From Methylotenera sp. (GTDB lineage Bacteria > Pseudomonadota > Gammaproteobacteria > Burkholderiales > Methylophilaceae): a stretch of 64,000 nucleotides of DNA. Where the stretch lies: NCBI RefSeq assembly GCF_029945535.1, contig NZ_JAQSCU010000018.1:117340-181339 (forward strand). The letters run 5' to 3'. Position 1 is the stretch's first letter, and every line of letters begins with the position of its first letter. Positions 1 through 64,000 of this stretch are shown here, piece by piece. A program made the position numbers and the translations under genes. The notes below the pieces were generated by a model, which saw only the letters and a program-made list of their open reading frames with translations, did not search any database and had not been told where the DNA came from.

Positions 1-926
1 GGTGAATGGGCAATCGCATAAGCCACTTTACGACATTCAGCTTCATCACGACCTCCTTCAATTTTCACGGTCATGAATTTAGTTGCGCCTTCGCCATCAC
101 GCACAATGGCTTGGGCTAACTCAATAGCCACATCACTCATCGCATCACGCAGAGCAATAAAATCTGAGCTACCTTCGTTAATTTCTGTATTGCCAGCCAG
201 ATTAGTTGCCATCAAAATCAAGCTGTCATTAGTCGACGTATCGCCGTCCACCGTAATACAGTTAAATGATTTATTCACGGCATATTGAATTATGCTTTCA
301 AGCGCAGACTGGCTCACAGCAGCATCGGTCGCAATATAACCCAACATAGTCGCCATGTTCGGATGAATCATGCCAGAACCCTTGCTGATGCCCGTAATTG
401 TGACTGTTTTGCCGCCAAGCTGAATTTGACGCGATGTGCCCTTGGCAACAATATCCGTTGTCATAATCGCTTCAGCCGCATTCAGCCAATTATCTTCTTT
501 TAGATTGGCTATCGCCGCTGGTAAGCCTGCAACGACTTTATCGACGGGTAACGGCTCTAAAATTACGCCGGTTGAGAATGGTAATATTTGGTTGGCTTGC
601 AAATTTAGTAATCCGGCTAATGCTACACAAGTTTGTTTTGCCCGATTCAAGCCTTCTTCACCAGTACCTGCATTTGCGTTGCCTGTATTCACTAACAAAG
701 CGCGTATACCTGACTTTTGCGCAATAAAGTCTTTACACAAAATCACCGGTGCAGCACAGAACTGATTTAAGGTAAATACACCAGCCACTTTGCTACCTTC
801 AACCAAAGTCATCACTAGTACATCCTTACGGTTTGGTTTACGCACATGCGCTTCTGCAAAACCTAATTGAACGCCTTTAACTGGCAAGAGTGATGCGGCT
901 TCTGGAGAGTTTAATTTAACGGGCAT
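1..926 (-). CDS. argJ: Bifunctional ornithine acetyltransferase/N-acetylglutamate synthase ArgJ, N-terminal ~308 codons (C-terminus lies beyond the window start)
   Basis: Not in the ORF track because it runs off the edge. My translation from the ATG at 926 gives [41 protein letters not shown]...[15 protein letters not shown]. In frame further on is [15 protein letters not shown], which contains the ArgJ self-cleavage ATML site. Confidence 0.85.
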
Positions 927-1031
927 AGCAATTTTCCATAATGATCAATGTGAATATTTTAACGTATTAGTGAGTTTGTACTGAATATATCAGGCAAGAT
1001 TTTGAGTATATAAAACTTTAATGAATGAAAC

Positions 1032-2684
1032 TCAAAGCCCAATAGCTTCTTGTGATTCAGACTGATATCGCTCTACGCGATTCCGACCTAAGCGCTTGGC
1101 TTGCAACAATGCATTGTCTGCAGCTTCAATAATCTCAAAAACACTACCTAAGTCAGGATAAGAAGCTGTTCCTGCACTAAATGTAGCGTGAATGACGCCG
1201 CCTGCATAGTGATGTGTGAAGCGTGCAAAATCTTGTCTAATTTTGTCAATAATGACTGCAGCTTGGCTGGCATCAACACCTGGCAAACCAATAATATATT
1301 CTTCACCGCCATAGCGCCCAATCAGGTCAATTGAGCGCAAACGCCCTTTGAGTAAATAAGCCAAGGTGCGTATCACCAAATCACCTACGGGATGCCCATA
1401 GGCGTCATTGATGGATTTAAAATGGTCAATATCGAGCATGACTATCGCCATTTCCTGGCCTAGCGGCAAATCACGCAACATCGAGGCCAATTTAGTCTTG
1501 GAACTTGCATGGTTAAGCAAACCTGTTAAACCGTCCATTTGTGTAGAACGCTGCATCTCGCGAAAGCGTGAAATTTTAGCTTCTACCACTGCGGCTAATA
1601 GCACTGGGTTAAACGGCTTCATTAAAAACTGGTCGCCACCTAGCCTGAGCGCCTCAACTTGCATGCTGACTTCAGTTTCAGCAGATAAATATACAATAGG
1701 AATTGTCGCATAGGCTTCAGTTTGACGTAGTACGCGAGTAGCTTCCACACCATTGAATTTTGGCATGTGCATATCCATCAGAATCAAATCTGGCGTATAT
1801 ATCTCAAGCGCATCAAATAGTTTATCTGGGCTATTAATAGAAAAAGTATCTATGTCATACTGAGCCAGCGTCCTCTCTATCGACGCTAAAGCCACTCTAG
1901 AGTCTTCAACGACCAGCACGTGGCTTTTTTCTTGCGGGGCAGTTTGTACTAAATCTAAGATACGACTGAGTACCATAGTTGAGTGATTTTTAATGGGGAT
2001 AGTCGCATCCACCCCAGCACGCATTAACTTTACAATCGACTCAGGCTTTAATGGTTCGCCCAAATACAGCATCTGGCTAGAGAAAAATTGTTGATGTAAC
2101 TGAGCAATGAGTGCGAGTTGCTGCTCAGTCGCATCACTATTCACACTCATGAAAATAACGGCTAAAGGCGCGCTGTCGATTGCAGGCTGATCTTCCCAAG
2201 CAATAATTTCAATCTTAAAGCCAAAAAAAGATAATTGTGTTTTGAGTTCATTCGCAACATCAAAACCGTGATTGTCGGCCACCACTAAGACATTGCGCGG
2301 CTTTATCCATTGATCATCTTTAGCATCAATATACGCTTTACTGTGCCAACCCTCTTGATGGCGACAGGCTTCTTGCGACAAGAACATTGATTCAACCGTG
2401 CTATTGAGCGTGTCAATTTTCTTTTGTATGCTTTCTTGATCGTCATTTGAGATTGGATGCGCACTCTCAGTAGAAAGCTTGGCGAAAGCTTCACTTTCAA
2501 GCCCTTCACACAAGCGTACTAAGCCAGACATGCGTAATCGATTAAAGCTATCCACCAAGCTATTAACCGCTACGATGAACTCAATAGACTGTTCAAACTT
2601 ACCTTCAAGCAGATAGCGCTCCCAGTGACTATTCATCGCTGCAAGACGCTCAGAAAACGAGTCTTTAACTATAGTATCCATCAT
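1032..2684 (-). CDS. Response-regulator diguanylate cyclase (N-terminal helical module, degenerate receiver-like region, REC domain, GGDEF domain)
   Basis: 550-aa ORF. REC signature VLVVEDSRVA...DLILMDMHMPKFNGVEA. GGDEF active site GGEEY preceded by RSID (an RxxD I-site) five residues upstream. Confidence 0.85.
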   Translation of the reverse strand: MMDTIVKDSFSERLAAMNSHWERYLLEGKFEQSIEFIVAVNSLVDSFNRLRMSGLVRLCEGLESEAFAKLSTESAHPISNDDQESIQKKIDTLNSTVESMFLSQEACRHQEGWHSKAYIDAKDDQWIKPRNVLVVADNHGFDVANELKTQLSFFGFKIEIIAWEDQPAIDSAPLAVIFMSVNSDATEQQLALIAQLHQQFFSSQMLYLGEPLKPESIVKLMRAGVDATIPIKNHSTMVLSRILDLVQTAPQEKSHVLVVEDSRVALASIERTLAQYDIDTFSINSPDKLFDALEIYTPDLILMDMHMPKFNGVEATRVLRQTEAYATIPIVYLSAETEVSMQVEALRLGGDQFLMKPFNPVLLAAVVEAKISRFREMQRSTQMDGLTGLLNHASSKTKLASMLRDLPLGQEMAIVMLDIDHFKSINDAYGHPVGDLVIRTLAYLLKGRLRSIDLIGRYGGEEYIIGLPGVDASQAAVIIDKIRQDFARFTHHYAGGVIHATFSAGTASYPDLGSVFEIIEAADNALLQAKRLGRNRVERYQSESQEAIGL

Positions 2685-2784
2685 TAATAACCTTTACGGC
2701 AATTCAGAAACAACGGTGTATTCAAGTGCGAAGCGCAACACCTGATTTATTAAAGTACGCTTTCGCTGAAAGAGAAGCGAGTCC

Positions 2785-4173
2785 TTACAGCTTGCGCCAG
2801 GTTGTACCCTGCGCGGTATCTTCTAACACAACACCTGCATCCAGCAGTTGCTTTCTAATCGCATCGGCTTCAGCAAAATTTTTGTTCTTTTTGGCAGTTA
2901 TTCTAGCCAATATCAATCCGTCTACATCAAGCAGTTGCACATCGTCACCCTGCAAAAATACATCGGCATCACGTTGCAATAATCCCAAAACACCCGCTAG
3001 GTTTTTGAGTAAGGTGGCCACTTCCAATGATTTGGTTTTATTCACTTCATTCGCTAAATCAAACAATACCGCCATTGCTTCTGGCGTATTGAAATCATCA
3101 TCCATCGCTTCTTTAAAGCGTGCTGCATGAGGCTGCTGCCAATCAATCGCAGCCTCACCAACCACATGCCCACGTAAAGACGTATATAAGCGCGTGAGCG
3201 CTAACTTTGCATCATCTAAATGCTGGTCAGAATAGTTAAGCGGACTACGATAGTGGGCGCGCAAAATGAAGAATCTAACCACTTCTGCATCATATTTTTC
3301 CAACACAGTACGTATGGTAAAGAAGTTGCCTAAAGACTTAGACATTTTCTCCTCATCTACCCGCACAAAGCCATTGTGCATCCAGTAATTGACCATTTGG
3401 CAAGGCTCGCCATCATGGCTGTGAGCCGCTTCTGACTGCGCGATTTCATTTTCATGATGCGGAAATTGCAAATCTTGACCGCCGCCATGAATATCAAAAT
3501 GCTCACCAAGGTGATGCGAGCTCATCGCAGAGCATTCAATATGCCAGCCTGGACGACCTTTTCCGCTATTAGGTCCGCCAAAGGGTGAATCCCAGCTTGG
3601 TTCATTTGGCTTAACAGACTTCCATAATACGAAATCCATTGGGTCTTTTTTATGTGTATCGACTTCTACGCGCTCACCTGCACGCAAGTCCTCAAGTGAC
3701 TTGCCTGATAGTTTGCCATAGCCTTCAAAGTTGTTCACTGAATAAAATACATCGCCATTGGCTGCTACGTAGGCAAAGCCTTTTTCAATCAAGGCTGAGA
3801 TCATTTGTATCATGCCATCAATAAATTCAGTGGCTTTGGGCTCAATATCAGGACGAATGATGCCTAGTTTTGCGGAGTCTTCATCCATTGCTTCAATAAA
3901 GCGCTGGGTTAATTGACCTATCGTTTCACCATTCTCATTAGCGCGTTTAATAATCTTGTCATCAATATCTGTAATATTGCGTACATAGGTCACGGCATAA
4001 CCAGAACTGCGCAACCAACGGCTGACCATATCGAATACCACCATGACGCGCGCATGACCCAAATGGCAATAGTCATAGACGGTCATCCCACAGACATACA
4101 TGCTCACTTTTCCAGCGACAATTGGCGTGAATGTTTGCTTTTCACGAGCGAGCGTATTGTAAATTTTTAGCAT
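2785..4173 (-). CDS. cysS: Cysteine--tRNA ligase
   Basis: 462-aa ORF with the class I synthetase HIGH-type motif (CHLGHAR) and KMSKS, and full-length CysS-like layout. Confidence 0.95.
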
Positions 4174-4348
4174 AATCTGATGGTTAAACGAGAATTAAAA
4201 GAAATTGTTAATGAATAGTTGTTAAGTAAATGAATGATTTAGAAGTTTTTGCTAAATATATGGCAATAATCTCAAATGAGCTATTGGATGTTAGCTAGGC
4301 TATTGATAGAATTACGCTTTGTCATTTAACTAGAAAAAGTATATCACA

Positions 4349-5383
4349 ATGAATAAATATATTTCTTTGCTAAACGCTTTAATCGCACGGTCTTTCTTGG
4401 TAGCCGCCGTGAGTTTATTAGCGCCTGCGGCACACGCAGACGAGCTTAAAGACATTTCACAACTTGCAGATCAAGGTCAATCTGCTGTTGCCATTGACCG
4501 CTTGAACACCTACATTCTTGCCAATCCAAAAAATGCACAGGCATTGTTTATGAAAGGCGTATTACTTGCAGAGCAAGGTCGTCGCGATGAAGCCATTCGC
4601 ACATTTACTGATGTGACTGAAAAATTCCCTAACTTACCTGAGCCATATAACAACTTAGCGGTACTTTACGCTGACCAAGGTCAATTCGATAAAGCTAGAA
4701 AAGCACTTGAGACTGCAATAAAAACGCACCCAAGCTATGCCACAGCGCATGAAAATTTAGGTGATATTTATGCGCGTATGGCATCTGAAGCTTATGACAA
4801 GGCATTGCAGTTAGATACCAGCAATACCCGTGCTGAAGGCAAGTTATCGATGATCAAAGACTTGTTTGGTACAGGTAACAAAACTACGCTTGCGTCTAAA
4901 GAGCCGGTAAAAGTAGCTAATCCTATTCGCCCTGCAGATACAAAACCTGCTGACGTTAAAAAAGTAGCGGTGGCTCCGACAAAAACAGCTGTTGAGCCTG
5001 CTAAAGTAGAACCAACTAAAAATGTTGAGCCTGCCAAAAATAGCGATGCAGATATTACCTCGGCTGTGAATAACTGGGCGCAAGCATGGTCGGCAAAAAA
5101 TCTTGATCAATACTTCGCAAGTTATGGCGCAAGCTTCCAACCAGCAAAAGGTGAAAGCCGCAAAGCTTGGGAACAACAACGTCGCGAGCGTATCACTAGA
5201 CCAGCTAAAATCAATGTGGAAGTGTCTAATGTCAACATCACATCTACTGAGGCCAACAGCGCTAAAGTACGCTTCAAACAGTCATACCGTGCTGATTCTA
5301 AACCGATTTACACCACCAAAACACTGGTGATGAAAAAACAAGGTAACAACTGGTTCATTGAGCAAGAAATTGCTAGCAACTAA
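4349..5383 (+). CDS. Secreted TPR-repeat protein with a C-terminal NTF2-like module shared with the downstream L,D-transpeptidase
   Basis: 344-aa ORF. Signal peptide (LLAPAAHA). TPR-like repeats (ALFMKGVLLAEQGRRDEAI, YNNLAVLYADQGQFDKA, HENLGDIYARMA). Pro/Lys/Ala-rich linker. Confidence 0.75.
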   Translation: MNKYISLLNALIARSFLVAAVSLLAPAAHADELKDISQLADQGQSAVAIDRLNTYILANPKNAQALFMKGVLLAEQGRRDEAIRTFTDVTEKFPNLPEPYNNLAVLYADQGQFDKARKALETAIKTHPSYATAHENLGDIYARMASEAYDKALQLDTSNTRAEGKLSMIKDLFGTGNKTTLASKEPVKVANPIRPADTKPADVKKVAVAPTKTAVEPAKVEPTKNVEPAKNSDADITSAVNNWAQAWSAKNLDQYFASYGASFQPAKGESRKAWEQQRRERITRPAKINVEVSNVNITSTEANSAKVRFKQSYRADSKPIYTTKTLVMKKQGNNWFIEQEIASN

Positions 5384-5410
5384 AACTTAACTGTCACTAG
5401 CTTCAATAAT

Positions 5411-5446
5411 AAAGTTGCATGTCATTAATGACGGCAACTTTATTTT
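5411..5446 (+). terminator. Rho-independent terminator after the TPR gene
   Basis: AAAGTTGC...GCAACTTT stem enclosing the inner GTCATTAATGAC palindrome, followed by ATTTT. Confidence 0.6.
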
Positions 5447-5498
5447 GGCTTTTATAGATGTTGCTTCATTGCAGTTTTATAAGGTAATTTGTTGAGAA

Positions 5499-6725
5499 AT
5501 GGCTCTAAATAAAGGTTTAACATACGTACTATTAGCGGCGATTACTCTTGTGCCGTGGAATGCGACGGCGGTCAATAGCTACAGTTTGAGCAATTTATTG
5601 CATAAACCTGAGTTGCGCTCATTAACTGGACTAGCTGAAAATTTACTGGTAAAAAGTTTGCTGGAGATTACACAAGGCAAAAACCAACAAGCATTAAAGA
5701 CCGTAGATGAGCTCATCCAAAAAATCCCCAACTTCAAACTGGCTTACCTAGTACGTGGCGATTTACTCATGGCTCAAGCGCAGCATTTGCAGGCTTTTGG
5801 TAATGCTAATGTAAATCAAGCCGCAGCAGTTAAAGATTTGCAAGCTGAAGCGCGTGTAAGAATTGAACGTTACTTGTCTAATGAGAATTTAGATAAATTA
5901 CCTAACCTATTACTTGCACCCAATAATCAACAAAGTCATCTGATTGTGGTTGATACCGACAAGTCGCGCTTATATTTGTATAAAAATAACGGCGGCAATT
6001 TGAGTTATGTTGCAGACTATTATGTGACGGTAGGCAAAAATGGCGTTGGCAAACAAACTGAAGGCGACAAGCGCACGCCGATTGGTGTTTATTTTGCCAG
6101 TCAAAAATTAACCAAGCCACTCGCTGATATGTATGGCAATGGCGCATATCCGCTGAACTACCCTAACGAATGGGATATGCAGCACAACAGAAGTGGCTCT
6201 GGCATTTGGCTGCACGGCACACCAAGCACCACCTATAGCCGGCCACCTAATGCAAGTGACGGCTGCGTAGTATTGACCAACCAAGACTTAAATACCATCG
6301 CCCCGATACTGCAAACAGGTAAAACACCTGTGATTATTGCCAATCACTTAAAATGGATAAATGCAGACAACACAAGCGCGGACAAAGAATCGTTACAAAA
6401 AGCGATGAATAGCTGGTTAAACGATTGGAAGTCACAAAACACACCCAAGTATCTTTCGCATTACTCGCAAGCTTTCTCTACCGATGGCATTAACTTCCAG
6501 CAATGGTCGGACCATAAATTCACGGTGCAAGCAAGTAAGCCAAAGGTTGATATTGCATTATCAAACATCAGTATGTTTGCTTACCCAGATGCAGATAAGA
6601 AATTAGTAGTGGTTGATTTTACACAAGACTTTAAAAGCCCGACTTTAAGCAATAAAATGCAAAAACGTCAATACTGGATTAAGGAAGATAACACTTGGAA
6701 AATCATCTACGAAGGTTCGGCTTAA
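5499..6725 (+). CDS. L,D-transpeptidase family protein (YkuD domain)
   Basis: 408-aa ORF with a signal peptide. YkuD catalytic signature GSGIWLHGTP...ASDGCVVL. Confidence 0.85.
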   Translation: MALNKGLTYVLLAAITLVPWNATAVNSYSLSNLLHKPELRSLTGLAENLLVKSLLEITQGKNQQALKTVDELIQKIPNFKLAYLVRGDLLMAQAQHLQAFGNANVNQAAAVKDLQAEARVRIERYLSNENLDKLPNLLLAPNNQQSHLIVVDTDKSRLYLYKNNGGNLSYVADYYVTVGKNGVGKQTEGDKRTPIGVYFASQKLTKPLADMYGNGAYPLNYPNEWDMQHNRSGSGIWLHGTPSTTYSRPPNASDGCVVLTNQDLNTIAPILQTGKTPVIIANHLKWINADNTSADKESLQKAMNSWLNDWKSQNTPKYLSHYSQAFSTDGINFQQWSDHKFTVQASKPKVDIALSNISMFAYPDADKKLVVVDFTQDFKSPTLSNKMQKRQYWIKEDNTWKIIYEGSA

Positions 6726-6774
6726 GTCGCTATTTTAAGTCACTATCACGTTTGCTTTAACCCTAAGGAAATCT

Positions 6775-7368
6775 ATGCGTAAATTTTATGCTGTTGCCAT
6801 ACTTGCAGTTTCTGCGACTCTTGCGTTGCTTAGCGCTCCAGCAATGGCTGCCAACCCTCAAGTCACATTTGAAACGAATCGCGGCAATTTTGTGGTTGAG
6901 CTATACCCGGAAAAAGCGCCTAAAACGGTTGCCAACTTCTTGAAATATGTAAACTCTGGCTTTTACAAAGAAACTATTTTTCACCGAGTCATTAATCGCT
7001 TTATGATACAAGGCGGTGGTTTTAATGCCGACATGTCTGAAAAGCAAACACTTGCCCCCATTAGCAATGAAGCGGATAACGGGCTAAAAAATGAAATTGG
7101 TACAATTGCCATGGCAAGAACCAATGATCCAGATTCGGCAACGGCGCAGTTCTTTATTAATCTTGAGAACAATGTCCCACTCAACTATCAAGGCCCAGAT
7201 CCAGAGCTCATAGGATACTGTGTATTTGGTCGTGTGTTAAAAGGCATGGATGTGGTGCGCGAAATTGGCATTACCCCTACCATAAACGTTGGTCCATATT
7301 ACGACGTTCCAAAATCAGCAATATTAATACACCAAGTTAAAATCAACACTAACGCAACTAACAACTAG
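6775..7368 (+). CDS. ppiA: Periplasmic cyclophilin-type peptidyl-prolyl cis-trans isomerase
   Basis: 197-aa ORF with a signal peptide (APAMA). Cyclophilin motifs [15 protein letters not shown] and IAMARTNDPDSATAQFFIN. Confidence 0.9.
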   Translation: MRKFYAVAILAVSATLALLSAPAMAANPQVTFETNRGNFVVELYPEKAPKTVANFLKYVNSGFYKETIFHRVINRFMIQGGGFNADMSEKQTLAPISNEADNGLKNEIGTIAMARTNDPDSATAQFFINLENNVPLNYQGPDPELIGYCVFGRVLKGMDVVREIGITPTINVGPYYDVPKSAILIHQVKINTNATNN

Positions 7369-7411
7369 GCCTGTATAGGCTTTATTTACACTCTTAAATT
7401 AAGGATATTTT

Positions 7412-7903
7412 GTGGTTAAACTACTTACAAATTTTGGCGAAATTACTTTAGAACTCGACGCAGAAAAAGCACCGATTACCGTTGCAAACTTTTTGCAATA
7501 TGTAGATAACGGCTTTTATGATGGCACAATTTTTCACCGCGTGATTGATGGCTTTATGATTCAAGGCGGTGGTTTTGATACAACAATGAATCAAAAAGAA
7601 TCTGCAGACGAAATTAAGAATGAAGCAGACAATGGTCTAGCCAATGACCAATACACCATTGCGATGGCGCGTACTTCCGCACCGCATTCAGCTAGCAATC
7701 AATTCTTTATTAACGCTGGCAATAATGACTTCCTGAACCATTCAGCACCTACAAGCAGCGGCTGGGGCTACTGCGTTTTCGGTAAAGTCTCAGCAGGTAT
7801 GGATGTTGTGGATAAAATCAAAAAAGTGAAAACTGGCAGCAAAAAAGGCCATCAAGATGTGCCTGTAGAGAATGTCATCATTGAAAAAGCAACACGCTGC
7901 TAA
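7412..7903 (+). CDS. ppiB: Cytoplasmic cyclophilin-type peptidyl-prolyl cis-trans isomerase
   Basis: 163-aa ORF (GTG start) with no signal peptide. Motifs [15 protein letters not shown] and [19 protein letters not shown]. Confidence 0.9.
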
Positions 7904-7957
7904 TGCTTGTAGCGTTAAACTGTAATCTAGCAATCATATTGGATTACGCTGTTTAAC

Positions 7958-8740
7958 ATGAAAAATCTTGGGGATAAATCGGACAATCAATTAAGCCAGA
8001 GCTTAATGGGTCACAGCCTGTTTATCTCCGATTTGCATTTATGTGCCAGTCGACCGCACATTACTACGGTGTTTTTAGATTTCCTAAAAGATACTGCGTC
8101 ACAAGCAAGTGCGTTATATATTCTGGGGGATTTGTTTGAATACTGGGCAGGTGATGACGATATTCAAGACGTCCATCATCAGCCAATAATCTCTGCTTTT
8201 AAACATCTTGCTGATGCTGGAACTAAGCTTTACCTCATGCATGGCAATCGCGACTTCTTGATTTCCAGCGAGTTTTGCGATGCTGCAGGAATGACTTTAT
8301 TGCCAGACCCTAGCCTTATCAATCTACATGGCAAAACTGTATTACTGAGTCATGGCGATGATTTATGCACAGATGATGTGGAATATCAGAAGTTCAGATT
8401 ACAAGTGCGTACCGCTAAATGGCAGGAAGATTTTCTGAAATTACCGTTACAAGTCAGAAAAAATCAGATTGAAACTATCCGTATGCGTAGCGAGCATGAA
8501 AAATCACAGAAATCAATGCAGATCATGGATGTTAACCAAGCGGCTGTTGAACACTTATTAACAATTCACCACTATCCTGAGATGCTAATCCACGGTCATA
8601 CACACCGACCTCACGAACATAAAATCCAATTGGATGGTCACAATCTAACAAGGTGGGTATTAGGCGATTGGTATGAACAAGGCAGCTACTTACGTTGTGA
8701 CCAGTTTGGCTGTAAGGTCTTGTCACTACTACAAGAGTGA
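7958..8740 (+). CDS. lpxH: UDP-2,3-diacylglucosamine diphosphatase
   Basis: 260-aa ORF collinear with E. coli LpxH. Metallophosphoesterase motifs ISDLHL, GDLFEYWAGDD, HGNRDF, SHGD, IHGHTHRP. The ppiB-lpxH adjacency is typical. Confidence 0.9.
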   Translation: MKNLGDKSDNQLSQSLMGHSLFISDLHLCASRPHITTVFLDFLKDTASQASALYILGDLFEYWAGDDDIQDVHHQPIISAFKHLADAGTKLYLMHGNRDFLISSEFCDAAGMTLLPDPSLINLHGKTVLLSHGDDLCTDDVEYQKFRLQVRTAKWQEDFLKLPLQVRKNQIETIRMRSEHEKSQKSMQIMDVNQAAVEHLLTIHHYPEMLIHGHTHRPHEHKIQLDGHNLTRWVLGDWYEQGSYLRCDQFGCKVLSLLQE

Positions 8741-8746
8741 CCGCAT

Positions 8747-10378
8747 TTAGGGTTGATAGCCTGGAATCTTAGACTCATCAACTTCATCAATCTGCTCAGG
8801 CTCCAAGAATTGCTGAGCGTATCTCAAGTAAACTTTTTCACGCACAAAAATATCAAATAAATCAGGGTCTATATGATGATCTACTTTCATCTTACCTAAA
8901 ATATATAGTGACTCTGATAGTGTTTTAGCCTTCTTATACGGCCGGTCTTTTGAAGTAAGCGCCTCAAAAATGTCCGCAATCCCCATTACACGTGCAGGCA
9001 CCGACATTTGCTCACGCGTTAACCCTTTTGGGTAACCCCGACCATCCATGCGTTCATGATGTCCGCAGGCGTATTCTGGCACGCGTTTTAAGCCATTTGG
9101 ATAAGGCAAAGAATCCAGCATATGAATAGTCACAACGATATGATTATTAATAATCTCTCGTTCTTCTTTAGTCAGCGTGCCACGTGTAATATTTAGATTG
9201 TAGACTTCATTTTCACTCAAAAATGGCCTTGAGTCGCCATTTGCATCGACTAATTTATTCGCCGCAATATTAACCACTCGCTGCTGATCTTCATCCGTCA
9301 TAGACTCGCTACCGAAATTAGACTTTCTCAGAAACTCCAGATCTTCATCACATTTCTGATTATAAGCTAGCAGTTGAGCATCTAACTCAGCGATATCTTG
9401 GACTTGTCCATTTTTCAATGCTTCAACTTGCTTTTTCAGGATGTCGCACTCAGCTTGTTTCTTAAGCAACTCAAATCGCTGATCGACTAAATCAATCCGG
9501 TCGAATATGCCAGATAACTTAGTTGGCTTATCCATCACAGATTCTGGCGTGGTAACTTTACCGCAATCATGTAGCCAACCAGCAATCTTTAACTCATAAA
9601 ACTCTTTTTCATTGAGTGTAAAGTCTTTAAGAGGGCCTTCTTTAGCATCGATTGCAGCTTGAGCTAACATCAAAGTAAGCTCTGGTACACGTCTACAATG
9701 CCCGCCAGTGTAGGGAGATTTCTGGTCAATGGCTTCCGCCATCAACTCAATAAAGGCCTCGAATAAGCCTTTCAAGCCTTCAATCAAATTCTGGTTGGTC
9801 ATCGCAACCGCAGCTTGTGAAGCTAACGATTCAACCAAGCTTTGATTGGCTTGTGAGAATGGGATAATCTCATGTGTATCAATATCAATCGCATTGATAA
9901 GCTGCAGTACGCCGATGACTTCCGCCTCATGATTTTTCATGGGAATCGTTAAAAATGACTGCGAGTGATAGCCAGTTTTCTCATCAAATTTACGCGTGCC
10001 AGTAAAGTCGAAATTCTGTGCGCTATAGGCGTTTTCAATATTAACGGTTTTATCGTTCACGGTCGCGTATGCTGCCACCGTAGTTAAGTTAGGCCTGCCA
10101 TCGTCTAAATATAAAGGGATAGGCAAAAATGGAATTTCCTTACCTGTCGTACCACCCATCGCAAGCGCTAGGGTTTTATTACGCATGATCTCAAACTTAA
10201 GATGCTTATCATCGGTAATGGTGTACAGCGTGCCACCATCTGCGTTGGTAATTTCCTGCGCGCCTAGTAATATCGTTTCTAAAAGACGTTTATTATCTCG
10301 CTCAGCAGAAAGCGCGACTCCTATCGTATTAAGGCGCTCAAGTCGTTTTAGTAAATAAGGGTGCTGTTGATCCATCAT
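8747..10378 (-). CDS. GAF-domain HD-GYP cyclic-di-GMP phosphodiesterase
   Basis: 543-aa ORF. HD motif (WLHDCGK) and GYP motif (HHERMDGRGYPKG). N-terminal GAF-like region. Confidence 0.85.
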   Translation of the reverse strand: MMDQQHPYLLKRLERLNTIGVALSAERDNKRLLETILLGAQEITNADGGTLYTITDDKHLKFEIMRNKTLALAMGGTTGKEIPFLPIPLYLDDGRPNLTTVAAYATVNDKTVNIENAYSAQNFDFTGTRKFDEKTGYHSQSFLTIPMKNHEAEVIGVLQLINAIDIDTHEIIPFSQANQSLVESLASQAAVAMTNQNLIEGLKGLFEAFIELMAEAIDQKSPYTGGHCRRVPELTLMLAQAAIDAKEGPLKDFTLNEKEFYELKIAGWLHDCGKVTTPESVMDKPTKLSGIFDRIDLVDQRFELLKKQAECDILKKQVEALKNGQVQDIAELDAQLLAYNQKCDEDLEFLRKSNFGSESMTDEDQQRVVNIAANKLVDANGDSRPFLSENEVYNLNITRGTLTKEEREIINNHIVVTIHMLDSLPYPNGLKRVPEYACGHHERMDGRGYPKGLTREQMSVPARVMGIADIFEALTSKDRPYKKAKTLSESLYILGKMKVDHHIDPDLFDIFVREKVYLRYAQQFLEPEQIDEVDESKIPGYQP

Positions 10379-10437
10379 GCTATTGAATTGATCATAAGGC
10401 TTAGGGTAAAGGTGATTTTCATATTGATTAATTCAGA

Positions 10438-11172
10438 CTAAACTTTATCTAAATAAAACTCCATTTTCACGCCAGCAAGCTCTATCACGTCATGGTCACT
10501 CAGCTCAAATGCCTGCGAACCTATAGAATTGCCATTGACGATAGGAAAAACTTTGCCTTCAACATGCGTAACGAAGTAACCCTGTGGACGTTTAGTGATT
10601 ACCGACACTTGCACACCTGTTTTACCCAAGGTGGTAAGTGCTTTATTAAGAATCAGCTCACGCCCTACACTAGTGCCGTTTAACACTTGTATTCTGCCAA
10701 CAGCCATCGCAGGCGCTGACTTTTCAGCTAATGGTAATACTGACCTCTCTGAGATGACTGGGTCCGGCGCTGCGGTACTAGGCTCTGCTTGAGCTTGTTC
10801 TCTCATTATTTCAGCTAACTCGGCTGGGCGAAAAAAAACGGTTTTTTCAAAAGCTGAATCATTGCTAATGTGGTTTTTTGACTTAGCGTCACTGATAAAT
10901 TTCAATTGATGCTTGCCAAGCGAAATCAAGTCTCCAGACTGCAATAAATAGCTTTTGACCAACTTGTCGTTAACTTCGGTGCCATTTGTACTATCTTTAT
11001 CTTCGATATAAAAGTCATCGCCCTTTTTCAATATCACGGCATGCTCACCACTGACTGCTAGATTATCGATATGAATGTCATTCGTTGGTCGTCGGCCAAT
11101 AGTAGTGCGCTCACTTTCAAGCGGAAACTCATTCAGCACCTTATCATCTAAAGAAAAAATCAGTTTAGCCAT
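10438..11172 (-). CDS. FHA-domain protein (canonical N-terminal FHA plus a second, degenerate FHA-like C-terminal domain)
   Basis: N-terminal TTIGRRPTNDIHIDNLAVSGEHAVI...STNGTEVND. I prefer the ATG at 11172 (MAKLIFSLDD), preceded by GGTGGA, over the track start at 11196, which would overlap the upstream gene. Confidence 0.8.
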   Translation of the reverse strand: MAKLIFSLDDKVLNEFPLESERTTIGRRPTNDIHIDNLAVSGEHAVILKKGDDFYIEDKDSTNGTEVNDKLVKSYLLQSGDLISLGKHQLKFISDAKSKNHISNDSAFEKTVFFRPAELAEIMREQAQAEPSTAAPDPVISERSVLPLAEKSAPAMAVGRIQVLNGTSVGRELILNKALTTLGKTGVQVSVITKRPQGYFVTHVEGKVFPIVNGNSIGSQAFELSDHDVIELAGVKMEFYLDKV

Positions 11173-11183
11173 TATCCACCCTG

Positions 11184-12008
11184 CTATTTTAACCAACTAA
11201 AAAAGTTATCGCGCCAAGTCTTGCTGTACTCAAAAGACTCTTTTACCTTAATAAGTATGACAGAAATATTATCTTTTCCACCATTTTCGTTCGCCAACTG
11301 CACTAGCGCTTGTGCAGCAACGTTGATATCTGGCATGAGCTTGTTAAGCGCAGACTCAATGACTTCATCATCGACTAAATCGCTTAAGCCATCTGAACAA
11401 ACTAAGTATATATCACCTACCTCAACATCATGCTCGTTAAGCTCTAACTCAACCTCTGGGTCAATGCCCAAGGCCCGCGTGACTAAGTTTCTATTGGCTG
11501 AGTGTTTTGCTTGCTCTGGGGTAATAAGCCCTGATTTAATCTGCTCTTGCAATAATGAATGGTCTTCCGTTATTTGGCTTAATACTTGGTCACGCAGCCT
11601 ATACATACGCGAATCGCCGACATGCCCAACGAGCAATTTATTATTGGTAAAGACCCCAACAACCAGGGTGGTGCCCATACCTGCACACTGTGGCTGAGAT
11701 TGAGAAACACTATAAATGACTTCGTTAGCACTTTTAACTGCATCAACAATCAACTGCGCTTCTGCTTGCTTACCTAATACCGAATCAACTTTTCCAGCGT
11801 GCTGGCTAGCCAAGCTTTCCATTAGTTCGGCAGTAATACTTAGCACCGCCATCTCACTTGCCACTTCACCAGCCTTGTAACCACCCATGCCATCAGCAAG
11901 CACAACAAAACCCATTGTGTCATCACTTGCAACGGCATCTTCGTTATGGTCACGCTGCAAACCAACATCAGTTAAACGCACAATTTCTAGCACGCCACTC
12001 AAGTTCAT
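11184..12008 (-). CDS. PP2C-family Ser/Thr protein phosphatase
   Basis: 274-aa ORF with PP2C motifs RDHNEDA, LADGMGG, CSDGLSD, GGKDNISVILI. Confidence 0.9.
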   Translation of the reverse strand: MNLSGVLEIVRLTDVGLQRDHNEDAVASDDTMGFVVLADGMGGYKAGEVASEMAVLSITAELMESLASQHAGKVDSVLGKQAEAQLIVDAVKSANEVIYSVSQSQPQCAGMGTTLVVGVFTNNKLLVGHVGDSRMYRLRDQVLSQITEDHSLLQEQIKSGLITPEQAKHSANRNLVTRALGIDPEVELELNEHDVEVGDIYLVCSDGLSDLVDDEVIESALNKLMPDINVAAQALVQLANENGGKDNISVILIKVKESFEYSKTWRDNFFSWLK

Positions 12009-12203
12009 GCTAGCCGGCTAACTCGATCTTAGCATCGCATAATGCAGGGAACTTCTGCACTTTTCCACGAAGAATATGCAGAAAGACTAACAACATGACG
12101 GAATCAGAAATTTTAACGGCATGAGCATCTCTTTAATCATCAATTGTCATCACTGACTAGCGCGCATCATTTAATAGTCTAAATGCTATAACGCAGAGCG
12201 ATA

Positions 12204-12731
12204 TCAACTCTTATTATTTAGAACTTCTGAAGCACGCACATCAGCCGCCAGTTTATCTAATACGCCGTTGATATATTTATGGCCATCAATCCCGCCATAT
12301 ATCTTAGCTAACTCAACGCCCTCATTAATCACCACTCGATAAGGAATGCTCATATCAAACATTAATTCACAGCCAGAGATTTGTAAAATCGCATGCTCTA
12401 TCGGGCTTAATTCACTGACTTGACGATCAATAAATGCAGCCATTTTTTCATCAAGTTCAGTGGCATGCTCACCAACAGCTTCAAGCAATTGTTTGAAATA
12501 AGCTTCATCTGCCTTTGCATAATCTGGGTCTTCTGCCATATCACGATATACAGCACTCATCTCGGACTGATTCAACATTCCACGATAAACCGCTTTTAAT
12601 ACTAACTCGCGTGATTTTCTGCGATTTTGCCCAGGTTTCTTTTTAACTGATGGTTTTTTTGCTACATTTTTTTGATCAGTTTCTTTTTCTACGACTAGGC
12701 TGGTTAATGAAGCATCATTCTCAGCCATCAT
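12204..12731 (-). CDS. nusB: Transcription antitermination factor NusB (with a basic N-terminal extension)
   Basis: 175-aa ORF with a NusB core ([13 protein letters not shown]...[14 protein letters not shown]...INGVLDK). Its start overlaps the ribH stop by 4 nt. Confidence 0.9.
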
Positions 12732-13177
12732 AGCGATCTAACCAAATTAGCCATTTCAATAGCTACTTGTGCGGCTTCAGCACCTTTAACATGCATACGC
12801 GCAATTGCTTGATCATCATCTTCAGTGGTCAGTACGGCATTAGCCACAGGAATACCTGTGTTAAATTGAACTTCAGAAATACCACGTGCAGATTCATTAG
12901 AAACCACTTCAAAATGGTAAGTCTCACCGCGAATAATGGCACCTAGTGCAATCAAGGCATCAAATTTTTCGCTAATTGCCATGTGTTGCAAAACCAATGG
13001 TGTTTCTAATGCACCTGGTACGGTTGCGATGGTAATATCATCGCTCGCAACGCCTAACTTCAGCAACTCTGCAGTACATGCGCTGAGCAAACCATCACCA
13101 ATATCACTGTTAAATCTTGAAAGGACTACACCGATTTGCAGGCCTGTTCCATCTAAGTTTTTTTCAATTTCTCTCAC
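12728..13177 (-). CDS. ribH: 6,7-dimethyl-8-ribityllumazine synthase
   Basis: 149-aa ORF. Motifs [22 protein letters not shown] and the usual ribH-nusB pairing. Confidence 0.9.
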
Positions 13178-13281
13178 GTTTTATCCTTAAGCGCTACCGC
13201 ACAATTCACAAAACCGTATTTTACCGCATATCGATGATAATGATTTAGTAAAAATACCGTTGTAAGCGCTATACAACTGAT

Positions 13282-14955
13282 TTAATGAAATAATCCCCAA
13301 GCCTTTTGTATGGTGCTCCAAATACCATAACTAATCGGAATTAACACCAAAGTCCATGCAAGCACCACCAACATTGGATGGCTAGCCGATTGCGAGGCGC
13401 TATTCACGACACCATTTGTATTTGTAGCTTCAGATTTTTCATGTGCTAGCTTTCTTACAACTTCTAGCTCCGCGTCTGTCATGTAATATTTTTCAGCCAC
13501 CGGTTTCACTAGAGAGTTCGCGATAAAACCCACCACAAGCAAACCTGCCAGCACCAGAAAAATTGGCGCGTATACTTGGTCAAACGGCACTTTGGCTTCT
13601 AAACGCGTGTCATGCATGTAATTCACCACGACTGGCCCTAAAATACCTGCGGTAGACCACGCAGTAAGTAAGCGCCCATGAATCGCACCCACAAACTGCG
13701 TGCCGAACATATCTGCCAAGTAGGCGGGAATGGTTGCAAAACCACCGCCATACATAGAGGCAATCACACAAAAAGCACCTACAAATAAAGCGAGTGATTT
13801 AAAGCCCGCCACATAAGTCGCAGTGCAATACATGAGTGCGCCCAACACAAAGAAAATATAGTAAGTGCGCTTACGGCCTAATTTATCTGACGAAGTCGCC
13901 CAAGCAAAACGGCCAAAAATATTAAACAATGAAATCAAGCCAACAAAACCTGCGCCTACTGCTGCCGCAGCGGCCGTGAGTGCTTCATCTTTTTTAATAT
14001 CAGCAAAGCCAATACCAGGCTGACCAATCAGTGCACCACCAAAGGTTTCTTGCAGCATAGGCGCAGCCGCGCCAATAATACCAATGCCAGCTGACACGTT
14101 CATACATAACACCAACCACAATAACCAAAACTGCGGTGTTTTATGAGCGTTTTTAAGATGCACGTGCTTGCTGGAAATCATCGCGTTATTTTGTGCTGCT
14201 GGCGGCGCCCAATTGGCAGGTTTCCAGCCAGTTGGCGGCACGCGATAGCTCAGCGAACCCCATAACATGAATACAAAGTAAATCGCCGCTAAGGCAACAA
14301 ATGTTTGCCAAACACCTGGATTGGTTGGCGTTGCAAAGTGCCCCATCAGCTTAGTAGCAAGTGGCGAGCCTATCATCGCACCACCGCCAAAACCCATAAT
14401 CGCCATACCAGTTGCCATACCACGACGATCAGGAAACCATTTAATCAGGGTAGAAACAGGCGAAATATAACCTAAACCAAGACCTATACCGCCGATCACA
14501 CCACTGCCTAGCCACATCAACCATAATTGATGCGCATAAACACCGTACGCCGAAATAAGTAAACCACCGCACCACAACACCATAGAAACTAAACCGGCTT
14601 TGCGAGGGCCTTCACGCTCTAGCCAGCCACCCCATAGCGCAGCCGAGCAACCTAGCAACACAAAAAACAAAGTAAACATCCAACCTAAATCAAACTGCGT
14701 CCAATTACAATCTGTCGCAAATAAAGCCCTTGCCGTGCCTGATAGTTTTTCAGATAAGTTAGTCGCTCCGGCCGCACAGGCTGCTAAGGGCTTACCATCC
14801 ACGCCTATAAGCGCATTGCCTAGTGGCTTCCAAAACACACTAAAACCATACGCCATACCAATGGACAAATGCACTGCCAATGCTGCTGGCGGCACTAGCC
14901 AGCGATTAAAATTTGCATTTGCGGTAATATGCTCTTTAGATAAAAAATTCGCCAT
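13282..14955 (-). CDS. MFS transporter, oxalate/formate antiporter (OFA)-like
   Basis: 557-aa ORF, polytopic with about 12 hydrophobic segments, an OFA-like N-terminus (RWLVPPAALAVHLSIGMAYGFSVF) and a MFS loop motif (DKLGRKRT). Confidence 0.75.
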   Translation of the reverse strand: MANFLSKEHITANANFNRWLVPPAALAVHLSIGMAYGFSVFWKPLGNALIGVDGKPLAACAAGATNLSEKLSGTARALFATDCNWTQFDLGWMFTLFFVLLGCSAALWGGWLEREGPRKAGLVSMVLWCGGLLISAYGVYAHQLWLMWLGSGVIGGIGLGLGYISPVSTLIKWFPDRRGMATGMAIMGFGGGAMIGSPLATKLMGHFATPTNPGVWQTFVALAAIYFVFMLWGSLSYRVPPTGWKPANWAPPAAQNNAMISSKHVHLKNAHKTPQFWLLWLVLCMNVSAGIGIIGAAAPMLQETFGGALIGQPGIGFADIKKDEALTAAAAAVGAGFVGLISLFNIFGRFAWATSSDKLGRKRTYYIFFVLGALMYCTATYVAGFKSLALFVGAFCVIASMYGGGFATIPAYLADMFGTQFVGAIHGRLLTAWSTAGILGPVVVNYMHDTRLEAKVPFDQVYAPIFLVLAGLLVVGFIANSLVKPVAEKYYMTDAELEVVRKLAHEKSEATNTNGVVNSASQSASHPMLVVLAWTLVLIPISYGIWSTIQKAWGLFH

Positions 14956-15111
14956 GCCACCCTCTTAATATACAAGAATTATTATTGCGTAATTACGTTA
15001 TGTTACATAGTGTAACAAATTAAAAAAAATGGCAATTTAAAAAGAGGTAATTTGATAGAAGCACTACAGAAGCATCACTGATGCATAACCGTAGAATTTT
15101 ATATTTACTAT

Positions 15112-15129
15112 TTGTCATTAATCTGTCAC
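15112..15129 (+). promoter_or_regulatory. Pho box upstream of phoB
   Basis: TTGTCAT-TAAT-CTGTCAC: two 7-bp direct repeats with a 4-bp spacer, matching the CTGTCAT-N4-CTGTCAT Pho-box pattern. It lies 58-75 nt upstream of the phoB ATG. Confidence 0.65.
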
Positions 15130-15186
15130 ATTTAAATCATAAACTGGCAAAAATAAAGTAATAAAAAGTACATTCAAGAGGAAGCT

Positions 15187-15879
15187 ATGCCTGCCAATAT
15201 ATTAGTTGTGGAAGACGAACCAGCGATTCAAGAACTGCTCGCGCTAAACATTACCCAGGCGGGGCACAATGCCATGCGCGCCTTAAGTGTAGAAATTGCA
15301 CAAAACCTAATGCGTGAAACTATTCCAGATTTGATTTTACTGGACTGGATGCTGCCAGGCATGAACGGCTTGGAGTTTGCGCGCTTATTGAAATCAGACA
15401 GCCTAACAAAGACCATCCCGATTATCATGCTGACCGCTCGCGGCGATGAATATGACAAAGTGCGAGGTTTAGAAGTTGGCGCAGATGACTACGTCACAAA
15501 ACCATTTAGCCCTCGCGAATTGAATGCACGCATTAAAGCGGTGTTACGTCGCCGCGCGCCGCAAATGACAGACGACCCAATTGAAATGGCAGGTTTACGT
15601 TTAGACCCTACTACTCACCGCGTCACTGGCAACAGTAAAACGATAGACTTAGGTCCAACTGAGTTCAGACTGCTGCACTTCTTTATGACGAATGCTGAAC
15701 GCGTACACACACGCAGCCAGCTTTTAGACAAAGTTTGGGGCGACCGCGTTTTTGTTGAAGACCGCACAGTAGACGTACATATTCGCCGTTTGCGTAATGC
15801 ACTTTCACTTTCGGGCCATGAAGATTTAATTCAAACCGTACGTGGAGCAGGCTATCGATTATCAGAAAAGAACGATTAA
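15187..15879 (+). CDS. phoB: Phosphate regulon response regulator PhoB
   Basis: 230-aa OmpR-family regulator (ILVVEDEPAI, DLILLDWMLPG, winged-helix C-terminus VRGAGYRL), followed by phoR and preceded by a Pho box. Confidence 0.9.
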   Translation: MPANILVVEDEPAIQELLALNITQAGHNAMRALSVEIAQNLMRETIPDLILLDWMLPGMNGLEFARLLKSDSLTKTIPIIMLTARGDEYDKVRGLEVGADDYVTKPFSPRELNARIKAVLRRRAPQMTDDPIEMAGLRLDPTTHRVTGNSKTIDLGPTEFRLLHFFMTNAERVHTRSQLLDKVWGDRVFVEDRTVDVHIRRLRNALSLSGHEDLIQTVRGAGYRLSEKND

Positions 15880-15968
15880 ATTAAGCATTAAATATATACG
15901 TTATAGCTCATTATTCGGCTAAAAGCTGGCTATAATTGTTGACGTTAATTTATTGAAGAAGTTAATCT

Positions 15969-17303
15969 GTGCTAGATATTCGTTGGAAAGCTGGTTTATT
16001 CGTTTGCGCGCTCAGCGTCATCTGTCTATTTTTCTGGCTAATCACTAGCATCAATACAGCGCTTATCGTATTCGCTGCTGGCCTTTTGATGTACCTCATC
16101 AGCCATGTTTATTGGCTACATGCGTTGCAAAAGTGGTTTAAAAACCCCAAACTCAAAGAAATACCCGAAGGCTCAGGCGTTTGGGAGGATATTTTCGTCG
16201 CACTGTTGAAGTACGAGCGCAACAATAACCAAAACCAAAATCAACTTAACTCTGCACTAGAGCGCTTTAATCTTGCCACTAGCGCCATGCCCGATGGCTT
16301 GGTAATACTGAGTGCGAGCAATGAAATTGAATGGTGCACACCCAATGCAGAACATCAGCTGGGATTGAATCTAGATACAGATAGAAAGCTTCCTGTCGTT
16401 AATTTGATTCGCAATAGCCACTTTATTGCTTACTTATATAACGAAAAATATGACGAGCCTTTTAAATTAAAATCTTGGCGTAATTCTGAAGTCACTCTTG
16501 AAATTCAGTTGATACCATTCGCCAATAATCAAAAACTATTAATTAGCCGCGATATGACTCAGTACGAAAAAGTAGACGTCATGCGGCGCGATTTTATTGC
16601 CAATGTTTCTCATGAACTACGCACGCCACTCACCGTGGTAGGTGGTTTTTTAGAAACACTGACTGATATGGAAGGCGCAGTGCCAGATAATTTAAAGAAT
16701 TATTTTGCCATGATGGAAGATCAAACCATACGCATGCGCCGTATCATTGAGGATTTACTCACACTCTCCACAATAGAAAGCAACACCGAAGAGCCTGACG
16801 ATAGTGAAATCGATATGTCTATTTTATTAAAATCCGTGCAAAATGATGGCGTTGGGTTAAGTCAGGGCTTGAATAAAGTTAAGCATATCATTCATCTAGA
16901 AGCTGACGCTACACTCAACCTAAATGGCGCGGTGGAAGAGCTGCGTAGCGTATTTAGCAACCTAGTCAGCAATGCTATTCGCTACACCCCTGCTGGTGAT
17001 AAAAAGTCAGGTAAAACTGGTGAAATCTTTATCCGTTGGGCATTAGTGAATGGCGAGCCTGTTTTTTCTGTGCGCGACACGGGGATTGGTATTGAACAAC
17101 AACATATTGACAGGTTAACCGAACGGTTTTACCGAGTAGACCGTAGCCGTAGCCGAGAAACTGGCGGCACGGGGCTTGGTTTATCCATCGTTAAACATAT
17201 CTTAATTCGCCATCAAGCGAAACTTGAAATCTCCAGCGAGTTAGGCGTAGGAAGCACATTCAGTGCGGTATTCCCTAAAGCACGAATTGCATTAAAAAAA
17301 TAA
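15969..17303 (+). CDS. phoR: Phosphate regulon sensor histidine kinase PhoR
   Basis: 444-aa ORF (GTG start) with two N-terminal TM segments, a PAS-like region, H-box FIANVSHELRTPLT, N-box SNAIRYTP and G-boxes DTGIGI / GGTGLGLSIV. Confidence 0.9.
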   Translation: MLDIRWKAGLFVCALSVICLFFWLITSINTALIVFAAGLLMYLISHVYWLHALQKWFKNPKLKEIPEGSGVWEDIFVALLKYERNNNQNQNQLNSALERFNLATSAMPDGLVILSASNEIEWCTPNAEHQLGLNLDTDRKLPVVNLIRNSHFIAYLYNEKYDEPFKLKSWRNSEVTLEIQLIPFANNQKLLISRDMTQYEKVDVMRRDFIANVSHELRTPLTVVGGFLETLTDMEGAVPDNLKNYFAMMEDQTIRMRRIIEDLLTLSTIESNTEEPDDSEIDMSILLKSVQNDGVGLSQGLNKVKHIIHLEADATLNLNGAVEELRSVFSNLVSNAIRYTPAGDKKSGKTGEIFIRWALVNGEPVFSVRDTGIGIEQQHIDRLTERFYRVDRSRSRETGGTGLGLSIVKHILIRHQAKLEISSELGVGSTFSAVFPKARIALKK

Positions 17304-17313
17304 ACGTTTAAAA

Positions 17314-18042
17314 ATGCGCTCATTCATTATTGTTCTGCTAATTGTGATGTTGCCAGCTTGTACAAACATTTCAACTAATACAGCCACGCAAGCCACCAAG
17401 CCGATTCCTGAGCAAAATGACCGCAGTACGATTAATCAGATCGGCAAGGGTGATTCTGACCGCATGGCTGATGTTGAAGTGCGTGAAAACACCGAAAGCC
17501 TGCGCCTACTGATGCTAAAATTGTATAAGCGCAACCCGCACGAATTGCAAAAGAGCACGCCGGATGTTGCAGAGAAGATGGTTAATTGGGTGTTCAACGG
17601 TGAAACACAACATCATTACCAATTTGAATCCATCAACAATCAGCAAGGTACAGAAGCCATATTCTTAGCATTTAAACCAGAGTTCACTGGTGACCGTGTG
17701 CTGGCCTTTACTGTTGGGCTGCAAACTATGTTACTTAAAGCGCATGGTAACAAAACTGATTTCTACTTAAATGACAGCATAGACCCGCAACATATGTATA
17801 ACGTGTCGAGAAACATTGAGATTGCCGCTTGGAAGCTTTCAAATGCTAGAGATGAAATGGGCACATTGTATTTACTCAGTAATGAAATCAACGATAAAGA
17901 TAAAAATTTATCATTTGAACGCGAGTTCGGAAAAATGATAGGTCGCACAGATTTGTTTGCCATTACCTTAGCTGAAAAGTCACAGAGGCTAATTTCAAGG
18001 GTGGTGCAAAGTCTTGCAACTGCTGTGTTCTTACCTTTCTAG
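17314..18042 (+). CDS. Lipoprotein of unknown function, apparently co-transcribed with phoBR
   Basis: 242-aa ORF with lipobox LPAC after a hydrophobic N-terminus. It starts 10 nt after the phoR stop, and the terminator follows only after this gene. Confidence 0.7.
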   Translation: MRSFIIVLLIVMLPACTNISTNTATQATKPIPEQNDRSTINQIGKGDSDRMADVEVRENTESLRLLMLKLYKRNPHELQKSTPDVAEKMVNWVFNGETQHHYQFESINNQQGTEAIFLAFKPEFTGDRVLAFTVGLQTMLLKAHGNKTDFYLNDSIDPQHMYNVSRNIEIAAWKLSNARDEMGTLYLLSNEINDKDKNLSFEREFGKMIGRTDLFAITLAEKSQRLISRVVQSLATAVFLPF

Positions 18043-18061
18043 CAGGCTCCAAACAGGCAAT

Positions 18062-18087
18062 AAAAAAGGAGCCTAGGCTCCTTTTTT
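18062..18087. terminator. Bidirectional rho-independent terminator between convergent genes
   Basis: AAAAAAGGAGCC-TA-GGCTCCTTTTTT: a GC stem flanked by an A-run and a T-run, so it can act in both directions. Confidence 0.8.
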
Positions 18088-18119
18088 ATTGAATACAGCT
18101 AGAACAGGTACGCGAAAAA

Positions 18120-18416
18120 TTACTTTGCAGCTGAGTCTTTTGCAGCAGCATCTTTAGCGGCTTGCACAGCATCTACTGCTGCATCTTTGGCTTCACCAGC
18201 AGCGGCTTCAGTAGCTGCAGCAGCTTCTTTAGCAGCATCCTCAGTTTTAGCAGCAGCATCTTTTGCAGCATCAACGGTAGTTGCTTTCATTTCTGTAACA
18301 GCTTCTTTCGCTTTTTCAGCAGACTCTGCTGCTGCATCCTCTGCCTTTTTGCTACATGCGGCAAAACCTACAGTCACAACCAAACTTAATAACAACACTT
18401 TTAGCAGTTTATTCAT
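18120..18416 (-). CDS. Small alanine/lysine/glutamate-rich lipoprotein (low complexity)
   Basis: 98-aa ORF with signal peptide and lipobox (GFAAC). Repeated AAKDAAAK / EAAAATEAAAGEAKDAA segments. The overlapping + strand ORFs are compositional shadows. Confidence 0.65.
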   Translation of the reverse strand: MNKLLKVLLLSLVVTVGFAACSKKAEDAAAESAEKAKEAVTEMKATTVDAAKDAAAKTEDAAKEAAAATEAAAGEAKDAAVDAVQAAKDAAAKDSAAK

Positions 18417-18480
18417 CTCAAAATCCTTTATAAATTTTAGGTCTACTGTTTAAATTGCAGTCCTACGAGTAAAAAGTTTA

Positions 18481-19155
18481 TTACTTATTGCTTGCTGGTG
18501 CAACGGCAGGTGCAGGCTCTGCAACAAAAATCTCTACACGACGATTTTTAGCTTTATTTGTCGCAGTATCATTTGCCACCAATGGCTCGCGCGAACCGCG
18601 ACCATCAATCGTAATGCGGCTGCTGGCAATTTTTCTGCTCGTTAAATAATCACGCACGCTAGCGGCACGGTTCAATGACAATGGGTTATTCACGGCATCG
18701 CTACCAGTGCTGTCAGTGTGACCAATAATAGTCACGTTACTATTTGGATTAGTCACCAAACCATTCGCAAATGTATCTAATATCGCTCTAAAGTTAGGTT
18801 GTACATCCGCACGACCTACGGCAAACGAAATATCACTTGGAATATCTAACTTCAAGCGATTATCAGCAGTCTGCGTTACAGCAACGCCAGTTCCAGCTGT
18901 AGCCTCTTCCATTTGTTTTTTCTGCGCTTCTTGACGCTTAGTCCAAACATTACCCGCCACACCACCTGCAGCAGCACCAACCGCAGCACCAATCACGGCA
19001 CCTCTTGTATTACCTGCGATTGCACCGACTACTGCGCCTACGCCAGCGCCAATTCCCGCACCTTTAGCTGTACCCTTTTGGGTCTCAGTCATATTGGCAC
19101 AACCGCCCAATGTAAACGCAACTAGAATAGAACTCAAAATAAGTTTATTACGCAT
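18481..19155 (-). CDS. OmpA-family lipoprotein with a glycine-zipper segment
   Basis: 224-aa ORF. Lipobox LGGC, glycine zipper GAGIGAGVGAVVGAIAG, OmpA-like C-terminus (GHTDSTGSDAVNNPLSLNRA...NRRVEI). Confidence 0.85.
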   Translation of the reverse strand: MRNKLILSSILVAFTLGGCANMTETQKGTAKGAGIGAGVGAVVGAIAGNTRGAVIGAAVGAAAGGVAGNVWTKRQEAQKKQMEEATAGTGVAVTQTADNRLKLDIPSDISFAVGRADVQPNFRAILDTFANGLVTNPNSNVTIIGHTDSTGSDAVNNPLSLNRAASVRDYLTSRKIASSRITIDGRGSREPLVANDTATNKAKNRRVEIFVAEPAPAVAPASNK

Positions 19156-19451
19156 ATAACTTCCTTTACTAATGAAACAACTATTGGTTAACCAACCGAA
19201 TTAACTATTCATTACTTAGATCAACCGTTTAAAAATGAAATAGAGAATTTGAGAGTGATTTTAATTATGAACTAGATAAAAAAATATTTATGTTGGCTAA
19301 CGCACACAAGAGAATTAGTTTAACAACATTAACTCAGCAAAGATGTTAACTAAACGTAAAGAATCGTAATTAATTTTAGACAGTTTGAATACTTAATAAG
19401 GAAGAGCAAAACCGAAAGCCAATAGATTGCGACTTTCGTCAGAATGACGGT

Positions 19452-19937
19452 TTAATTTGTAAATTTAATTAGAAATTTTAAAAACTTATATTTGCTAGTA
19501 TTAAAGTAATTATTAAGAAAAAAACTAAGTTTAGTTTGAACTTTTAATTTTTTTCTTTCAAATTCAACCACTTTCCCATTTTTAACAAACTCAATATATT
19601 GTCCATGCAGCATTTGAGTCACTATAAGAGAATATGGTGCAAACTCACCGAAAATTTTATCTCTATAAAATTGCCGAATAAAATCATCGAGATTATTTGA
19701 AACAGTTGATACCCAATAGGTATTCTGGTCACCTTCTTTAAACCAAAATATGTATTCACCTTTTCCAACAACCATGTGATAACGATTTAATGCTCTGATT
19801 TGTTCCGGCGCGTACGATTCTTTTAAGTAACATACAGGCAAATCTCTTGCAGCAAAAACCTTCGGGGGTAAATGCAATGAGTGATGAGCACACCTAAATG
19901 CTAAGTTAAAGAGACATAATCGAATCTTTTGAATCAT
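19452..19937 (-). CDS. Hypothetical protein in a very AT-rich patch (start uncertain)
   Basis: 161-aa ORF with no motif I recognise. Lys/Phe/Asn-rich C-terminus. Flanked by about 300 nt and 170 nt of AT-rich non-coding DNA. Confidence 0.4.
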   Translation of the reverse strand: MIQKIRLCLFNLAFRCAHHSLHLPPKVFAARDLPVCYLKESYAPEQIRALNRYHMVVGKGEYIFWFKEGDQNTYWVSTVSNNLDDFIRQFYRDKIFGEFAPYSLIVTQMLHGQYIEFVKNGKVVEFERKKLKVQTKLSFFLNNYFNTSKYKFLKFLIKFTN

Positions 19938-20002
19938 TAATTAATGTCGTTAATTGAAAGAGCGCATTAAATAACTACTTGGTTAAGTCTTTGTTACATA
20001 CC

Positions 20003-20049
20003 CACCAAAATCCAAATGCTCGGCATTTAGATGCCGGTGGATTTTGGTG
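20003..20049. terminator. Compound hairpin downstream of the 1297-aa oxidoreductase gene
   Basis: CACCAAAATCCA ... TGGATTTTGGTG outer stem enclosing a CGGCAT-TTAG-ATGCCG inner stem. The T-run (ATTTTTATT) follows on the + strand only, so its role as a terminator for the minus-strand gene is uncertain. Confidence 0.4.
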
Positions 20050-20105
20050 ATTTTTATTCATTTCTTTCACTATTTTCAGATGAGTTCTCGTGAAATAAAC
20101 ATCAT

Positions 20106-23100
20106 CTACAACAACACCTTCTCAATCCCACCGTTATTCACTCGCGCTACATATTCCTGCATCCAATTTTCACCAAGAATATGCTTCGCCATCTCAACAA
20201 CAATGTAGTCTGCCTCAATACCAGTGTCTTCACCATAACGAGACAAGCCCTGCAAGCAGCTTGGGCACGAAGTCAAAATTTTCACTTTTTCTTCAGGATT
20301 ACCTACCGTTAGGCCCATTTTACCCATGCCTTTTTCCAGCTCTTCTTGCTTACGCATTTTCACCTGCGTGGCAATATCTGGGCGCGCAACAGCAAAGGTG
20401 CCGCTTTCACCGCAGCAACGGTCATTCAGTTGGACGTCAGTGCCCATAAGTTTATTGGTCACCTCTAAAGGTTTATAAGTCTTCATCGGCGTATGGCAAG
20501 GGTCATGATACATATACTTAGTACCAGTAATGCCTTTCAGCTTCATGTCCTTTTCCATGAGATATTCGTGAATATCTAACAGTCTGCAACCTGGGAATAT
20601 CTTTTCAAATTCGTATTTTTGCAATTGATCCATACACGTACCGCAAGACACGATGACAGTTTTAATATCCAAGTAATTCAGCGTATTGGCCACTCGATGA
20701 AACAGCACACGATTATCCGTAGTGATTTCCTGACCTTTATCGTGATTACCACTTGCTGTTTGCGGATAGCCGCAACACAAGTAACCTGGTGGTAATACGG
20801 TAATTGCACCTACTTCATACAACATCGCCTGCGTAGCTAATCCTACGTTTGAGAACAAACGCTCAGAGCCACAACCAGGGAAGTAGAACACCGCTTCTGA
20901 ATCTTCAGTCACAATTTTAGGATTACGAATGACTGGAATCATTGTGTCATCTTCAATACCCAAAAGTGCGCGTGAAGTTTTGGTCGGCATTTTCTTTGGC
21001 ATTGGTCGATTGATAAAATGAATCACCTGAGCCTTGATTTCCGGCTTGCCGACAGTCGCTGGCGGTCTGATTTTATCTTTTAACAGATGAAATTTCTTAG
21101 CCAAGCTATGCGCGAAACTTTGCGCTCGATAGCCAATGGTGACCATAAAGGTGCGCATCAACTTAATCGTTGCAGGGTCTTTAGCATTCAAGAACGCCAT
21201 ACCCAAAGCAGTACCCGGATTGAATTGCTTCTTACCTTGCTCGCGCAGGAAGTTACGCATAGCGACTGAAACATCGCCAAAGTCAATATCCACTGGGCAT
21301 GGGTTTAAGCACTTATGGCAAACCGTACAATGGTCTGCTACGTCGTTAAACTCATCAAAGTGTTTCAGTGAAATACCGCGGCGCGTTTGCTCTTCATATA
21401 AGAAGGCTTCAATCAATAAAGACGTGCCTAAAATCTTGTTTCGCGGGCTATACAGCAAATTAGCCCTTGGTACATGTGTGGTACACACAGGCTTACATTT
21501 TCCGCAACGCAAACAGTCACTGATTGAGTCTGCAATCTCGCCAATGGCTGATTGCTCCATAATGATAGACTCTTGCTCAAGCAAGCCAAAGCTAGGCGTA
21601 TAGGCATTCTCTAGCCCTGAACCTGCCATGAGTTTGCCTTTGTTAAAGTGACCGTTTGGATCGACTTTATTTTTATATTTGGCAAATGCTTCAATCGTTG
21701 AAGTTTCTAAGAACTCCATTTTAGTAATACCGATGCCATGCTCACCTGAAATCACGCCATCTAAGCCCTTAGCTAGCGCCATCACTCGCGCCACAGCTGT
21801 GTGCGCTGTACGCATCATTTCGTAATCATCAGAATTCACTGGAATGTTGGTGTGCACATTACCGTCACCCGCATGCATGTGTAAGGCAATGAATACGCGA
21901 CCTTTAAGTACAGTTTTGTGAATTTCATCACAACGATTCAGTATTTTTTGATACTCACGACCTGCAAATATATCCGCCATTGGGCGCTTAAGTTCACGCT
22001 TCCATGAAATACGTAAATCGTAAGACTGCACAGCACGGAACACATTTTCATACTGACCGAGTGGGTCGCCAAGCTGACCCAGCACATTCACTGGCTCATC
22101 CAATGTATTCAAAATCATGCGCCATTTAGCACGTAAATCGCGTAGCAACTGTAAAGCAATCAATTGTTTTGATTGCACCATCTGCGCATCTGCGTTGCCA
22201 TCTTCATCAGCTTGCAGAGGTAAATCACCTTGCATAAATGCTTCTAAAGCATCTAGCAGTTGCAGCTTGTTATTGATAGACAGCTCAATATTGATGCGTT
22301 CGATACCGTCTGAATAATCACCTAAACGAGGTAATGGAATCACCACGTCTTCGTTAATTTTGAAGGCATTGGTATGTTTGGCGATGGCGGCGGTACGGGC
22401 ACGATCAAGCCAGAACTTTTTACGCGCTTCAGCTGAAACAGCAATAAAACCCTCGCCGTCGCGTGCATTACACAAGCGAACGATGTGCGAAGCCGCTTCA
22501 CCCACTGCATTTTCATCGTCGGAGGCAATATCAGCAATCAACACCATTTTAGGGCGTTGTTGACGGGCAGCTTTGGTCGCATAACCAACGGCCTTGATAT
22601 AGCGTTCGTCCATGTGTTCAAGACCAGCCATTAACACTAGCGGATCTTTTCTCGCAGTCGCGTCTAAATAATCTTTGATTTCAACAATGGCAGGCACAGC
22701 GTGCGATACATTGCCAAAGAACTCCAAAGCCACCGTGCGTACATGCTTAGGCATACGATGCAAAATAAATGTCGCAGAGGTAATTAAACCATCGCAACCT
22801 TCTTTTTGTATACCTGGTAAACCACTTAAGAATTTATCAGTAACGTCTTTACCCAAACCAACCTTACGGAAGCTAGGCCCTGCAATTTCTAAAATCTCCG
22901 GCTCTGCCAGCAAGGTTTTCATGTCTTCTGCGTAGCGACTCACTTTAAAACGCGCCATTGCAATATCATGAATTTTGCCTAGATTATGGTCTAAGCGTTC
23001 CACCTCAAGCCACTCAGCATCAGGTGTTACCATACGCCATGAGGCGAGATTGTCTAAAGCCGTACCCCAAAGCACTGCTTTTTTACCACCCGCATTCATC

Positions 23101-23999
23101 GCAACGTTACCGCCAATACATGACGCGTCAGCTGAAGTTGGGTCGCAAGCAAACTCTAAGCCGGCATCAGTCGCAGCTTCCATTGCACGACGTGTTACCA
23201 CACCAGCACCACATTCAATGGTCGCCACTTGTCTTGCTACACCCGGCAAGGTACGCATTTGTACGCCAGTGTGTTGATCTAGCTTTTCCGTATTAATCAC
23301 CGCAGACATAGGCGTCAGCGGAATGGCACCGCCTGTGTAGCCAGTACCGCCTCCACGTGGAATGACAGTAAGCCCTAACTCAATACAAGCGCGCACTAAG
23401 TAAGCAATTTCTTTTTCAGTGTCAGGGTTAAGCACCACAAACGGGTACTCAACGCGCCAGTCAGTAGCGTCTGTGACGTGTGAAACTCTAGCTAAACCAT
23501 CGAACAGAACGTTGTCTTTACGCGTGATTTTCGTAAATTTAGCTAAGGCTTTTTTACGCAGATCATAGGTTTGACGGAAGTCATCCGCAAACTTATCAAC
23601 CGCTTTTTTTGCAGCAGTGACCATTTTTCGCACTTTATCACTGGCGGTGCTACCCGTGTTGCGCTCATCAATCGCAGCAATGCGGTGATGCAACGCATCT
23701 ATCAAAGCTTTGCGACGCTTAGGATTTTCTAACAAATCGTCCTGCAAATACGGGTTGCGGGTTACAACCCACAAATCACCTAGCACTTCAAACAACATGC
23801 GCGCAGAGCGGCCTGTTTTACGCTCGCCGCGTAATTCGTTTAAAGTTTCCCATATACCCTCACCCAAGAACCGAATAACGATTTCGCGGTCTGAAAATGA
23901 GGTGTAGTTGTAAGGAATTTCGCGCAAGCGCGTAGCAGGCTGTGCTTCTGCATGATGAATATTGCTATGTAGAGGTGCGTTCATTGTTTTTTTGATCAA
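20106..23999 (-). CDS. Large fused FAD-linked oxidase / 4Fe-4S / CCG-domain oxidoreductase (GlcD-GlcF-like fusion with an extra N-terminal module)
   Basis: 1297-aa ORF. FAD-binding PCMH motif [14 protein letters not shown]. Two ferredoxin-type cluster motifs ([23 protein letters not shown]). CCG-type cysteine motifs (CCGYP, CCGESG). Confidence 0.85.
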
Positions 24000-24187
24000 C
24001 GTCTTTTTTTGAGTAAATGTCTAGATAAATAGCTTTGCTATTAAGATAGGTGATTATAACATGTTGAATCACTGCAAATAAGCGCGACTGTTTTGTGGTT
24101 ATTGAAGTTTTTTCTGACCCATTTTAAATCATTAAGTTGCGTATTAATTATGGCTTACTGCCACTATAAATAAGATAGACTATTTGC

Positions 24188-24694
24188 ATGAATAATTTAT
24201 TAAATAAATCACTAATTGCTGCCGTTATATTGATATTGCTAGGTTCTTGGGCAGCGCTTACCCACAATAGAAGCAACGCACCAGAAGTTACTTTTACCAC
24301 CATTGAAGGTAAAAAAATCAGCATGGTGGACTTAAAAGGCAAAGTGGTATTAGTGAACTTTTGGGCAACCGACTGCCTAGCTTGCGTCACTGAAATGCCA
24401 GCATTAGTGGCTACGTATCAGCAATATCAACAAAAAGGTTTTGAAATCATTGCCGTTGCAATGCCTTACGACCCACCTGCACAAGTGTTAAATTATGCCA
24501 CCCAAAAGAAGCTGCCCTTTCCCGTAATGCATGACGGGCTTGCAGAAATAACAGAAAAGTTTGGTAATGTTGATTTAACGCCAACGACCTTTATTTTTGA
24601 TAAGCAAGGTAAGCAGTTACAACGTACAATTGGGGCATTAGATTTTGTTAAGTTAAATCAGTTATTAACTGCAGAACTTACTGCAAAAAATTGA
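24188..24694 (+). CDS. TlpA/ResA-like periplasmic thiol:disulfide oxidoreductase
   Basis: 168-aa ORF with an N-terminal anchor and thioredoxin-fold motif NFWATDCLACVTEMP (CxxC). Confidence 0.8.
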   Translation: MNNLLNKSLIAAVILILLGSWAALTHNRSNAPEVTFTTIEGKKISMVDLKGKVVLVNFWATDCLACVTEMPALVATYQQYQQKGFEIIAVAMPYDPPAQVLNYATQKKLPFPVMHDGLAEITEKFGNVDLTPTTFIFDKQGKQLQRTIGALDFVKLNQLLTAELTAKN

Positions 24695-24713
24695 TGATGA
24701 TTAAAGGATTTTA

Positions 24714-25127
24714 TTGATGTTATGGGTTAAAGCATTTCACATTATTTTTGTCACCAGCTGGTTTGCTGGGCTATTTTACTTACCTAGGCTTTTAGTCAAT
24801 CACGCCATGGTGACAGATACTGTAACATCTGAACGACTTAAGCTGATGGAACGTAAATTGTATCGATTCATGTTTCCGCTCGCAGTGCTAGCACTCAGCT
24901 TTGGCCTTTGGCTGTGGCTAGGCTATGGCGTGACAGGCAAATGGATGCACCCAAAATTAACACTGGTTGCCGTGCTTATTGCTTATCACTTTTATTGCGG
25001 AAAGCTAGTTAACGACTTTAAACATGATAGAAATACACGCAGCCATATCTGGTATCGCTGGTTTAATGAGCTTCCTGTCGTTGCGCTTACTCTAATCGTC
25101 ATACTGGTTGTTGTTAAACCGTTCTAA
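24714..25127 (+). CDS. hemJ: Protoporphyrinogen IX oxidase HemJ
   Basis: 137-aa four-TM protein. HemJ-type N-terminus WVKAFHIIFVTSWFAGLFYLPRL. Confidence 0.8.
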   Translation: MMLWVKAFHIIFVTSWFAGLFYLPRLLVNHAMVTDTVTSERLKLMERKLYRFMFPLAVLALSFGLWLWLGYGVTGKWMHPKLTLVAVLIAYHFYCGKLVNDFKHDRNTRSHIWYRWFNELPVVALTLIVILVVVKPF

Positions 25128-25150
25128 TCATTTAAAGGGTGATTTAAGCG

Positions 25151-25948
25151 ATGGATATCTTCAATTCTCAGTGGTTACTTAATATGCTGGCTAAATCCAG
25201 CAAAACGCCACAAGGTCGCGTGCTCAGCCTGTTTGACATTTTAAATGACTGGCTTGCTGCACCTGACACGCAGATGACCATCACACAAACTTCACTAGAG
25301 AGTAGTCAGCTCATCGAGTTTTTAACAGCACAAGCTAAAAACTTAGGTGCGTCTAACCCATCCATTCTAGCTGAGCACATTGCACTGATTGCGCGTAATG
25401 CAGCACAGCAAGAAATCAATCAGCCTGGTTGCGGTAGTTTAATGCATGCTAAAAAAGCAGCGAATGCGCTGATTCTGGCGCAAACTCAAAATGAATGGGT
25501 TTGGTTAGAAAATCTACGCGATAAATTACCTGCTTTTACACCAAGCATGTCCAAGCCAGCCATTTATGGAGTAGCCGCAAGTTTATTTGTAATGATTGGT
25601 ATTGGTTCAATTTGGCTACCCACACTTTTACATGCGCAAGCTAAGCCTTTAATCGCTAAATCTTTTAACAATGAAACTACAAAAGTGAGTGCTGCAATAA
25701 GTCCAGCGAATACTAGGTTAACAGCCCAAGAAGCAGCTGCGATGTATGCAAGATATGAGCAGATGCGTAATGGCACGTGTCAGTTTCCCGAAGCGATTCA
25801 GATTCCGGATAAAGATAAAGCAGTTTATTTAGAAAATGTAGTGGGTGGGAAAATACCAACCAATTTGAATGACTTGGCGATTGCCAATTCATATTTAGAA
25901 AAAGTACGCTGTAATTTCACGCCAATGTTAATGGCAAACTCTAGATAA
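25151..25948 (+). CDS. Hypothetical protein with one central TM segment
   Basis: 265-aa ORF with hydrophobic segment AIYGVAASLFVMIGIGSIWLPTLL and no recognised catalytic motif. Confidence 0.5.
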   Translation: MDIFNSQWLLNMLAKSSKTPQGRVLSLFDILNDWLAAPDTQMTITQTSLESSQLIEFLTAQAKNLGASNPSILAEHIALIARNAAQQEINQPGCGSLMHAKKAANALILAQTQNEWVWLENLRDKLPAFTPSMSKPAIYGVAASLFVMIGIGSIWLPTLLHAQAKPLIAKSFNNETTKVSAAISPANTRLTAQEAAAMYARYEQMRNGTCQFPEAIQIPDKDKAVYLENVVGGKIPTNLNDLAIANSYLEKVRCNFTPMLMANSR

Positions 25949-26013
25949 CTAAATCACAGTGTGGCAATGCTTTTACATCGCCACACCTGTTTTAAGTAAC
26001 TATACTTCAGTAA

Positions 26014-26517
26014 CTACTCTAGAATTTTCTTTAGGTTTGCTAAACCACCTTCGTAAACGCCACCAATAGCATCAGATGCTGCTTTTTCATCCGCAGGCGC
26101 TTTTGGCAAAAAGCTGCCTTCCCACACTACAACAGATTTATCTGCACCATTTGAATATACATGTAAGTTTGAAGCGTAACTAGTCACAGGCAATACGCCA
26201 TCAGTAATGATGTAGCTCATCGTTTTACTTTTAGCATTGTACGCAGTTAATGTTTCATTAATCTTGCCGCCATCTTGCAATGTTAGCGTGCGTTTTGCAC
26301 CTTTTTTACCTTCTGATCCAGCAACAATTTCCGTTTTTGCTACTGCTGGATGCCAAGCGCCTAAATCGCCAAACTTAGAAATCTTTTCCCAAGCAGTTGC
26401 AGCCGGTACATTAATGTTGACAGATTTAATGACATAAAGTGTTGTTGCTGATCCTGCGTTGGCATTTGCTGTAAAACCAATCGCTGCTAAAGATAGTGCT
26501 ATAAGTAACTTACTCAT
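26014..26517 (-). CDS. Secreted SRPBCC (polyketide cyclase/START-like) family protein
   Basis: I prefer the ATG at 26517 (MSKLLIALSLAAIGFTANANA signal peptide), preceded by AGGAGA. SRPBCC-like core with W..I..F..L..WHP. Confidence 0.65.
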   Translation of the reverse strand: MSKLLIALSLAAIGFTANANAGSATTLYVIKSVNINVPAATAWEKISKFGDLGAWHPAVAKTEIVAGSEGKKGAKRTLTLQDGGKINETLTAYNAKSKTMSYIITDGVLPVTSYASNLHVYSNGADKSVVVWEGSFLPKAPADEKAASDAIGGVYEGGLANLKKILE

Positions 26518-26730
26518 TATAATTCTCCTAAAAAATATACAAATTGGTATATACATTTAACATCGCATTATTACAGTATAATTATTTATAATGTTGTTTT
26601 AAATCAACAATGAAAAACAATTAAACTGCAACCGTGAAAATAGTTTATCTTATATATACAGGTCTGTATATAGATTTTTTATTTATTTTGGTATAGAATC
26701 AAAATTCAAGTGTTAATTGGAGGCAATGCT

Positions 26731-27294
26731 ATGTCTTCGCTAAAAAGTAAAATACTAATAGTCGCTACCGACCTCTTCCAAACGAGGGGTATAAATTCGA
26801 CTGGCGTTGATACGATTGTCGCAGTTGCTGGTACAACTAAAATGACGCTCTATAAATACTTCACTAGCAAAGAGAATTTAATTCTTGAAGTGCTAGAAAA
26901 AGGTCATCAAGACTTTCAAAGCTGGTTGAGCGAGAAACTCAATTCCAACGCAAAAAAACCAAGCGAAAAACTACAAAAACTATTTGAATTTATTGAAGAG
27001 TGGGTAACATCACCAAACTTCCGTGGCATGGGATTCATTAAAGCTTCTGCAGAGTTTCCTAATGAAGAGAGCCCCGTACATCAACTTTCTTCAGAGCAAT
27101 CACGCCAGTTTAGGCAATATATTAGTAGTCTAGCCACAGAAGCAAACATTCAAGACGCAGATGGCTTAGCACTACAACTCTCACTCATATTTGAAGGCGC
27201 CGTTCAGGCTGAACAGATGAAACGTGGCTCTGGCGCCATGAAGTATGCGAAAAAAGCCGCAAAAATATTAATCGACAGCTCACTCACAAATTAG
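26731..27294 (+). CDS. TetR-family transcriptional regulator
   Basis: N-terminal HTH (ATDLFQTRGINSTGVDTIVAVAGTTKMTLYKYFTSKENL). I prefer the ATG at 26731, preceded by GGAGG, over the track's GTG at 26710. Divergent from the SRPBCC gene. Confidence 0.85.
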   Translation: MSSLKSKILIVATDLFQTRGINSTGVDTIVAVAGTTKMTLYKYFTSKENLILEVLEKGHQDFQSWLSEKLNSNAKKPSEKLQKLFEFIEEWVTSPNFRGMGFIKASAEFPNEESPVHQLSSEQSRQFRQYISSLATEANIQDADGLALQLSLIFEGAVQAEQMKRGSGAMKYAKKAAKILIDSSLTN

Positions 27295-27370
27295 CCTTAA
27301 CATTAATTTGGCTTGCCTGTGCAAGCCAATACCTTAGATAATAGAATCTTTAATTTAATCTATTATTTTC

Positions 27371-28324
27371 ATGAATACTCTTATTTGCGGTTCGCTTGCT
27401 TTCGACACCATCATGGTGTTTCAAGATCAATTCAAAAATCACATCTTGCCAGATAAAATTCATGCATTGAGTGTGGCGTTTTATGTGCCTGAAATGCGCC
27501 GCGAGTTTGGCGGTACTGCAGGTAACATTGCTTACAATATGCAATTACTTGAAGGCAATCCGCTCATCATGGCAACCGTGGGTGAAGACTTTTCTACCTA
27601 CTCGCAATGGTTGAACCAAAACAAACTTAACACTACACATATTAGAACTATACCTGGCAGCTTCACAGCACAAGCCTTTATCACTACCGATACCGATGAT
27701 AATCAAATCACCGCCTTTCACCCAGGTGCGATGGTCGAGTCGCACCAGAATAGCGTCAACGATGCTAAAGACGTAACTTTGGCAGTGATTGCCCCCGATG
27801 GACGTGATGGCATGTTTCAACATGCACGTGCATGTTTTGAAGCTGGCATTCCATTCTTGTTTGATCCTGGCCAAGGCTTACCGATGTTTGACGGCAAAGA
27901 GCTTTTAGAGTTTATTGAAATGGCCGATTACTTAGCGGTAAACGACTATGAGTCGCAAATCATTCAAGATAAAACTGGACTTGATTTAGACCAATTAGCA
28001 CTTAAGGTAAAAGCCTTAATCGTGACGCTAGGCGGCGCTGGCTCACAAATTTATGCTGATGGTCAACGCTTTGACATTCCATGCGTTAAAGCCATGAAGA
28101 TTGTCGACCCAACGGGTTGCGGTGACGCATACCGCGCAGGCTTGCTTTACGGCATTGCAAAAGGCTGGGATTGGCCAACCTGCGGCAGGCTAGCTTCGAC
28201 TATGGGTGCGATTAAAATTGAAAGCCGTGGTGGGCAAAACCATAAACCTACGCGTGCTGAAATTGAAGCAATCTACACGCAAGCCCTAGTGGATGAAACA
28301 GCGCTGACTGAAAATTTAGGCTAA
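27371..28324 (+). CDS. PfkB-family carbohydrate/nucleoside kinase (adenosine-kinase-like)
   Basis: 317-aa ORF with PfkB signatures GGTAGNIAYN near the N-terminus and DPTGCGDAYRAG near the C-terminus. Confidence 0.8.
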   Translation: MNTLICGSLAFDTIMVFQDQFKNHILPDKIHALSVAFYVPEMRREFGGTAGNIAYNMQLLEGNPLIMATVGEDFSTYSQWLNQNKLNTTHIRTIPGSFTAQAFITTDTDDNQITAFHPGAMVESHQNSVNDAKDVTLAVIAPDGRDGMFQHARACFEAGIPFLFDPGQGLPMFDGKELLEFIEMADYLAVNDYESQIIQDKTGLDLDQLALKVKALIVTLGGAGSQIYADGQRFDIPCVKAMKIVDPTGCGDAYRAGLLYGIAKGWDWPTCGRLASTMGAIKIESRGGQNHKPTRAEIEAIYTQALVDETALTENLG

Positions 28325-28439
28325 TACACGCAACTATACATAACAATAAATAGTCTGAATTGATGTATTAGTTATTGGCATCGAAATTAAAGATATAGCA
28401 CTAACAAAAATTAGTTAACAACATTTTAGGAGGCATCAT

Positions 28440-28892
28440 ATGAAAACAACAAGATTATTAGCCGTTGGTATATTGAGTGTATTTCTTGCAGCGTGCGCCA
28501 GCTCAAATTCTGGTAGCGTTTATAGCCGTGACGATGCACGTAAGGTGCAAACAGTCAGAACTGGCGTGGTAGAAAGTGTACGCTCAGTGAAGCTAGAGGG
28601 TACAAAGTCACCTATTGGCACAATCGCAGGCGGTGCAGTGGGAGGCATTGCGGGTAGCTCAATCGGCGGTGGCCGTGGTAGCGCCATTGCAGCAGTAATT
28701 GGCGCAGTCGCTGGTGGCTTGGCGGGCTCAGCAGTCGAAGAAGGCGTTACACGTAAGGACGCGTATGAAATCACTGTGAAACTTGATGGTGGCGCGTTAA
28801 TCGCCATTGTACAAGAAGCGGATGAAGAATTTAAAGCTGGTGATAAAGTGCGAGTGGTTGAAAACAGCGGAGCCTCACGCGTTTCACACTAA
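28440..28892 (+). CDS. Outer-membrane lipoprotein, SlyB/PCP-like glycine-zipper family
   Basis: 150-aa ORF. Lipobox LAAC. Glycine zipper IAGGAVGGIAGSSIGGGRGSAIAAVIGAVAGGLAG. Confidence 0.8.
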   Translation: MKTTRLLAVGILSVFLAACASSNSGSVYSRDDARKVQTVRTGVVESVRSVKLEGTKSPIGTIAGGAVGGIAGSSIGGGRGSAIAAVIGAVAGGLAGSAVEEGVTRKDAYEITVKLDGGALIAIVQEADEEFKAGDKVRVVENSGASRVSH

Positions 28893-28916
28893 TTAGATTT
28901 ACTCTAGTGACACATT

Positions 28917-28950
28917 AAGAGATGCAAGCTTCTTGCATCTCTTTTTTTTT
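28917..28950 (+). terminator. Rho-independent terminator after the SlyB-like gene
   Basis: AAGAGATGCAAG-ctt-CTTGCATCTCTT stem followed by a T-run. Confidence 0.85.
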
Positions 28951-28987
28951 ATTTAAACTTTCGTTGCAACTCGTCGCTAAGAATAGA

Positions 28988-29027
28988 CTGTCAACAAAAA
29001 GTCATATTTCTGTCATCTTTTTTTCAC
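28988..29027 (+). promoter_or_regulatory. Two tandem Pho boxes (four phased 7-bp repeats) upstream of olsB
   Basis: CTGTCAA-caaa-AAGTCAT-attt-CTGTCAT-cttt-TTTTCAC, with repeats starting at 28988, 28999, 29010 and 29021 (exact 11-bp phasing). The array ends 44 nt before the ATG at 29071. Confidence 0.6.
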
Positions 29028-29070
29028 TTTTGTTCATTAAAGTCACCTTAAATTTAAGAGGAGACATTTA

Positions 29071-29871
29071 ATGATAAATAAAGAGTTTTCAGCACTCGAT
29101 ATTACGCTCGGCAGCGCACTAGCGCTCAATCAAAAACTTGCACATGTAGCCACTCACGATCAGAAGCGACTTAGTATCAGCCTTGCGCACAGTCAGATAG
29201 AAGTTGAAGAAGCGCAACGTTTACGTTACAAAGTGTTCGCAGAAGAAATGGGCGCTCAGCTCTTAGGCACTGGCGGACTTGATGTGGATGGTTTTGACCA
29301 ATATTGCGATCACTTAATTGTAAGAGATACTAGCACCAACCAAGTGATTGGTACCTATCGAATATTAAGCCCCTCAAAGGCGAACGAAGCAGGCGGTTAT
29401 TACTCAGCTGCAGAATTTGATTTAAGCAGACTATCGCACTTATTTGACCGTACGGTTGAAGTAGGACGCGCATGCGTGCATCAGAATTATCGCAACGGTG
29501 GCACCATTACTATGCTTTGGGCTGGCCTAGCTAAATATATGCAAGTTCACAATTATGAATACATGATAGGTTGTGGCAGTGTGAGCATGGTAGATGGCGG
29601 CCACGCAGCGGCCAGCCTTTATCACAGGCTACAAGATGACTATCTATGCCCACTTGAATACCGCGTATTTCCACGCAATCCGCTGTTAAATGACTCTCTA
29701 CGTACTGATATGCAAGTAGCTTGCCCGCCGTTAATCAAAGGCTACTTACGCCTTGGCGCTTACATCTGCGGTGAACCTGCATGGGATCCTTACTTCAACA
29801 CGGCAGATATGCTGGTAATGTTGCCACTTAGCAGAATGAATACTAAATACGCTGCGCATTTTTTAAAATAA
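29071..29871 (+). CDS. olsB: GNAT-type N-acyltransferase, ornithine-lipid OlsB-like (hemolysin-like family)
   Basis: 266-aa ORF with family motif AQRLRYKVFAEEMGA and TYRIL. Followed directly by a lyso-lipid acyltransferase gene, as in olsBA pairs. Confidence 0.7.
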   Translation: MINKEFSALDITLGSALALNQKLAHVATHDQKRLSISLAHSQIEVEEAQRLRYKVFAEEMGAQLLGTGGLDVDGFDQYCDHLIVRDTSTNQVIGTYRILSPSKANEAGGYYSAAEFDLSRLSHLFDRTVEVGRACVHQNYRNGGTITMLWAGLAKYMQVHNYEYMIGCGSVSMVDGGHAAASLYHRLQDDYLCPLEYRVFPRNPLLNDSLRTDMQVACPPLIKGYLRLGAYICGEPAWDPYFNTADMLVMLPLSRMNTKYAAHFLK

Positions 29872-29898
29872 ACTGCCTAGAAAAAGCCTCTAGAATAA

Positions 29899-30744
29899 AT
29901 GATTAGTTTTGCAAGTGCGTTCCGTATAAAATATGGCGTATTGAAATCGATTAAAAACAACGCCATTATCATACCTACTAGAACCAGCAGACTCACCCGC
30001 TATTTTAGGGTTAGTCGTATTTTTTTACACACGTTGCTAGGAATCACATTAGCAGCATTGGTATTTCCGCTATCTAGCAAGTTGTTTAAATTAAGACTAA
30101 TCAAATGGTGGTGCCGGCATTTGTTAGAGGCTTTCAACATTCGGCTTGTGAGTCATGGGAATTTACCGCCGCCCTATCAAACTGCGAGCAATATCATGTT
30201 TGTTGCCAACCATATTTCTTGGATTGATATTCATGCACTCAACAGCATTATCCCAACAAGATTTATCGCAAAATCAGACATTCAAAGCTGGCCGGTATTT
30301 GGCTACCTAGCAAAAAAATCAAATGTGTTGTTTATTTCTAGAGAGAAGCGTCAAGATGCCGCGCGCATTGTGCACGCGACTAACCGCAGCTTGTTAGATG
30401 GCGATACGCTTTGCTTGTTTCCAGAAGGCACCACGACAGATGGCACTGAAGTTAAGCCCTTTAAAAGCAGCATTATGCAAGGTGCAATTCATGCAAATGC
30501 TGTGATTTGGCCAGTTGCGTTCCGCTATCCTCTTAAAGATGGCAGCGCAAATACTGAGATTGCATATGCTGGCGAAACAACCTTAATCGAATCCATACAA
30601 CTTGTATTGCAGCAAAAAGAAACTGTCGTTGAGCTGCATTTTCTAGTGCCAATAGCCACTGCTGAACTTACTGATATGGATAAAGATCGCCGAAAACTTA
30701 CCTTACATATTGAGCATTTAATTAAAGATAAATTAAGGCTTTAA
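29899..30744 (+). CDS. olsA: Lysophospholipid / lyso-ornithine-lipid O-acyltransferase (PlsC family, OlsA-like)
   Basis: 281-aa ORF. HX4D motif (NHISWID) and FPEGTTTDG acyltransferase motif. Confidence 0.7.
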   Translation: MISFASAFRIKYGVLKSIKNNAIIIPTRTSRLTRYFRVSRIFLHTLLGITLAALVFPLSSKLFKLRLIKWWCRHLLEAFNIRLVSHGNLPPPYQTASNIMFVANHISWIDIHALNSIIPTRFIAKSDIQSWPVFGYLAKKSNVLFISREKRQDAARIVHATNRSLLDGDTLCLFPEGTTTDGTEVKPFKSSIMQGAIHANAVIWPVAFRYPLKDGSANTEIAYAGETTLIESIQLVLQQKETVVELHFLVPIATAELTDMDKDRRKLTLHIEHLIKDKLRL

Positions 30745-31569
30745 CTTAAGCTTGATTGGTTTATCGAGTGGGTGTGATTGCACTTGTGTAATTGCTTTGG
30801 TTTCAAGGTTCATGGCAGTAAGCTGCCCTCCCCACAAACAACCTGTATCAAGCGCATATACATTCTGGCGCTGCTGCAAACCTAGGGCAGACCAATGCCC
30901 AAAGATTACATGTTTATCTTGACTTGCCCGATCTTTCACATCAAACCAAGGCACAAAACCCGCAGGAACATCTGCTAGTTCACCCTTAAAACTAAACTCC
31001 ATCTTGCCCTGCTCTGTGCACACTCTTAACCGCGTCATGGCATTGGTAATCACCCGTAATCTATCCAAACCCAGCAACTCATCACTCCAACTATCAGGCT
31101 GGTTACCATACATATGTGCTAAGAAATTTAAGTAATCCTCGCACCGCAATACTGTCTCGACCTCTGCGGCATACGCAGCGGCTTGACTGCTCGTCCATTG
31201 CGGCAACAAACCCGCATGAACCATTAAGTACGATTCATTTTGATAAACCAAATGCTGATGTCGCAACCAATTTAATAAAATATCGCGATCTTCAGCCTGT
31301 AATATGGCATCTAAAGTATCGCCCTTATGCGCATTAACAAAGCCAGCCGCCACAACCAGCGCATGCAAATCATGATTACCCAGCACCACCTTTAGGCTAT
31401 TTTGATGCTCATAGCTCCAACGCAGCACTTCAAGCGAGCCGCTGCCTCGATTGATTAAATCGCCCACCAGCCAGAGCTCGTCAACTTTTGGATTAAAACC
31501 AATACGTGCCAGCAATGCTTGAAAAGCATGGTAGCAACCTTGAATATCGCCTATTGCATATGTTGCCAT
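30733..31569 (-). CDS. apaH: Bis(5'-nucleosyl)-tetraphosphatase, symmetrical
   Basis: 278-aa ORF collinear with E. coli ApaH (MATYAIGDIQGCY, GDLINRG, LGNHDLH, FGHW, LDTGCLWGG). Confidence 0.9.
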   Translation of the reverse strand: MATYAIGDIQGCYHAFQALLARIGFNPKVDELWLVGDLINRGSGSLEVLRWSYEHQNSLKVVLGNHDLHALVVAAGFVNAHKGDTLDAILQAEDRDILLNWLRHQHLVYQNESYLMVHAGLLPQWTSSQAAAYAAEVETVLRCEDYLNFLAHMYGNQPDSWSDELLGLDRLRVITNAMTRLRVCTEQGKMEFSFKGELADVPAGFVPWFDVKDRASQDKHVIFGHWSALGLQQRQNVYALDTGCLWGGQLTAMNLETKAITQVQSHPLDKPIKLKLKP

Positions 31570-31582
31570 TGATTAACCTTAA

Positions 31583-31613
31583 TAAAAAAGCCACTTAACG
31601 ATGTAAGTGGCTT
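31583..31613 (-). terminator. Rho-independent terminator of the dihaem cytochrome gene
   Basis: On the minus strand: AAGCCACTTA-catcgt-TAAGTGGCTT followed by TTTTTATT. Confidence 0.8.
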
Positions 31614-31666
31614 CTTATTTTTTTACAATTGAACTAATTAAAACTAGATATTCGCAATCAGATTGA

Positions 31667-32578
31667 TTAGAACCCTGCGCCAGCTTCATTCGCCATGTAT
31701 TTTACTGCGCTTGCAACTTCATCATCACTCAAATCAGCATTACCGCCTTTAGCAGGCATCATACGAACACCTTTAACGGCATGAGTTACCAATGTGTCAT
31801 GACCTTGCGCAATGCGTGGTGCCCACTGCTCTTTATCACCAAATTTAGGTGCACCCATCAAACCGCCACCGTGGCACATACTACAAACAGCTTTGTAAAC
31901 CTCTTGGCCACTTTTACCTTTGCTTGCAGCAGGGGCTGCAGCTGCAACAACAACTGGCGCTGCAGCTTTTTCTACAACGGCAACAGCTACTGCTTTTTTC
32001 TCAACTGCTTTTGTTGCAGGTGCCGCTGCAGCCGCTACTGGAGCAGCCTCTGCGGCTTTTGCATCAGCAGGCGCAGCAGCTTTTGACGCTGGCGGCGTAA
32101 AGTTAGCCCCACCTTGATTAGCCATATACGCAACCGCATTTGCCATTTCACCGTCAGTTAACGCCGCATTACCGCCACGAGCAGGCATACTACGAATACC
32201 ATTAATCGCATGGCTAATCAGCGTATCGTAACCTTGCGCAATACGAGGAGCCCATTGACCTTTATCACCAATTTTTGGCGAACCCATTAAGCCAGCTGCA
32301 TGACACGCGCTACATACACCCTTAACAACTTCTTCACCACTTTTATCCACATGTGGGCCAGCATCAGCCACGGCAACTTCAACAGTTGCTACTGGCTTAA
32401 TATTTTCTTCAACTTGAGCAACTACAGCTTGCGGCACTTCGGCTGCTGGCGTACCTACAACACTAGAGGTTTTTGCAATCAATGATATCAATAAGGTAAA
32501 TGCTAAAATAGCACCCGGAATTACCAAGATTAATTGCTTGATTGTGGAGCCTTTATATTCATTATCGCTATTGCTCAT
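31667..32578 (-). CDS. Membrane-anchored dihaem c-type cytochrome (two c5-like domains joined by an Ala/Pro-rich linker)
   Basis: 303-aa ORF with an N-terminal TM anchor. Two similar domains, each with CXXCH (CSACH, CSMCH), the ...GDK.QWAPRIAQG... segment and a distal Met region (SMPARGG, MMPAKGG). Confidence 0.85.
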   Translation of the reverse strand: MSNSDNEYKGSTIKQLILVIPGAILAFTLLISLIAKTSSVVGTPAAEVPQAVVAQVEENIKPVATVEVAVADAGPHVDKSGEEVVKGVCSACHAAGLMGSPKIGDKGQWAPRIAQGYDTLISHAINGIRSMPARGGNAALTDGEMANAVAYMANQGGANFTPPASKAAAPADAKAAEAAPVAAAAAPATKAVEKKAVAVAVVEKAAAPVVVAAAAPAASKGKSGQEVYKAVCSMCHGGGLMGAPKFGDKEQWAPRIAQGHDTLVTHAVKGVRMMPAKGGNADLSDDEVASAVKYMANEAGAGF

Positions 32579-32716
32579 AACAGTACATTCCCTAGTTTAG
32601 TTATCAGATACATATTATTAACATTATACCCACACTTTAACTTATGGCAAAAGGTCATACTCATTCAGGTAAAAACACATGGAAAGCCATGGTTTGCTAT
32701 AATGCGTGCATTATTT

Positions 32717-32793
32717 GCGCCCGTAGCTCAGCTGGATAGAGTGTTGGTTTCCGAAGCCAAAGGTCGTGGGTTCGACTCCCGCCGGGCGCACCA
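32717..32793 (+). tRNA. tRNA-Arg (anticodon CCG)
   Basis: 77-nt cloverleaf folded by hand. Acceptor GCGCCCG/CGGGCGC, D-arm GCTC..GAGT, anticodon stem TTGGT/GCCAA with loop TTCCGAA, T-arm GTGGG-TTCGACT-CCCGC, encoded CCA end. Confidence 0.9.
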
Positions 32794-32899
32794 ATAATAT
32801 CAATTAGTTAGCCTGTTCTAACTCTGTCGGAATACCTAAAAACTCACCTTGTGACACAGTGAGACGTAACTTTTTATCAATAAAAAAACTTATAGATAT

Positions 32900-33157
32900 C
32901 TAAACGTCTTTTTGGATACATTTAGCCGTCATTGCTTCATGGTATATTTTTTCAATAGCGGCGGAATCTAAAGCCGGTGTTAAAAGCTTTGCACTAAATG
33001 CTTTACATCTTGAGTTATCTATAATGAGCTCTTTAGTTAATTTAGCTTTTTCATTCATTGTGATTGGATCTTGATGTTTGGAACAAGCCACCATTAAGCA
33101 AATTAGGGTAAGTCCAAAAAAATACGTTAGCAAAAGTTTTAATTTAAGATTCATCAA
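32900..33157 (-). CDS. Small lipoprotein of unknown function
   Basis: 85-aa ORF with a signal peptide and lipobox (LMVAC). AT-rich. Confidence 0.5.
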   Translation of the reverse strand: MMNLKLKLLLTYFFGLTLICLMVACSKHQDPITMNEKAKLTKELIIDNSRCKAFSAKLLTPALDSAAIEKIYHEAMTAKCIQKDV

Positions 33158-33255
33158 TAGACACCAATCTAAAGCTATGAAAGAGGGGAAATGACAGAAA
33201 GCTATAAACTAAATATATATGCTGAAACAGCAATTAAACATATATCCACAATAGA

Positions 33256-34005
33256 TTAGAATCGCATTCCAATTGTAATTCTAGTCATATCATCCTGAGT
33301 AAAATTTACTTTTGGATCATATGCAATTCGTAAAAAATAGCTTGGCCAATCATAGGTAATAGATGCACCAACGCTATTAATCGACTGCCCAGGATCTGTA
33401 GGGCCACTTTTATTAAACACATCAAGTGAAATGCGTTGTTTGTTTTGCAGAGGGAACTGCATCAATAAATGCGTATTCTGCTGTCCAGGTACGACTCTGA
33501 CGTCACGCACCATAAATAGAGTGACGCTGGAACCATTTTCTTTTTTATAACCTACCCCAAGCGTAATTGCATCATTAGGGTCAAAGTTAAGGTTGGCGTA
33601 AGGCTTTAGATTTGTTACACCATAACCAATCATTCCAAAAAATGGATCGGTTGTAGTCGCTGTAATTGAACCTCCGAGAAACCCATGGGTTGCGACTTGT
33701 AGCGACGTATCTATGTTTACCATTAAGAACTGATCAGTACGTTCATACCCACCCCGCCACTGGTCAAACCCCGTTGAATTTTCTTTGTAGTAGCCAACCC
33801 AAGCTCGCTGGTTATCTCTTTCAGCTCTTATATTAATATCGTTTGCATGCACACTTTGTGTGGAGTAGTCACCGAGACTGAGTTTATATTCAATCGGTTT
33901 ATCCGCCTCTAAGCTGATGTCAGGCGCAGGCTTTGTTGTATCAGCAAATGCACAAGTACTCTGCATCAAGAAAAATGCGATATAAATGAATAAATTTTTT
34001 AACAT
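33256..34005 (-). CDS. Putative outer-membrane beta-barrel protein of unknown function
   Basis: I prefer the ATG at 34005 (MLKNLFIYIAFFLMQSTCAFA signal peptide); the track start at 34062 is a TTG. Alternating hydrophobic beta-strand pattern and C-terminal ...ITIGMRF with terminal Phe. Confidence 0.55.
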   Translation of the reverse strand: MLKNLFIYIAFFLMQSTCAFADTTKPAPDISLEADKPIEYKLSLGDYSTQSVHANDINIRAERDNQRAWVGYYKENSTGFDQWRGGYERTDQFLMVNIDTSLQVATHGFLGGSITATTTDPFFGMIGYGVTNLKPYANLNFDPNDAITLGVGYKKENGSSVTLFMVRDVRVVPGQQNTHLLMQFPLQNKQRISLDVFNKSGPTDPGQSINSVGASITYDWPSYFLRIAYDPKVNFTQDDMTRITIGMRF

Positions 34006-34302
34006 ATCTATTTTTGACCTATAACTTACAGAAGCTACAACTTTCATCAGTTTTTGTAACAAGCAATTACAGATGACATTGAGCTCACTCCAAATATTTT
34101 AAACATAGAAATTCATGAATCATTAAAATTTAAGTGAGTCAGCTAATACTTAATCTGACATTAGCTGCTTAAGATTGCCATCATCAACGCTACAGTTGAT
34201 CAATTTTAGGTACGTAAGATAGTAAAGTAGGCTAATGAATTTGCCTTCACTTCTAGATTACCTTTCTCAATATTGACGCCAATATTATCCACCAAAGTGA
34301 AT

Positions 34303-37300
34303 TTAATAAAGAGCTGTTTCTTCGCTTTCGTTTGAATTGGATTTTCCGCCATATCTTTTAACTACCCATAAATACACAGAAGGCAATACTAAAAGTGTCA
34401 ATAATGTTGCACTAATTAAGCCCCCTATGACAACTACAGCTAGCGGCCTTTGTGTTTCTGCGCCAATATTATGTGAGAGAGCCATAGGTAACAAGCCAAA
34501 CATCGCAAGTAAACCAGTCATTAAAACGGTACGCAGGCGTGACATTGCACCTTCTTGCACGGCTTCCTCTGGAGTCTTGCCTTCCGCAATCAACTGGTCA
34601 AATACTGATACCATAACAACACCATTAAGCACAGCTTGTCCGAATAAAGCTATAAAGCCAATAGCGGCTGAAACTGACAACGGAATGCCTGTAATATATA
34701 ACGCAACTATGCCCCCAATTAACGCGAATGGAATATTTGCGACTATCAATAAAGCATTCTTAAAAGATCCAAAAGCATCGAATAGCAATACAAAAATAAG
34801 TAATATGGAGAGTGGAACAACAACTGCCAACCTTGCCATTGCACGCTCCTGGTTTTCGAACTCTCCAGACCAAGAGACAATGACATTATTCGGGATGCTG
34901 ACAGAAGATTTTACCTTGGCTTGCATATCGGCCACTACGCTACCCATGTCGCGATTTTTAATAAAAATGCCTACAGAAACCACCCGCTGACCATTTTCTC
35001 GCGCAATATTCATTGCGCCAACGGTTTGTTTAAAGTGTGCAAGCTCACTAAGCGGTATCTGTGCTCCGCTTGGTGTAGCAATAAGTAAATCGTCTAATTT
35101 GCTAAGTGAACGCTGTGCTTCAGCTAAACGAACAACAACCGAAAAGTGACGCTCACCTTCCCATAATTCAGTCGTAGCCTTACCCGCTAAAGCTGTTTCT
35201 ATCACATCTTGAATGTCGCCAATATTGATCCCATAACGGGCGGCAGCATCGCGGTCAATATCAATGACTTCTTGTGGCAAATCACCATCACGATCGATAT
35301 AAGCATTTGCAACACCTGCTACCGTAGAAATTTGCTGGGTAATTATTTTTGCCGTTTTTCTTAGAAGCGCCAAATCATCACCATGCACTTTTATCACAAT
35401 CTGACCATCAATCTGCGAAATGCTTTCCAGCACATTATCTCTAATTGGCTGTGAAAATGTTGCTTCTACTCCAGGTAATGCTGAAACAGCATTACCCATC
35501 TCATTAATAATTTTTTCTTTTTTATAATTTTTACGCCAATTTTCCTCTGGTATGAGTTCTACGAAAAACTCCCCACCATTAAATATCTTCGGGTCTGATC
35601 CATCATCAGGTCTGCCAATTTTTGAAATAACAGTTTTTACTTCTGGCACAGTATGTAATGCCGTACGAATTCGCCGAGCTGACAATAGTGCTTCTGCTGG
35701 TGAAACTGATGAAGGCAATGTGACGTTTACCCAAATCGACCCTTCATCAAGCTCTGGTAAAAACTCTGTACCAATTTGAGTACCTAAAGCCAACGCAGCT
35801 ACCAACAAAACTAAAGCTATGCCAATTACTTGTTTTGGACGAACTACAGCCCATGAGAAAGCTGGCTGGTAGATTTTCTTAAACCAGCTAAGTAAGCGAT
35901 TATCATGATGTGGAATACGGTCACGCAACAACCACAAACATAGTAAAGGCACTACCGTGAGTGATAATATCAATGAGCCAATTAATGCTGAAGTCACTGA
36001 AAAAGCCATTGGGGAGAAAATTCTCCCCTCTGCACGTTGCAGCGTGAAAATTGGAATATGCGCTGCAATAATCACCAGCATTGAAAATAAAGTGGGGCGA
36101 CCAACTTCGGTAACTGCTTTATAGATGGTCTTTCTTCGTTCATTAAAGTTGTTTTGTGCCCCGTCACTCATACTACCAAGCCGCAAAAATACGTTCTCTA
36201 CTACAATCACCGCACCATCAACAATAATGCCAAAATCCATTGCCCCTAGTGAAAGTAAATTTGCGGGCATGTGTAAAAAAGTCAGCCCTAGAAATGTTGA
36301 CAATACAGCAAGCGGAATAATACAAGCGACGATGAGCGCTGCACGTAAGTTACCTAAAAATATTAACAATACAAAAGTAACTAACAACGCCCCCTCAATT
36401 AGGTTACCAAACACTGTATGCAGCGTTTTTTCAATCAACCATGATCTATCGTAATATGGCTTTAACTCTACACCTGGTGGCAGCCCATGGTCATTAAGAT
36501 CGCTGATGGTTTGTTTGATGCCTTTCAGTAGTTCGGAAGGGTTCTCACCTTTGCGCATTAGGACTAGGCCGTTAACTATGTCATCAGTATCATCTTGACC
36601 CACTAAACCTTGTACTGGTGCATTAGCCTCCCTAACAACTGCCACATCCCTTATCAGTATAGGTACGCCCTTGCCATTGTCACCTACTACCACGCGATCA
36701 ATATCTGCCGAGGTTCTGAATGTTCCCAAAGAACGAACTAAGAACTGCTGAGGTCCCTGTGAAACTGCGCCTCCTCCAGCATTGGCATTTGCACGCGTTA
36801 AAGATGAGAATAGTTGAGCCAAGGTGATCTTCGCATCTCGCATTTTGGCTAAATCAGGATTGACCTCGTACTGCTTAAGTGCACCGCCCATAGAAACGAC
36901 ATCAGCAACCCCAGGCACTTTCTTAAGTGCTTTTTCAACCACCCACTCTTCAATCTCTCTTAGTTGACGTGAATTAAGGTGATGGCCTTTAACGCGATAA
37001 CGGTAAATTTCTCCAATGGAAGTAGATAGCGGCGCAACATCAGGCTCAACTCCTGCAGGCAAATCAATGCCTCTTAAGCGCTCAAAAACAAGCTGCCGAG
37101 CCTCTTTATCCGTTGGTTTGTCATTGAACGTAATCATCATGTAAGACAAGCCAAATTGCGTATGTGTAAACATACGCACCATATTTGGCATGCCGGACAT
37201 TGCTACTTCAATTGGGATAGTGACTTGCTTCTCAACTTCTTCTGCAGCACGTCCCGAGTATTGCGCAACAATATTGACTTGTGTATCAGATACATCAGGA

Positions 37301-37416
37301 AAGGCTTCAATAGGTAAGTTGATGAACGCAACGACACCTCCTAGCGCAAACAGCACTAAGCCTAATACTACAAATACTGGTTGCATTAATGCAAATCTTA
37401 CAATGCGGTTAATCAT
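34303..37416 (-). CDS. czcA: Heavy-metal efflux RND pump, CzcA family
   Basis: 1037-aa ORF with 12-TM RND layout. TM4 motif DFGIIVDGAVIVVEN matches the DFG-DGA-VEN signature of divalent-cation HME-RND pumps. Confidence 0.9.
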   Translation of the reverse strand: MINRIVRFALMQPVFVVLGLVLFALGGVVAFINLPIEAFPDVSDTQVNIVAQYSGRAAEEVEKQVTIPIEVAMSGMPNMVRMFTHTQFGLSYMMITFNDKPTDKEARQLVFERLRGIDLPAGVEPDVAPLSTSIGEIYRYRVKGHHLNSRQLREIEEWVVEKALKKVPGVADVVSMGGALKQYEVNPDLAKMRDAKITLAQLFSSLTRANANAGGGAVSQGPQQFLVRSLGTFRTSADIDRVVVGDNGKGVPILIRDVAVVREANAPVQGLVGQDDTDDIVNGLVLMRKGENPSELLKGIKQTISDLNDHGLPPGVELKPYYDRSWLIEKTLHTVFGNLIEGALLVTFVLLIFLGNLRAALIVACIIPLAVLSTFLGLTFLHMPANLLSLGAMDFGIIVDGAVIVVENVFLRLGSMSDGAQNNFNERRKTIYKAVTEVGRPTLFSMLVIIAAHIPIFTLQRAEGRIFSPMAFSVTSALIGSLILSLTVVPLLCLWLLRDRIPHHDNRLLSWFKKIYQPAFSWAVVRPKQVIGIALVLLVAALALGTQIGTEFLPELDEGSIWVNVTLPSSVSPAEALLSARRIRTALHTVPEVKTVISKIGRPDDGSDPKIFNGGEFFVELIPEENWRKNYKKEKIINEMGNAVSALPGVEATFSQPIRDNVLESISQIDGQIVIKVHGDDLALLRKTAKIITQQISTVAGVANAYIDRDGDLPQEVIDIDRDAAARYGINIGDIQDVIETALAGKATTELWEGERHFSVVVRLAEAQRSLSKLDDLLIATPSGAQIPLSELAHFKQTVGAMNIARENGQRVVSVGIFIKNRDMGSVVADMQAKVKSSVSIPNNVIVSWSGEFENQERAMARLAVVVPLSILLIFVLLFDAFGSFKNALLIVANIPFALIGGIVALYITGIPLSVSAAIGFIALFGQAVLNGVVMVSVFDQLIAEGKTPEEAVQEGAMSRLRTVLMTGLLAMFGLLPMALSHNIGAETQRPLAVVVIGGLISATLLTLLVLPSVYLWVVKRYGGKSNSNESEETALY

Positions 37417-37427
37417 AATTCTTGTTC

Positions 37428-38636
37428 CTAGTTAACCTGCATTGGTTTTGGCGTATCAATACTTTGTGCCGCCACTTGAGATTTGCTTTCCTCAATCAGC
37501 TTTTCTAGAAAGAGTGCGCCATCTAAAACCACCTCATCACCTTTATTTAACCCACTTGAAATTGTCACCCAATCATCATTACTAGCGATGGGCAGAATGA
37601 CCTTACGGGTATAAGTGCCTTCGGAAGTTTTAACAAATACCATTTTTGTAGACTCTTTCAAGAATACTGCTTTTGCAGGTATATCCAGTGTATTGTTAGC
37701 CGTATTACTGAGCTGAGCCGTGACGTACATTTCCCCCTTTAATTTAAGATCTAAGTTGCGTAGTTTTGCACGTACTTTCAGCGTATGACTTGCAGGATCT
37801 AATGCATCTTCAATGAAATCTATTTGTGCATTAAATGTTTTGTTTGGCCATGCACTAGAGTGAAGTGTGACTTGCATGTCTTTATGTATGGAGCTGATCG
37901 CTTGCTCGGGCGCATCTATCCAGCACCACAGATAAGTTGGATCGCTTACGACAAATAAAGGTGAAGTAGCTTGATCTGACCTCAGCTCCATTCCAGGATT
38001 AGTGTTGCGTGCGACCATCATTCCAGCAATAGGGCTTCTAATGGTGAATTTTTGATCAACTGCATCGGTAGCACCTAATGACCGAAGTCTTATTTCTGCT
38101 CGAGCAGCTTCTGCTTTGCTGTTTAATAAGTCAGTTTGTGATTGCTCAAAATCCTTGCCCGCGATAATGCCCGCATCTGCCAAATATTTATTCCTTGCAT
38201 GGTTTCTTTCCGCTTGGGCTAGCTCCGACTTTGCTCGAGCTACATCTGCTTGTGCGCTACCCAGATCTGGTGAACTTAAATGCGCCAAGGCTTGATGCTC
38301 CTTAACTGGTTTACCAACCTGTACTAAAACATCCACTAAACGTCCATTGATAGGCGGTGAAACCCGGGCAGTATGATCTTCATCCCAAGCAATACGGGCT
38401 GGAAAGCTGACTATATTATCTTGAGAAGAAATGACAGGTGCTGTGATTACACTCTGTTTTAAACGAGAGTTTGCTGAAAAGTGAACGGCATTTTCTGAAA
38501 TGGTTGGCTCATCAATTGAAGGAACATCTGCTTTTACAGGTTTTTGACACGCCGTCAATTGAGATAAAAGAGTCACCGCTATCAATGTATGCATTAAGTA
38601 GCTTCGTGTAAGTACATTAGAAATCATCATGATCAC
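37428..38636 (-). CDS. czcB: RND efflux periplasmic adaptor (membrane fusion protein), CzcB-like
   Basis: 402-aa ORF with lipobox-like LTAC, a coiled-coil hairpin region (AQADVARAKSELAQAERN...AEAARAEIRL) and beta-barrel domains. It lies between the OMF and RND genes. Confidence 0.85.
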   Translation of the reverse strand: MIMMISNVLTRSYLMHTLIAVTLLSQLTACQKPVKADVPSIDEPTISENAVHFSANSRLKQSVITAPVISSQDNIVSFPARIAWDEDHTARVSPPINGRLVDVLVQVGKPVKEHQALAHLSSPDLGSAQADVARAKSELAQAERNHARNKYLADAGIIAGKDFEQSQTDLLNSKAEAARAEIRLRSLGATDAVDQKFTIRSPIAGMMVARNTNPGMELRSDQATSPLFVVSDPTYLWCWIDAPEQAISSIHKDMQVTLHSSAWPNKTFNAQIDFIEDALDPASHTLKVRAKLRNLDLKLKGEMYVTAQLSNTANNTLDIPAKAVFLKESTKMVFVKTSEGTYTRKVILPIASNDDWVTISSGLNKGDEVVLDGALFLEKLIEESKSQVAAQSIDTPKPMQVN

Positions 38637-38649
38637 TTCGAGTTATTCA

Positions 38650-40020
38650 TTAGTTAATATTATTTGCAGATATGGATTGATTGCGAGTAAAAATGGAGCG
38701 CGCCAAACTAGCTCGCGCACTTAACGTGTCCAAGCGTGTTTGGCGCAAAATCCGCCTTGCCTCAAGTAAATCCAATAAACCTAAAGCGCCTTTTGCGTAA
38801 CCTAACTCAACAGTGCGGGCAACATCTTCAGCATGTGGTAGCAGCTCTTTCTGCAGAAGTTGCAAGTTTTCCTGCGCATTTCCCATATCAGTATTCATCC
38901 GTTGCCACTCTGATTTTGCATTTGCTTCTATATGCGCTAACGCTTCTTTTGCTGCGTCATAATTACTGGTAGCTAGTGCAATTTCACCTTCATAATGATT
39001 GTTGACTGTCAGTGGGAAACCCAGCGTAAAGCTAATAGTGTCTCCAGTGCCAGTTGCATTATTTGCACTTGTAGGCCAATGGTCATATTGCACACCAGCA
39101 GTAATGTCAGACTTCAGTTGTGCTCTAGCCAATTCAAGCTGCTGACTAGCCGCCTCAACACGCAATTTAGCCGCTTTCACGTCAGTGCGGCTATCTAGAT
39201 CAAATTGCTGCATCTCAACAGGCTCAACATCCAAGATTGTAGAGTCAACCGTCAAGGCGTCTGCCTGATGTTCCCAGTCCAAAAGACTTGCTAGCGTGAT
39301 TTGTGCTGCTTTTGCGTCAGACTGCGCCTGATGTAAATCTATCTGGGCCCGATTAGCATCAATTCTTTGGCGCTCTGCATCAAGAGGCGACAAGTCTCCC
39401 TTTTCTAGGCGAATGCTATTGGCACGGAGTGTTTCTTTATACAAATCGACCATTTGTGACAATAAATTAATCCGCTCGGTACTAGCAGCTACATCTACCA
39501 TTGCCGACAATAGAGCAATGCTTTGCTGACGTTCTGTTTCAAGTACATCTTGCTTGGAGGCTGAGACGATGCCTTGTGCCGCCTTAACTCTTAAGTTACG
39601 TTTATTTCCTCTTTCGATTAATTGTTCATAGCGGACTGAAGTATCAATTGTTTTGTCAAAATATGAACCCGCACCAATGCCAAGTTTAGGGTTTATATTA
39701 CCAACGCCAATACTTAAATTTGGATTCTGGGTTTCGCCGGCTTGAGTCAGGTTAGCTTCATTAGCAATAATGAAGCGGCGACTATCAACAATTTCAAGGT
39801 TGCACTGTAATAAGCGATTCAGCGCAATATCCTTAGTAAGCACCGCTGGTGGGGCTTCTGTTTGGCAATGTTCGGATGCATAAACTGAAGCTGAGAAAAT
39901 GATGCAGCAGCTCATCAGAGAAGTAACTAAACGCTTAAACTGAAGCTTAAAAAAAGTGATGTATTCGCAATTACATTGCTCTTTGAGTAGCCGTGGATAG
40001 ATGTTCATGCACTTGGTCAT
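38650..40020 (-). CDS. czcC: TolC-family outer-membrane efflux protein, CzcC-like (start uncertain)
   Basis: 456-aa ORF with two repeated helical OEP-type halves. First gene of the czcCBA-order operon. An internal Met (MSCCIIFSASVYA) may be the true start. Confidence 0.8.
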   Translation of the reverse strand: MTKCMNIYPRLLKEQCNCEYITFFKLQFKRLVTSLMSCCIIFSASVYASEHCQTEAPPAVLTKDIALNRLLQCNLEIVDSRRFIIANEANLTQAGETQNPNLSIGVGNINPKLGIGAGSYFDKTIDTSVRYEQLIERGNKRNLRVKAAQGIVSASKQDVLETERQQSIALLSAMVDVAASTERINLLSQMVDLYKETLRANSIRLEKGDLSPLDAERQRIDANRAQIDLHQAQSDAKAAQITLASLLDWEHQADALTVDSTILDVEPVEMQQFDLDSRTDVKAAKLRVEAASQQLELARAQLKSDITAGVQYDHWPTSANNATGTGDTISFTLGFPLTVNNHYEGEIALATSNYDAAKEALAHIEANAKSEWQRMNTDMGNAQENLQLLQKELLPHAEDVARTVELGYAKGALGLLDLLEARRILRQTRLDTLSARASLARSIFTRNQSISANNIN

Positions 40021-40230
40021 ATAGATTTGCTTTTAAGAAACCAGCGGTTCCGTTGTAGTGTTTATAACAAGATTGCCGGATTCTACAGATGCAACCTTGC
40101 AAGAACATGTATGGAACCTTTCAGCAAGCTTTCATTACGAAAATTTCTACTTGGAATCATCAAAGTACAGCTAACAGGGCTGGAATCACTGAGTTATACT
40201 TAAAACAAGAAATTTAACGTTGAGCTTATA

Positions 40231-40914
40231 ATGCGCATATTATTGGTGGAAGATGACACTTACTTAGGCGAGAGTACCGCAAGAGCGCTACGCTCCCAGC
40301 AGTGGTTTGTGGATTGGGTCAAAAGCGGTGACTCTGTTATGAATATGTTAGGTCTTGCTTCTTATGATGCAATTATTCTAGATGTTGGTTTGCCTGGTAT
40401 GGACGGCTTCGAAATTTTGCATAGTTTGCGCGCCCAAAACAACACTCTGCCAGTGTTGATGTTAACAGCTCGCGATACTATTGATGATCGAGTATATGGA
40501 TTTCAACTTGGTGCTGATGATTATTTGGTAAAACCATTTGCTTTGAAAGAGCTCGTCGCTCGCATTCAAGCCATTACGCGGCGCTTTCATACACGCCAAC
40601 ATAACGAAATTATATTCGGCATTTTACGCATAGACTTAACTGCCAAGCGTGCCTATTTATCGGATAAATCGCTCGAACTATTACCTCGAGAGTGGGCTGT
40701 ACTTGTGTACATATTGAACAATTTGGGCAAAGTAGTAAGCAAGGAACAAATTTTGGAAGCAATTTCTGACTGGGACGAGGCACCATCAAGCAATGCCATT
40801 GAAGTCTATATTTCGCGGCTCAGGACAAAACTCACTCCTGCTGGAATTTCAATTCGGACAATTAGGGGATTTGGTTATCTGATAGAGGAGTCTGTCAATG
40901 GAATCCAGCCTTAA
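40231..40914 (+). CDS. OmpR-family response regulator, divergent from czcCBA
   Basis: 227-aa ORF. MRILLVEDD, DAIILDVGLPGMDG, winged-helix C-terminus (IRGFGYLI). Confidence 0.9.
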   Translation: MRILLVEDDTYLGESTARALRSQQWFVDWVKSGDSVMNMLGLASYDAIILDVGLPGMDGFEILHSLRAQNNTLPVLMLTARDTIDDRVYGFQLGADDYLVKPFALKELVARIQAITRRFHTRQHNEIIFGILRIDLTAKRAYLSDKSLELLPREWAVLVYILNNLGKVVSKEQILEAISDWDEAPSSNAIEVYISRLRTKLTPAGISIRTIRGFGYLIEESVNGIQP

Positions 40915-42271
40915 AAAGCAATTGCTTATCTGGCTGATAGTACCAATGCTAGTGATTGCTCCTGTGGCAGCAGCATTCCAATATTGGCTATCTCTCAGAC
41001 CTGCGAAACAAGAGTTTGATCACCAACTCGGTGATTATGCCATCGCAGTTTCAAGTTTTTTAAAAGTGGATGGGGAAAGCATTCATTTCAAAATGACGGA
41101 TGAAGCGATACATCTGCTGCGCACAGATCAAATTGATACTGAATTTTTTCTGGTTGCATCTCCTGATGGTAAGGTAATCGCTGGAGATCCTGTACTGAAT
41201 ACCCCTGAAGGTAAAGTTGCTGCGGGCGAGTTACGTTTTATAGATCGTGAAATCAACGGTCATGCACTGCGCATGGTGATTTATGGCGTAGCTTGTGGCC
41301 AAAACTCATGTCAAGTAAGGGTTGCTGAAACCCTGCGCAAAAGAGACAAGGTACAGACTCAAGCACTTATCACGACGCTACTGTCGATTCTCATATTGAG
41401 TTTGACTACAGCGGCAGTGGTTCTGGTAGCTGTAAAACATGGCTTAAAACCTATGCAGGATCTTCGCGCTCAACTTGCTGATCGAAACTTTTCTGACCTG
41501 CAAGCTATAAGCTTACCGCATGCACCATCTGAATTGCAGCCACTCATTACAACACTCAACCATCTGTTCAAGCAACTTAGTGACGCCAGTAATGCACAGA
41601 AAGCCTTTCTGGCTGATGCAGCTCACCAGCTTCGCACTCCGCTAACAGCGCTTCAAACAGAATCAGAGCTAGCATTGTTGGAACCTCATCCAAAATCACT
41701 TAACACCACTCTAGAGCGCCTCAATCGTTCTGCAAGCCGTGCTGCGAAGTTAGCAAACCAATTACTGGCGATTGCTCGTGCAGATCCCAACAGTCAAAAC
41801 TCAAGAGAGTTTACACACATCAACCTCAAGGATATTGGTGCTGAAGCTGCAAATGAGTGGTCCAGTCTAGCATTCTCAGCTGGTATTGATTTAGGATTTC
41901 AATTGCTTACAGCTCCCGTATATGGGCAATCAACTTTACTTCAGGAGCTATTGTCGAACCTTATCCATAACTCAATTGAACATGCGGGTAAAGGTACTCA
42001 AATTACTGTAAAAACCTATGTTTTAGCGCAATCAGCTATTCTTGAAGTAGAAGATGATGGTCCAGGAATAGATTTTGAAGAGCGTCAAAAGGTTCTACAA
42101 CGCTTCTCTCGCGGTAGCCAAGCTAAAGGGTTCGGTAGCGGACTGGGCTTGGCAATTGTCAATGACATAGCACGAATTCATGGAGCAAAGCTCATATTAA
42201 CAACACCTACTACAGGTAAAGGATTACTGGTGCGTATATTATTCCGAGTTGATTCGGCTAGTGCCGGCTGA
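40898..42271 (+). CDS. Sensor histidine kinase (periplasmic sensing domain, HAMP, HisKA, HATPase)
   Basis: 457-aa ORF overlapping the regulator gene by 17 nt. H-box FLADAAHQLRTPLTAL, N-box SNLIHNSIEHA, G-boxes DDGPGI / GSGLGLAIV. Confidence 0.9.
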   Translation: MESSLKKQLLIWLIVPMLVIAPVAAAFQYWLSLRPAKQEFDHQLGDYAIAVSSFLKVDGESIHFKMTDEAIHLLRTDQIDTEFFLVASPDGKVIAGDPVLNTPEGKVAAGELRFIDREINGHALRMVIYGVACGQNSCQVRVAETLRKRDKVQTQALITTLLSILILSLTTAAVVLVAVKHGLKPMQDLRAQLADRNFSDLQAISLPHAPSELQPLITTLNHLFKQLSDASNAQKAFLADAAHQLRTPLTALQTESELALLEPHPKSLNTTLERLNRSASRAAKLANQLLAIARADPNSQNSREFTHINLKDIGAEAANEWSSLAFSAGIDLGFQLLTAPVYGQSTLLQELLSNLIHNSIEHAGKGTQITVKTYVLAQSAILEVEDDGPGIDFEERQKVLQRFSRGSQAKGFGSGLGLAIVNDIARIHGAKLILTTPTTGKGLLVRILFRVDSASAG

Positions 42272-42304
42272 GGTAGTTCTATTTTTTTATACTAGAAAAC
42301 TAAA

Positions 42305-44023
42305 CTATTGCGGAATGTACTGCTCAACAATGAACTTGCTCATTCCATTGGCGAGCTCTTCTTCACCATAAAATACTTTGCCGATATTCTCCGTGGTTAA
42401 TAAATTTGATTCATCTTCGTTGTGCGTTCTGACAACAATTTTAATTTCAGGTCGCAGAGCTTTTGCAGTTTCGGCCATTTTTCTGATATTAATCGTATCA
42501 GGTGTTGCAATAACCAGCATGGATGCATTTGCAATATGCGCTTGAATTAATACGGCAGGTTCAGAAGCATTTCCCGATACTGCTGGTATGCCTTTTTTAC
42601 GAAGATTTTCAACGATCTCTCTATTTTCTTCGGCCACAACATAAGGGATGTTGCTATCGCTTAATGCTTTGGCAATTCTTTTTCCAACGCGTCCATAACC
42701 CACCAGCACAACTTGGCCTTCTAAGTACTTACGCTCTGTACTCATAGGTAGCTCAGAAAATTGATCTACACGTTGCTCATATTGACGCGCAATTTCAGAG
42801 AAACCGAGCACCCACTTTTTAAACGGTTTAATGATTGAGAATACGAGTGGATTGATAGCAATTGAAATTAAAGCACCAGCCAAAATTAAGCTCATGCCTT
42901 CAGCGGGCAGAATGCCTAATGAAACGCCCAAGCCAGCAAGAATAAAAGAGAATTCACCAATTTGCGCCAGACTTGCAGCTACAGTGAGTGCAGTGTTGAG
43001 TGGGTAGCGAAGTGCTAAAGTGATTACCATGGCAGCAATCGATTTACCAAAAACAATTATGGCTACAACGGCCAATACGCTCATTGGTTTCGCCAATAAT
43101 ATTGAAGGCTCAAACAGCATGCCAACTGACACAAAAAACAGCACCGCAAAGGCATCCCTTAGTGGCAATGATTCTTCAGCTGCTCGATGACTGAACTCAG
43201 ATTCGCGCATCACCATGCCTGCAAAAAAAGCACCGAGCGCGAACGACACACTAAACAATATCGCAGCACCATAAGCGATACCAATTGCGGCAGAAACAAC
43301 GGATAAAGTGAAGAGTTCTCTTGAGCCAGTTTTTGCAACATGCCATAAAATCCACGGCAGCAGGCGCTTACCTACGACTAGCATCAAGACAATAAAACCT
43401 GTCACCTGCAAAAGCGTAAAGCTAATGGTCTGCCATAATGGGGTAGACGTAGCTTCAGTCGTTACGCCGCCTAAAATGGCTGCAAGTGGCGGCATTAACA
43501 CCAAAACTAGCACGGTCACAAGGTCTTCAACCACCAACCAGCCTACGGCAATTTTGCCATTCATACTCTCAAGTATGCCTCTGGACTCAAGTGCTTTTAA
43601 TAACACCACAGTACTGGCACACGATAGTGCCAAACCAAAGATTAAGCCTTCGCCAAATGTCCAACCCCACCAATTGGCGAGCAGCATGCCAAGCACCGTT
43701 GAGATTGTCATTTGTATGATAGCGCCGGGTAAGGCGATGCGCTTTACAGACATCAAATCATTAATGGAGAAGTGCAAGCCTACGCCGAACATGAGCAGCA
43801 TGACGCCAATTTCTGATAATTGAGATGCGATGCTGACATCTGCAACAAAACCTGGCGTTGCGGGACCAATCAGAATGCCTGCGAATAAGTACCCAACAAG
43901 TGCGGGTAGCTTGCAGCGCTCAGCGATAAAGCCAAAAATAAGTGCGAGCCCGAAACCTGAAGCGATGGTTGTAATAAGTGTTAAGTCATGATCCATATGT
44001 TTACCTTTTTTATGGCTAAGCAT
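42305..44023 (-). CDS. CPA2-family monovalent cation:proton antiporter with C-terminal TrkA-N (KTN) domain (YbaL/KefB-like)
   Basis: 572-aa ORF with about 12 TM segments, then a Rossmann motif VLVGYGRVGKRIA. Confidence 0.85.
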   Translation of the reverse strand: MLSHKKGKHMDHDLTLITTIASGFGLALIFGFIAERCKLPALVGYLFAGILIGPATPGFVADVSIASQLSEIGVMLLMFGVGLHFSINDLMSVKRIALPGAIIQMTISTVLGMLLANWWGWTFGEGLIFGLALSCASTVVLLKALESRGILESMNGKIAVGWLVVEDLVTVLVLVLMPPLAAILGGVTTEATSTPLWQTISFTLLQVTGFIVLMLVVGKRLLPWILWHVAKTGSRELFTLSVVSAAIGIAYGAAILFSVSFALGAFFAGMVMRESEFSHRAAEESLPLRDAFAVLFFVSVGMLFEPSILLAKPMSVLAVVAIIVFGKSIAAMVITLALRYPLNTALTVAASLAQIGEFSFILAGLGVSLGILPAEGMSLILAGALISIAINPLVFSIIKPFKKWVLGFSEIARQYEQRVDQFSELPMSTERKYLEGQVVLVGYGRVGKRIAKALSDSNIPYVVAEENREIVENLRKKGIPAVSGNASEPAVLIQAHIANASMLVIATPDTINIRKMAETAKALRPEIKIVVRTHNEDESNLLTTENIGKVFYGEEELANGMSKFIVEQYIPQ

Positions 44024-44061
44024 ACCAGTCTTTAGTCACGTTCAGATGACTAATGGCACTT

Positions 44062-44098
44062 TAATGACATCAATTTCTTCTAATAATTGATGTCATTA
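44062..44098. promoter_or_regulatory. Perfect 13-bp inverted repeat upstream of the antiporter gene (candidate operator)
   Basis: TAATGACATCAAT-N11-ATTGATGTCATTA, 39-75 nt upstream of the ATG at 44023. No U-tract follows on either strand. Confidence 0.4.
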
Positions 44099-44237
44099 TT
44101 AAATGTCAAAATCATATTACTTTCGACTAAATATCAAACTTAACAGATTGTTTGCACATCCTCTTTGAGGTGGCTTTAGCATTGTGAGATGCATCTCGCA
44201 ATGCTGATGACGCTAGCGCGTTTTCAGTACGATGAAC

Positions 44238-46850
44238 TTAGCCATTTAAGCTTTTACTTACAATCTCGAACACATCATTTGATAGATTGGGTGTGTCCAT
44301 AATCGCTTGTAGTGCAGCTTTCATATGCGCTTGCAGGGCTGGTGTGTAGCGCTTCCATTCACGGAATGGTGTCACTTGGCGTGATGCAATTTGTGGGTTG
44401 ATTTCATTCAACTCGATAATTACATCTCTCAAAATGGCATAGCCTTGACCGCTTGGATCATGGAATTTTACTGGGTTGTTGATTGAGAATGCGGAGTAAA
44501 GCGAGCGCACGCGATTGGGGTTCTTAATATTAAAGTCTGGATGCTTGAGTAGCTTTGCAAAGTCATCAAATATGGCATCTCTGTTTGCAATCGCTTGCAG
44601 AGAGAACCATTTATCCACCACGAGTGGATAGCCTTTAAATCGACGATAAAAATCTGCTAAAACTTCATCGCGTTCAGCTTGCGTACTGTCAGATAGGCAA
44701 GATACCGCCGCAACAAGATCGGTCATATTATCTGCCGCATCATAATGCGCCTTTGCAAAGGCTGCGCATCCAGTGCCATTGGTGACAGTTAGTAATTCAA
44801 GCACTGTATTTTGTAACGCTCTGCGCCCCATTGCCGCTGGTGATAGTGAAAACTCGCCAGTATTACTGTTGTCTTTATACAAGCGCTGCAAGGCTGCTTT
44901 GTGTGTCTGTTTAATTGTTTTAAGTATGTGCGTGCGGGCATTATCTATGGCGGCAGGGTCAATCACATTCTGCGTTTGTGCAATCACTGCTATCGCTGGC
45001 AGAGTGAGCGCACGCGCTAGCAATGCTTTATCACCTTGGTTGGCAAGACCTTGTTCAATCATCACGCCAAAATCATCTACAAATTGAGCGATATTGGCTC
45101 CTCCATCAGCCATCACACGTTCGATGTTACGCAAAGCGAGCGTTTGCCCTGCTTCCCAGCGGTTGAAACCGTCAGTATCTTTAAGCTGTAATAGACGCAG
45201 ATCATCATCGCTCAAATTTGTGATTAACTTTACTGGTGCAGAAAAGCCGCGCAAGATTGACGGTACTGGCGGCGTATTCACATGATTAAAAGTGAAGCTT
45301 TGTTCACGCTCAGTCACTTCTAATATTTGCGTGTCATGTGTTTGCTCACCCGTTGCATCGAGCAAGCCAACCGCCACTGGTATATGCAGTGGCTTTTTGT
45401 CTAGCTGCCCTGGTGTTGCAGATTGAGACTGCTGAAGCGTGAGTGTGTATGTGCTTAGTGCCGCATCATATTGACTACTCACCTTTAAAGTTGGCGTGCC
45501 AGCTTGCTTGTACCACAAGAAGAATTGCGACATGTCGCGGCCTGATGCGTCTGCCATGCATTGTACAAAATCATCGCAGGTGACGGCGTGCCCATCATAG
45601 CGGTTAAAATATAGGTCAGTAGCTTTGCGGAATGTTTGTTCACCCAGCAAGGTATGCTGCATACGAATGATTTCCGCACCCTTTTCATACACGGTTTTTG
45701 TGTAGAAATTACTAATCTCAATAAATTGATCGGGTTGCACAGCATGCGCTAGCGGGCCTGCGTCTTCTGAAAATTGCAGGCGACGTAATGAGTTAACATC
45801 ATCAATCCGCTGTACAGCTTGAGAGTTCATATCAGCACTAAATTCCTGATCTCTAAAAACGGTAAAGCCTTCTTTGAGCGATAATTGAAACCAGTCCCGG
45901 CAAGTCACGCGGTTGCCAGTCCAGTTATGAAAATACTCATGCCCAATCACGCCTTCAACACTCATAAAGTCATTGTCAGTCGCGGTATCTTGATGAGCGA
46001 GGACTAGCGAAGTGTTAAAAACATTCAATGAGGTGTTTTCCATGGCGCCCATGTTGAAATCACTGACGGCTACAATATTAAACAAATCCAGCTCGTACTC
46101 GCGACCGTATTTCTCTTCATCCCATTTCATGGCTTTAATTAGAGACTGCATGGCATGTCCACATTGTTTCTCGTCACCTGAACGAACATAGATATGCAGG
46201 TCGACATTGCGTCCAGACATTGTTTTGAATGTGTCTGCGACTCGTACAAGGTCACCAGCAACCAATGCAAAAAGGTAGCAAGGTTTGGGAAATGGATCAT
46301 GCCAGACAGTAAAATGGCGTCCATCACCACATTCACCTGACTCTATGAGGTTGCCGTTAGAAAGCAGTACTGGATATTTGCTTTTATCACCCTCAACACG
46401 CACTGTAAAAGTGCTAAGTACATCTGGGCGATCTTGAAAGTAAGTGATGCGGCGAAAGCCTTCAGCTTCACACTGCGTGCAATAAGTGCCTTGAGATTTG
46501 TATAACCCCTCTAGCAATGTGTTGGATGCTGGGTCAATTTCCGAAGTAATCGTCAGTGTGAATTTCTCACCTGCATTATTGATGGTCAAGGTATCGTCAT
46601 CGACGATGTAGCTATCAAACGGCTTGTTATCAATCTCAACAGAGATAAGGTTCTGACCTTCACCATTTAAGATTAAGTCATTTGAAGCACTTTCTGGATT
46701 TTTAAAGTATTGCACCTCAGACTTTACAATTGTTTTATCTTCTAACAATGTAAAGCTGAGGTTTACATGCGCAACTTTATAAGAAGCTGGCAGATAATCT
46801 TTTAAATATATAGTCTTAGGTGTCAGGTCTTTTTCTGTCGGCATCATCAT
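44238..46850 (-). CDS. pepN: Aminopeptidase N
   Basis: 870-aa ORF. GAMEN exopeptidase motif and the HEYFHNWTGNRVT...E zinc-binding motif. Confidence 0.95.
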   Translation of the reverse strand: MMMPTEKDLTPKTIYLKDYLPASYKVAHVNLSFTLLEDKTIVKSEVQYFKNPESASNDLILNGEGQNLISVEIDNKPFDSYIVDDDTLTINNAGEKFTLTITSEIDPASNTLLEGLYKSQGTYCTQCEAEGFRRITYFQDRPDVLSTFTVRVEGDKSKYPVLLSNGNLIESGECGDGRHFTVWHDPFPKPCYLFALVAGDLVRVADTFKTMSGRNVDLHIYVRSGDEKQCGHAMQSLIKAMKWDEEKYGREYELDLFNIVAVSDFNMGAMENTSLNVFNTSLVLAHQDTATDNDFMSVEGVIGHEYFHNWTGNRVTCRDWFQLSLKEGFTVFRDQEFSADMNSQAVQRIDDVNSLRRLQFSEDAGPLAHAVQPDQFIEISNFYTKTVYEKGAEIIRMQHTLLGEQTFRKATDLYFNRYDGHAVTCDDFVQCMADASGRDMSQFFLWYKQAGTPTLKVSSQYDAALSTYTLTLQQSQSATPGQLDKKPLHIPVAVGLLDATGEQTHDTQILEVTEREQSFTFNHVNTPPVPSILRGFSAPVKLITNLSDDDLRLLQLKDTDGFNRWEAGQTLALRNIERVMADGGANIAQFVDDFGVMIEQGLANQGDKALLARALTLPAIAVIAQTQNVIDPAAIDNARTHILKTIKQTHKAALQRLYKDNSNTGEFSLSPAAMGRRALQNTVLELLTVTNGTGCAAFAKAHYDAADNMTDLVAAVSCLSDSTQAERDEVLADFYRRFKGYPLVVDKWFSLQAIANRDAIFDDFAKLLKHPDFNIKNPNRVRSLYSAFSINNPVKFHDPSGQGYAILRDVIIELNEINPQIASRQVTPFREWKRYTPALQAHMKAALQAIMDTPNLSNDVFEIVSKSLNG

Positions 46851-46943
46851 AATCTTTGCTGGTTATGTTTCTTAATCATTATTAAAGGGGCGGATTCAAA
46901 ACCAACCGTCACAGCTTATCGCCTAGACGAAATTAGCGACTAT

Positions 46944-48191
46944 TTATTTAAGCAGTTCATTGATTTCAACATCAACTTTGCTACTATTAGGTTTAACTGC
47001 GGATGACGTGCCTTGTAAGTCACCCGCTTGCGGTTTAGCATCACCAGTTTTAGAGATTCGCGCTACGATGACCACTTCAGCAGCTTGTGAAAGTTTATTC
47101 GCTGGCATTAAGCCTTTACTGTCATCTAAATGATAAGTGTAAGGTAAGTCTTTTACCGTGATGCGTTCAATTGCAAGCGGCATACTTGCGCCTTGTGCGG
47201 CACGTGCATACACAAACACTGTGGCTGCAGGGTCAATATTGGCAGCTAGCGCTGGTGCTAATTTAACTGCTCCGCTGACGCCTTGAGTGGCTTCGGCTGG
47301 TGTTGCTGATTCAGCAGTCGCAGGTGCTTTGACACCAGCTAATCGATATACCTCATCTAGGGATGCTTTTACTTTAGGCGCAATGTCAGAATCGGCTGGC
47401 AATTCTTTTTGCAGGTTCTGCCAATAAACGATGGCTTGTTTGTAATCTTTGCGATTGGTTGCAGCCGCAGCAGCTAGCAACAACGATTTAATATGATGCG
47501 GATCTAACTTTAAAGCCTGATTCACTAATTCTGTTGGTTTACCAGCTAAGTTATAGCCGTTTGATACCGCTAAAGCATCTGCATAATCCGCTAATAATTG
47601 TGCATCATTCGGAATTATTTTTACCGCTTTCTCATAAGCAGGAACGGCATCAGAGGTACGGCCTAGTTCTACATAGGTTCTTGCCAACAGCGCCCAACCT
47701 TTACCGTCGGCCGGGTTTTGCGCTAATTTAGCATTCATTGCTGCAAGCAGAGGCTCTACATCACCAGCCCTTGCGCTCTGCTCTTCTGCACTTTGAGATG
47801 CCTCAATAGCTTGGGCTGCATTTGGCAAACTAATTGCAGCTGGACTACCGATTTTGTAATAAATAAAGATTGAAGCTAATGGTAATACTATTAACAAAAT
47901 CAAAGCCAACATACGGTCTGGCTTGCTGCTGCCCGTTAGCACGTTATTTGTGCCAATTTCATCCAGCATACGTCGCTCAAGTTCAGTTTTAGCAATCTCA
48001 TATTGCGCAGCATCTAGTATGCCATTGGCTTTGTCTTGCTCTATTTCATCAAATTGCTGATGAAAAATTGCACGTTTTTCCGCATTAGCATCTGTAGTAA
48101 CAGTTTTATTAGGCTTTAACAAAGCCGGCAGAATAAGTGCCAGCGTAGCGACTATCATTGCAATTACAACTACCCAAAATAACAACATCAT
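46944..48191 (-). CDS. ccmI: Cytochrome c-type biogenesis protein CcmI (CycH)
   Basis: 415-aa ORF with two N-terminal TM segments, then TPR repeats. Last gene of the ccm operon. Confidence 0.8.
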   Translation of the reverse strand: MMLLFWVVVIAMIVATLALILPALLKPNKTVTTDANAEKRAIFHQQFDEIEQDKANGILDAAQYEIAKTELERRMLDEIGTNNVLTGSSKPDRMLALILLIVLPLASIFIYYKIGSPAAISLPNAAQAIEASQSAEEQSARAGDVEPLLAAMNAKLAQNPADGKGWALLARTYVELGRTSDAVPAYEKAVKIIPNDAQLLADYADALAVSNGYNLAGKPTELVNQALKLDPHHIKSLLLAAAAATNRKDYKQAIVYWQNLQKELPADSDIAPKVKASLDEVYRLAGVKAPATAESATPAEATQGVSGAVKLAPALAANIDPAATVFVYARAAQGASMPLAIERITVKDLPYTYHLDDSKGLMPANKLSQAAEVVIVARISKTGDAKPQAGDLQGTSSAVKPNSSKVDVEINELLK

Positions 48192-48209
48192 GCTTCCTTA
48201 TTTTATGAA

Positions 48210-48671
48210 TTACTTATTGAGTAACTCGCGTACTTTACGGACTTCTTCTTCAGTCAGCGGGACATCACCAGCCATTGTTTGACGTCTGCGCAACTGTAGA
48301 AATAAACTAAAACCGCCAATCAATAGCAAGGCAAATGGCCCTAGCCATAATAAAACGGTGCTCGCTTTAAGCGGCGGGCGATAGCGCACAAAATCGCCAT
48401 AACGCGCGACCAAGTAGTCAATAATCTCTTGGTCGCTCATGCCTTTAGCAGCCATTTCGCGAATCTCTTGCACTAAATCTTGCGCCAGCTCCGCATGCGA
48501 ATCTGCCAACGTCTGGTTTTGACAAACTAGGCAACGTAGCTGGCTAGATAAGCGCTGCACTTGCACCTCAACAGCAGCGTTGTCTTGCAGTGGACGTGCG
48601 TCTTGTGCAACGGCGTTCAATGCGCAGATTAAAAGGCTAGCGGCAAATAAATGTAGTAGTTTATTGAGCAT
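48210..48671 (-). CDS. ccmH: Cytochrome c-type biogenesis protein CcmH (CycL)
   Basis: 153-aa ORF. Signature LRCLVCQNQTLADS (CXXC) and a C-terminal TM segment. Confidence 0.9.
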   Translation of the reverse strand: MLNKLLHLFAASLLICALNAVAQDARPLQDNAAVEVQVQRLSSQLRCLVCQNQTLADSHAELAQDLVQEIREMAAKGMSDQEIIDYLVARYGDFVRYRPPLKASTVLLWLGPFALLLIGGFSLFLQLRRRQTMAGDVPLTEEEVRKVRELLNK

Positions 48672-49198
48672 TATTGAGCCTGCAATTGTTTAACTAATGG
48701 GGCGATTTTATCGCGCAATGCTTCCATAGTGATTGGGCCGATTTGCTTGTAAGCAATCATGCCTTTTTTGTCAATCACATAGGTTTCTGGTACGCCATAA
48801 ACACCATAATCGATGCCCACACGACCATCTGCATCTACTGCGTTAATTGTGTAAGGATTACCAGCCTGATCTAGCCATTGTTGCGCATCTTGATTGTTAT
48901 CTTTGTAATCTAAACCAACAATAGGCACAAAATCTGATTTAGATAGCTCCACTAGAAGTGGGTGCTCATCTTTACAGGCCGCACACCATGATGCCCATGC
49001 GTTAAGTAGCCAGACCTTGCCTAACATTTCTTTAGGAGAGAATGTTTTATCAGCAGCATCTAAACGAGCCAAGTTAAACTGTGGCGCAGGCTTTCCTACT
49101 AATGGCGAAGGCACTTCTCTAGGGTTCAAAAACAAGCCTTTAAAAAGAAAACCAACCACCACTAAAAAAATAATTAACGGTAATAAAGCGCGCTTCAT
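48671..49198 (-). CDS. ccmG: Thiol:disulfide interchange protein CcmG/DsbE
   Basis: 175-aa ORF. WASWCAACKDEHP thioredoxin motif and the GVPETYVID motif. Confidence 0.9.
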   Translation of the reverse strand: MKRALLPLIIFLVVVGFLFKGLFLNPREVPSPLVGKPAPQFNLARLDAADKTFSPKEMLGKVWLLNAWASWCAACKDEHPLLVELSKSDFVPIVGLDYKDNNQDAQQWLDQAGNPYTINAVDADGRVGIDYGVYGVPETYVIDKKGMIAYKQIGPITMEALRDKIAPLVKQLQAQ

Positions 49199-51177
49199 GC
49201 CGTCACCTCGTCCTCAGTCAACTCGCCATTATTTGAGCTTTTATTACGCTTTTTCATACGATAGCGCCTATCAGATAAGGCCAACAAACCGCCTAATGCC
49301 ATCAATGCACAACCCGCCCATATCCATTCCACCATAGGCTTATGATAAATACGTATGCTCCAAGCGCCATCGCTGAGCGGCTCGCCAAGTGATGCATATA
49401 AGTCGTGAATCACCGCTGGACTAATACCAGCTTCAGTCATCGGCATATTAGTAACGGTGTACAGTCTTTTTTCAGTATTGAGTACAGTGCGCTCAACACC
49501 ATTTTTGCTCACGCGAATTTGACCTCTATTTGCGGTGTAATTTGGCCCTTGAATTTCATCTACGCCTATAAAGGTAAAATCAAAACCAGCTAAATGTGCA
49601 ACATCACCAGGTAGCATACGCACAGCGGTTTCTGACTCAAAACCTTTTACTACGGTAACGCCTATAGTAAATACAGCAATGCCTAAATGCGCAATGACCA
49701 TGCCCCACCAAGCGCGCGGAACGGCCTTGATACGTGAAGTTAAAGATTGTCCCACACCGCGTAAACGATGACGCACCATATTGAACGTGGTCGCGATAAT
49801 CCAGAAAGCTAAGAATAAACCTAGGCCTATCATTGGCGTTAAATTGCCTAACCAGAGTGGCAGGATAATGGCTGTGGCAATGCTGACGCCAAAAGCCCAG
49901 CGCAAACGTATGGCTAGTTCAGGTAATGAAGCATTCTTCCAGCTGGCTATTGGACCAACCCCCATCAAGAACAATGCAGGCGTCATGAGTGGCGCAAATA
50001 CTGCATCAAAATAAGGAGGGCCTACAGAGATTTTGCCGTAATTTAGTGCATCCAAGAACAACGGATAAAGCGTGCCGAGTAATACCGATATCGCCGCGAC
50101 GGCTAACAAAACGTTATTAGCGAGCAGAAAACTTTCGCGTGAAACTACACTGAACTTACCGCCACGACCAACCGTTGGTGCGCGCCAAGCAAATAACGCC
50201 AATGAACCGCCAATTACAATCACTAGGAACGCTAAAATAAATACGCCGCGTCTTGGGTCTGTGGCAAAAGCATGTACAGAAGTCAGTACACCTGAACGCA
50301 CTAAGAATGTTCCGAGTAGGCTTAAAGAGAATGCGCAAATCGCGAGTAATACTGTCCAAGCTTTAAAGCTGCCGCGTTTTTCAGTGACCGCTAGCGAGTG
50401 AATAAGCGCAGTACCCACTAGCCATGGCATGAATGATGCGTTTTCTACCGCATCCCAAAACCACCAACCGCCCCAACCTAGCTCGTAATACGCCCAGTTA
50501 CTACCACCTAAAATACCCAAAGTTAAGAACACCCATGCCAAAGTGGTCCAAGGGCGCGACCAGCGCGCCCAAGCGGCATCTAGCTGACCGCCAATCAAAG
50601 CGGCAATGGCAAAAGCAAATGCCACTGAAAAGCCAACATAACCCATATAAAGCATAGGTGGATGAAAGATCATGCCCGGATCTTGCAACAAAGGATTTAA
50701 ATCACGGCCATCTAAAGCTGCTGGAATTAAGCGATCAAATGGGTTTGAAACCATGAGCATGAACAGTAAAAAGCCTACGCTGATTAAGCCCATGACACCC
50801 AAAATGCGCGCACGCATATCATCTGGCAGATGCTTGGAGAATGCACTTACTGCCACAGTCCAAATACTTAATATCAATGCCCAAAGTAACAGTGACCCTT
50901 CATGACCGCCCCACACCGCTGCAATACGAAATTGTATAGGCAATTGTGAGTTTGAATTAGAGGCAACATACATGACCGAATAGTCTTTGGTTGCAAAAGC
51001 ATAAGCCAAGCAAATGAACGAAAATGCAATGAGCAAAAATTGTACGCGTGCGAGCGGTCTAGCTAGCCCCATCCAAGCCACATTGCCACGAGCAGCACCG
51101 ATGATAGGCAAGCTACCTAGCGTGAGCGCCACCAGCAAGGCGAGAATGAGAGAAAAATGGCCAATTTCAGGAATCAC
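49195..51177 (-). CDS. ccmF: Cytochrome c-type biogenesis haem lyase subunit CcmF
   Basis: 660-aa polytopic ORF. WWD-type motif WGGWWFWDAVENAS. Confidence 0.95.
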   Translation of the reverse strand: MIPEIGHFSLILALLVALTLGSLPIIGAARGNVAWMGLARPLARVQFLLIAFSFICLAYAFATKDYSVMYVASNSNSQLPIQFRIAAVWGGHEGSLLLWALILSIWTVAVSAFSKHLPDDMRARILGVMGLISVGFLLFMLMVSNPFDRLIPAALDGRDLNPLLQDPGMIFHPPMLYMGYVGFSVAFAFAIAALIGGQLDAAWARWSRPWTTLAWVFLTLGILGGSNWAYYELGWGGWWFWDAVENASFMPWLVGTALIHSLAVTEKRGSFKAWTVLLAICAFSLSLLGTFLVRSGVLTSVHAFATDPRRGVFILAFLVIVIGGSLALFAWRAPTVGRGGKFSVVSRESFLLANNVLLAVAAISVLLGTLYPLFLDALNYGKISVGPPYFDAVFAPLMTPALFLMGVGPIASWKNASLPELAIRLRWAFGVSIATAIILPLWLGNLTPMIGLGLFLAFWIIATTFNMVRHRLRGVGQSLTSRIKAVPRAWWGMVIAHLGIAVFTIGVTVVKGFESETAVRMLPGDVAHLAGFDFTFIGVDEIQGPNYTANRGQIRVSKNGVERTVLNTEKRLYTVTNMPMTEAGISPAVIHDLYASLGEPLSDGAWSIRIYHKPMVEWIWAGCALMALGGLLALSDRRYRMKKRNKSSNNGELTEDEVTA

Positions 51178-51332
51178 GTTAATATCCTTAGTGAGTTTTA
51201 ACTATAGTGAATTTAATCTAACTATTTATTGAATTGCGGGTGTTTTGATAATTGCATTGAACAGCTTTCTGCAGGTCAGCTTTTAAACCGACAAAGTCAG
51301 ACTAAAGCCCGACCTACATTTAACAAGCTGTA

Positions 51333-51791
51333 CTATTTCGGCATCACTACCGTTTTACCTTGTTCTTGAGCACGTTTTAGCGCCTCTGCAGCTTCTGGCG
51401 GCATATAGTTTTCATCATGTTTAGCAAGCACTTCACTAGCCATAAATATGCCATCTGGACCTAATTTACCTTGCGCTACCACGCCTTTACCTTCTTTAAA
51501 CAAATCCGGTAAAACACCCTTGTAAACAACTGGTACAGTTTTAGCGGTATCTGTAATAGCAAAATGCACGGTTAAACCATCATCTTGGCGCTTTAAACTA
51601 TCTTTTACTACTAAGCCACCAATACGGAAGCCAGTACCGTGCGGCACTTCACCTTTATCTACTTGCGTTGGTGTGTAGAAGAACACCATATTGCTTTGGA
51701 AAGCATTCAAAATAAGCATTGCGGCTAAGCCTAGCAATGCCAAACCAATCGCTATTAAAATAAATCGTTTATGTCGTGCTTTTATAGCCAT
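51333..51791 (-). CDS. ccmE: Haem chaperone CcmE
   Basis: I prefer the start at 51791 (MAIKARHKRFILIAIGLALLG); the track start at 51872 would overlap ccmD. Haem-binding region VLAKHDENYMPPE. Confidence 0.9.
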   Translation of the reverse strand: MAIKARHKRFILIAIGLALLGLAAMLILNAFQSNMVFFYTPTQVDKGEVPHGTGFRIGGLVVKDSLKRQDDGLTVHFAITDTAKTVPVVYKGVLPDLFKEGKGVVAQGKLGPDGIFMASEVLAKHDENYMPPEAAEALKRAQEQGKTVVMPK

Positions 51792-51792
51792 A

Positions 51793-51957
51793 TTAACCTT
51801 GTGCCAAAATTTTAGATAAACGTAATGCAGCTTTGCTACGTTTGCGCAGAGATATGACTTCCCAAGCGACACAAAGTGCCGTTAAGCCAAAAGAAAACCA
51901 CACATAAAATGCGTAGCCACCCATATTAAAAAATGCTGACCAACTTGCCCATTGCAT
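51793..51957 (-). CDS. ccmD: Haem exporter protein CcmD (54 aa; absent from the ORF track)
   Basis: My translation: MQWASWSAFFNMGGYAFYVWFSFGLTALCVAWEVISLRKRSKAALRLSKILAQG. A single TM segment followed by a basic tail. Its ATG shares one nt with the ccmC stop, and its stop lies 1 nt before the ccmE ATG. Confidence 0.8.
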   Translation of the reverse strand: MQWASWSAFFNMGGYAFYVWFSFGLTALCVAWEVISLRKRSKAALRLSKILAQG

Positions 51958-52706
51958 TATAATTTGCCTCCTGCTGTGACTGACAGCTCTTTAACCCAAT
52001 CCGATGAACGCTCACGTTCCAGCATAATGCAGCGTACGCGCATCAATGCAACCGCCACGGTATACATCCAAAAAGCTAAAGCCATCAGCAGCATGCCCAT
52101 CAACATAGTCGCCGCCATTTTCGGCGCCGCACCCATATTGATGCTGGAACCTTGATGCAAGGTATTCCACCATTTGACTGAAAAATAAATAATCGGCACG
52201 TTCACCACACCAACCAGCGCTAACAAAGCCCCCGCTCTATCTGCGCGACGCGGGTCATCAATTGACGCTTGCAAAGCAATAAAGCCAAGATACAAAAACA
52301 GTAATATAAGCTCAGAGGTTAAACGGGCGTCCCACACCCACCATGCGCCCCACATGGGCTTGCCCCACAGCGAACCTGTGACCAAAGCAAGTAAGGTAAA
52401 TATTGCCCCGGTTGGCGCTAAAGCTTGCGCCATCATGGCAGATAATCGCGCATTAAGCGCTAGCCCTAACGCCGCCCAACCAGCCATGACGATATAGATC
52501 ACCATGGACATCCAAGCAGCGGGCACATGGACAAAGATGATGCGATACGCTTCACCTTGTTGAAAATCAGTAGGGGCAACGGCAAAGCTAATGTACAAAC
52601 CTGCTATAGCGAAAATTGTGGCTAACCAAACAAACCATGGAATCATTTTTCCAGCTAATGGATAGAAAGTTTGTGGTGATGAATATTTAAACCAATTAAT
52701 GCTCAT
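51957..52706 (-). CDS. ccmC: Haem exporter protein CcmC
   Basis: 249-aa ORF. WWD motif WGAWWVWDARLTS. Confidence 0.95.
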   Translation of the reverse strand: MSINWFKYSSPQTFYPLAGKMIPWFVWLATIFAIAGLYISFAVAPTDFQQGEAYRIIFVHVPAAWMSMVIYIVMAGWAALGLALNARLSAMMAQALAPTGAIFTLLALVTGSLWGKPMWGAWWVWDARLTSELILLFLYLGFIALQASIDDPRRADRAGALLALVGVVNVPIIYFSVKWWNTLHQGSSINMGAAPKMAATMLMGMLLMALAFWMYTVAVALMRVRCIMLERERSSDWVKELSVTAGGKL

Positions 52707-52826
52707 AATTTATTTGCTCAAATTGCTCTGTAATTGCATTCAAATTGCACGGTAATGTTACTGTAATTCACGACTGCATTTCACGGCTGTCATTCACAGT
52801 GGCGCATATTTTACTCTACATGCGGT

Positions 52827-53495
52827 TTATTCTACAGAGATACGTAATGCAGCAGCTGTAGCTAATGGTGCTAACACCAAAGCAAGTAAAGAACAGGCAG
52901 CCAACAATGAAAGATGCGCCTGTGCACTCATGCCATGCTGACTTGCCGCGACTGCTCCAGCGCCAAAAATCAACACTGGAATGTATAAAGGTAACACTAA
53001 TAACGCCACCAACAACCCGCTACCACGAACGCCTAATGTGAGAGCAGCACCAATTGCGCCAATTAAACTCAATGCTGGCGTGCCTAACAATAAAGAAATA
53101 ATAAGCACAAATAACGCGTCGTTCGGTAAGGCATACTGCAAACCAATCAATGGCGCTAACAATACCACTGGCAAACCGCAAACCAGCCAATGAGCCAACA
53201 CCTTAGCCGTGACCAATAACGTCAATGGCTGCGGCGCGAGTAACATCTGTTCTAAACTACCATCAGCAAAATCTGCGGCAAATAAACGTGTAAGTGAAAG
53301 CATGCCAGCCAATAATGCCGCTACCCATAAAACACCTGGTGCGATGCTGCTCAGCACAGTAGGCTCTGGACCAATGCCAAGCGGAAATAAGCTGGAAACA
53401 ATCAAGAAGAAAAATAGCGTTGTCGCAACATCTGAACGTCTACGGAAAGCTAATAAAAGATCGCGCTTCAGCACGGTCATCCATGCACCGTTCAT
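52827..53495 (-). CDS. ccmB: Haem exporter membrane protein CcmB
   Basis: 222-aa six-TM ORF in the canonical position, overlapping the ccmA stop by 4 nt. Confidence 0.9.
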   Translation of the reverse strand: MNGAWMTVLKRDLLLAFRRRSDVATTLFFFLIVSSLFPLGIGPEPTVLSSIAPGVLWVAALLAGMLSLTRLFAADFADGSLEQMLLAPQPLTLLVTAKVLAHWLVCGLPVVLLAPLIGLQYALPNDALFVLIISLLLGTPALSLIGAIGAALTLGVRGSGLLVALLVLPLYIPVLIFGAGAVAASQHGMSAQAHLSLLAACSLLALVLAPLATAAALRISVE

Positions 53496-54109
53496 TCACT
53501 TAACCTCAAAGTTTGAGTGGACTGTGCATGAATTGCGACATCTTGATGAGTGGTAAGAATTGCCATTCCGCCACTGGATAGATGCTCCCCTAACTTTGCA
53601 GCAAGTATGCTAACTGACGCAATATCTAAGGCAGCAAAGGGTTCATCCAATATCCATAATTTACCTTCTGACAACCAAAGCTTAGCTAGCGTCACTCGTC
53701 TTTTTTGCCCCTGCGATAGCACGCGTGCTGGTAAATTTGCACAACGCTCGATTCCAATCGCTGCTAATGCCGCCAATGCTTTATCTTCTGTCACTTCATT
53801 ACCTGCGGCACGTGCGCTCATGGTTAAATTTTCTAGCGCAGTAAGATCATCTTTAAGCCCGTTCAAATGGCCAATATAAGTGAGATTGGACAAATAGCTT
53901 TCAGATTCTTCTTTGATAGGTTTTTTATTCCAGAAAACTGTTCCACTTTCTGGCAGCATCAATCCGCACAGCATGCGCAATAAACTACTTTTGCCACTAC
54001 CGTTCTCGCCCAGCACATAGAGCAGGCCGCCTGCATTAAGCTCAAACTCTACATTTTTAAACAGCAAGCGATCACCGCGCAAGCATGCTAACCCTTGCGT
54101 TAGTAACAT
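53492..54109 (-). CDS. ccmA: Haem exporter ATP-binding protein CcmA
   Basis: 205-aa ORF. Walker A GENGSGKS, ABC signature LSQGQKRR, Walker B LWILDEP. Confidence 0.95.
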   Translation of the reverse strand: MLLTQGLACLRGDRLLFKNVEFELNAGGLLYVLGENGSGKSSLLRMLCGLMLPESGTVFWNKKPIKEESESYLSNLTYIGHLNGLKDDLTALENLTMSARAAGNEVTEDKALAALAAIGIERCANLPARVLSQGQKRRVTLAKLWLSEGKLWILDEPFAALDIASVSILAAKLGEHLSSGGMAILTTHQDVAIHAQSTQTLRLSE

Positions 54110-56388
54110 TAAATGTCCAAACGGTAGCCGATAAAACTGAAATCGCGGAATGTGCGGGTGTGCCCTGGGTTAAAGCTGTCTGAATTATTTTCATTAGTCA
54201 CTTCTAAACCTACCTCTGCTTCTATAGTCGCCTTTTCGCGCAGGCGGTAGCTTGCTCTGACTGTCGGGCCAACAACATATTGCACGGAAGCTGGGTCCGA
54301 CTCAATTCTGAGTAACTTCACCGAGCTATCCAAGCGCCATTTATCACGAGGCACCATTACGTTAGTTAACACTACTGACTGAACACGGCTTGTTGGGCCA
54401 TCAATATAACTTACACTAATAATCGAAGTATCATCTTTAAATAGCGTGTCTAAACCTACTGCCTGCACATGGTAAGTATATGTATTACCACCTGTAAATG
54501 AATTACGCAGATTTTGTCTATCGAGATCACTTAAAAAAGTACCATTGTCTGCCGCTGTTTTTTCAGCAAGTGCTATTGCGCCATTACTGGCATTGGCACT
54601 ACCAGTTACCCTACTCATTTGAACATCTCCGCCCAATTGCCAGCGAGGCGTCACTTGACGTGTTGCACCTACCAAAAACAAGCTGGTATCCAATGTTTGG
54701 TTGATTGCATAATCTCTTAATCCTGACGCAGTTAAAGTATTTGGGGCGCTTATAGTACTACCTATTCGCAATGCCTGACGCAGCGATGTAGGCGTTGTTG
54801 GGTAAAACGTTTGATTTTGAAACGCGGGATCAAATAACGCATTAATCAACTGTAACACTGGCGACTTGCGATTTTCCATCAGGATATTATAACTGGTACC
54901 TTCTGCCGTTTGCCAGTTACCTTGCAACATAGCAGTATTTAAACGATTAAAATAAGTATCATAATCTACCACTGAGTATAACGATTTTCCCATATCAAAG
55001 TAACGCAACTCACCACCTACGCCACGCCTGTCAATTAAGTCATCGACCCTTTGCTCAATGAAAAATGTATTACCACTCCATTTTTCATTAATCGGACCAA
55101 TATCCAGATTGATTCCATAAAAATGCCGTCTGTAATCAATATTATATTCGTCCAATGCACCTGCAACAAAGTTCAATTTGTATTGCGGCGATAATCCATA
55201 ACGGAATAATCCACCATCAAAGCGACCTAAAACACCGCCAGAATTACCATTCTGTCTACCGATGCGTGTCATAAAGTCTGAGTCTTTATTCTGCAATTCA
55301 ACATAAGCAGCTTGCAACCTATTGCGATCTGCCTTATTCGGCAGAAAGTCCATGGTTTGCGTATTACGGATTACAATTCGGTTATCCCACTCGTTTTGGC
55401 GGAATCGGGCAGTAAGGTCTATCGCACTCACTAATTGAGACTGATCATGCGTTCCCGTATTTTTGCCAGAGCCTGGATAATTATGGCTGTGCGCATCATA
55501 GTAATACTGATTCCAGCTACCATAGACCGTATTTTCGTGGATATCTCGAATTGGCTTTTTGGTTTTAGCCGCATCCGCACTGCTAAATTTATTTGAACCC
55601 TCTAACGCGGTTAAACGTTGGCGAACGCGTGTAGCGCCTTCACCCTCTGGATAAAGCTTAAGATATGTTTCATACTCTGCTTTTGCCTTAGACATTTCAC
55701 CCATTTTTTCACGCGAATTAGCAATTAGCTCTTGGGCATCTTGTGAATGAGTATTGCTTGGCAAACCGAGTACAGCATTCAGTAATTGCACTGCTTTGGG
55801 GTAATCACCAACACCTCTTGCTACGCGCGCCTCAGAAACCAACTTTGCGGCATAATCGTTATCACTCATATCAGCAGGCTTAGCTGGAATTTCACCTTGA
55901 GGGCCGTGATCAATGACAGGTGCTACTGGCGACTCAACAGCTGGTTCTGCAATGACTTCTGCCTTGTCTTTTGGCACATGAATCACTATACCGCGACCAC
56001 TATTGTCTGGCGTAACAGTGAATTTGACTGGGCTTTTAAATCGCACACCTATGCTATTAGAATTTTGCTCAGGATAGTTAACGGTAAAACGAGGTAAGAG
56101 ATTTGTTTTGGGTGAATTTCGAAATTCACGCTGATTTGATAGCGTTTCTTTTGAGAACTGAGGAAACTCTAAAAAGATTTGAATGCGGGAAGTTTCAGTA
56201 TTTAAGGGTGCATGCCTTAAATAACGCACTTGCGTTAAGAACTCAATATGAATTTCCGTCTCGTTTTGAGCTTGTACGATTTCAACTTTATCAAGAAGTT
56301 TATCTGCATGTGCCAACGAAGGCACAAGTGAACAAACAACCGCTAAAACAAGGTAAAAGCTTTTGGATAAATTCACATTAACCCTCAT
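54109..56388 (-). CDS. Large secreted protein: N-terminal beta-rich module, TPR segment and a ~480-aa putative outer-membrane beta-barrel. Translationally coupled to ccmA.
   Basis: The ORF is open to 56445, but that is a TTG start. I prefer the ATG at 56388 (MRVNVNLSKSFYLVLAVVCSLVPSLAHA) or the GTG at 56376, which is preceded by GAGGG. TPR-like YPKAVQLLNAVLGL...AKAEYETYLKLYPEGEG. The C-terminal two thirds have alternating-hydrophobic, Gly/Tyr/Asn-rich strands. The TAA stop overlaps the ccmA ATG (TAATG). Confidence 0.75.
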   Translation of the reverse strand: MRVNVNLSKSFYLVLAVVCSLVPSLAHADKLLDKVEIVQAQNETEIHIEFLTQVRYLRHAPLNTETSRIQIFLEFPQFSKETLSNQREFRNSPKTNLLPRFTVNYPEQNSNSIGVRFKSPVKFTVTPDNSGRGIVIHVPKDKAEVIAEPAVESPVAPVIDHGPQGEIPAKPADMSDNDYAAKLVSEARVARGVGDYPKAVQLLNAVLGLPSNTHSQDAQELIANSREKMGEMSKAKAEYETYLKLYPEGEGATRVRQRLTALEGSNKFSSADAAKTKKPIRDIHENTVYGSWNQYYYDAHSHNYPGSGKNTGTHDQSQLVSAIDLTARFRQNEWDNRIVIRNTQTMDFLPNKADRNRLQAAYVELQNKDSDFMTRIGRQNGNSGGVLGRFDGGLFRYGLSPQYKLNFVAGALDEYNIDYRRHFYGINLDIGPINEKWSGNTFFIEQRVDDLIDRRGVGGELRYFDMGKSLYSVVDYDTYFNRLNTAMLQGNWQTAEGTSYNILMENRKSPVLQLINALFDPAFQNQTFYPTTPTSLRQALRIGSTISAPNTLTASGLRDYAINQTLDTSLFLVGATRQVTPRWQLGGDVQMSRVTGSANASNGAIALAEKTAADNGTFLSDLDRQNLRNSFTGGNTYTYHVQAVGLDTLFKDDTSIISVSYIDGPTSRVQSVVLTNVMVPRDKWRLDSSVKLLRIESDPASVQYVVGPTVRASYRLREKATIEAEVGLEVTNENNSDSFNPGHTRTFRDFSFIGYRLDI

Positions 56389-56416
56389 TTCTAAGGCATT
56401 AATTGCATATAGCCAA

Positions 56417-56445
56417 ATAGTATTTATTTTTTTCATAAAAGTCAA
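56417..56445 (-). promoter_or_regulatory. Candidate sigma-70 promoter for the OMP-ccm transcription unit
   Basis: Minus-strand TTGACT (56445-56440), a 17-nt spacer, then TACTAT (56422-56417). It sits about 30 nt upstream of the preferred ATG at 56388. Confidence 0.45.
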
Positions 56446-56524
56446 TTACTTACAATTTTAAGATAAAGTTTTTATTAGTTAGCTTCAACAAACTAAGGTG
56501 AGAAAAATCTACCTTATGAATCCT

Positions 56525-59500
56525 TTATTTGTCGAATGTATTAGTGTTGTGACAACCTGAAGAGTTACAGTCTTTAGGTGAATTATGTGATTTTGACTCA
56601 ACTCCAACATATCTAGCACCATGACAAGATCTACATGTTGCGGTCAATAACGAATGGTTAGGTTTTTTAGGATTACTAAAGCTAGTGGTGCCAGTGTGGC
56701 AAGCATCACAAGAAATTCCAATTACAGGCACATGGTTAGATATTACGCCCATGGCAGCGGCGCCATTATGGCAAGTTGAGCAACTACTTGGAGCGATGCC
56801 TGTATGGTTAAAGGCTGCGCCAGTAAATGTAGTAGTCGATTTATGGCAAGTTTCACAACCCGCAGTAGTCTGTACATGGTTAGCAGACTTGCCTAACGCT
56901 GTAGTTCCATTGTGACATTTCGCACAACCTGTGGTGATGCCAGTATGGTTCATAGTAGCACCAGTAAACGTTGTCGTAGACTTATGACAAGTTTCGCAAG
57001 AAGCTGTAGTTTGTACGTGGTTACTTGGCTTGCCTTTTGCCGTTGACCCATTATGGCAAGTTGCGCAGCCAGAAGTGATGCCGGTATGATTCATCGCTCC
57101 TGTACTAAATGTCGTCGTCGATTTATGGCAGGTTTCACAAGATGCCGTAGTTTGCACGTGCGTACTTGGTTTGCCTATTGCAGTTGATCCGTTATGACAA
57201 GTTGCACAACCGCTGGTAATGCCCGTGTGGTTCATGGTTGTACCAGCAAACGAAGTGGTTGATTTATGGCAAGTCTCGCACGATGCAGTGGTTTTTATAT
57301 GAGTACTTGGTTTCCCTGCCGCTGTATTACCATTGTGACAAGTTGCACAACCACTCACAATGCCAGTATGGTTAAAGGCTGCACCTAAAAACGATGTTGT
57401 TGACTTGTGACAGCTTTCACAAGATGCCGTAGTTTGCACGTGATTACTTGGTTTACCCATTGCCGTTGAACCGTTATGACATTTAGCACACCCCGTCGTA
57501 ATACCAGTGTGGTTCATCGCTGTGCCAGCGAAGCTTGTCGTAGATTTATGGCAAGTTTCACACGATGCAGTCGTAGCAATATGGGTACTTGGCTTACCTA
57601 GTGCCGTTGACCCGTTATGGCAAGTTGCGCAGCCAGAAGTGATGCCAGTATGATTCATCGCTCCTGTACTAAATGTCGTCGTCGATTTATGGCAGGTTTC
57701 ACACGATGCGGTCGTAGCAATATGGGTACTTGGCTTTCCTTTGGCTGTAGCCCCATTGTGACAAGTAGCACACCCCGTTGTAATGCCAGTGTGATTCATC
57801 ACAGTTCCAGCAAACGAAGTGGTCGATTTATGGCAAGTTTCACACGATGCGGTCGTAGCAATATGGGTACTTGGCTTTCCTAGTGCCGTTGACCCGTTAT
57901 GGCAAGTTGCGCAGCCAAAAGTGATGCCAGTATGATTCATCGCTCCTGTACTAAATGTCGTCGTCGATTTATGGCAGGTTTCACACGACGATGTTGTTTG
58001 CACGTGAGTACTTGGCTTTCCTTTGGCCGTTGACCCATTGTGGCAAGTGGCACACCCCGTCGTAATGCCAGTGTGATTCATCACAGTTCCAGCAAACGAA
58101 GTAGTAGATTTATGGCAAGTTTCACACGATGCGGTCGTTGCAATATGGGTACTTGGCTTACCTAGTGCTGTTGACCCGTTATGGCAAGTCGCGCAACCAG
58201 TGGTAATCCCAGTATGATTCATTGCGCCACCTTTGAAGCTGGCGGTGGACTTGTGGCAAGTCTCACAAGCCGCTGCAGTGGATATATGAGTGCTTGGTTT
58301 AGAAACTGGTTTAACACCTGCAAAGCCCGTGCCGTTATGGCAACTTGAACAGCCCGCGGTAATGCCTGTGTGGTTCATCGCTGTGCCAGCGAAGCTGGTG
58401 GTGGATTTATGGCAGGTTTCACAGGCCGCTGTGGTTGGGATGTGGTTGCTTGGTTTAGCTAAGCCAGAGCCGCCTGTTTTATGGCAGGTTGCACAACCGG
58501 TGGTAATGCCGGTATGGTTCATCGCTGCGCCACCTTTGAAGCTGGTGGTGCTCTTATGGCAGGTTTCACAGGCCGCGGTGGTAGCGATGTGGCTGCTGGG
58601 TTTGGATTTGATGTTGGCAAAGCCACCGCCGTGACAGGTCGCACAGCCAGTGGTGATACCGGTGTGGTTCATTGCAGCACCCTTAAAGCTGGTTGTGCCC
58701 TTGTGGCACGTATCACAAGATGCTGTTGTTGGTACGTGACCAGCACTCATTCCTGACGCAGTTTTACCATGACAAGTTGCACAACTACCTGGCGCAACCC
58801 CACTATGATCCATTTTTCCATGTTTAAAACTGGTGGTTGAGTTATGACAAGTTTCGCAAGCCGCAGATGTTTTAATGTGATTACTGGATTTGCCAAGCGC
58901 CTTATTTCCATCGTGGCAACTTGCGCAGCCGCCGCTTATACCCGTGTGGTTCATTTTTGCAGGTATCCAGCCAGTTGTCTTATGGCAGGCGTCACATGAT
59001 TGGCTGGTACTAATATGTCCAGCTTTCTTCCCCGTAGCTGTTTTGCCATGACAAGTCGCACAAGTTCCAGCGGCGACGCCTGTATGATCATGACCTAATG
59101 CTGGCAACCAAGCATTAGTGCTCTTGTGACAAGTATCGCAATTAGCCGCTGTTGCAAGATGCTGAGCAGGCTTACCACGCACATTGGTATTATTGTGACA
59201 GGCTGAACATGTGCCATTAGTTGCACTGTCGTGCACAAAATTTACCGATGGCCAATTCGTAGATTTATGGCAAGTTTCACAACTTTTATTTGTAGGTATA
59301 TGCTGACTAGGCTTAGCTGAGGCTGAAGCACGACCACTTTGTACATGGCAACTCTCACACTGTTTAGGAGTTCCCTTGAAAATGCCGTTTGTATGACAGC
59401 TTTCGCAGTTAACTTTTAGGTGAGCACCACTTAAAAGGAAACCCGTTTTACTGTGATTAAAATTGGTTGCTGAGCGACCTCTTTGGCTTGCAGCTGAAGC

Positions 59501-59626
59501 ATCACCTGTTGAGAATGATAAAATAATCAATAATGTTGCCAATAACAAAGCAGTCCAGTTCAGCATAGCGAATATACGGCCTGATTGGGTGGAGTCTGCT
59601 TTACTTACTGATATCATTGGTAACAT
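56525..59626 (-). CDS. Giant multihaem c-type cytochrome, about 40 CXXCH motifs (paired-CXXCH repeat architecture)
   Basis: 1033-aa ORF. GGAGGA Shine-Dalgarno 5 nt before the ATG. N-terminal hydrophobic signal or anchor (WTALLLATLLIILSF). By hand I count 40 CXXCH plus one terminal CNSSGCH. The repeating unit is CATCHNGSTALGKPSTHIATTASCETCHKSTTSFAGTxMNHTGITTG. Confidence 0.9.
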   Translation of the reverse strand: MLPMISVSKADSTQSGRIFAMLNWTALLLATLLIILSFSTGDASAASQRGRSATNFNHSKTGFLLSGAHLKVNCESCHTNGIFKGTPKQCESCHVQSGRASASAKPSQHIPTNKSCETCHKSTNWPSVNFVHDSATNGTCSACHNNTNVRGKPAQHLATAANCDTCHKSTNAWLPALGHDHTGVAAGTCATCHGKTATGKKAGHISTSQSCDACHKTTGWIPAKMNHTGISGGCASCHDGNKALGKSSNHIKTSAACETCHNSTTSFKHGKMDHSGVAPGSCATCHGKTASGMSAGHVPTTASCDTCHKGTTSFKGAAMNHTGITTGCATCHGGGFANIKSKPSSHIATTAACETCHKSTTSFKGGAAMNHTGITTGCATCHKTGGSGLAKPSNHIPTTAACETCHKSTTSFAGTAMNHTGITAGCSSCHNGTGFAGVKPVSKPSTHISTAAACETCHKSTASFKGGAMNHTGITTGCATCHNGSTALGKPSTHIATTASCETCHKSTTSFAGTVMNHTGITTGCATCHNGSTAKGKPSTHVQTTSSCETCHKSTTTFSTGAMNHTGITFGCATCHNGSTALGKPSTHIATTASCETCHKSTTSFAGTVMNHTGITTGCATCHNGATAKGKPSTHIATTASCETCHKSTTTFSTGAMNHTGITSGCATCHNGSTALGKPSTHIATTASCETCHKSTTSFAGTAMNHTGITTGCAKCHNGSTAMGKPSNHVQTTASCESCHKSTTSFLGAAFNHTGIVSGCATCHNGNTAAGKPSTHIKTTASCETCHKSTTSFAGTTMNHTGITSGCATCHNGSTAIGKPSTHVQTTASCETCHKSTTTFSTGAMNHTGITSGCATCHNGSTAKGKPSNHVQTTASCETCHKSTTTFTGATMNHTGITTGCAKCHNGTTALGKSANHVQTTAGCETCHKSTTTFTGAAFNHTGIAPSSCSTCHNGAAAMGVISNHVPVIGISCDACHTGTTSFSNPKKPNHSLLTATCRSCHGARYVGVESKSHNSPKDCNSSGCHNTNTFDK
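56783..58195 (-). repeat. In-frame tandem coding repeat array: ten units of 141 nt (47 aa, two haem sites each; one unit is 144 nt) with a 282-nt higher-order period
   Basis: Unit boundaries were checked at the CAKCH codons (56926) and CATCH codons (58195). The string GCCGTTGACCC(G/A)TTATGGCAAGTTGCGCAGCC recurs at 57039, 57603 and 57885 (offsets 564 and 282), with a slightly diverged copy at 58167. Confidence 0.85.
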
Positions 59627-59741
59627 TTAATCCTCCTCGAGGAGTTATTGGCGAGCATCATGCACACCAACGTATCGCCTTAAAAAGGCTTTGAACTTTA
59701 AATTCAATTGAGCGACTAAACAGTCTAAAAATACAATTTTT

Positions 59742-59819
59742 GTGTGAAATTTTCACACGAAAGCCAATAATACGTGTGACAAATTCACACGTCAACCACT
59801 TTGTGTAAAAAAATCCCAC
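59742..59819. promoter_or_regulatory. Three phased palindromic sites GTGTGA-N5-TCACAC in the divergent intergenic region (candidate operators)
   Basis: Site 1, 59742-59758: GTGTGAAATTTTCACAC (8-bp arms). Site 2, 59772-59792: ACGTGTGA-CAAAT-TCACACGT (8-bp arms). Site 3, 59803-59819: GTGTAAAAAAATCCCAC (2 mismatches). Centres are 32 and 29 bp apart. Confidence 0.55.
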
Positions 59820-59851
59820 ATATTTTTTCAATTATTTGTATAATTTAAACC

Positions 59852-60685
59852 ATGACAAAGAACGCTGAAATTTCTTCTGATAACCCTATAAAGGAAAAAG
59901 TACTCACCGCTTTACAACGTGTAATGAAGCCGCTCGTCAGGCTGGCGCTGACGCAAGGCATTAACTATCAAATGCTGCTAGAAACATTGAAAATAGTCTT
60001 TGTACAGGTGGCTGAAGAAGAATTTAAATTATCGCAACGTGAACAAACTGATAGTCGAATCAGCTTACTTACGGGCTTGCATCGTAAAGATGTGCATCGA
60101 TTACGCGACTTACCTGAAAGCACACAAACAACATCTCTTGTTACTTTGGGCTCTCAATTGGTTGGCTTGTGGATTAGTGACGCCGATTTTGTTGATGCCC
60201 AAGGCAAACCTAAGCCTTTAGCGCGCTTAGCAAGTGTAGGTGGTAACGTCTCTTTTGATCGCCTTGTTGCGCGCGTTAGCAAAGACATTCGCGCTAGACC
60301 TGTGCTTGATGAGTGGCTAAGAATTGGTGTTGCCTACATAGATGATCAAGATCGCGTATGTTTGAATAACGAAGCATTTGTGCCAAGCGAAGGCTTTGAA
60401 GAGAAATTATTTTTCTTCCAACAAAATATACATGACCATGCCGCTGCAACGGCGCATAATTTAATGAACTTAACTCCCCCTATGTTAGAACGTTGCGTCT
60501 ATTACGACAGTCTGACATTAGAAGCTATTAGTGAATTAAAAGTGCTTGCAGAAAATCAAGGGATGACTGCGTTAAAGGCTGTCAATGCACGCGCCATTGA
60601 ATTGCAGACTGAATCTCAAAACAATGCTGATGCAAACCAGCGCTTTACCTATGCATTGTATTTTTACCATGTGCAGAAGACTTAA
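59852..60685 (+). CDS. Cytoplasmic protein of unknown function with a possible helix-turn-helix segment (resembles DUF6502-type proteins from memory, unverified)
   Basis: 277-aa ORF with no signal peptide. HTH-like stretch QTDSRISLLTGLHRKDVHRLR. Divergent from the giant cytochrome gene. No obvious SD, and TATAAT lies only 8 nt upstream of the ATG. Confidence 0.6.
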   Translation: MTKNAEISSDNPIKEKVLTALQRVMKPLVRLALTQGINYQMLLETLKIVFVQVAEEEFKLSQREQTDSRISLLTGLHRKDVHRLRDLPESTQTTSLVTLGSQLVGLWISDADFVDAQGKPKPLARLASVGGNVSFDRLVARVSKDIRARPVLDEWLRIGVAYIDDQDRVCLNNEAFVPSEGFEEKLFFFQQNIHDHAAATAHNLMNLTPPMLERCVYYDSLTLEAISELKVLAENQGMTALKAVNARAIELQTESQNNADANQRFTYALYFYHVQKT

Positions 60686-60803
60686 GCGCTTCATTGCCAC
60701 ATGCGTTCTACCGCAGAAAAACAGTTCGAATTGACTAGATGAGTATGTTGCAACTCACTCCAAGTGCCAATTCAAACTTAAGTTAACTGAAGGATTAGTT
60801 AAT

Positions 60804-62207
60804 ATGAAAACTTACATTCACAACTTCATCGCTATCATCTTGACGATATTGTCGTTATCGGCAAATGCCAACCCTTGTGACGATGGCGGTATAGGCGGCA
60901 CTGGCATGCCTTTAAGTCTTGGTACTGGCGGCATTGGTGGCACTGGCAACACTTCTGACAAATCTACAGGCATTGGTGGAACAGGCATTACCAGCGCGCA
61001 AGAAGGCATAGGCGGGACTGGCGTAACTAACAAAGGTATTGGTGGCACTGGTGTAGAAGCTGATAGTGGTATCGGCGGCACCGGTATTGTTGGCATCATC
61101 ACAGGGTTTGGCAGTATCTGTGTGAACGGATTAGAAGTGCATTACTACAATGACACTCCTATGGATTTAGATGGTAAAAAAATCAGCAGTGATGCACTCG
61201 CTGTTGGTCAAGTAGTAGCTGTAAAGGCGCACGGAAAAGAACAGTCACTGATCGCTCATGAAATACATGCTTTCTATCAAGTGACTGGGCCGATTACTGC
61301 AATTGATCTTGTCGCTAAAAAAATAAAAGTCATGGACCAATCTATCAATGCAAATGACACTCAAATCAACAATATGAAAATCGGGCAATGGCTGAGTGTA
61401 AGCGGCTTACGCAGTGAAGATGGCAGTATTGAAGCCAGTCGTATCGATCAATCTACTGAGCGTAAAATTGCCAAATTAGTTGGTAATTTAAGTATGCAGG
61501 GCAATAATGCCTATATAGGTGGCACTAAAATAGACGGCATATCCAACATGAATAACAACCCAAATGCTGACGCTCGTTTAACAGGCGTTTGGGATGGTAG
61601 CACCTTTAATGTTAAGGATATGAAACCTGGGCCAGTAAGTGACTTGCTACAAAAGGTCGAAGTTTTCCACTTGCAAGGCATCGCTGGTAGTAATGTGACC
61701 AATGGGAAAGTCAAGCTTTCTGGGCAAACTGTAGCCGTGCCAGCTAATATCAAAATTCTTGGTAATAGCTCAACTAGCATAGCAGGCAAACCTATTGTCG
61801 CGCACGGCCAAGTAAAAGATGGCAAGGCAAAAGCGCAATCAATTGAATTGCGTCCGATGAAAACGGAGGTCAAAAATCGTATGGACCGTCCGGTAAATTC
61901 ATCCCAATCTAATTCATCAGGGGAATCAGGCGAAAATACTAGCGCGAATGCAGTTAAAGCTACGGCCTCAAATAAAAGTGAAATTAAGCCTAAGAAAGCT
62001 GACAAAACCGAATTGTCTGACCGTGTTTATAAGCAAGAGCAAGTTGAAAAAGTAGAAAGGGCTGAGTCCATAGAGAGAGTCGAGACAGTTGAAAGGGTTG
62101 AGAGAGTGGAAACGCCGGAGAGAGTCGAGAAAGTTGAAAAGGTGGAGAGGGTAGAAACGCCTGATAGAGTCGAAAAAGTTGAAAGAGTGGAGAAGCGAGA
62201 TGACTAA
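60804..62207 (+). CDS. Secreted GIGGTG-repeat protein with a beta-rich core and a charged V-E-[KRT] repeat tail (resembles DUF5666-type proteins from memory, unverified)
   Basis: 467-aa ORF. Signal peptide MKTYIHNFIAIILTILSLSANA. Six GIGGTG copies between residues 29 and 94, then ITGFGSICVNG. The C-terminal 55 aa are VEKVERAESIERVETVERVERVETPERVEKVEKVERVETPDRVEKVERVEKRDD. Confidence 0.75.
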   Translation: MKTYIHNFIAIILTILSLSANANPCDDGGIGGTGMPLSLGTGGIGGTGNTSDKSTGIGGTGITSAQEGIGGTGVTNKGIGGTGVEADSGIGGTGIVGIITGFGSICVNGLEVHYYNDTPMDLDGKKISSDALAVGQVVAVKAHGKEQSLIAHEIHAFYQVTGPITAIDLVAKKIKVMDQSINANDTQINNMKIGQWLSVSGLRSEDGSIEASRIDQSTERKIAKLVGNLSMQGNNAYIGGTKIDGISNMNNNPNADARLTGVWDGSTFNVKDMKPGPVSDLLQKVEVFHLQGIAGSNVTNGKVKLSGQTVAVPANIKILGNSSTSIAGKPIVAHGQVKDGKAKAQSIELRPMKTEVKNRMDRPVNSSQSNSSGESGENTSANAVKATASNKSEIKPKKADKTELSDRVYKQEQVEKVERAESIERVETVERVERVETPERVEKVEKVERVETPDRVEKVERVEKRDD

Positions 62208-62302
62208 ATTTTCTTCAAAGCATCGCATCGATGCAGCCAACTTAACTTGAAGCACTATTCATTAAAAAATTTAATCGTAGATGTACACAACAAAAATAAA
62301 TT

Positions 62303-63091
62303 ATGAACTACAAAATTAAACTCAAAATAACTAACCTACTCATTTCTACAATTAGCCTTTTGCCTTTAGCAAGTTATGCCGAAGGTAAATTAAGTTTAAC
62401 TAGCGGCGTAGATTACAGCACTGGGAAATATGGACAATCTGAAGCGACAGACATTACTTACATTCCTTTTATTGCCAAGTATGATACTGGAAACACCACG
62501 CTAAAGCTGACTGTACCTTGGGTAAAAATAACTGGTCCAGGCGATGTGGTCGGCGGGAATACACCAATTGTAATAGGTTCGTCCAATCGCCCTATCACTA
62601 CTGAATCCGGCTTAGGTGATATTGTATTTTCTGCTACTCAAACCATTGCACAATTCGGTGAGAGTAATCCGCTACTATTAGAATTAACAGGTAAAGTTAA
62701 ATTTGCTACCGCCTCCAGTTCAAAGGGTTTAGGTACTGGCGAAAACGACTACACCGTAGAACTTGGTGCTTACAAATCAATCAATACCGCAGCAACTTTG
62801 TTTGGGGATATTGGCTATAAAAAACTAGGTGACCCCTCTGGCATTAATTTAAATAATGTTTGGTACGGATCAGTAGGGTTCGTTTATCAACTCAGCCCGG
62901 CCAACAGCGCTGGCATGATGGTGGATATTAGACAAGCAACAATGAATACCTCCCAGCCGTTAAGGGAACTCACGGTATTTTTAACGCATAAATTTAATGC
63001 AAATTACAAATTGCAAACTTACCTTACCACTGGCAATACTGATGCCAGCACTGACTTGGCTGGCGGTCTAATGTTAGGCTGGATGTTCTAA
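62303..63091 (+). CDS. Small outer-membrane beta-barrel (transporter of the MetA-pathway / phenol-degradation-like OMP family, by motif)
   Basis: 262-aa ORF. Signal peptide (LLPLASYA), SGLGDIVFSA motif typical of that family, alternating strands, C-terminal GLMLGWMF with terminal Phe. Confidence 0.65.
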   Translation: MNYKIKLKITNLLISTISLLPLASYAEGKLSLTSGVDYSTGKYGQSEATDITYIPFIAKYDTGNTTLKLTVPWVKITGPGDVVGGNTPIVIGSSNRPITTESGLGDIVFSATQTIAQFGESNPLLLELTGKVKFATASSSKGLGTGENDYTVELGAYKSINTAATLFGDIGYKKLGDPSGINLNNVWYGSVGFVYQLSPANSAGMMVDIRQATMNTSQPLRELTVFLTHKFNANYKLQTYLTTGNTDASTDLAGGLMLGWMF

Positions 63092-63155
63092 CTTATCAAG
63101 TAGTAGTTATTTTAAAAACATAAGCAGAACACACTTTAACTATTGAAATAAAAAC

Positions 63156-64000
63156 CTACCTAGACATCCCAGCACCCATTTTCAGAGCTGCCCAAGTGTT
63201 AGAAACGTGGCAACGTTCACACTGACGACCAAAACCTCCATCATGAACATCGTCTGATGAGTGACAATCCCCACACGTAACTGAGATCAGCAGCTTATGT
63301 CCTTTAGATGGGGTTCTGTGACACTCATAACAGCCTATGCCTTTATGACCACCATCAAGCTTAAATTTAGTTTTTTTATCATGATCAAAATCCCAAGCTT
63401 TCCAGTCTCGTGCGTTATGGCACGTTTCGCATGCGGGGCCTAACTTAAGCTTATGCACATCGTCTTTTGTGTGGCAGCTGATACATTCTGACTTCGCCGC
63501 TTTAAACTCTGCTGTCAGATGGCAACTCTTACAATCTACTTTAAAGTGTTTACCCAACAAAGGAAACTTCGATTTTGCATGATCAAATTTAGCATCCTTC
63601 CAAGATTTCGCGTTATGGCAATCTTCGCACTTATCACCCTCTTGCCCCTTATGCTTATCATCAGACTTATGACAACTAATACAGGTGCTTTTTACCTTAC
63701 CTCTGTATAGGTTAGCTTTGTGGCAAGAATCACATTTAGTCGCTCTGTGTTTATCAAGCAATTTATACTTGGTGTCACGGTCATGATCAAAAATGAGCGT
63801 TTTCCAGGTTTTTTCTATGTGACAGGTTTCACATTTTTGATCATAACGACCCTTATGACCTTTACTATCATCATCTTTCTTGTGGCATGAGTAGCAATCA
63901 GTTTTCAGGTTTTGCCCATAAAGCTTGCCTTTATGACACTCAACACATTTAGTGTCCTTATGCTTTTCCTTAAGTGGATATTTAGTATCACGAGTATGGT
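63156..64000 (-). CDS. Poly-c7-type multihaem cytochrome, C-terminal ~281 codons (N-terminus beyond the window end)
   Basis: The track ORF 63156-63761 starts at an internal TTG. My translation shows the frame stays open to 64000 (HTRDTKYPLKEKHKDTKCVECHKGKLYGQNLKTDCYSCHKKDDDSKGHKGRYDQKCETCHIEKTWKTLIFDHDRDTKYKLLDKH...). There are 12 CXXCH motifs in four ~66-70-aa trihaem modules. Confidence 0.85.
   Translation of the reverse strand, partial: HTRDTKYPLKEKHKDTKCVECHKGKLYGQNLKTDCYSCHKKDDDSKGHKGRYDQKCETCHIEKTWKTLIFDHDRDTKYKLLDKHRATKCDSCHKANLYRGKVKSTCISCHKSDDKHKGQEGDKCEDCHNAKSWKDAKFDHAKSKFPLLGKHFKVDCKSCHLTAEFKAAKSECISCHTKDDVHKLKLGPACETCHNARDWKAWDFDHDKKTKFKLDGGHKGIGCYECHRTPSKGHKLLISVTCGDCHSSDDVHDGGFGRQCERCHVSNTWAALKMGAGMSR

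Follow-up and report, generated by a model that had tools for sequence, protein, structure and literature searches.

The window, as we call the whole 64-kb stretch of DNA analysed, carries near its end genes for two multihaem cytochromes and for an outer-membrane porin that runs into a System I cytochrome c maturation (ccm) operon, with three further genes and a set of palindromes between the cytochromes (Table 1). A first-pass annotation made from the sequence alone had described a porin plus multihaem cytochrome locus of seven elements; all seven were present at their positions and the locus type was borne out, but two core genes beyond the window end, those of a dihaem-b-type inner-membrane protein and an FeS-flavoprotein, had escaped it. 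It had also set co-occurrence in related genomes as a test beforehand, and the genes do co-occur.

Table 1. Position of the genes and predicted regulatory features in the window
Feature	Position	Strand	Details
ccmA-B-C-(D)-E-F-G-H-I, System I cytochrome c maturation operon	46944..54109	-	Pfam; directly downstream of porin
PCC3 outer-membrane porin, 759 aa from M20	54109..56388	-	AlphaFold2 model, homologues
PCC3 'extracellular' multihaem cytochrome	56525..59626	-	40 CXXCH, T/S/A/G-rich, 47-aa dihaem repeats
Operator-like palindrome 1, GTGTGAAATTTTCACAC	59742..59758		perfect, 17 bp
Sigma-70-like promoter, cytochrome-porin-ccm operon	59767..59795	-	TTGACG, 17 nt, TATTAT; palindrome 2 fills spacer
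Operator-like palindrome 2, GTGTGACAAATTCACAC	59774..59790		perfect, 17 bp
Palindrome 3, GTGTAAAAAAATCCCAC	59803..59819		degenerate; intergenic region 59627-59851
DUF6502 protein, 277 aa, candidate repressor	59852..60685	+	Pfam E = 1e-32
Secreted DUF5666 protein, 467 aa	60804..62207	+	Pfam; six G[IMLV]GGTG repeats
Small outer-membrane-protein-like protein, 262 aa	62303..63091	+	signal peptide, C-terminal Phe
PCC3 periplasmic multihaem cytochrome, C-terminal 280 aa	63156..64000	-	remainder beyond window

The count of CXXCH motifs in the open reading frame of the first cytochrome (1033 aa) is exactly 40, as had been estimated, and the probable start of this frame at M21 (59566) gives a signal peptide. 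The protein is rich in small residues (T 18.2, S 11.5, A 11.0 and G 10.6%), and its gene has a tandem period of 141 nt (47 aa), the repeat length of the PCC3 extracellular cytochrome of Leptothrix cholodnii; published predictions place this cytochrome outside the cell. The second cytochrome is completed by a contig (L001) that overlaps the window from position 58109 onward and is 100% identical across 1698 aligned bases, giving a protein of 666 aa with 27 CXXCH motifs in nine trihaem modules of ~68 aa. The two proteins have 25.8 and 24.7 amino acids per haem, respectively. The view that they are unrelated and of different families did not hold, as both match Pfam Cytochrome_C7 (E = 1e-57 for the 40-haem protein) and the difference lies in the repeat unit; the AMIN domain that had also been suggested was unsupported by the sequence.

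With its probable start at M20 (56388), the porin reading frame (54109-56445, minus strand) encodes a signal peptide. Only weak TPR/BamD-like matches to the porin (aa 192-278) came from Pfam and NCBIfam. The AlphaFold2 model (pLDDT 79.3) predicts an N-terminal beta-sandwich (aa ~30-140), five TPR-like helices (176-268) and a 22-strand beta-barrel (284-758), in line with the TPR plus barrel protein that had been supposed. A Foldseek search of the PDB gave only generic barrels (best, the FimD usher, TM 0.31), and the top 50 matches showed no likeness to a polysaccharide or secretin exporter. The porin has more than 800 homologues. Its stop codon overlaps the ccmA start codon (TAATG), as first noticed in the earlier reading, and a complete ccmABC(D)EFGHI operon follows (Pfam ABC_tran, CcmB, Cytochrom_C_asm, CcmE, CcmF_C, Redoxin, CcmH and CycH). 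The genes overlap and no terminator-like site was seen at the junction, which makes a joint transcript of the cytochrome-porin genes and the ccm operon probable. The same direct adjacency occurs in 36 of the 72 related loci with coverage, in both Methylophilaceae and Nitrospira (22/49 proteobacterial and 14/23 Nitrospira loci), with gaps from -13 to +235 nt, mostly from -13 to +3.

The inner-membrane protein (274 aa), encoded just past the window end, has the motifs W76x3Hx13H, W249x3Hx13H and SG117LIG on hydrophobic segments 3, 5 and 4 of five; it gave a weak match to DUF4405 and none to Pfam FRD. Divergent from its gene are those of the FeS-flavoprotein and a TlpA-like redoxin. The flavoprotein gene was found in 39 of 80 related loci, a set anchored on the porin, and adjoins the inner-membrane protein gene in every proteobacterial locus in which that flank was covered. 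In its product, basic residues come after an N-terminal transmembrane helix; then follow a Fer4 dicluster domain and a Pyr_redox_3 domain near YpdA/Bdr and TrxR-like ferredoxin-NADP reductases, with the motifs GAGPAG and GGGDSA. These features point to a membrane-anchored flavoprotein of NAD(P)H type with two [4Fe-4S] clusters. In the NOX/ferric reductases (FRD, Pfam PF01794), too, two pairs of histidines stand 13 residues apart on two helices, a likeness of the PCC3 inner-membrane protein noted by He et al. The NAD(P)H-flavin module is fused in the eukaryotic enzymes, whereas here a cytoplasmic one is a protein of its own, TrxR-like/FNR-like and extended by a 2x[4Fe-4S] domain, with its gene beside that of the inner-membrane protein; this gene neighbourhood suggests that flavoprotein and inner-membrane protein are partners.

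The sequence identifies the locus as a porin-cytochrome cluster of PCC3 type, carried by a methylotroph that resembles Methylotenera. PCC3 was defined by He et al. (2017, Front Microbiol 8:1584, PMC5566968), with examples from Sideroxydans lithotrophicus (Slit_0867-0870 and Slit_1446-1449), Leptothrix cholodnii SP-6 and Methylotenera versatilis 301, the last being a named carrier from this genus; putative porin-cytochrome clusters were also reported from metagenome-assembled genomes of Methylotenera (He et al. 2019, PMC6344600). The same four genes are found here, for the porin, a small-residue-rich 'extracellular' cytochrome, a K/D-rich periplasmic cytochrome and an inner-membrane protein of ~300 aa. 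Repeat lengths are alike (47 aa dihaem and 66-68 aa trihaem, against published repeats of 44-47 and 66 aa), and the 27 haems fit the 21/24/27-haem series reported for Gallionellaceae. Furthermore, the two WX3HX13H motifs and SGXXG are those described for the PCC3 inner-membrane protein (PMC5566968), and the 22-strand porin resembles that of L. cholodnii, with 22 predicted transmembrane regions. All four parts are 33-54% identical to their counterparts in a Gallionellaceae-type PCC3 locus (L062; 33% for the porin), the inner-membrane protein of which has closest relatives named Gallionella sp. The order inner-membrane protein, periplasmic cytochrome, extracellular cytochrome, porin recurs across the 80 loci. 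The cultivated Novimethylophilus kurashikiensis La2-4 is also a carrier (locus L033). Since every sequence-level defining feature of PCC3 is found here, and a Methylotenera carrier was already published, the locus is not the distinct electron-transfer system once proposed; the resemblance to PCC3 that the first-pass annotation had remarked on was the correct answer. The locus differs from published PCC3 in the overlap of porin and ccmA and in a 3.5-kb insert, the three-gene operon of DUF6502, DUF5666 and the small outer-membrane-protein-like gene, which separates the PCC3 halves in this Methylotenera subclade.

With MtrCAB, MtoAB and PioAB the locus shares the logic of a periplasmic multihaem cytochrome and an outer-membrane barrel, together with a surface cytochrome in the case of Mtr. 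However, those systems have 26 strands against 22 here and 10 haems against 27 and 40, and Mtr uses CymA where a dihaem-b type inner-membrane partner is encoded here. The DmsE/MtrA model reached 150 bits against a cut-off of 192, in repeated partial matches only, and no match to an MtrB/PioB-type porin family was found at the locus with Pfam or NCBIfam. The earlier interpretation thus stood as to a porin plus multihaem cytochrome locus other than Mtr/Mto/Pio, but not as to its distinctness or its argument from two outer-membrane barrels: the small outer-membrane protein belongs to a separable operon that is present away from PCC3 as well.

In that operon, the HTH-like protein of the first reading proved to be a cytoplasmic DUF6502 protein, with an all-helical AlphaFold2 model (pLDDT 74) and a predicted helix-turn-helix at aa 67-85 (SRISLLTGLHRKDVHRL); HTH and winged-helix regulators dominate its Foldseek list, none significant (best E = 0.086). 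The secreted protein has DUF5666 domains and the six GIGGTG repeats already recognised, which follow the signal peptide and precede a charged (E/K/V/R) repeat tail; a 45-nt tandem repeat lies at 62073-62193 of the gene. The third gene encodes the small outer-membrane-protein-like protein, the barrel of which is putative (weak DUF3187 match only, E = 0.015). DUF5666 and DUF6502 are paired in Methylophilaceae, Nitrospira, Rhodocyclaceae and other Betaproteobacteria. In the stand-alone operons L085, L086 and L088, the gene after DUF5666 encodes an orthologue of the small protein (44-45% identity). The three genes form a separable operon, found also with no PCC3 nearby; among the 80 loci, the small gene is present only in this subclade. 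Many PCC3 loci lack DUF6502 and DUF5666, which therefore cannot be obligatory parts of PCC3.

Three palindromes had been noticed in the divergent promoter region; two are perfect and the third is degenerate, with a right half, TCCCAC, equal to the half-site upstream of DUF6502 in other Betaproteobacteria. The palindrome is 17 bp long, GTGTGA-N5-TCACAC, and no further copy of its exact core, TGTGA-N5-TCACA, was found in the window. It is not a CRP-type (N6), FNR-type or Fur-type site. The palindrome fills exactly the 17-bp -35/-10 spacer of two promoters, those of the cytochrome-porin-ccm operon and the flavoprotein gene, and the layout TTGAC-GTGTGA-N5-TCACAC-ATAWTAT is kept at orthologous positions in five loci (L007, L008, L011, L015 and L019). 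In six genomes, an identical palindrome stands in the promoter regions of DUF6502 and of the flavoprotein and inner-membrane protein, and the PCC3 cluster and the neighbouring three-gene unit thus appear to share a repressor site. In a second Methylophilaceae clade the palindrome is only sporadic. Nitrospira loci have two to three copies of TGGGA-N6-TCCCA in the equivalent promoter region, and one at the DUF6502 start or a little before it; the DUF6502 recognition helix differs between Proteobacteria and Nitrospira, and the palindrome differs likewise. Stand-alone DUF6502 operons also have related palindromes just upstream of the gene: L085 and L086 have a single site, 36 nt ahead of the ATG, and L087 and L088 have three. 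Because palindromes precede DUF6502 in these other lineages and a helix-turn-helix is predicted, DUF6502 is likely the repressor acting at them. As with known spacer-operator repressors (HTH dimers at 17-bp palindromes), the palindrome fills an optimal 17-bp spacer, multiple sites lie about three helical turns apart (29-32 bp) and one site precedes the regulator's own gene; however, DUF6502 is outside every described regulator family. The 17-bp spacer is also shorter than the 19-20 bp that is usual for MerR-type activators.

In the published literature that we searched, we found no description of the porin-ccmA overlap and recurrent adjacency or of the separable operon, and no mention of the shared palindromes, of the beta-sandwich and TPR region of the porin, of the neighbouring FeS-flavoprotein or of PCC3 in Nitrospira.

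We favour an outward flow of electrons. The membrane-anchored cytoplasmic flavoprotein, with two [4Fe-4S] clusters and motifs for binding FAD and NAD(P)H, would accept electrons from NAD(P)H and hand them to the inner-membrane protein, in which the four histidines of transmembrane segments 3 and 5 would bind two b-haems, so that the two proteins may act like a split NOX/ferric reductase. Electrons would then enter the 27-haem periplasmic wire, pass through the 22-strand porin and arrive, by the 40-haem surface cytochrome, at an acceptor outside the cell, for instance humic substances or an oxide of Fe(III) or Mn(IV).

The published PCC3 model has the opposite direction, inward, with Fe(II) as donor and quinone as acceptor (He et al. 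2017, PMC5566968; Hoover et al. 2023), and we consider it rather unlikely here. In this model the surface cytochrome would take electrons from Fe(II), Mn(II) or minerals, and these electrons would pass by the periplasmic cytochrome and inner-membrane protein to quinone and on to oxygen or nitrate. In the iron oxidiser Sideroxydans PCC3 is common, and iron-oxidising Sideroxydans CL21 showed a rise in the inner-membrane component of one PCC3 copy, but in S. lithotrophicus ES-1 growth on Fe(II) went with down-regulation of both clusters. Several related assemblies have isolate names containing 'RSF', presumably an abbreviation of rapid sand filter, a habitat rich in Fe and Mn; however, most carriers found among the related loci live by methylotrophy or by oxidising nitrite or ammonia rather than iron. 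Furthermore, reduction of NAD(P)+ by Fe(II) is thermodynamically uphill, and a conserved NAD(P)H-type FeS-flavoprotein is of no obvious use to a route from Fe(II) to quinone.

It is decidedly improbable that the 67 haems serve mainly as a periplasmic and surface capacitor that buffers respiration against fluctuating oxygen or nitrate, with no dedicated external partner. The very low amino acid:haem ratios would suit such storage, an idea raised by Hoover et al., and the haem number varies widely between relatives (~17 to 74, complete ORFs), which points to capacity or reach rather than a fixed catalytic site; however, the 22-strand porin always adjoins the small-residue-rich cytochrome, which argues for passage through the outer membrane, and conduction and storage can coexist. 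The flavoprotein could instead serve cytochrome maturation, since its gene follows the ccm genes in Nitrospira and a TlpA/ResA-like redoxin follows it here, but that flavoprotein, redoxin and ccm linkage reflect maturation only (as apocytochrome thiol or haem reductant), with the DUF6502 operon, which exists elsewhere without PCC3, an unrelated neighbour, is highly unlikely, because the flavodomain lacks a redox-active CxxC, the proteobacterial flavoprotein gene is divergent from the inner-membrane protein gene and not beside ccm, and the identical palindrome in six genomes links the units.

PCC3 identity, outward flow and a ccm-coupled, DUF6502-repressed expression, taken together, are in our view the best explanation, with a chance somewhat better than even. 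A dimeric repressor, most likely DUF6502, would bind the 17-bp palindromes within the -35/-10 spacers and control the divergent promoter regions of the cytochrome-porin-ccm and flavoprotein genes together with its own operon. The 40 and 27 haems of this predicted system could form a 67-haem wire spanning the cell envelope, and by co-transcription with ccm the capacity for maturation would rise with the demand for 67 haems per complex.

In all its sequence-level features, the locus at 54107-64000 and beyond the window end is a PCC3 cluster, and not, as the first-pass annotation had proposed, a distinct system. PCC3, in the definition of He et al. (2017; PMC5566968), is a four-part predicted porin-cytochrome cluster that consists of a porin, an 'extracellular' cytochrome, a periplasmic cytochrome and an inner-membrane protein (IMP); they listed Methylotenera versatilis 301 among the carriers, so that both the kind of system and a carrier in this genus were already in the literature. 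All four genes were found here (see the table). The porin and 40-haem cytochrome genes together span 54109-59626, the 27-haem cytochrome gene starts at 63156, and the IMP gene lies on L001, a contig that overlaps the window from 58109, is 100% identical to it over 1698 aligned bases, and reaches about 9 kb past its end. In contrast to the PCC3 as defined, a three-gene insert divides the two halves of the cluster. The seven elements that had been listed for the region are all present, and the guesses that two of the proteins belong to DUF6502 and DUF5666 were borne out by the Pfam search. The parts list, the signal peptides, the cofactor motifs and the co-occurrence of the genes are established at the level of sequence.

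Each of the four parts agrees with its published description. He et al. (2017; PMC5566968) described the 'extracellular' cytochrome as a repetitive, low-complexity protein in which T, S, A and G abound and the median haem number is 34, and the published amino acid:haem ratio is 26-30, with a repeat of 44-47 aa in L. cholodnii. The 40-haem cytochrome is composed of T (18%), S (11.5%), A (11%) and G (10.6%) to 51% in total and has a ratio of 25.8, and its DNA has a tandem period of 141 nt, which corresponds to 47 aa with two haems per unit. The periplasmic cytochrome was reported to have a median of 21 haems (PMC5566968) and seven or eight 66-aa repeats, and in Gallionellaceae it forms a series with 21, 24 and 27 haems; here, the 27 CXXCH motifs form nine groups of three, about 68 aa apart. 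The published IMP has about 300 aa and five transmembrane helices, with WX3HX13H in helices three and five and SGXXG in helix four (PMC5566968). The IMP on L001 has five hydrophobic segments (residues 12-28, 44-60, 77-93, 104-120 and 254-270), with the motifs at residues 76 and 249 (WX3HX13H) and 117 (SGXXG) on the expected helices, and they are conserved in four related loci (L062, L066, L073 and L084). The L. cholodnii porin has 22 predicted transmembrane regions; the AlphaFold2 model of the present porin has 22 strands, with a barrel pLDDT of mostly 80-95, and its Foldseek matches were outer-membrane barrels only, generic ones. In L062, which has the canonical gene order, the counterparts are 33% (porin), 50% (extracellular), 54% (periplasmic) and 38% (IMP) identical, and the L062 IMP has its nearest named relatives in Gallionella sp.; the locus is thus homologous to the Gallionellaceae PCC3 in all four parts. 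Trans-envelope electron transfer with an extracellular 40-haem protein is the predicted role of the cluster.

Other assignments fared less well. The first-pass annotation had already set aside MtrA/MtoA- and MtrB-type proteins, and our searches agree that the locus is not an Mtr/Mto/Pio conduit. With the decahaem model TIGR03508, the 40-haem protein scored 150 bits (cut-off 192.2), spread over seven partial matches, and the 27-haem protein 18 bits; for the MtrB/PioB 26-strand porin, neither outer-membrane protein (OMP) gave a Pfam or NCBIfam match, the porin model has 22 strands, and no MtrB chain was found among its top 50 Foldseek matches. A TPR-barrel polysaccharide exporter (BcsC, PgaA or AlgK/E type), which had been named as a possible identity of the 770-aa protein, is not indicated either: the porin has only about 2.5 TPR-like repeats, no such exporter was among the top 50 Foldseek matches, and the neighbours are always cytochromes and ccm genes. 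The AMIN domain supposed at the porin N-terminus was not recovered, since no Pfam family matched aa 20-148 even at E <= 10; this part is modelled by AlphaFold2 as a beta-sandwich. For the IMP and the small OMP, no Pfam or NCBIfam family was found beyond weak matches to DUF4405 and DUF3187, and in PDB sequence searches no usable match turned up for DUF6502, DUF5666, the small OMP or the IMP. No island signature was seen in the base composition around the locus, and an Rfam scan of 53000-64000 gave no match.

Coordinates of features in the window, on contig L001 and in related loci
Feature	Sequence	Coordinates	Strand	Remarks
Porin ORF	window	54109-56445	-	start most likely M20 (56388), giving a signal peptide
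40-haem cytochrome	window	56525-59626	-	1033-aa ORF, exactly 40 CXXCH
DUF5666 protein, C-terminal repeat	window	62073-62193		45-nt tandem repeat
27-haem cytochrome	window, completed on L001	starts 63156, leaves window	-	666 aa, 27 CXXCH
IMP	L001	7064-7888		274 aa, next after 27-haem cytochrome
FeS-flavoprotein, then redoxin	L001			435 aa (flavoprotein), divergent from IMP
'Extracellular' cytochrome	L046	2178-9830		74 CXXCH in 2551 aa
'Extracellular' cytochrome	L033, Novimethylophilus kurashikiensis	3525-9820		68 CXXCH in 2098 aa
'Extracellular' cytochrome	L011	4853-9910		67 CXXCH in 1685 aa
'Extracellular' cytochrome	L055	5112-9850		64 CXXCH in 1579 aa
Nitrospira porin relatives	L021-L031, L035, L037, L048-L052, L054, L056-L058, L065, L069, L071
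Stand-alone triad	L085	10001-13577		OMP ~260 aa
Stand-alone triad	L088	540-3801		OMP ~260 aa
Decayed-looking PCC3	L032, Methylotenera assembly	2514-6910
Sigma-54 response regulator and PAS histidine kinase	L030, Nitrospira	18386-20841		divergent, beside DUF6502
DUF3683 multidomain protein	window	20106-23999	-	1297 aa
Response-regulator-GGDEF protein	window	1032-2684	-
GAF-HD(HD_5) protein	window	8747-10378	-

The best-matching named assemblies are of Methylotenera (L017 is 97% identical), and a formaldehyde-activating enzyme gene lies further along L001, which fits a methylotroph. Elsewhere in the window, the large protein with DUF3683, FAD-linked oxidase, CCG cysteine-rich and DUF3400 domains is unrelated to PCC3, and no link to the cluster was seen for the two proteins of c-di-GMP signalling type.

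A scan of one genome per species found 202 porin relatives, and the best 80 loci were kept and annotated by BLAST and with HMMs built in this analysis. The PCC3 core order recurs among these best 80 of 202 loci; the canonical proteobacterial order is flavoprotein (-), then IMP, periplasmic cytochrome, extracellular cytochrome and porin (+). Locus L033, from the cultivated Novimethylophilus kurashikiensis La2-4, shows the IMP, both cytochromes, the porin and ccm in this order without a gap in the set. Nitrospira or Nitrospiraceae assemblies account for 25 of the best 80 porin relatives (of 202), one of them a 4.06-Mb contig (L024), and they carry the full PCC3 set with the IMP-periplasmic cytochrome pair inverted. 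In the searchable literature we found no paper that links PCC3 with Nitrospira, and He et al. (2017; PMC5566968) do not mention Nitrospira carriers. The haem count of the 'extracellular' cytochrome varies enormously between loci, whereas the periplasmic partner stays at 21, 24 or 27. The decayed-looking cluster of L032 has a porin broken into three pieces and a flavoprotein reduced to 91 aa, and lacks the cytochromes and the IMP, with an intact ccm operon immediately after it; either natural loss or an artefact of assembly may account for this.

The stop codon of the porin gene overlaps the ATG of ccmA (TAATG), and a complete System I cytochrome c maturation operon, ccmABC(D)EFGHI, lies downstream. 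In 22 of the 49 proteobacterial and 14 of the 23 Nitrospira loci that cover this flank, ccmA comes next after the porin gene, at a distance of -13 to +235 nt (mostly -13 to +3), and these numbers are an undercount because some ccmA starts are mis-called. By its recurrence across loci, the linkage is a conserved, predicted operon junction and not an oddity of this genome. No terminator-like site was found at the junction, and together with the overlap this suggests that the cytochrome and porin genes are co-transcribed with ccm, which would match the maturation capacity to 67 haems per complex. Nothing relevant to PCC3 with ccm was found in the searchable literature, and neither ccm nor TPR is mentioned by He et al. 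(2017; PMC5566968). In Nitrospira, where ccmA-F comes directly after the porin in those 14 of 23 loci, the Ccm proteins are 45-76% identical to those of the window, and this likeness suggests that PCC3 and ccm were transferred as a single block between Nitrospira and the betaproteobacterial lineage.

A further neighbour is a membrane-anchored FeS-flavoprotein of NAD(P)H type, which was not described in PCC3 by He et al. (2017; PMC5566968). Its gene is present in 39 of the 80 loci (best 80 of 202) and adjoins the IMP gene in every proteobacterial locus that covers that flank; in Nitrospira, it lies after the ccm genes. The protein begins with a transmembrane helix, after which come six Arg and a 2x[4Fe-4S] domain. 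The flavodomain, nearest to YpdA/Bdr and TrxR-like ferredoxin-NADP reductases, has both dinucleotide-binding motifs and is without CxxC.

The insert between the two halves consists of genes for DUF6502, the DUF5666 protein and the small OMP. The DUF5666 protein has six copies of a GIGGTG-type motif and a C-terminal tail of charged (V/I)E(K/R)VE-type units, which the proteobacterial orthologues retain at differing lengths and those of Nitrospira lack. The DUF6502-DUF5666 pair adjoins the flavoprotein gene in Methylophilaceae and Nitrospira; both genes are missing from many other PCC3 loci, and the small OMP is confined, among the best 80 of 202 loci, to the window's own subclade. The triad was also found as a stand-alone operon in a betaproteobacterial assembly (L085/L086) and a Rhodocyclaceae assembly (L087/L088), with the GIGGTG repeats, the charged repeat tail and an OMP 44-45% identical, and with no PCC3 genes in the flanks covered (10 kb on each side of L085; less elsewhere). 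The triad is, to judge from these arrangements, an operon that moved between the two PCC3 halves in the subclade of the window.

The 225-bp divergent region contains two perfect 17-bp palindromes and a degenerate one. The 64-kb window contains only two exact matches to the core TGTGA-N5-TCACA, and both lie here; L001 has one more, in the IMP-flavoprotein divergent region. At both divergent regions, a near-consensus promoter has the 17-bp palindrome as its spacer, TTGACG-[TGTGAATTTGTCACACG]-TATTAT for cytochrome-porin-ccm and TTGACG-[TGTGAAATTTTCACACA]-TAATAT for the flavoprotein. This layout is kept in five related loci (L007, L008, L011, L015 and L019) with proteins only about 50-80% identical; in a second Methylophilaceae clade, copies of the motif are no more than scattered. 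The operator position inside the core promoter points to repression. Judged against what we take to be the consensus sequences, the palindrome is not of CRP type (spacing 5 vs 6), FNR type or Fur type.

Related palindromes occur at or upstream of the DUF6502 gene in four lineages. Fifteen Nitrospira loci have two to three copies of TGGGA-N6-TCCCA in the IMP-cytochrome divergent region; in L030 and L031 an exact copy also lies where the 5' end of DUF6502 is annotated, and copies with one mismatch lie just upstream of this gene in L050 and further upstream in L023. In the stand-alone operons, one site, GTGGGC-N5-TCCCAC, precedes the DUF6502 ATG by 36 nt in L085/L086, and three related 17-bp palindromes lie just upstream in L087/L088. 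The DUF6502-linked sites in Nitrospira and the stand-alone operons suggest that the palindrome family and the DUF6502 gene move together. In its model, DUF6502 is helical and has a predicted helix-turn-helix at aa 67-85 (ISLLTG-LHRKDVHRL), and the recognition helix reads HRKDVHR in Proteobacteria vs TRKEVQR in Nitrospira, a change in step with that of the half-site. DUF6502 had no significant Foldseek structure match and no regulator-family match; its Foldseek list consists mostly of HTH regulators, the first being HetR in complex with a palindrome (E = 0.086). Nothing relevant to DUF6502 was found in the searchable literature. We give roughly even chances to the reading in which DUF6502 is the autoregulating repressor and PCC3 promoters came under its control in at least two lineages. 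Because the Nitrospira loci carry an enhancer-binding regulator beside DUF6502, a sigma-54 promoter was sought, and none was found in either divergent region. In L030, this sigma-54 response regulator lies with a PAS histidine kinase, and the pair is a second candidate for binding the two to three palindromes there.

The simplest reading of the cluster is electron export. A likeness of the IMP to the dihaem ferric-reductase domain was pointed out by He et al. (2017; PMC5566968), and the constant neighbouring gene for a membrane-anchored flavoprotein suggests that this protein supplies the missing cytoplasmic half of a ferric-reductase-like enzyme that the IMP would complete. Electrons would then pass from NAD(P)H through FAD and [4Fe-4S] to two b-haems, and from there through the 27-haem wire, the porin and the 40-haem wire to an external acceptor. 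This direction agrees with the suggestion that Fe(III) or humic substances might serve Methylotenera as acceptors (He et al. 2019; PMC6344600), and also with the down-regulation of both PCC3 clusters of S. lithotrophicus on Fe(II). The published alternative, Fe(II) oxidation feeding quinone, is in our judgement less probable. Electron storage, and a flavoprotein that serves maturation only, are lesser rivals.

Beyond electron export as such, PCC3 might be the core of a larger module moving between phyla, which we propose tentatively, as a possibility rather than an expectation. Its exporter, split and NOX-like, would be the NAD(P)H FeS-flavoprotein with the dihaem-b protein, feeding a trans-envelope wire of at least 67 haems; its ccm would be the complete System I operon transcribed with PCC3; and DUF6502 would be its repressor, from a previously unrecognised regulator family, with its own operon, which also encodes the GIGGTG/DUF5666 protein and the small OMP, as an accessory for sensing or for handling metals. 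In that case, electrons could be discharged by aerobic methylotrophs and Nitrospira onto Fe/Mn oxides or humics when oxygen is short.

PCC3 clusters, described nine years ago, are widespread and among the largest predicted electron conduits in bacteria. The kind of cluster and a Methylotenera carrier were known; the present analysis adds the ccm junction, the flavoprotein partner, the DUF6502 operon with its operator, and the Nitrospira carriers, none of which was found described within the searchable literature. These observations make the question of PCC3 function more testable. One outcome of comparing the locus with its 80 relatives is a candidate cytoplasmic electron source, which bears on the direction of flow; the candidate regulator with a defined 17-bp operator is a handle for finding inducing conditions, and the conserved physical link to haem maturation offers experiments another starting point. 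Furthermore, cultivable or complete-genome carriers exist outside the iron oxidisers. If the flow is outward, PCC3 would be an overlooked anaerobic electron sink for methylotrophs and nitrifiers of groundwater and humic lakes, such as He et al. (2019; PMC6344600) suggested for Methylotenera.

Follow-up and report, generated by a model that had tools for sequence, protein, structure and literature searches.

The window analysed here, a 64,000-nucleotide stretch of Methylotenera sp. DNA, holds a gene for a secreted protein of about 755 residues that is placed between a gene for a giant multihaem cytochrome and a ccm operon. This arrangement raises the question what the protein does beside the cytochrome and what its position ahead of ccmA means. 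The gene probably codes for the 'porin', the outer-membrane barrel, within a PCC3-type porin-cytochrome conduit, a reading of predicted function to which we assign a probability of about 0.7. PCC3 is a main predicted candidate for electron exchange of bacteria with minerals or humic substances, and is puzzling in methylotrophs and nitrifiers, organisms not known for such exchange. The original prediction gave the impression of a gene without precedent, but the gene probably belongs to the PCC3 porin family, for which He et al. 2017 (PMC5566968) had already recorded an occurrence in this genus, in M. versatilis 301. What is newly noticed is its fusion to the ccm operon, of which no description was found in the PCC3 literature searched (including PMC5566968 and Hoover et al. 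2023, PMC9900912). The features of the window are listed in Table 1.

Table 1. Features of the barrel locus, by position in the window
Feature	Position	Strand	Basis
PCC3-type outer-membrane barrel gene (predicted)	54109..56376	-	ORF, junction, Shine-Dalgarno, homologues, AlphaFold2 model
Sec-type signal peptide MNLSKSFYLVLAVVCSLVPSLAHA, followed by DK	56305..56376	-	sequence; model helix 6-25; N-terminal pattern common to homologues
Periplasmic nine-strand beta-sandwich, AMIN-like but unproven	55972..56295	-	AlphaFold2 residues 32-139
TPR-like five-helix module	55588..55863	-	AlphaFold2 helices 176-267; profile matches
22-strand outer-membrane beta-barrel	54115..55539	-	AlphaFold2 residues 284-758, pLDDT ~90
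40-haem multihaem cytochrome c	56525..59626	-	40 CXXCH; Cytochrome_C7 1.4e-57; MtrC/MtrF domain
DUF6502 gene	59852-60685	+	first of divergent trio (59852..63091)
Secreted DUF5666 protein	60804-62207	+	second of divergent trio
262-aa protein without Pfam match	62303-63091	+	third of divergent trio
Second PCC3 cytochrome (predicted 'periplasmic'), C-terminal 281 residues, 12 CXXCH	63156..64000	-	cut by window end
ccmA	53492..54109	-	NCBIfam equivalog, 2e-76; ATG overlaps barrel stop by 1 nt
ccmB	52827-53495	-	profile search
ccmC	51957-52706	-	profile search
ccmD	51793-51957	-	within ccm operon 46944..53495
ccmE	about 51333-51791	-	profile search
ccmF	49195-51177	-	profile search
ccmG	48671-49198	-	profile search
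ccmH	48210-48671	-	profile search
ccmI	46944-48191	-	profile search

Start of the barrel gene and its junction with ccmA

An ORF check confirmed an open reading frame at 54109..56445 on the minus strand, with in-frame starts at TTG 56445 and ATG 56388 upstream of GTG 56376. The original prediction had placed the start at the TTG, which lies too far upstream and is probably an over-extension of the ORF. Judged from the sequence, GTG 56376 is the most likely start, because it is preceded at 5 nt by a Shine-Dalgarno GAGGG (56386-56382), agrees with the MNxSK... N-termini of homologues, and gives the same length, 755 residues, as the 89% identical homologue P0002. At the other end, the protein finishes in ...FIGYRLDI before a TAA at 54111-54109. 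The ccmA ATG begins with the last A of this stop codon (minus-strand TAATG at 54111-54107), exactly as had been read before. A 1-nt overlap is by itself commonplace.

The barrel gene had also been taken as the first cistron of the unit. This is probably not the case, because the gene for the 40-haem cytochrome precedes it on the same strand, at a distance of 148 nt and without a terminator-like site in between; the transcription unit more likely begins at the cytochrome gene. A promoter and terminator scan gave nothing above chance (20 promoter matches against 25.7 expected), and the fold of the cytochrome-barrel spacer was likewise not above chance (z = -0.08). One weak -35/-10 match was located at 54498-54469, within the barrel gene.

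Architecture of the barrel protein

The AlphaFold2 model, whose residue numbers are counted from ATG 56388, has a mean pLDDT of 79.5, rising to about 90 within the barrel. It bears out the predicted order: a signal peptide (ending in AHA before DK) is followed by a beta module in the periplasm, then by a TPR-like segment and finally by a large barrel in the outer membrane. AlphaFold modelling, proposed earlier as a check, returned a confident 22-strand barrel. Two long helical loops in the barrel domain (residues about 510-565 and 596-633) would be extracellular by strand parity. The C terminus of the family, GYRWDF, in our own reading resembles the usual outer-membrane beta-signal.

The beta-sandwich carries a conserved RYxRHxP motif and reached a pLDDT of 88.6 when modelled alone. 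Its best Foldseek matches by TM-score were the B2 domain of PilQ (0.52) and AmiC (0.45), at E-values of 0.05-0.3 that are all above 0.01, and small heat-shock and CS-domain sandwiches equalled the AMIN folds in score. No Pfam AMIN match at E up to 10 and no PDB sequence match were obtained for this module. The helical segment showed profile similarity to TPR hairpins: in a PDB profile search, the family profile matched a designed consensus TPR (E=1e-5) and the TPR of CpoB (E=2.7e-5), and Pfam TPR_6 scored 25.0 bits on the single sequence, just below its cut-off of 26.3.

Searches of Pfam and NCBIfam with the whole protein and with each module gave no family above cut-off, and TPR proteins were the sole matches in PDB sequence and profile searches. 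Foldseek with the whole model retrieved generic outer-membrane barrels at TM-scores of 0.35 or less, led by the FimD/PapC usher pores (E=2e-11), with ordinary porins scoring similarly. The original prediction had proposed profile searches against MtrB/PioB porins and BcsC/PgaA/PelB-like exporters; in Pfam, NCBIfam, PDB profile search and Foldseek, neither these families nor BamD gave a match by profile or fold. Membership in MtrB/PioB was rejected, as no Pfam or NCBIfam match appeared even at E up to 10 with the barrel alone, the family profile found no MtrB in the PDB, and the modelled barrel is built of 22 strands, compared with the 26 of MtrB. A BcsC/PgaA/PelB-type exporter was rejected likewise (no profile matches in Pfam, NCBIfam or PDB; five helices and 22 strands), and AlgE stood at rank 40 of the Foldseek list with a TM-score of 0.23. 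BamD/YfiO, the name that NCBI gives to one family member, was rejected as well: the TIGR03302 model, whose cut-off is 81.4 bits, scored 21 bits and covered just residues 173-255 (about 80 residues), and the protein has a barrel.

Cytochrome partners and probable PCC3 membership

A word-index search for the barrel family gave 801 matches, and clustering at 50% identity divides the family into at least 1474 clusters. Among the related loci with upstream sequence, practically all have a gene for a large multihaem cytochrome directly ahead of the barrel gene, in line with the earlier view of the barrel as partner of the giant cytochrome. A c-type cytochrome gene adjoins the barrel in every inspected locus with upstream sequence, in Beta- and Gammaproteobacteria and Nitrospirota. 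Because a paralogue subfamily in Gallionella adjoins 1-4-haem cytochromes and a two-component system, the barrel is not tied to giant cytochromes only.

PCC3 is itself a predicted conduit, and the roles of its components are known from prediction (PMC12442390); the labels 'porin', 'extracellular' and 'periplasmic' are all predictions. Its large cytochrome has 22-39 residues per haem (median 26) and a median of 34 haems (PMC5566968), and 22 transmembrane strands are predicted for the L. cholodnii porin (PMC5566968). In the window, the 22-strand barrel gene stands beside a 40-CXXCH gene in a conserved pairing. The 40-haem cytochrome has 1033 residues, or 25.8 per haem, contains MtrC/MtrF-like and DmsE-like segments (Pfam, NCBIfam), and bears an ordinary signal peptide without a lipobox; from these sequence features it is the putative large 'extracellular' cytochrome of PCC3. 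The window covers only part of the system: the gene for the second cytochrome, with about 27 haems, is cut off at its right end, and the inner-membrane partner is encoded outside the window. Of this second cytochrome the window shows 12 CXXCH motifs; its full-length syntenic orthologues have 27 haems (L001, L004, L020), and those in Gallionella have 21 or 24. The inner-membrane protein, of about 300 residues with SGXXG and two WX3HX13H motifs, was found in relatives, just upstream of the 27-haem gene in the same three syntenic loci, and also in L027, L050, L076, L089, L094-L098 and L109.

The order inner-membrane protein, 27-haem cytochrome, 26-45-haem cytochrome and barrel is found in Methylotenera and Nitrospira relatives (L001, L004, L020, L050, L027). 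The clusters of Gallionella and Ca. Thiodiazotropha combine a cytochrome of 21 or 24 haems with one of 26, 28, 29 or 68 haems and the barrel, in agreement with the Gallionellaceae PCC3 table (PMC9900912) and the symbiont examples (PMC5566968). The window barrel is homologous over its full length to the barrels of Gallionella clusters with published PCC3 haem counts: the L089 barrel shares about 33% identity with P0104 and P0105, two members of the group of the window protein that are in turn 49-50% identical to it. Cluster composition and this homology to the Gallionella cluster barrels (about 33% identity) thus argue for probable PCC3 membership.

The trio of divergent genes accompanies PCC3 in Methylophilaceae, with synteny in L001, L004, L008, L020 and others. 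DUF6502 also occurs close to Nitrospira clusters. The annotated cluster genes included none for type II secretion.

Linkage of the barrel gene to the ccm operon

The tight coupling to ccmA that had been proposed was upheld by the related loci, and the check proposed earlier, whether ccm operons of relatives carry the barrel, gave a positive answer for many of them. In 43 of 49 such loci, from Methylophilaceae and Nitrospira and thus from two phyla, the barrel lies upstream of ccmA with -13 to +4 nt between its stop and the ccmA start, and this spacing is kept while barrel identity falls to 35%. Because of this, the junction is a matter of conservation and not of chance. Direct joining of barrel and ccm is found in many methylotrophs and in Nitrospira. 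A genome scan with CcmC found the barrel in 0 of 61 generic betaproteobacterial ccm loci, among the matches listed. In the ccm tree, the operons linked to PCC3 group into a single clade (60/60 bootstrap), which also contains Methylotenera ccm operons without an upstream barrel (L131, L191). In L001, L028, L043 and L062, ccmA-H are gone and ccmI is kept beside the barrel. From its retention where ccmA-H were lost, we infer that CcmI, of all ccm components, has the closest link to PCC3.

Proposed mechanism and alternative explanations

By analogy with MtrB around MtrA, and following the model of He et al. 2017, we infer that the barrel would sheathe a haem wire and thereby let electrons cross the outer membrane. 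A sheath for the giant cytochrome had been suggested before, which is the same role that the published PCC3 model proposes from prediction. Any haem chain in the lumen might belong to either candidate cytochrome. The inner-membrane protein would bind two b-haems and connect with the quinone pool, the periplasm would be spanned by the 27-haem cytochrome, and the 40-haem cytochrome would extend the wire outward. The arm of TPR and beta-sandwich might dock the periplasmic cytochrome and/or anchor the barrel at the cell-wall layer. Such a complex would need about 67 covalent haems. With the 40-haem cytochrome and barrel ahead of ccmA-I at a spacing fit for termination-reinitiation, expression would be tied to the haem-attachment machinery, of which CcmI is the apocytochrome-binding subunit.

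An arm-bearing barrel could also serve mainly as a secretion or assembly channel, threading or exporting the folded 40-haem cytochrome to the surface with the TPR arm handing over the substrate, and not as a permanent sheath. The modelled architecture would suit such a role, and the top Foldseek matches are ushers, which are 24-strand translocation barrels. It would moreover supply a surface route, which the ordinary signal peptide of the cytochrome leaves unexplained in a cluster lacking annotated type II secretion genes. We nevertheless consider it unlikely, as the low usher TM-scores are shared with ordinary porins and no profile matches to the BcsC, PgaA, PelB or AlgE families were found; export and sheathing can, besides, both hold. 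Far less probable still is that the protein only happens to be encoded near cytochrome genes, as a general diffusion porin or an assembly factor akin to BamD. The 'BamD' name on one family member, weak YfiO/BamD matches over the TPR segment and the many general porins in the Foldseek output would fit this, but the BamD model scores far below its cut-off over a short stretch, and BamD itself, a lipoprotein, has no barrel. We rejected a general porin without connection to cytochromes in view of the constant c-type cytochrome neighbour in the inspected loci with upstream sequence, across Beta- and Gammaproteobacteria and Nitrospirota.

The link to ccm could be only positional, a possibility that we regard as real but rather doubtful: a housekeeping ccm operon would have its own promoter inside the 3'-terminal part of the barrel gene, upstream of which the PCC3 genes would simply have landed. 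Methylotrophs require Ccm for the cytochromes of methanol oxidation, the clade that includes L131 and L191 may simply be the vertically inherited ccm of the family, and there is the weak -35/-10 match at 54498-54469. On the other hand, promoter matches were at chance level, and an internal promoter is compatible with read-through. The retained spacing across two phyla and diverged barrels, the movement of the junction with the module into Nitrospira, and the persistence of ccmI beside the barrel after loss of ccmA-H also speak against a positional link.

Significance of a possible PCC3-ccm cassette

PCC3 and ccm together could tentatively be seen as a self-contained, transferable cassette for extracellular electron transfer with its own System I genes, a Methylophilaceae-like source for Nitrospira, and CcmI as dedicated chaperone. 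If so, a Methylophilaceae-like cassette brought System I to Nitrospira, and the hao-linked ccm of comammox Nitrospira descends from it and not from ammonia-oxidising Betaproteobacteria; if the ccm tree holds, the account of the origin of cytochrome maturation in comammox Nitrospira would be revised. The barrel-side CcmI left after loss of ccmA-H would then be a dedicated chaperone for giant apocytochromes, which would explain the 'duplicated CcmI' reportedly present in clade B comammox. The ccm fusion also yields a co-expression prediction open to existing metatranscriptomes and, in CcmI, a candidate dedicated chaperone for the assembly of 27-68-haem proteins. The barrel-ccmA junction may serve as an evolutionary marker for movement of the cassette between phyla, and the arm of TPR and beta-sandwich would be a defined target for mutagenesis once PCC3 becomes tractable.

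Comparison with known systems

The N-terminal module may be compared with the AMIN domains found in the secretin PilQ and in the amidase AmiC, as a modelled beta-sandwich of about 110 residues at the periplasmic N terminus of an outer-membrane channel, and differs in lacking a Pfam AMIN match, with weak Foldseek E-values (0.05-0.3). The domain order is similar to that of BcsC, PgaA and PelB/AlgK-AlgE, with TPRs in the periplasm ahead of an outer-membrane barrel at the C terminus. However, those exporters have many TPR hairpins compared with only about 2.5 here, barrels of 16-18 strands compared with 22 in the model, and glycosyltransferase instead of cytochrome partners. MtrCAB, MtoAB and PioAB follow the same predicted logic, in which an outer-membrane barrel and multihaem cytochromes together let electrons pass the outer membrane, although there is no sequence match to MtrB/PioB, and the PCC3 cytochromes have 27 and 40 haems, not 10. 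MtrB has 26 strands and, to our knowledge, no periplasmic TPR arm such as the one in the barrel protein.

The closest agreement is with PCC3: a barrel gene beside a giant cytochrome at 22-39 residues per haem, a second cytochrome of 21-27 haems, an inner-membrane protein of about 300 residues with SGxxG and two WX3HX13H motifs in relatives, and a barrel of 22 strands, the number also predicted for the L. cholodnii porin. Unlike described PCC3 clusters, the Methylotenera cluster is split by the divergent DUF6502/DUF5666 trio, and the periplasmic arm of beta-sandwich and TPR is a feature without discussion in the PCC3 papers (PMC5566968, PMC9900912). The cluster further departs from the published account by its occurrence in Nitrospira too, and the window barrel gene is joined to the ccmA-I operon by a 1-nt overlap.

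Start, fold and family of the barrel protein

The minus-strand ORF predicted at 54109..56445 is present in the sequence, and its end, ...YRLDI-TAA, shares one base with the ATG of ccmA (TAATG) as described. The TTG start at 56445 is probably an over-extension, because GTG 56376 has a GAGGG Shine-Dalgarno sequence 5 nt ahead, gives an N-terminus that fits the MNxSK... of the homologues, and yields 755 residues, the same length as the homologue P0002 (89% identical). Curated families (Pfam, NCBIfam) gave no match above cut-off, only sub-threshold TPR and BamD-like matches at approximately residues 175-260. An AlphaFold2 model from an alignment of 39 sequences (mean pLDDT 79.5, about 90 in the barrel) agrees with the secreted TPR and outer-membrane barrel architecture of the original prediction.

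Foldseek searches of the PDB with the whole model returned generic outer-membrane barrels (ushers, porins) with TM scores of at most 0.35. In the PDB, matches to the family profile were confined to TPR proteins (designed consensus TPR, 1e-5; CpoB, 2.7e-5) and included none of MtrB, BcsC, PgaA or AlgE; the comparison proposed with BcsC/PgaA exporters and MtrB yielded no relationship in these searches. Modelled alone, the N-terminal domain is beta-sandwich-like (pLDDT 88.6), with the AMIN-containing PilQ B2 (TM 0.52) and AmiC (0.45) as best structures. No match had E <0.01, and the scores of small heat-shock and CS domains are just as good; the AMIN-like fold is therefore a putative assignment, a lead from modelling.

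A word-index search found 801 homologues, and the family comprises at least 1474 clusters at 50% identity, labelled in their sources as 'hypothetical', as 'TPR repeat protein' or, in error, as 'BamD'. One full-length member, P0183 (NCBI MBI3902151.1), is called 'outer membrane protein assembly factor BamD', a name that is most likely wrong and was prompted by the TPR segment. The closest 80 loci in GTDB genomes are mostly from Methylotenera, Methylophilus, other Methylophilaceae and Nitrospira, with a few from Burkholderiales and Acidiferrobacterales; the window DNA is ~93% identical to one Methylotenera MAG.

Features of the window, the barrel protein and related loci (L-handles, loci of relatives; residues count from ATG 56388)
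Feature	Locus	Position	Strand	Remark
ccmB, C, E, F, G, H, I	window	downstream of ccmA		order after ccmA
ccmD, 54 aa	window	51793-51957	-	ATG overlaps ccmC stop; stop overlaps likely ccmE ATG near 51791
Multihaem cytochrome, 1033 aa, 40 CXXCH	window	56525-59626		upstream of barrel gene
DUF6502, secreted DUF5666, 262-aa protein without Pfam match	window	59852-63091	+	divergent trio; accompanies PCC3 in Methylophilaceae
27-haem cytochrome gene, C-terminal 281 residues, 12 CXXCH	window	63156-64000		cut by window end
Signal peptide	barrel protein	N-terminus		AlphaFold2 model
Nine-strand beta domain	barrel protein	residues 32-139		AlphaFold2 model
Disordered linker	barrel protein	between beta domain and TPR-like helices		AlphaFold2 model
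Five TPR-like helices	barrel protein	residues 176-267		AlphaFold2 model
22-strand barrel, two long helical loops	barrel protein	residues 284-758		AlphaFold2 model
~435-aa protein	L001; L020; L050; L089; L032	1-987; 1-334; 2449-3753; 2602-3909; 19249-20562		beside PCC3 inner-membrane gene
60-haem cytochrome, 1500 aa	L076 (Burkholderiales MAG)	5465-9967		directly ahead of family barrel
68-haem cytochrome, 1650 aa	L109 (Ca. Thiodiazotropha)	4056-9008		directly ahead of family barrel
Barrel paralogue	L082-L091 (Gallionella/Nitrosomonadales MAGs)	~8000-14300		position is of the barrel with its neighbours; barrel 33% identical to window protein
Lipoprotein, ~490 aa	L089; L094; L097	12349-13815; 12329-13819; 12405-13865		after Gallionella barrel; L089 copy matches Kelch-repeat beta-propeller families
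ccmH/ccmC/ccmB remnants	L001; L028; L043; L062	12297-12452; 12403-12612; 12558-12629; 6084-6530		3' of barrel
ccm operon, haoA, haoB	L149 (Nitrospira RCB MAG)	4994-15701		clade B comammox

Composition of the cytochrome clusters

The porin-cytochrome cluster PCC3, as defined by He et al. 2017 (PMC5566968), combines a porin with two cytochromes and an inner-membrane protein. One cytochrome is giant and 'extracellular', with a median of 34 haems at 22-39 aa per haem; the other is 'periplasmic', with a median of 21 haems. The inner-membrane protein has ~300 aa, an SGXXG motif and two copies of WX3HX13H. Methylotenera versatilis 301 is among the holders that the authors listed. Where a locus extends upstream of the barrel gene, the gene immediately 5' of it encodes a large multihaem cytochrome in essentially every case. 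L001, L004 and L020, which share synteny with the window, encode an inner-membrane protein with two WX3HX13H motifs and SGxxG, then the 27-haem cytochrome, the divergent DUF6502/DUF5666/262-aa trio, a 33-45-haem cytochrome and the barrel. DUF6502 also occurs close to the clusters of Nitrospira and to some of the Gallionella type. Gallionella MAGs have the homologous barrel at the end of clusters of 21 or 24 plus 26, 28 or 29 haems, and the Ca. Thiodiazotropha cluster has 21 + 68 haems. Cluster composition and homology to the Gallionella barrels suggest, with a probability of about 0.7, that the window gene encodes a PCC3-type porin. The features originally described are real, and the kind of role suggested for them fits; the protein itself belongs to a family already proposed, whose role is in turn a prediction.

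Beside the PCC3 inner-membrane gene, a ~435-aa protein is conserved. Its N-terminal hydrophobic segment resembles a membrane anchor, and it also has 4Fe-4S dicluster ferredoxin domains and an FAD/pyridine-nucleotide-disulphide oxidoreductase domain; the Nitrospira copy immediately follows ccmI. Judged by gene neighbourhood this protein appears to be a fifth component of PCC3, of which the PCC3 literature consulted makes no mention. In Methylotenera sp. its gene would lie just past the right end of the window. At the paralogue loci the giant cytochrome is absent; the barrel is preceded by small cytochromes (1, 2 or 4 haems; at L082 also a DUF4382 protein) and followed by a response regulator and a histidine kinase.

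Conservation of the barrel-ccm junction

The gene directly 3' of the barrel gene is ccmA (NCBIfam equivalog, 2e-76). Within the operon, ccmD escapes a 60-aa ORF filter, and from the overlap of its stop with the likely ccmE start, the 179-aa GTG ORF given for ccmE is over-extended. Relatives share the arrangement: ccmA-I follows the barrel gene at once in ~50 of the 80 closest loci. Of the 49 junctions that could be measured, 43 have a stop-to-start spacing between -13 and +4 nt. This near-zero spacing holds in Methylophilaceae and Nitrospira, though their barrels are only 35-40% identical. In a comparison sample of 80 other ccm loci among the matches listed, mostly betaproteobacterial, 61 include 2.5 kb or more of upstream sequence, and a barrel ahead of ccm is present at none of these. 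The PCC3 literature searched does not mention a ccm linkage, and a search for this linkage, or for Nitrospira systems resembling PCC3, found nothing.

At L001, L028, L043 and L062, ccmA-H are mostly gone 3' of the barrel, leaving remnants of ccmB, C or H that appear to be footprints of deletions. Beyond them ccmI is retained at L001 and L028; the other two loci end before any ccmI. Remnants beside barrel and ccmI point to an ancestral barrel-ccmA-I order and repeated loss sparing ccmI.

In a provisional neighbour-joining (distance) tree of CcmB, C and F from ccm loci among the matches listed, the PCC3-linked operons of Methylophilaceae and Nitrospira all group in a single clade (60/60 bootstrap replicates), apart from other Betaproteobacteria including Nitrosomonas and Nitrosospira. 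Nitrospira and the Methylotenera group of the window are sisters in 50/60 replicates. Since two Methylotenera ccm loci with no barrel upstream (L131, L191) fall inside this clade, the window operon may be the lineage's housekeeping ccm with PCC3 placed ahead of it. In the clade B comammox locus L149, ccm is followed by haoA and haoB (the latter E=1.9e-116). Its ccm nests within the Nitrospira PCC3-linked group, a clade that has the Methylotenera operons as its sister and is distant from Nitrosomonas and Nitrosospira. This MAG also carries, at L034, a separate PCC3 cluster that includes a ccmI of its own, a possible explanation of the 'duplicated CcmI' described in clade B comammox (10.1101/138586).

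Proposed role and comparison with known systems

Beyond the architecture, cytochrome partnership and conserved ccmA junction, which are observed here, the barrel would sheathe a haem wire where it crosses the outer membrane, much as MtrB surrounds MtrA. The inner-membrane protein, a proposed carrier of two b-haems, could together with the 27-haem and the 40-haem cytochrome link the quinone pool to the cell exterior, with the TPR and beta-sandwich arm docking the periplasmic cytochrome or anchoring the barrel at the cell wall. Coupling to ccm might match haem-attachment capacity, perhaps through a specialised CcmI, to a ~67-haem complex.

That the barrel instead serves to secrete the giant cytochrome is improbable; in favour of this reading, ushers are the top Foldseek matches of the model. 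A purely positional ccm link, with an internal ccm promoter, is rather unlikely, given the near-zero spacing that recurs across two lineages; the promoter scan was uninformative, which leaves room for such a promoter. A general porin or BamD-like factor was rejected.

The PCC3 porin of L. cholodnii is likewise predicted to have 22 strands, the haem counts of the Gallionella clusters are those tabulated for Gallionellaceae PCC3 (PMC9900912), and those of barrel-family clusters resemble the symbiont examples of He et al. (PMC5566968). New here are the conserved ccm fusion and its spread to Nitrospira, the retention of ccmI after ccmA-H loss, and a defined periplasmic arm. The Gallionella PCC3 barrel is followed by a Kelch-repeat lipoprotein, whereas that of the window is followed by ccm.

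Follow-up and report, generated by a model that had tools for sequence, protein, structure and literature searches.

The giant cytochrome gene and its repeat array

The window analysed here, a stretch of 64,000 nucleotides from Methylotenera sp., carries on its minus strand a gene for a giant multihaem cytochrome c of 1033 aa (56525-59626), hereafter eMHC, which is flanked by genes for an outer-membrane porin, a partner cytochrome and a cytochrome c maturation operon, a context unmentioned in the earlier note on this DNA. The reading frame of eMHC runs from ATG to stop with no interruption over 3.1 kb, and a regular-expression search of its translation returned exactly 40 CXXCH motifs, zero CX3CH and one CX4CH (CNSSGCH, aa 1020-1026), the same count as in the earlier note. 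The gene is genuine and intact, with 41 haem sites in its product. All 82 Cys lie within haem motifs, and the 84 His comprise 41 in motifs and 43 outside them (2.05 per haem; 2.0-2.1 in each orthologue examined), so that the earlier arithmetic of one spare, distal His per haem holds. There are 25.2 residues per haem in the full-length protein and 24.1 in the mature form. T, S, A, G, K and N account for 63% of the residues and C and H for 16%, and in the mature protein T, S, G and A together reach 52%. The computed mass without the signal peptide is about 99.8 kDa for the apoprotein and about 125 kDa with 41 haems, whereas the values of ~110 and ~135 kDa proposed previously are some 10 kDa too high. 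The Pfam Cytochrome_C7 model matched eMHC with 191.8 bits in 23 stretches, and an AlphaFold2 prediction, run without haem, gave a pLDDT of 46.6, too low for a usable model.

The spacing of the haem motifs ranges from 22 to 28 residues and becomes a strict 24/23 alternation from aa 454 to 923, which yields a regular array of ten 47-aa two-haem units (56858-58267, minus strand; haems 17-36), delimited by Tandem Repeats Finder, unit listing, pairwise identities and direct-repeat families. Each unit has the form CETCHKSTTSFxGxxMNHTGITxG followed by CATCHNGSTAxGKPSTH(I/V)xTTAS, and the unit described earlier, with two CXXCH motifs and the His residues of PSTH and MNHTG, is thus borne out by the unit listing. 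Tandem Repeats Finder reported a 141-nt period in 10.1 copies (72% matches) and a 282-nt period in 5 copies (79%). The units share on average 81% amino acid and 73% nucleotide identity, with the same codon at 49% of the conserved residues; DNA identity among the repeats is mostly 60-85%, with one unit pair at 98%. Since the repeats have been kept in protein while their codons have diverged, they are old repeats under purifying selection and not a collapsed or duplicated assembly. In MNHTG, two units have Phe in place of the Met while the His is the same throughout, which makes the His the likelier distal ligand. Judged from the sequence, one additional invariant His per haem site is available as a candidate sixth ligand, and the haems are probably bis-His, low-potential and stacked.

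The N-terminus of eMHC was read as a Sec-type signal peptide (aa 1-45; 59492-59626, minus strand; M21 is an alternative start), with the hydrophobic core LLLATLLIILSF followed by ASA|AS and predicted cleavage after ASA; the same N-terminus was found in the orthologues from locus L013 and Methylotenera versatilis 301. The protein has no lipobox, because no Cys occurs before aa 74, and that first Cys sits inside a CXXCH; the hydrophobic N-terminal segment and the missing lipobox Cys had both been recognised in the earlier note. That note also left the final location open, and we agree, as the literature label 'extracellular' derives solely from CELLO/PSORTb predictions. A conserved N-terminal cap follows (aa 56-94, FNHSKTGFLLSGAHLKVNCESCH...CESCH; 59345-59461, minus strand), in which two His precede a pair of closely spaced haem sites; its consensus FDHxxTGFxLxGxH...CESCHxxGxFxGTPxxCxxCH was nearly invariant in a 30-sequence alignment, and Pfam Cytochrom_CIII matched aa 66-123. 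At the other end, the CNSSGCH haem site (56549-56569, minus strand) marks a C-terminal cap, and C(D/N/S)xSGCH within the last ~25 residues is kept in most homologues. The body of eMHC thus consists of 47-aa two-haem units in variable number, framed by the conserved N-cap and by the conserved C-cap that bears CX4CH. Upstream, the divergent intergenic region shared with a DUF6502 gene (59627-59851) is the presumed promoter region for both genes. Two 10/12 sigma-70-like matches were found on the minus strand (59858-59831 and 59795-59767), but they are weak evidence because the total of promoter-like matches in the region is about the chance level.

Neighbouring genes and orthologous loci

The porin gene (54109-56445, minus strand) lies 79 nt downstream of the eMHC gene and encodes 778 aa. 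Its product carries a signal peptide, and AlphaFold2 predicts for it a beta-sandwich at the N-terminus, TPR helices and a beta-barrel of 22 strands; the model, built on a 36-sequence alignment, had a mean pLDDT of 78.8, with the barrel blocks mostly at 80-93, and its Foldseek matches were outer-membrane barrels. Pfam and NCBIfam gave weak TPR/YfiO matches only, and neither contained an MtrB-family match. MtrB was likewise absent among the best 50 Foldseek matches of the model (TM-scores ~0.3). The porin is 31% identical over its full length to the barrel protein of a four-gene PCC3 cluster in Ferribacterium, and its family comprises 1,076 clusters at 50% identity (E<=1e-30). Directly downstream lies ccmABCDEFGHI (46944-54109, minus strand), encoding System I cytochrome c maturation and recognised by Pfam through CcmH, CcmI/CycH and the redoxin CcmG. 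The porin and ccmA genes share 1 nt at their stop/start junction (TAATG), an overlap that suggests translational coupling, and the porin-then-ccm order was also found in four other loci (L003, L010, L013 and L016).

On the other side of eMHC, a three-gene module on the plus strand (59852-63091) separates the two cytochrome genes. It consists, by Pfam, of a DUF6502 gene (59852-60685) and a DUF5666 gene (60804-62207), the product of which has GIGGTG repeats and an ERVEKVERVE tail, together with a gene for a putative small outer-membrane protein of 262 aa (62303-63091). The same triad occurs beside PCC3 in Methylotenera loci, in Ferribacterium (L001) and in a Betaproteobacteria MAG (L011), and the small outer-membrane protein is 45% identical to the Ferribacterium copy. 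Beyond it, an open reading frame with 12 visible CXXCH motifs (63156-64000, minus strand) is the 3' part of a PCC3 periplasmic multihaem cytochrome gene (pMHC), which runs off the window end. Over the C-terminal 280 aa, this part is 93% identical to the C-terminus of a 666-aa, 27-haem protein of M. versatilis 301 and 91% identical to that of the 27-haem protein of L013; identity to a 610-aa cytochrome of Ferribacterium is 54%. The 27 haems of the orthologues are arranged as nine c7-like three-haem units of ~68 aa. pMHC is charged and rich in K, D and E, whereas eMHC is almost uncharged and rich in S, T, G and A.

Upstream, the orthologous loci encode a Fer4/FAD/NAD(P) oxidoreductase as well as a small inner-membrane protein in which WX3HX13H occurs twice. 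The inner-membrane protein with both motifs lies directly upstream of pMHC in L016 (M. versatilis 301), L003, L010 and L004, and both motifs also occur in that of L001 and L008; SGxxG is present in M. versatilis 301 and other orthologous loci. A 274-aa gene takes the same place in L013 and L015, an assignment made by position only. The PCC3 inner-membrane protein was described as having ~300 aa, five helices, SGxxG and two WX3HX13H (He et al. 2017); a crude hydropathy scan recovered 3-4 of the 5 helices, and Pfam holds no family for it. Its gene should lie just past base 64000, beyond the window.

A database search yielded more than 2,280 homologues of eMHC at E<=1e-10, and the best 120 of these have between 28 and 64 CXXCH motifs, with a median of 52, which makes a count of 41 ordinary for the family. 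The earlier statement that such haem counts are rare was thus overstated, the more so as PCC3 cytochromes with up to 85 haems have been published (He et al., PMC5566968). In Methylotenera-type loci, pMHC has a constant 27 haems (18-27 overall) and eMHC has 33, 35, 41, 45 or 53 (9 to more than 60 elsewhere); Hoover et al. gave 21/24/27 versus 10-35. A fixed length would be expected of a part bounded by two membranes and a free length of a part with one free end, and the variable haem number of eMHC against the constant pMHC fits a free-ending arm outside the cell.

Assignment of the locus and possible routes of electron transfer

PCC3 was defined on the basis of genome sequences as a putative porin-cytochrome conduit (He et al. 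2017, Front Microbiol 8:1584, PMC5566968), and M. versatilis 301 was named there as a carrier. Its 'extracellular' cytochrome has T/S/A/G-rich repeats with 22-39 aa per haem (median 26) (PMC5566968). In the window, the barrel gene (54109-56445) adjoins the multihaem cytochrome gene, the high-haem, low-complexity repeat cytochrome falls in this range (41 sites, 25.2 aa per haem), and a second, periplasmic cytochrome, for which PCC3 has about 21 (18-27) haems, begins to appear at the window end (63156 to beyond 64000, minus strand). M. versatilis 301 supplies the orthologous cluster among those named by He et al.: the gene order is identical to that of its locus CP002056.1:467390-488277, and the proteins are 82-94% identical (porin, pMHC part and small outer-membrane protein 93% each; eMHC 82%, its orthologue having 896 aa). 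We therefore consider that this Methylotenera species probably has a PCC3-type conduit, with eMHC as its 'extracellular' multihaem cytochrome. As PCC3 is already catalogued, the locus is a good example and not a discovery, and it adds no new kind of system.

The haem wire proposed in the earlier note agrees with the published reading of PCC3 cytochromes (PMC5566968). Sec would export the apoprotein, the co-expressed Ccm system, CcmI included, would load it with 41 haems, and the loaded protein would be held at or through the barrel. Electrons could then hop from haem to haem along a single-polypeptide chain, which may join the periplasm-spanning 27-haem pMHC and the inner-membrane haem-b protein to redox partners outside. 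The spacing in MtrCAB and OmcS is ~8-9 Å per haem, and by extrapolation from this value the chain would be ~30-37 nm long. The outside partners may be insoluble or macromolecular, for example Fe minerals or humic substances, and in this methylotroph we consider outward electron disposal under O2 limitation somewhat more likely than Fe(II) uptake. In 2025 PCC3 was still called 'functionally unverified' (PMC12442390), and in Sideroxydans CL21 its transcripts do not track iron oxidation. Proteomes of Sideroxydans lithotrophicus ES-1 contained the porin and the inner-membrane protein but never Slit_1448, the eMHC of that strain (PMC12016527). This may be technical, because the mature eMHC described here yields, by computation, just 10 haem-free tryptic peptides.

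A bolder reading, which we put forward tentatively and consider rather unlikely, joins two proposals, namely that eMHC is a single-polypeptide nanowire of genetically set length and that the locus is a self-contained electron-export machine. Closely related strains would then differ in how far the wire reaches from the cell surface, as 47-aa two-haem units are gained or lost (33 to 53 haems in Methylotenera-type loci), while the 27-haem pMHC stays constant. The cytoplasmic Fer4/FAD/NAD(P)H protein and the two-haem-b membrane protein, as a split NOX/FRE-like module, would supply the electrons; the 27-haem wire would cross the periplasm, the 41-haem outer wire would be held or threaded by the TPR-barrel, and the cluster-linked CcmI or ccm operon would mature the cytochromes. 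If true, aerobic methylotrophs could pass electrons from NAD(P)H to minerals or humics while bypassing the quinone pool.

Other arrangements of the same parts have to be weighed against the assignment of eMHC to the outside of the cell. The adjacent eMHC and barrel genes (79-nt gap) are always paired, and in Methylotenera the three opposite-strand genes set pMHC and the inner-membrane protein apart from them; it may thus be eMHC, and not the 27-haem pMHC, that is inserted in the barrel as MtrA is in MtrB. One polypeptide would then cross the outer membrane, partly periplasmic and partly outside, with the TPR domain guiding its entry, by analogy with periplasmic TPR guidance in TPR-barrel polysaccharide exporters. 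The TPR helices of the porin agree with this, as do the seven stretches of eMHC matched by the DmsE/MtrA model TIGR03508 and the fact that MtrA, barrel-inserted in MtrCAB, is the only solved structure matched by the eMHC sequence; moreover, eMHC is not a lipoprotein and therefore needs some other anchor. However, the similarity to MtrA is weak and largely driven by haem motifs, the barrel model bears no specific similarity to MtrB in the Foldseek comparison described above, and the published model puts pMHC in the pore (PMC5566968), so that we regard insertion of eMHC as unlikely. Retention in the periplasm as a capacitor or redox buffer for about 41 electrons, instead of a conduit outward, appears more improbable still. 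A capacitor role for many-haem PCC3 cytochromes has been raised (PMC10734462), and eMHC has only a Sec signal, with no lipobox and with no secretion system identified among the annotated genes of the window. Yet its gene is constantly paired with that of an outer-membrane barrel, its length varies freely among close relatives, and the charged, fixed-length pMHC already fits the periplasmic role; the almost uncharged composition of eMHC beside the K/D/E-rich pMHC argues weakly in the same direction.

Tandem repeats also raise the question of mis-assembly, in which case no protein would be made from a merely apparent gene. Frameshifts or contig ends interrupt the orthologues in short-read MAGs (L002, L004, L005 and L010), and, given the unit pair with 98% DNA identity, the true copy number might differ by one or two units. 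An artefact or pseudogene is nevertheless very improbable: the uninterrupted frame retains both conserved caps, the repeats have mostly diverged to 60-85% identity in DNA, and intact orthologues of 896, 1337 and 833 aa were found in the finished M. versatilis 301 genome and two long contigs (0.85 and 2.4 Mb). The consecutive NCBI protein accessions of the neighbours also appear to leave two numbers for the porin and eMHC.

The preferred assignment to PCC3 matters because PCC3 is among the most widespread predicted extracellular-electron-transfer systems. M. versatilis 301, a cultured, fully sequenced and fast-growing heterotroph with an 82-94% identical locus, offers a tractable test organism and an alternative to fastidious iron oxidisers for PCC3 genetics and biochemistry. 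The comparison of loci leads to testable predictions, namely that eMHC varies in two-haem steps while pMHC is fixed, that a CcmI-type maturation gene or a whole ccm operon travels with the PCC3 cluster, and that the Fer4/FAD oxidoreductase and the DUF6502/DUF5666/small outer-membrane protein triad are recurrent PCC3 neighbours. If methylotrophs export electrons in this way, it would bear on the turnover of methanol and methane-derived carbon where waters are anoxic and rich in iron or humics, as hypothesised in PMC6344600.

Comparison with known cytochromes

Other PCC3 'extracellular' cytochromes include Slit_1448 of S. lithotrophicus ES-1 and the 85-haem protein of Agromonas oligotrophica S58. 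The protein described here shares with this group the accompanying barrel and 18-27-haem pMHC, T/S/A/G-rich repeats whose units hold one or two haem sites, a density of ~25 aa per haem and, going by the orthologous loci, a predicted five-helix inner-membrane protein with two WX3HX13H motifs. It differs in haem number (41 versus 35 in M. versatilis 301 and 18 in ES-1), and the Methylotenera cluster differs in being split by the three-gene module on the other strand and in the fusion of the eMHC-porin pair to the ccm operon; we found no reference to either arrangement in the main text of the He et al. paper.

The sole solved structure with significant sequence similarity to eMHC was MtrA of Shewanella baltica (PDB 6R2Q chain A; E 1.4e-6), and haem-domain models of DmsE/MtrA and MtrC type matched it repeatedly. 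With MtrA, DmsE, MtoA and PioA it shares c-type haems, which in eMHC are presumably bis-His as in that group, a thin, protein-poor chain and a gene beside that of an outer-membrane barrel; it differs in having 41 haems instead of 10 and a regular 47-aa two-haem repeat. Its partner barrel, with 22 predicted strands and TPR helices, has no detectable relationship to MtrB. Membership in the DmsE/MtrA/MtoA decahaem class (TIGR03508), which has ten haems in about 300-350 aa, was rejected: eMHC scored 150 bits against a cutoff of 192.2, in 7 partial stretches, and has 41 haems in 1033 aa. An MtrCAB/MtoAB/PioAB-type locus was rejected as well, no MtrB-homologous barrel being found by Pfam, NCBIfam or the best 50 Foldseek matches. 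The OmcA/MtrC lipoprotein model (TIGR03507) gave 55.3 bits against 209.3, and eMHC lacks the lipobox Cys of that class; the Pfam MtrC/MtrF domain II/IV model matched with 79.8 bits, and the haem domains of eMHC and MtrC/MtrF are therefore related.

At the domain level only, eMHC belongs with the c7-type multidomain cytochromes (PF14522, 191.8 bits, cutoff 24.8; TIGR04257, 54.7 bits, cutoff 40). Like GSU1996 of Geobacter sulfurreducens, it lines up small tandem haem domains as a linear chain within one polypeptide, but its unit has two haems per 47 aa with a His for every haem and is not a c7 three-haem domain, an architecture seen instead in the neighbouring pMHC. GSU1996 is periplasmic with 12 haems and, to our knowledge, has no dedicated porin. 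Searches of PDB sequences with the whole protein or a repeat-unit profile revealed no similarity to OmcS, OmcE or OmcZ of Geobacter, with which eMHC would have in common a proposed role in long-range extracellular transport and a continuous haem chain of tens of nm. In those filaments, subunits of 4-8 haems polymerise non-covalently, whereas the length of eMHC is set in one polypeptide, by gain and loss of repeats.

The giant cytochrome and its haem sites

The gene of the giant outer cytochrome (eMHC; 56525..59626, minus strand) is an ATG-to-stop ORF of 1033 aa. A regular-expression search of its translation found 40 CXXCH motifs and a single CX4CH (CNSSGCH, aa 1020-1026) but no CX3CH, in agreement with the hand count of the earlier note. 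Motif counting placed all 82 cysteines inside haem motifs, and neither CXXCK nor a long-spacer haem site was detected by the motif scan. When the protein was split at every haem motif, two modules were found to alternate, CETCHKSTTSFxGxxMNHTGITxG (24 aa) and CATCHNGSTAxGKPSTH(I/V)xTTAS (23 aa). The 47-aa two-haem unit described previously was recovered in ten near-perfect copies at aa 454-923, with less regular copies N-terminal to them, and Tandem Repeats Finder reported periods of 141 nt (72% matches) and 282 nt (79%) in the gene. An N-cap (FDHxxTGFxLxGxH...CESCH...CxxCH) and a C-cap near the C-terminus (C(D/N/S)xSGCH) are conserved family-wide.

The protein contains 84 histidines by motif count, 43 of which are non-motif. 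One invariant His precedes every haem site, and His 58 and His 69 are extra, ahead of the first two sites, so that 41 candidate distal His and two spares are available for 41 haems and the expectation of one distal His per haem is confirmed. The Met of MNHTG was replaced by Phe in two units and the His in none, which makes His the better distal-ligand candidate. A catalytic role of eMHC as reductase or oxidase was rejected, since a spare His is present at every haem site, CXXCK and long-spacer sites are absent and no non-cytochrome domain was found. Assuming that the signal peptide is cleaved after ASA at aa 45, the mature protein has a pI of 8.9, 24.1 residues per haem and a mass of 99.8 kDa (apo) or about 125 kDa with 41 haems, lower than the ~110 and ~135 kDa given in the earlier note. 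For the 896-aa, 35-haem orthologue of Methylotenera versatilis 301, a rough estimate of the holo mass is ~105-110 kDa.

AlphaFold2 prediction of mature eMHC from a 30-sequence alignment gave an unusable model (mean pLDDT 46.6, pTM 0.25). Sequence searches of the PDB were carried out with the whole protein, for which MtrA was the only match (E 1.4e-6), and with a profile built from the double unit (94 aa), for which the best E value of 1.8e-4 was due to CXXCH context; neither returned a solved structure bearing on the two-haem unit.

Gene neighbourhood and assignment to PCC3

The barrel protein gene (54109-56445, minus strand; 778 aa) lies 79 nt after the eMHC gene and is directly followed by ccmABCDEFGHI, a complete System I maturation operon (46944-54109, minus strand), the barrel-gene stop overlapping the ccmA start by 1 nt (TAATG at 54109). 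Scans for promoters and terminators gave no more hits than chance, and this overlap is the only real evidence on the operon boundaries. Upstream of the eMHC gene, on the plus strand, are genes encoding a DUF6502 protein, a DUF5666 protein and a putative small outer-membrane protein of 262 aa (59852-63091), a triad that divides the PCC3 cluster of Methylotenera in two. The DUF5666 protein has GIGGTG repeats at its N-terminus, and its C-terminal tail repeats (E/D)RVE(K/T)VERVE (ERVEKVERVE in the window). Beyond the triad, the gene of the periplasmic-type partner cytochrome (pMHC; 63156-64000, minus strand) shows 12 CXXCH and continues past the window end.

PCC3 was defined from genomes (He et al. 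2017, PMC5566968) by four components: a barrel 'porin', an 'extracellular' MHC that is repetitive and rich in T/S/A/G (median 34, maximum 85 haems; 22-39 aa per haem), a 'periplasmic' MHC (median 21 haems) and a five-helix protein of ~300 aa that carries SGxxG and two WX3HX13H motifs. Methylotenera versatilis 301 was listed there as a PCC3 carrier; in the supplementary tables of that study 'Methylotenera' appears in the Cyc2 table only. The strain 301 locus (CP002056.1:467390-488277) has the order ccmF...A, barrel (755 aa), MHC (896 aa, eMHC), DUF6502, DUF5666, 262-aa protein, MHC (666 aa, pMHC), membrane protein (274 aa) and Fer4/FAD oxidoreductase. Identity between the window and strain 301 is 93% for the barrel, the visible part of pMHC and the small outer-membrane protein, 94% for CcmA, 85% for the DUF5666 protein and 82% for eMHC. 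The 274-aa protein contains SGLIG and both WX3HX13H motifs; a Pfam search of the PCC3 inner-membrane protein returned no family, even at E<=1, and its putative 'ferric-reductase-like' label comes from the motifs only. Ferribacterium limneticum has the four-gene core in unbroken order (a 303-aa protein, cytochromes of 24 and of 60+1 haems, and a 785-aa barrel), and the core was also found in one MAG each of Betaproteobacteria, Steroidobacteraceae and Acidiferrobacteraceae. The synteny and identities with strain 301, together with this conserved core, indicate a PCC3 locus of which the window contains the outer half, and the inner-membrane protein gene and the 5' half of the pMHC gene should lie just beyond base 64000. 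When genomes were scanned for the barrel protein, the matches were mostly Methylotenera MAGs. Six proteins encoded nearby have exact counterparts in NCBI records of a 483-kb Methylotenera sp. contig, numbered consecutively apart from a gap of two accessions that would suit the barrel protein and eMHC; exact look-ups of eMHC (with either candidate start) and of the barrel protein (with one start) had no hit, probably because the annotated starts are different.

For the barrel protein, AlphaFold2 (36 homologues, mean pLDDT 78.8) predicted a 22-strand beta-barrel carrying two helical inserts, together with five TPR-like helices and a beta-sandwich at the N-terminus. Foldseek analysis of this model retrieved generic outer-membrane barrels only (FimD usher, porins and FadL; TM ~0.2-0.3); MtrB was absent among the best 50 matches, and the search gave no functional lead.

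Several other genes recur beside PCC3. In several proteobacterial families a CcmI/CycH-type apocytochrome chaperone gene adjoins it, as seen in Ferribacterium, in two further MAGs of proteobacteria and in a Methylophilaceae-like contig of 2.4 Mb (comparison loci L001 17436-18659, L011 17432-18466, L012 6189-7460 and L015 12483-13724), a position occupied in Methylotenera by the whole ccm operon. A protein of ~435-470 aa with Fer4 and FAD/NAD(P)-binding (Pyr_redox_2/3) domains is encoded near the PCC3 inner-membrane gene in seven loci, which represent four lineages or more (L016 16323-17630, L015 1-987, L004 1637-2977, L001 4731-6029, L011 5471-6766, L012 4586-5893 and L008 1830-3248; the window counterpart would fall beyond 64000), on the opposite strand and one to a few genes off, divergently where both ends are visible. 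Because this oxidoreductase neighbours a protein with ferric-reductase-like two-haem-b motifs, we speculate that the two might form a split NOX/FRE-type (ferric-reductase) input from NAD(P)H. The DUF6502/DUF5666/small outer-membrane protein triad stands beside PCC3 in Methylotenera, Ferribacterium and the Betaproteobacteria MAG. In their main text, He et al. 2017 (PMC5566968) were not found to link PCC3 to ccm/CcmI, Fer4/FAD or the triad.

A two-component system (response regulator and 2CSK_N sensor kinase) lies a few kb from PCC3 in the window (40231-42271, plus strand) and in Ferribacterium (19737-21742 of L001), which may be a coincidence. Farther away in the window, a large iron-sulfur flavoprotein of glycolate-oxidase/heterodisulfide-reductase-like type (20106-23999, minus strand; 1297 aa) fuses DUF3683, FAD-linked oxidase, 4Fe-4S dicluster, CCG and DUF3400 domains; it has no relation to the eMHC finding. 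A two-haem cbb3-type cytochrome c (31667-32578, minus strand), a tRNA gene (32717-32790, plus strand) and the stretch 34303-40020 (minus strand) are all ordinary; the last includes a gene named by NCBI as a CusA/CzcA-type heavy-metal RND efflux transporter and, after it, two ORFs (37428-38636 and 38650-40020) that may encode its membrane-fusion and outer-membrane partners.

Family size and variation of haem number

A word-indexed search found at least 2,280 proteins matching eMHC at E<=1e-10, the best 120 of which contain 28-64 CXXCH (median 52) with 25-34 aa per haem, mostly 26-29. A count of 41 haems is not unusual within this family, and the view of the earlier note that such counts are rare was overstated. 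In a search of 1.84 billion representatives, the barrel family comprised 2,313 clusters of 50% identity at a cutoff of E<=1e-3, of which the stricter cutoff of E<=1e-30 left 1,076.

Relative to the 41 haems of the window, eMHC carries 33 haems in L015 (7443-9944; barrel 53% identical to that of the window), 35 in strain 301 (L016, 7085-9775; barrel 93%; counted in the present analysis), 45 in L003 (6486-9866; barrel 69%) and 53 in L013 (5836-9849; barrel 89%). The pMHC part of L013 and L016 is 91-93% identical to that of the window, and pMHC has 27 haems in every Methylotenera-type locus where it is complete. Across families, the outer cytochrome ranges from 9 to more than 60 haems and the inner from 18 to 27, the same pattern as in Gallionellaceae (10-35 versus 21/24/27 haems; Hoover et al., PMC10734462). 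The pMHC is built of K/D/E-rich, c7-like three-haem units of ~68 aa, nine of which make up the 27 haems of complete orthologues, and its counts by lineage (18, 21, 24 and 27) are all multiples of three; the outer cytochrome, unlike it, consists of uncharged two-haem units. Among 55 complete proteins of the family, CXXCH counts are even in 43 and odd in 12, the terminal CX4CH being additional, with no mod-4 preference, and the unit of length change is therefore the two-haem module. A step of four haems, as the counts 33, 41, 45 and 53 would have it, was ruled out by the 35 haems of strain 301 and by the family counts.

In the short-read MAGs L002, L004, L005 and L010, the eMHC gene either contains frameshifts or is cut off where the contig ends. 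A Burkholderiaceae MAG (L009, JAXMEE010000005.1) contains two same-frame back-to-back ORFs (916-6540 and 6682-9378) with 74 and 35 CXXCH, and a PCC3-type barrel gene lies directly downstream of them. The two ORFs encode either separate outer cytochromes or a single protein of more than 100 haems broken by stop codons.

Proposed electron path and its alternatives

According to the mechanism proposed here, apo-eMHC would be exported through Sec, loaded with 41 haems by the co-transcribed Ccm system and anchored at or in the 22-strand barrel. Electrons could then hop along bis-His haems over a chain of ~30-37 nm, a length extrapolated from the ~8-9 Å per haem in MtrCAB and OmcS, and the chain would link the 27-haem periplasmic wire to extracellular redox partners. 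The haem sites, ligand supply, neighbours, orthology and length pattern were observed in the present analysis; for haem stacking, eMHC location and electron direction we infer the arrangement. The reading of eMHC as a wire in the earlier note is plausible; the system encoded around the gene was overlooked there.

In the published topology, pMHC occupies the barrel pore and eMHC lies outside the cell. The giant cytochrome might itself thread the barrel, as the adjacency of the two genes and the similarity to MtrA would suggest, though we regard this as unlikely. The fixed length of pMHC would reflect a constraint by periplasm width, and the free length of eMHC would mean that one of its ends is unconfined outside the cell. 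Read in this way, the pattern favours the published topology rather than a role confined to the periplasm, and a periplasmic capacitor appears quite improbable. That the eMHC ORF is an artefact is scarcely credible: its ten regular units share a mean identity of 81% in protein and 73% in DNA and use the same codon at only 49% of conserved residues, and most repeat copies are 60-85% alike in DNA. Since protein identity exceeds DNA identity and the codons have diverged, the repeats appear to be old and maintained by selection, not an assembly error. One unit pair is 98% identical in DNA, and for this reason the copy number merits a long-read check.

Published data speak against a working conduit outside the cell. 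A 2025 publication describes PCC3 as 'functionally unverified', and PCC3 transcripts in Sideroxydans CL21 do not track iron oxidation (PMC12442390). The outer cytochrome of ES-1 was never detected in proteomes (PMC12016527). That absence may reflect haem on nearly every tryptic peptide; only 10 tryptic peptides of the mature eMHC of the window are haem-free. An outer chain joined to the periplasmic wire is the arrangement we prefer. The locus belongs to a known, experimentally uncharacterised kind, PCC3. It is of use chiefly because the same locus is present in a cultured close relative and because locus comparisons yield testable predictions.
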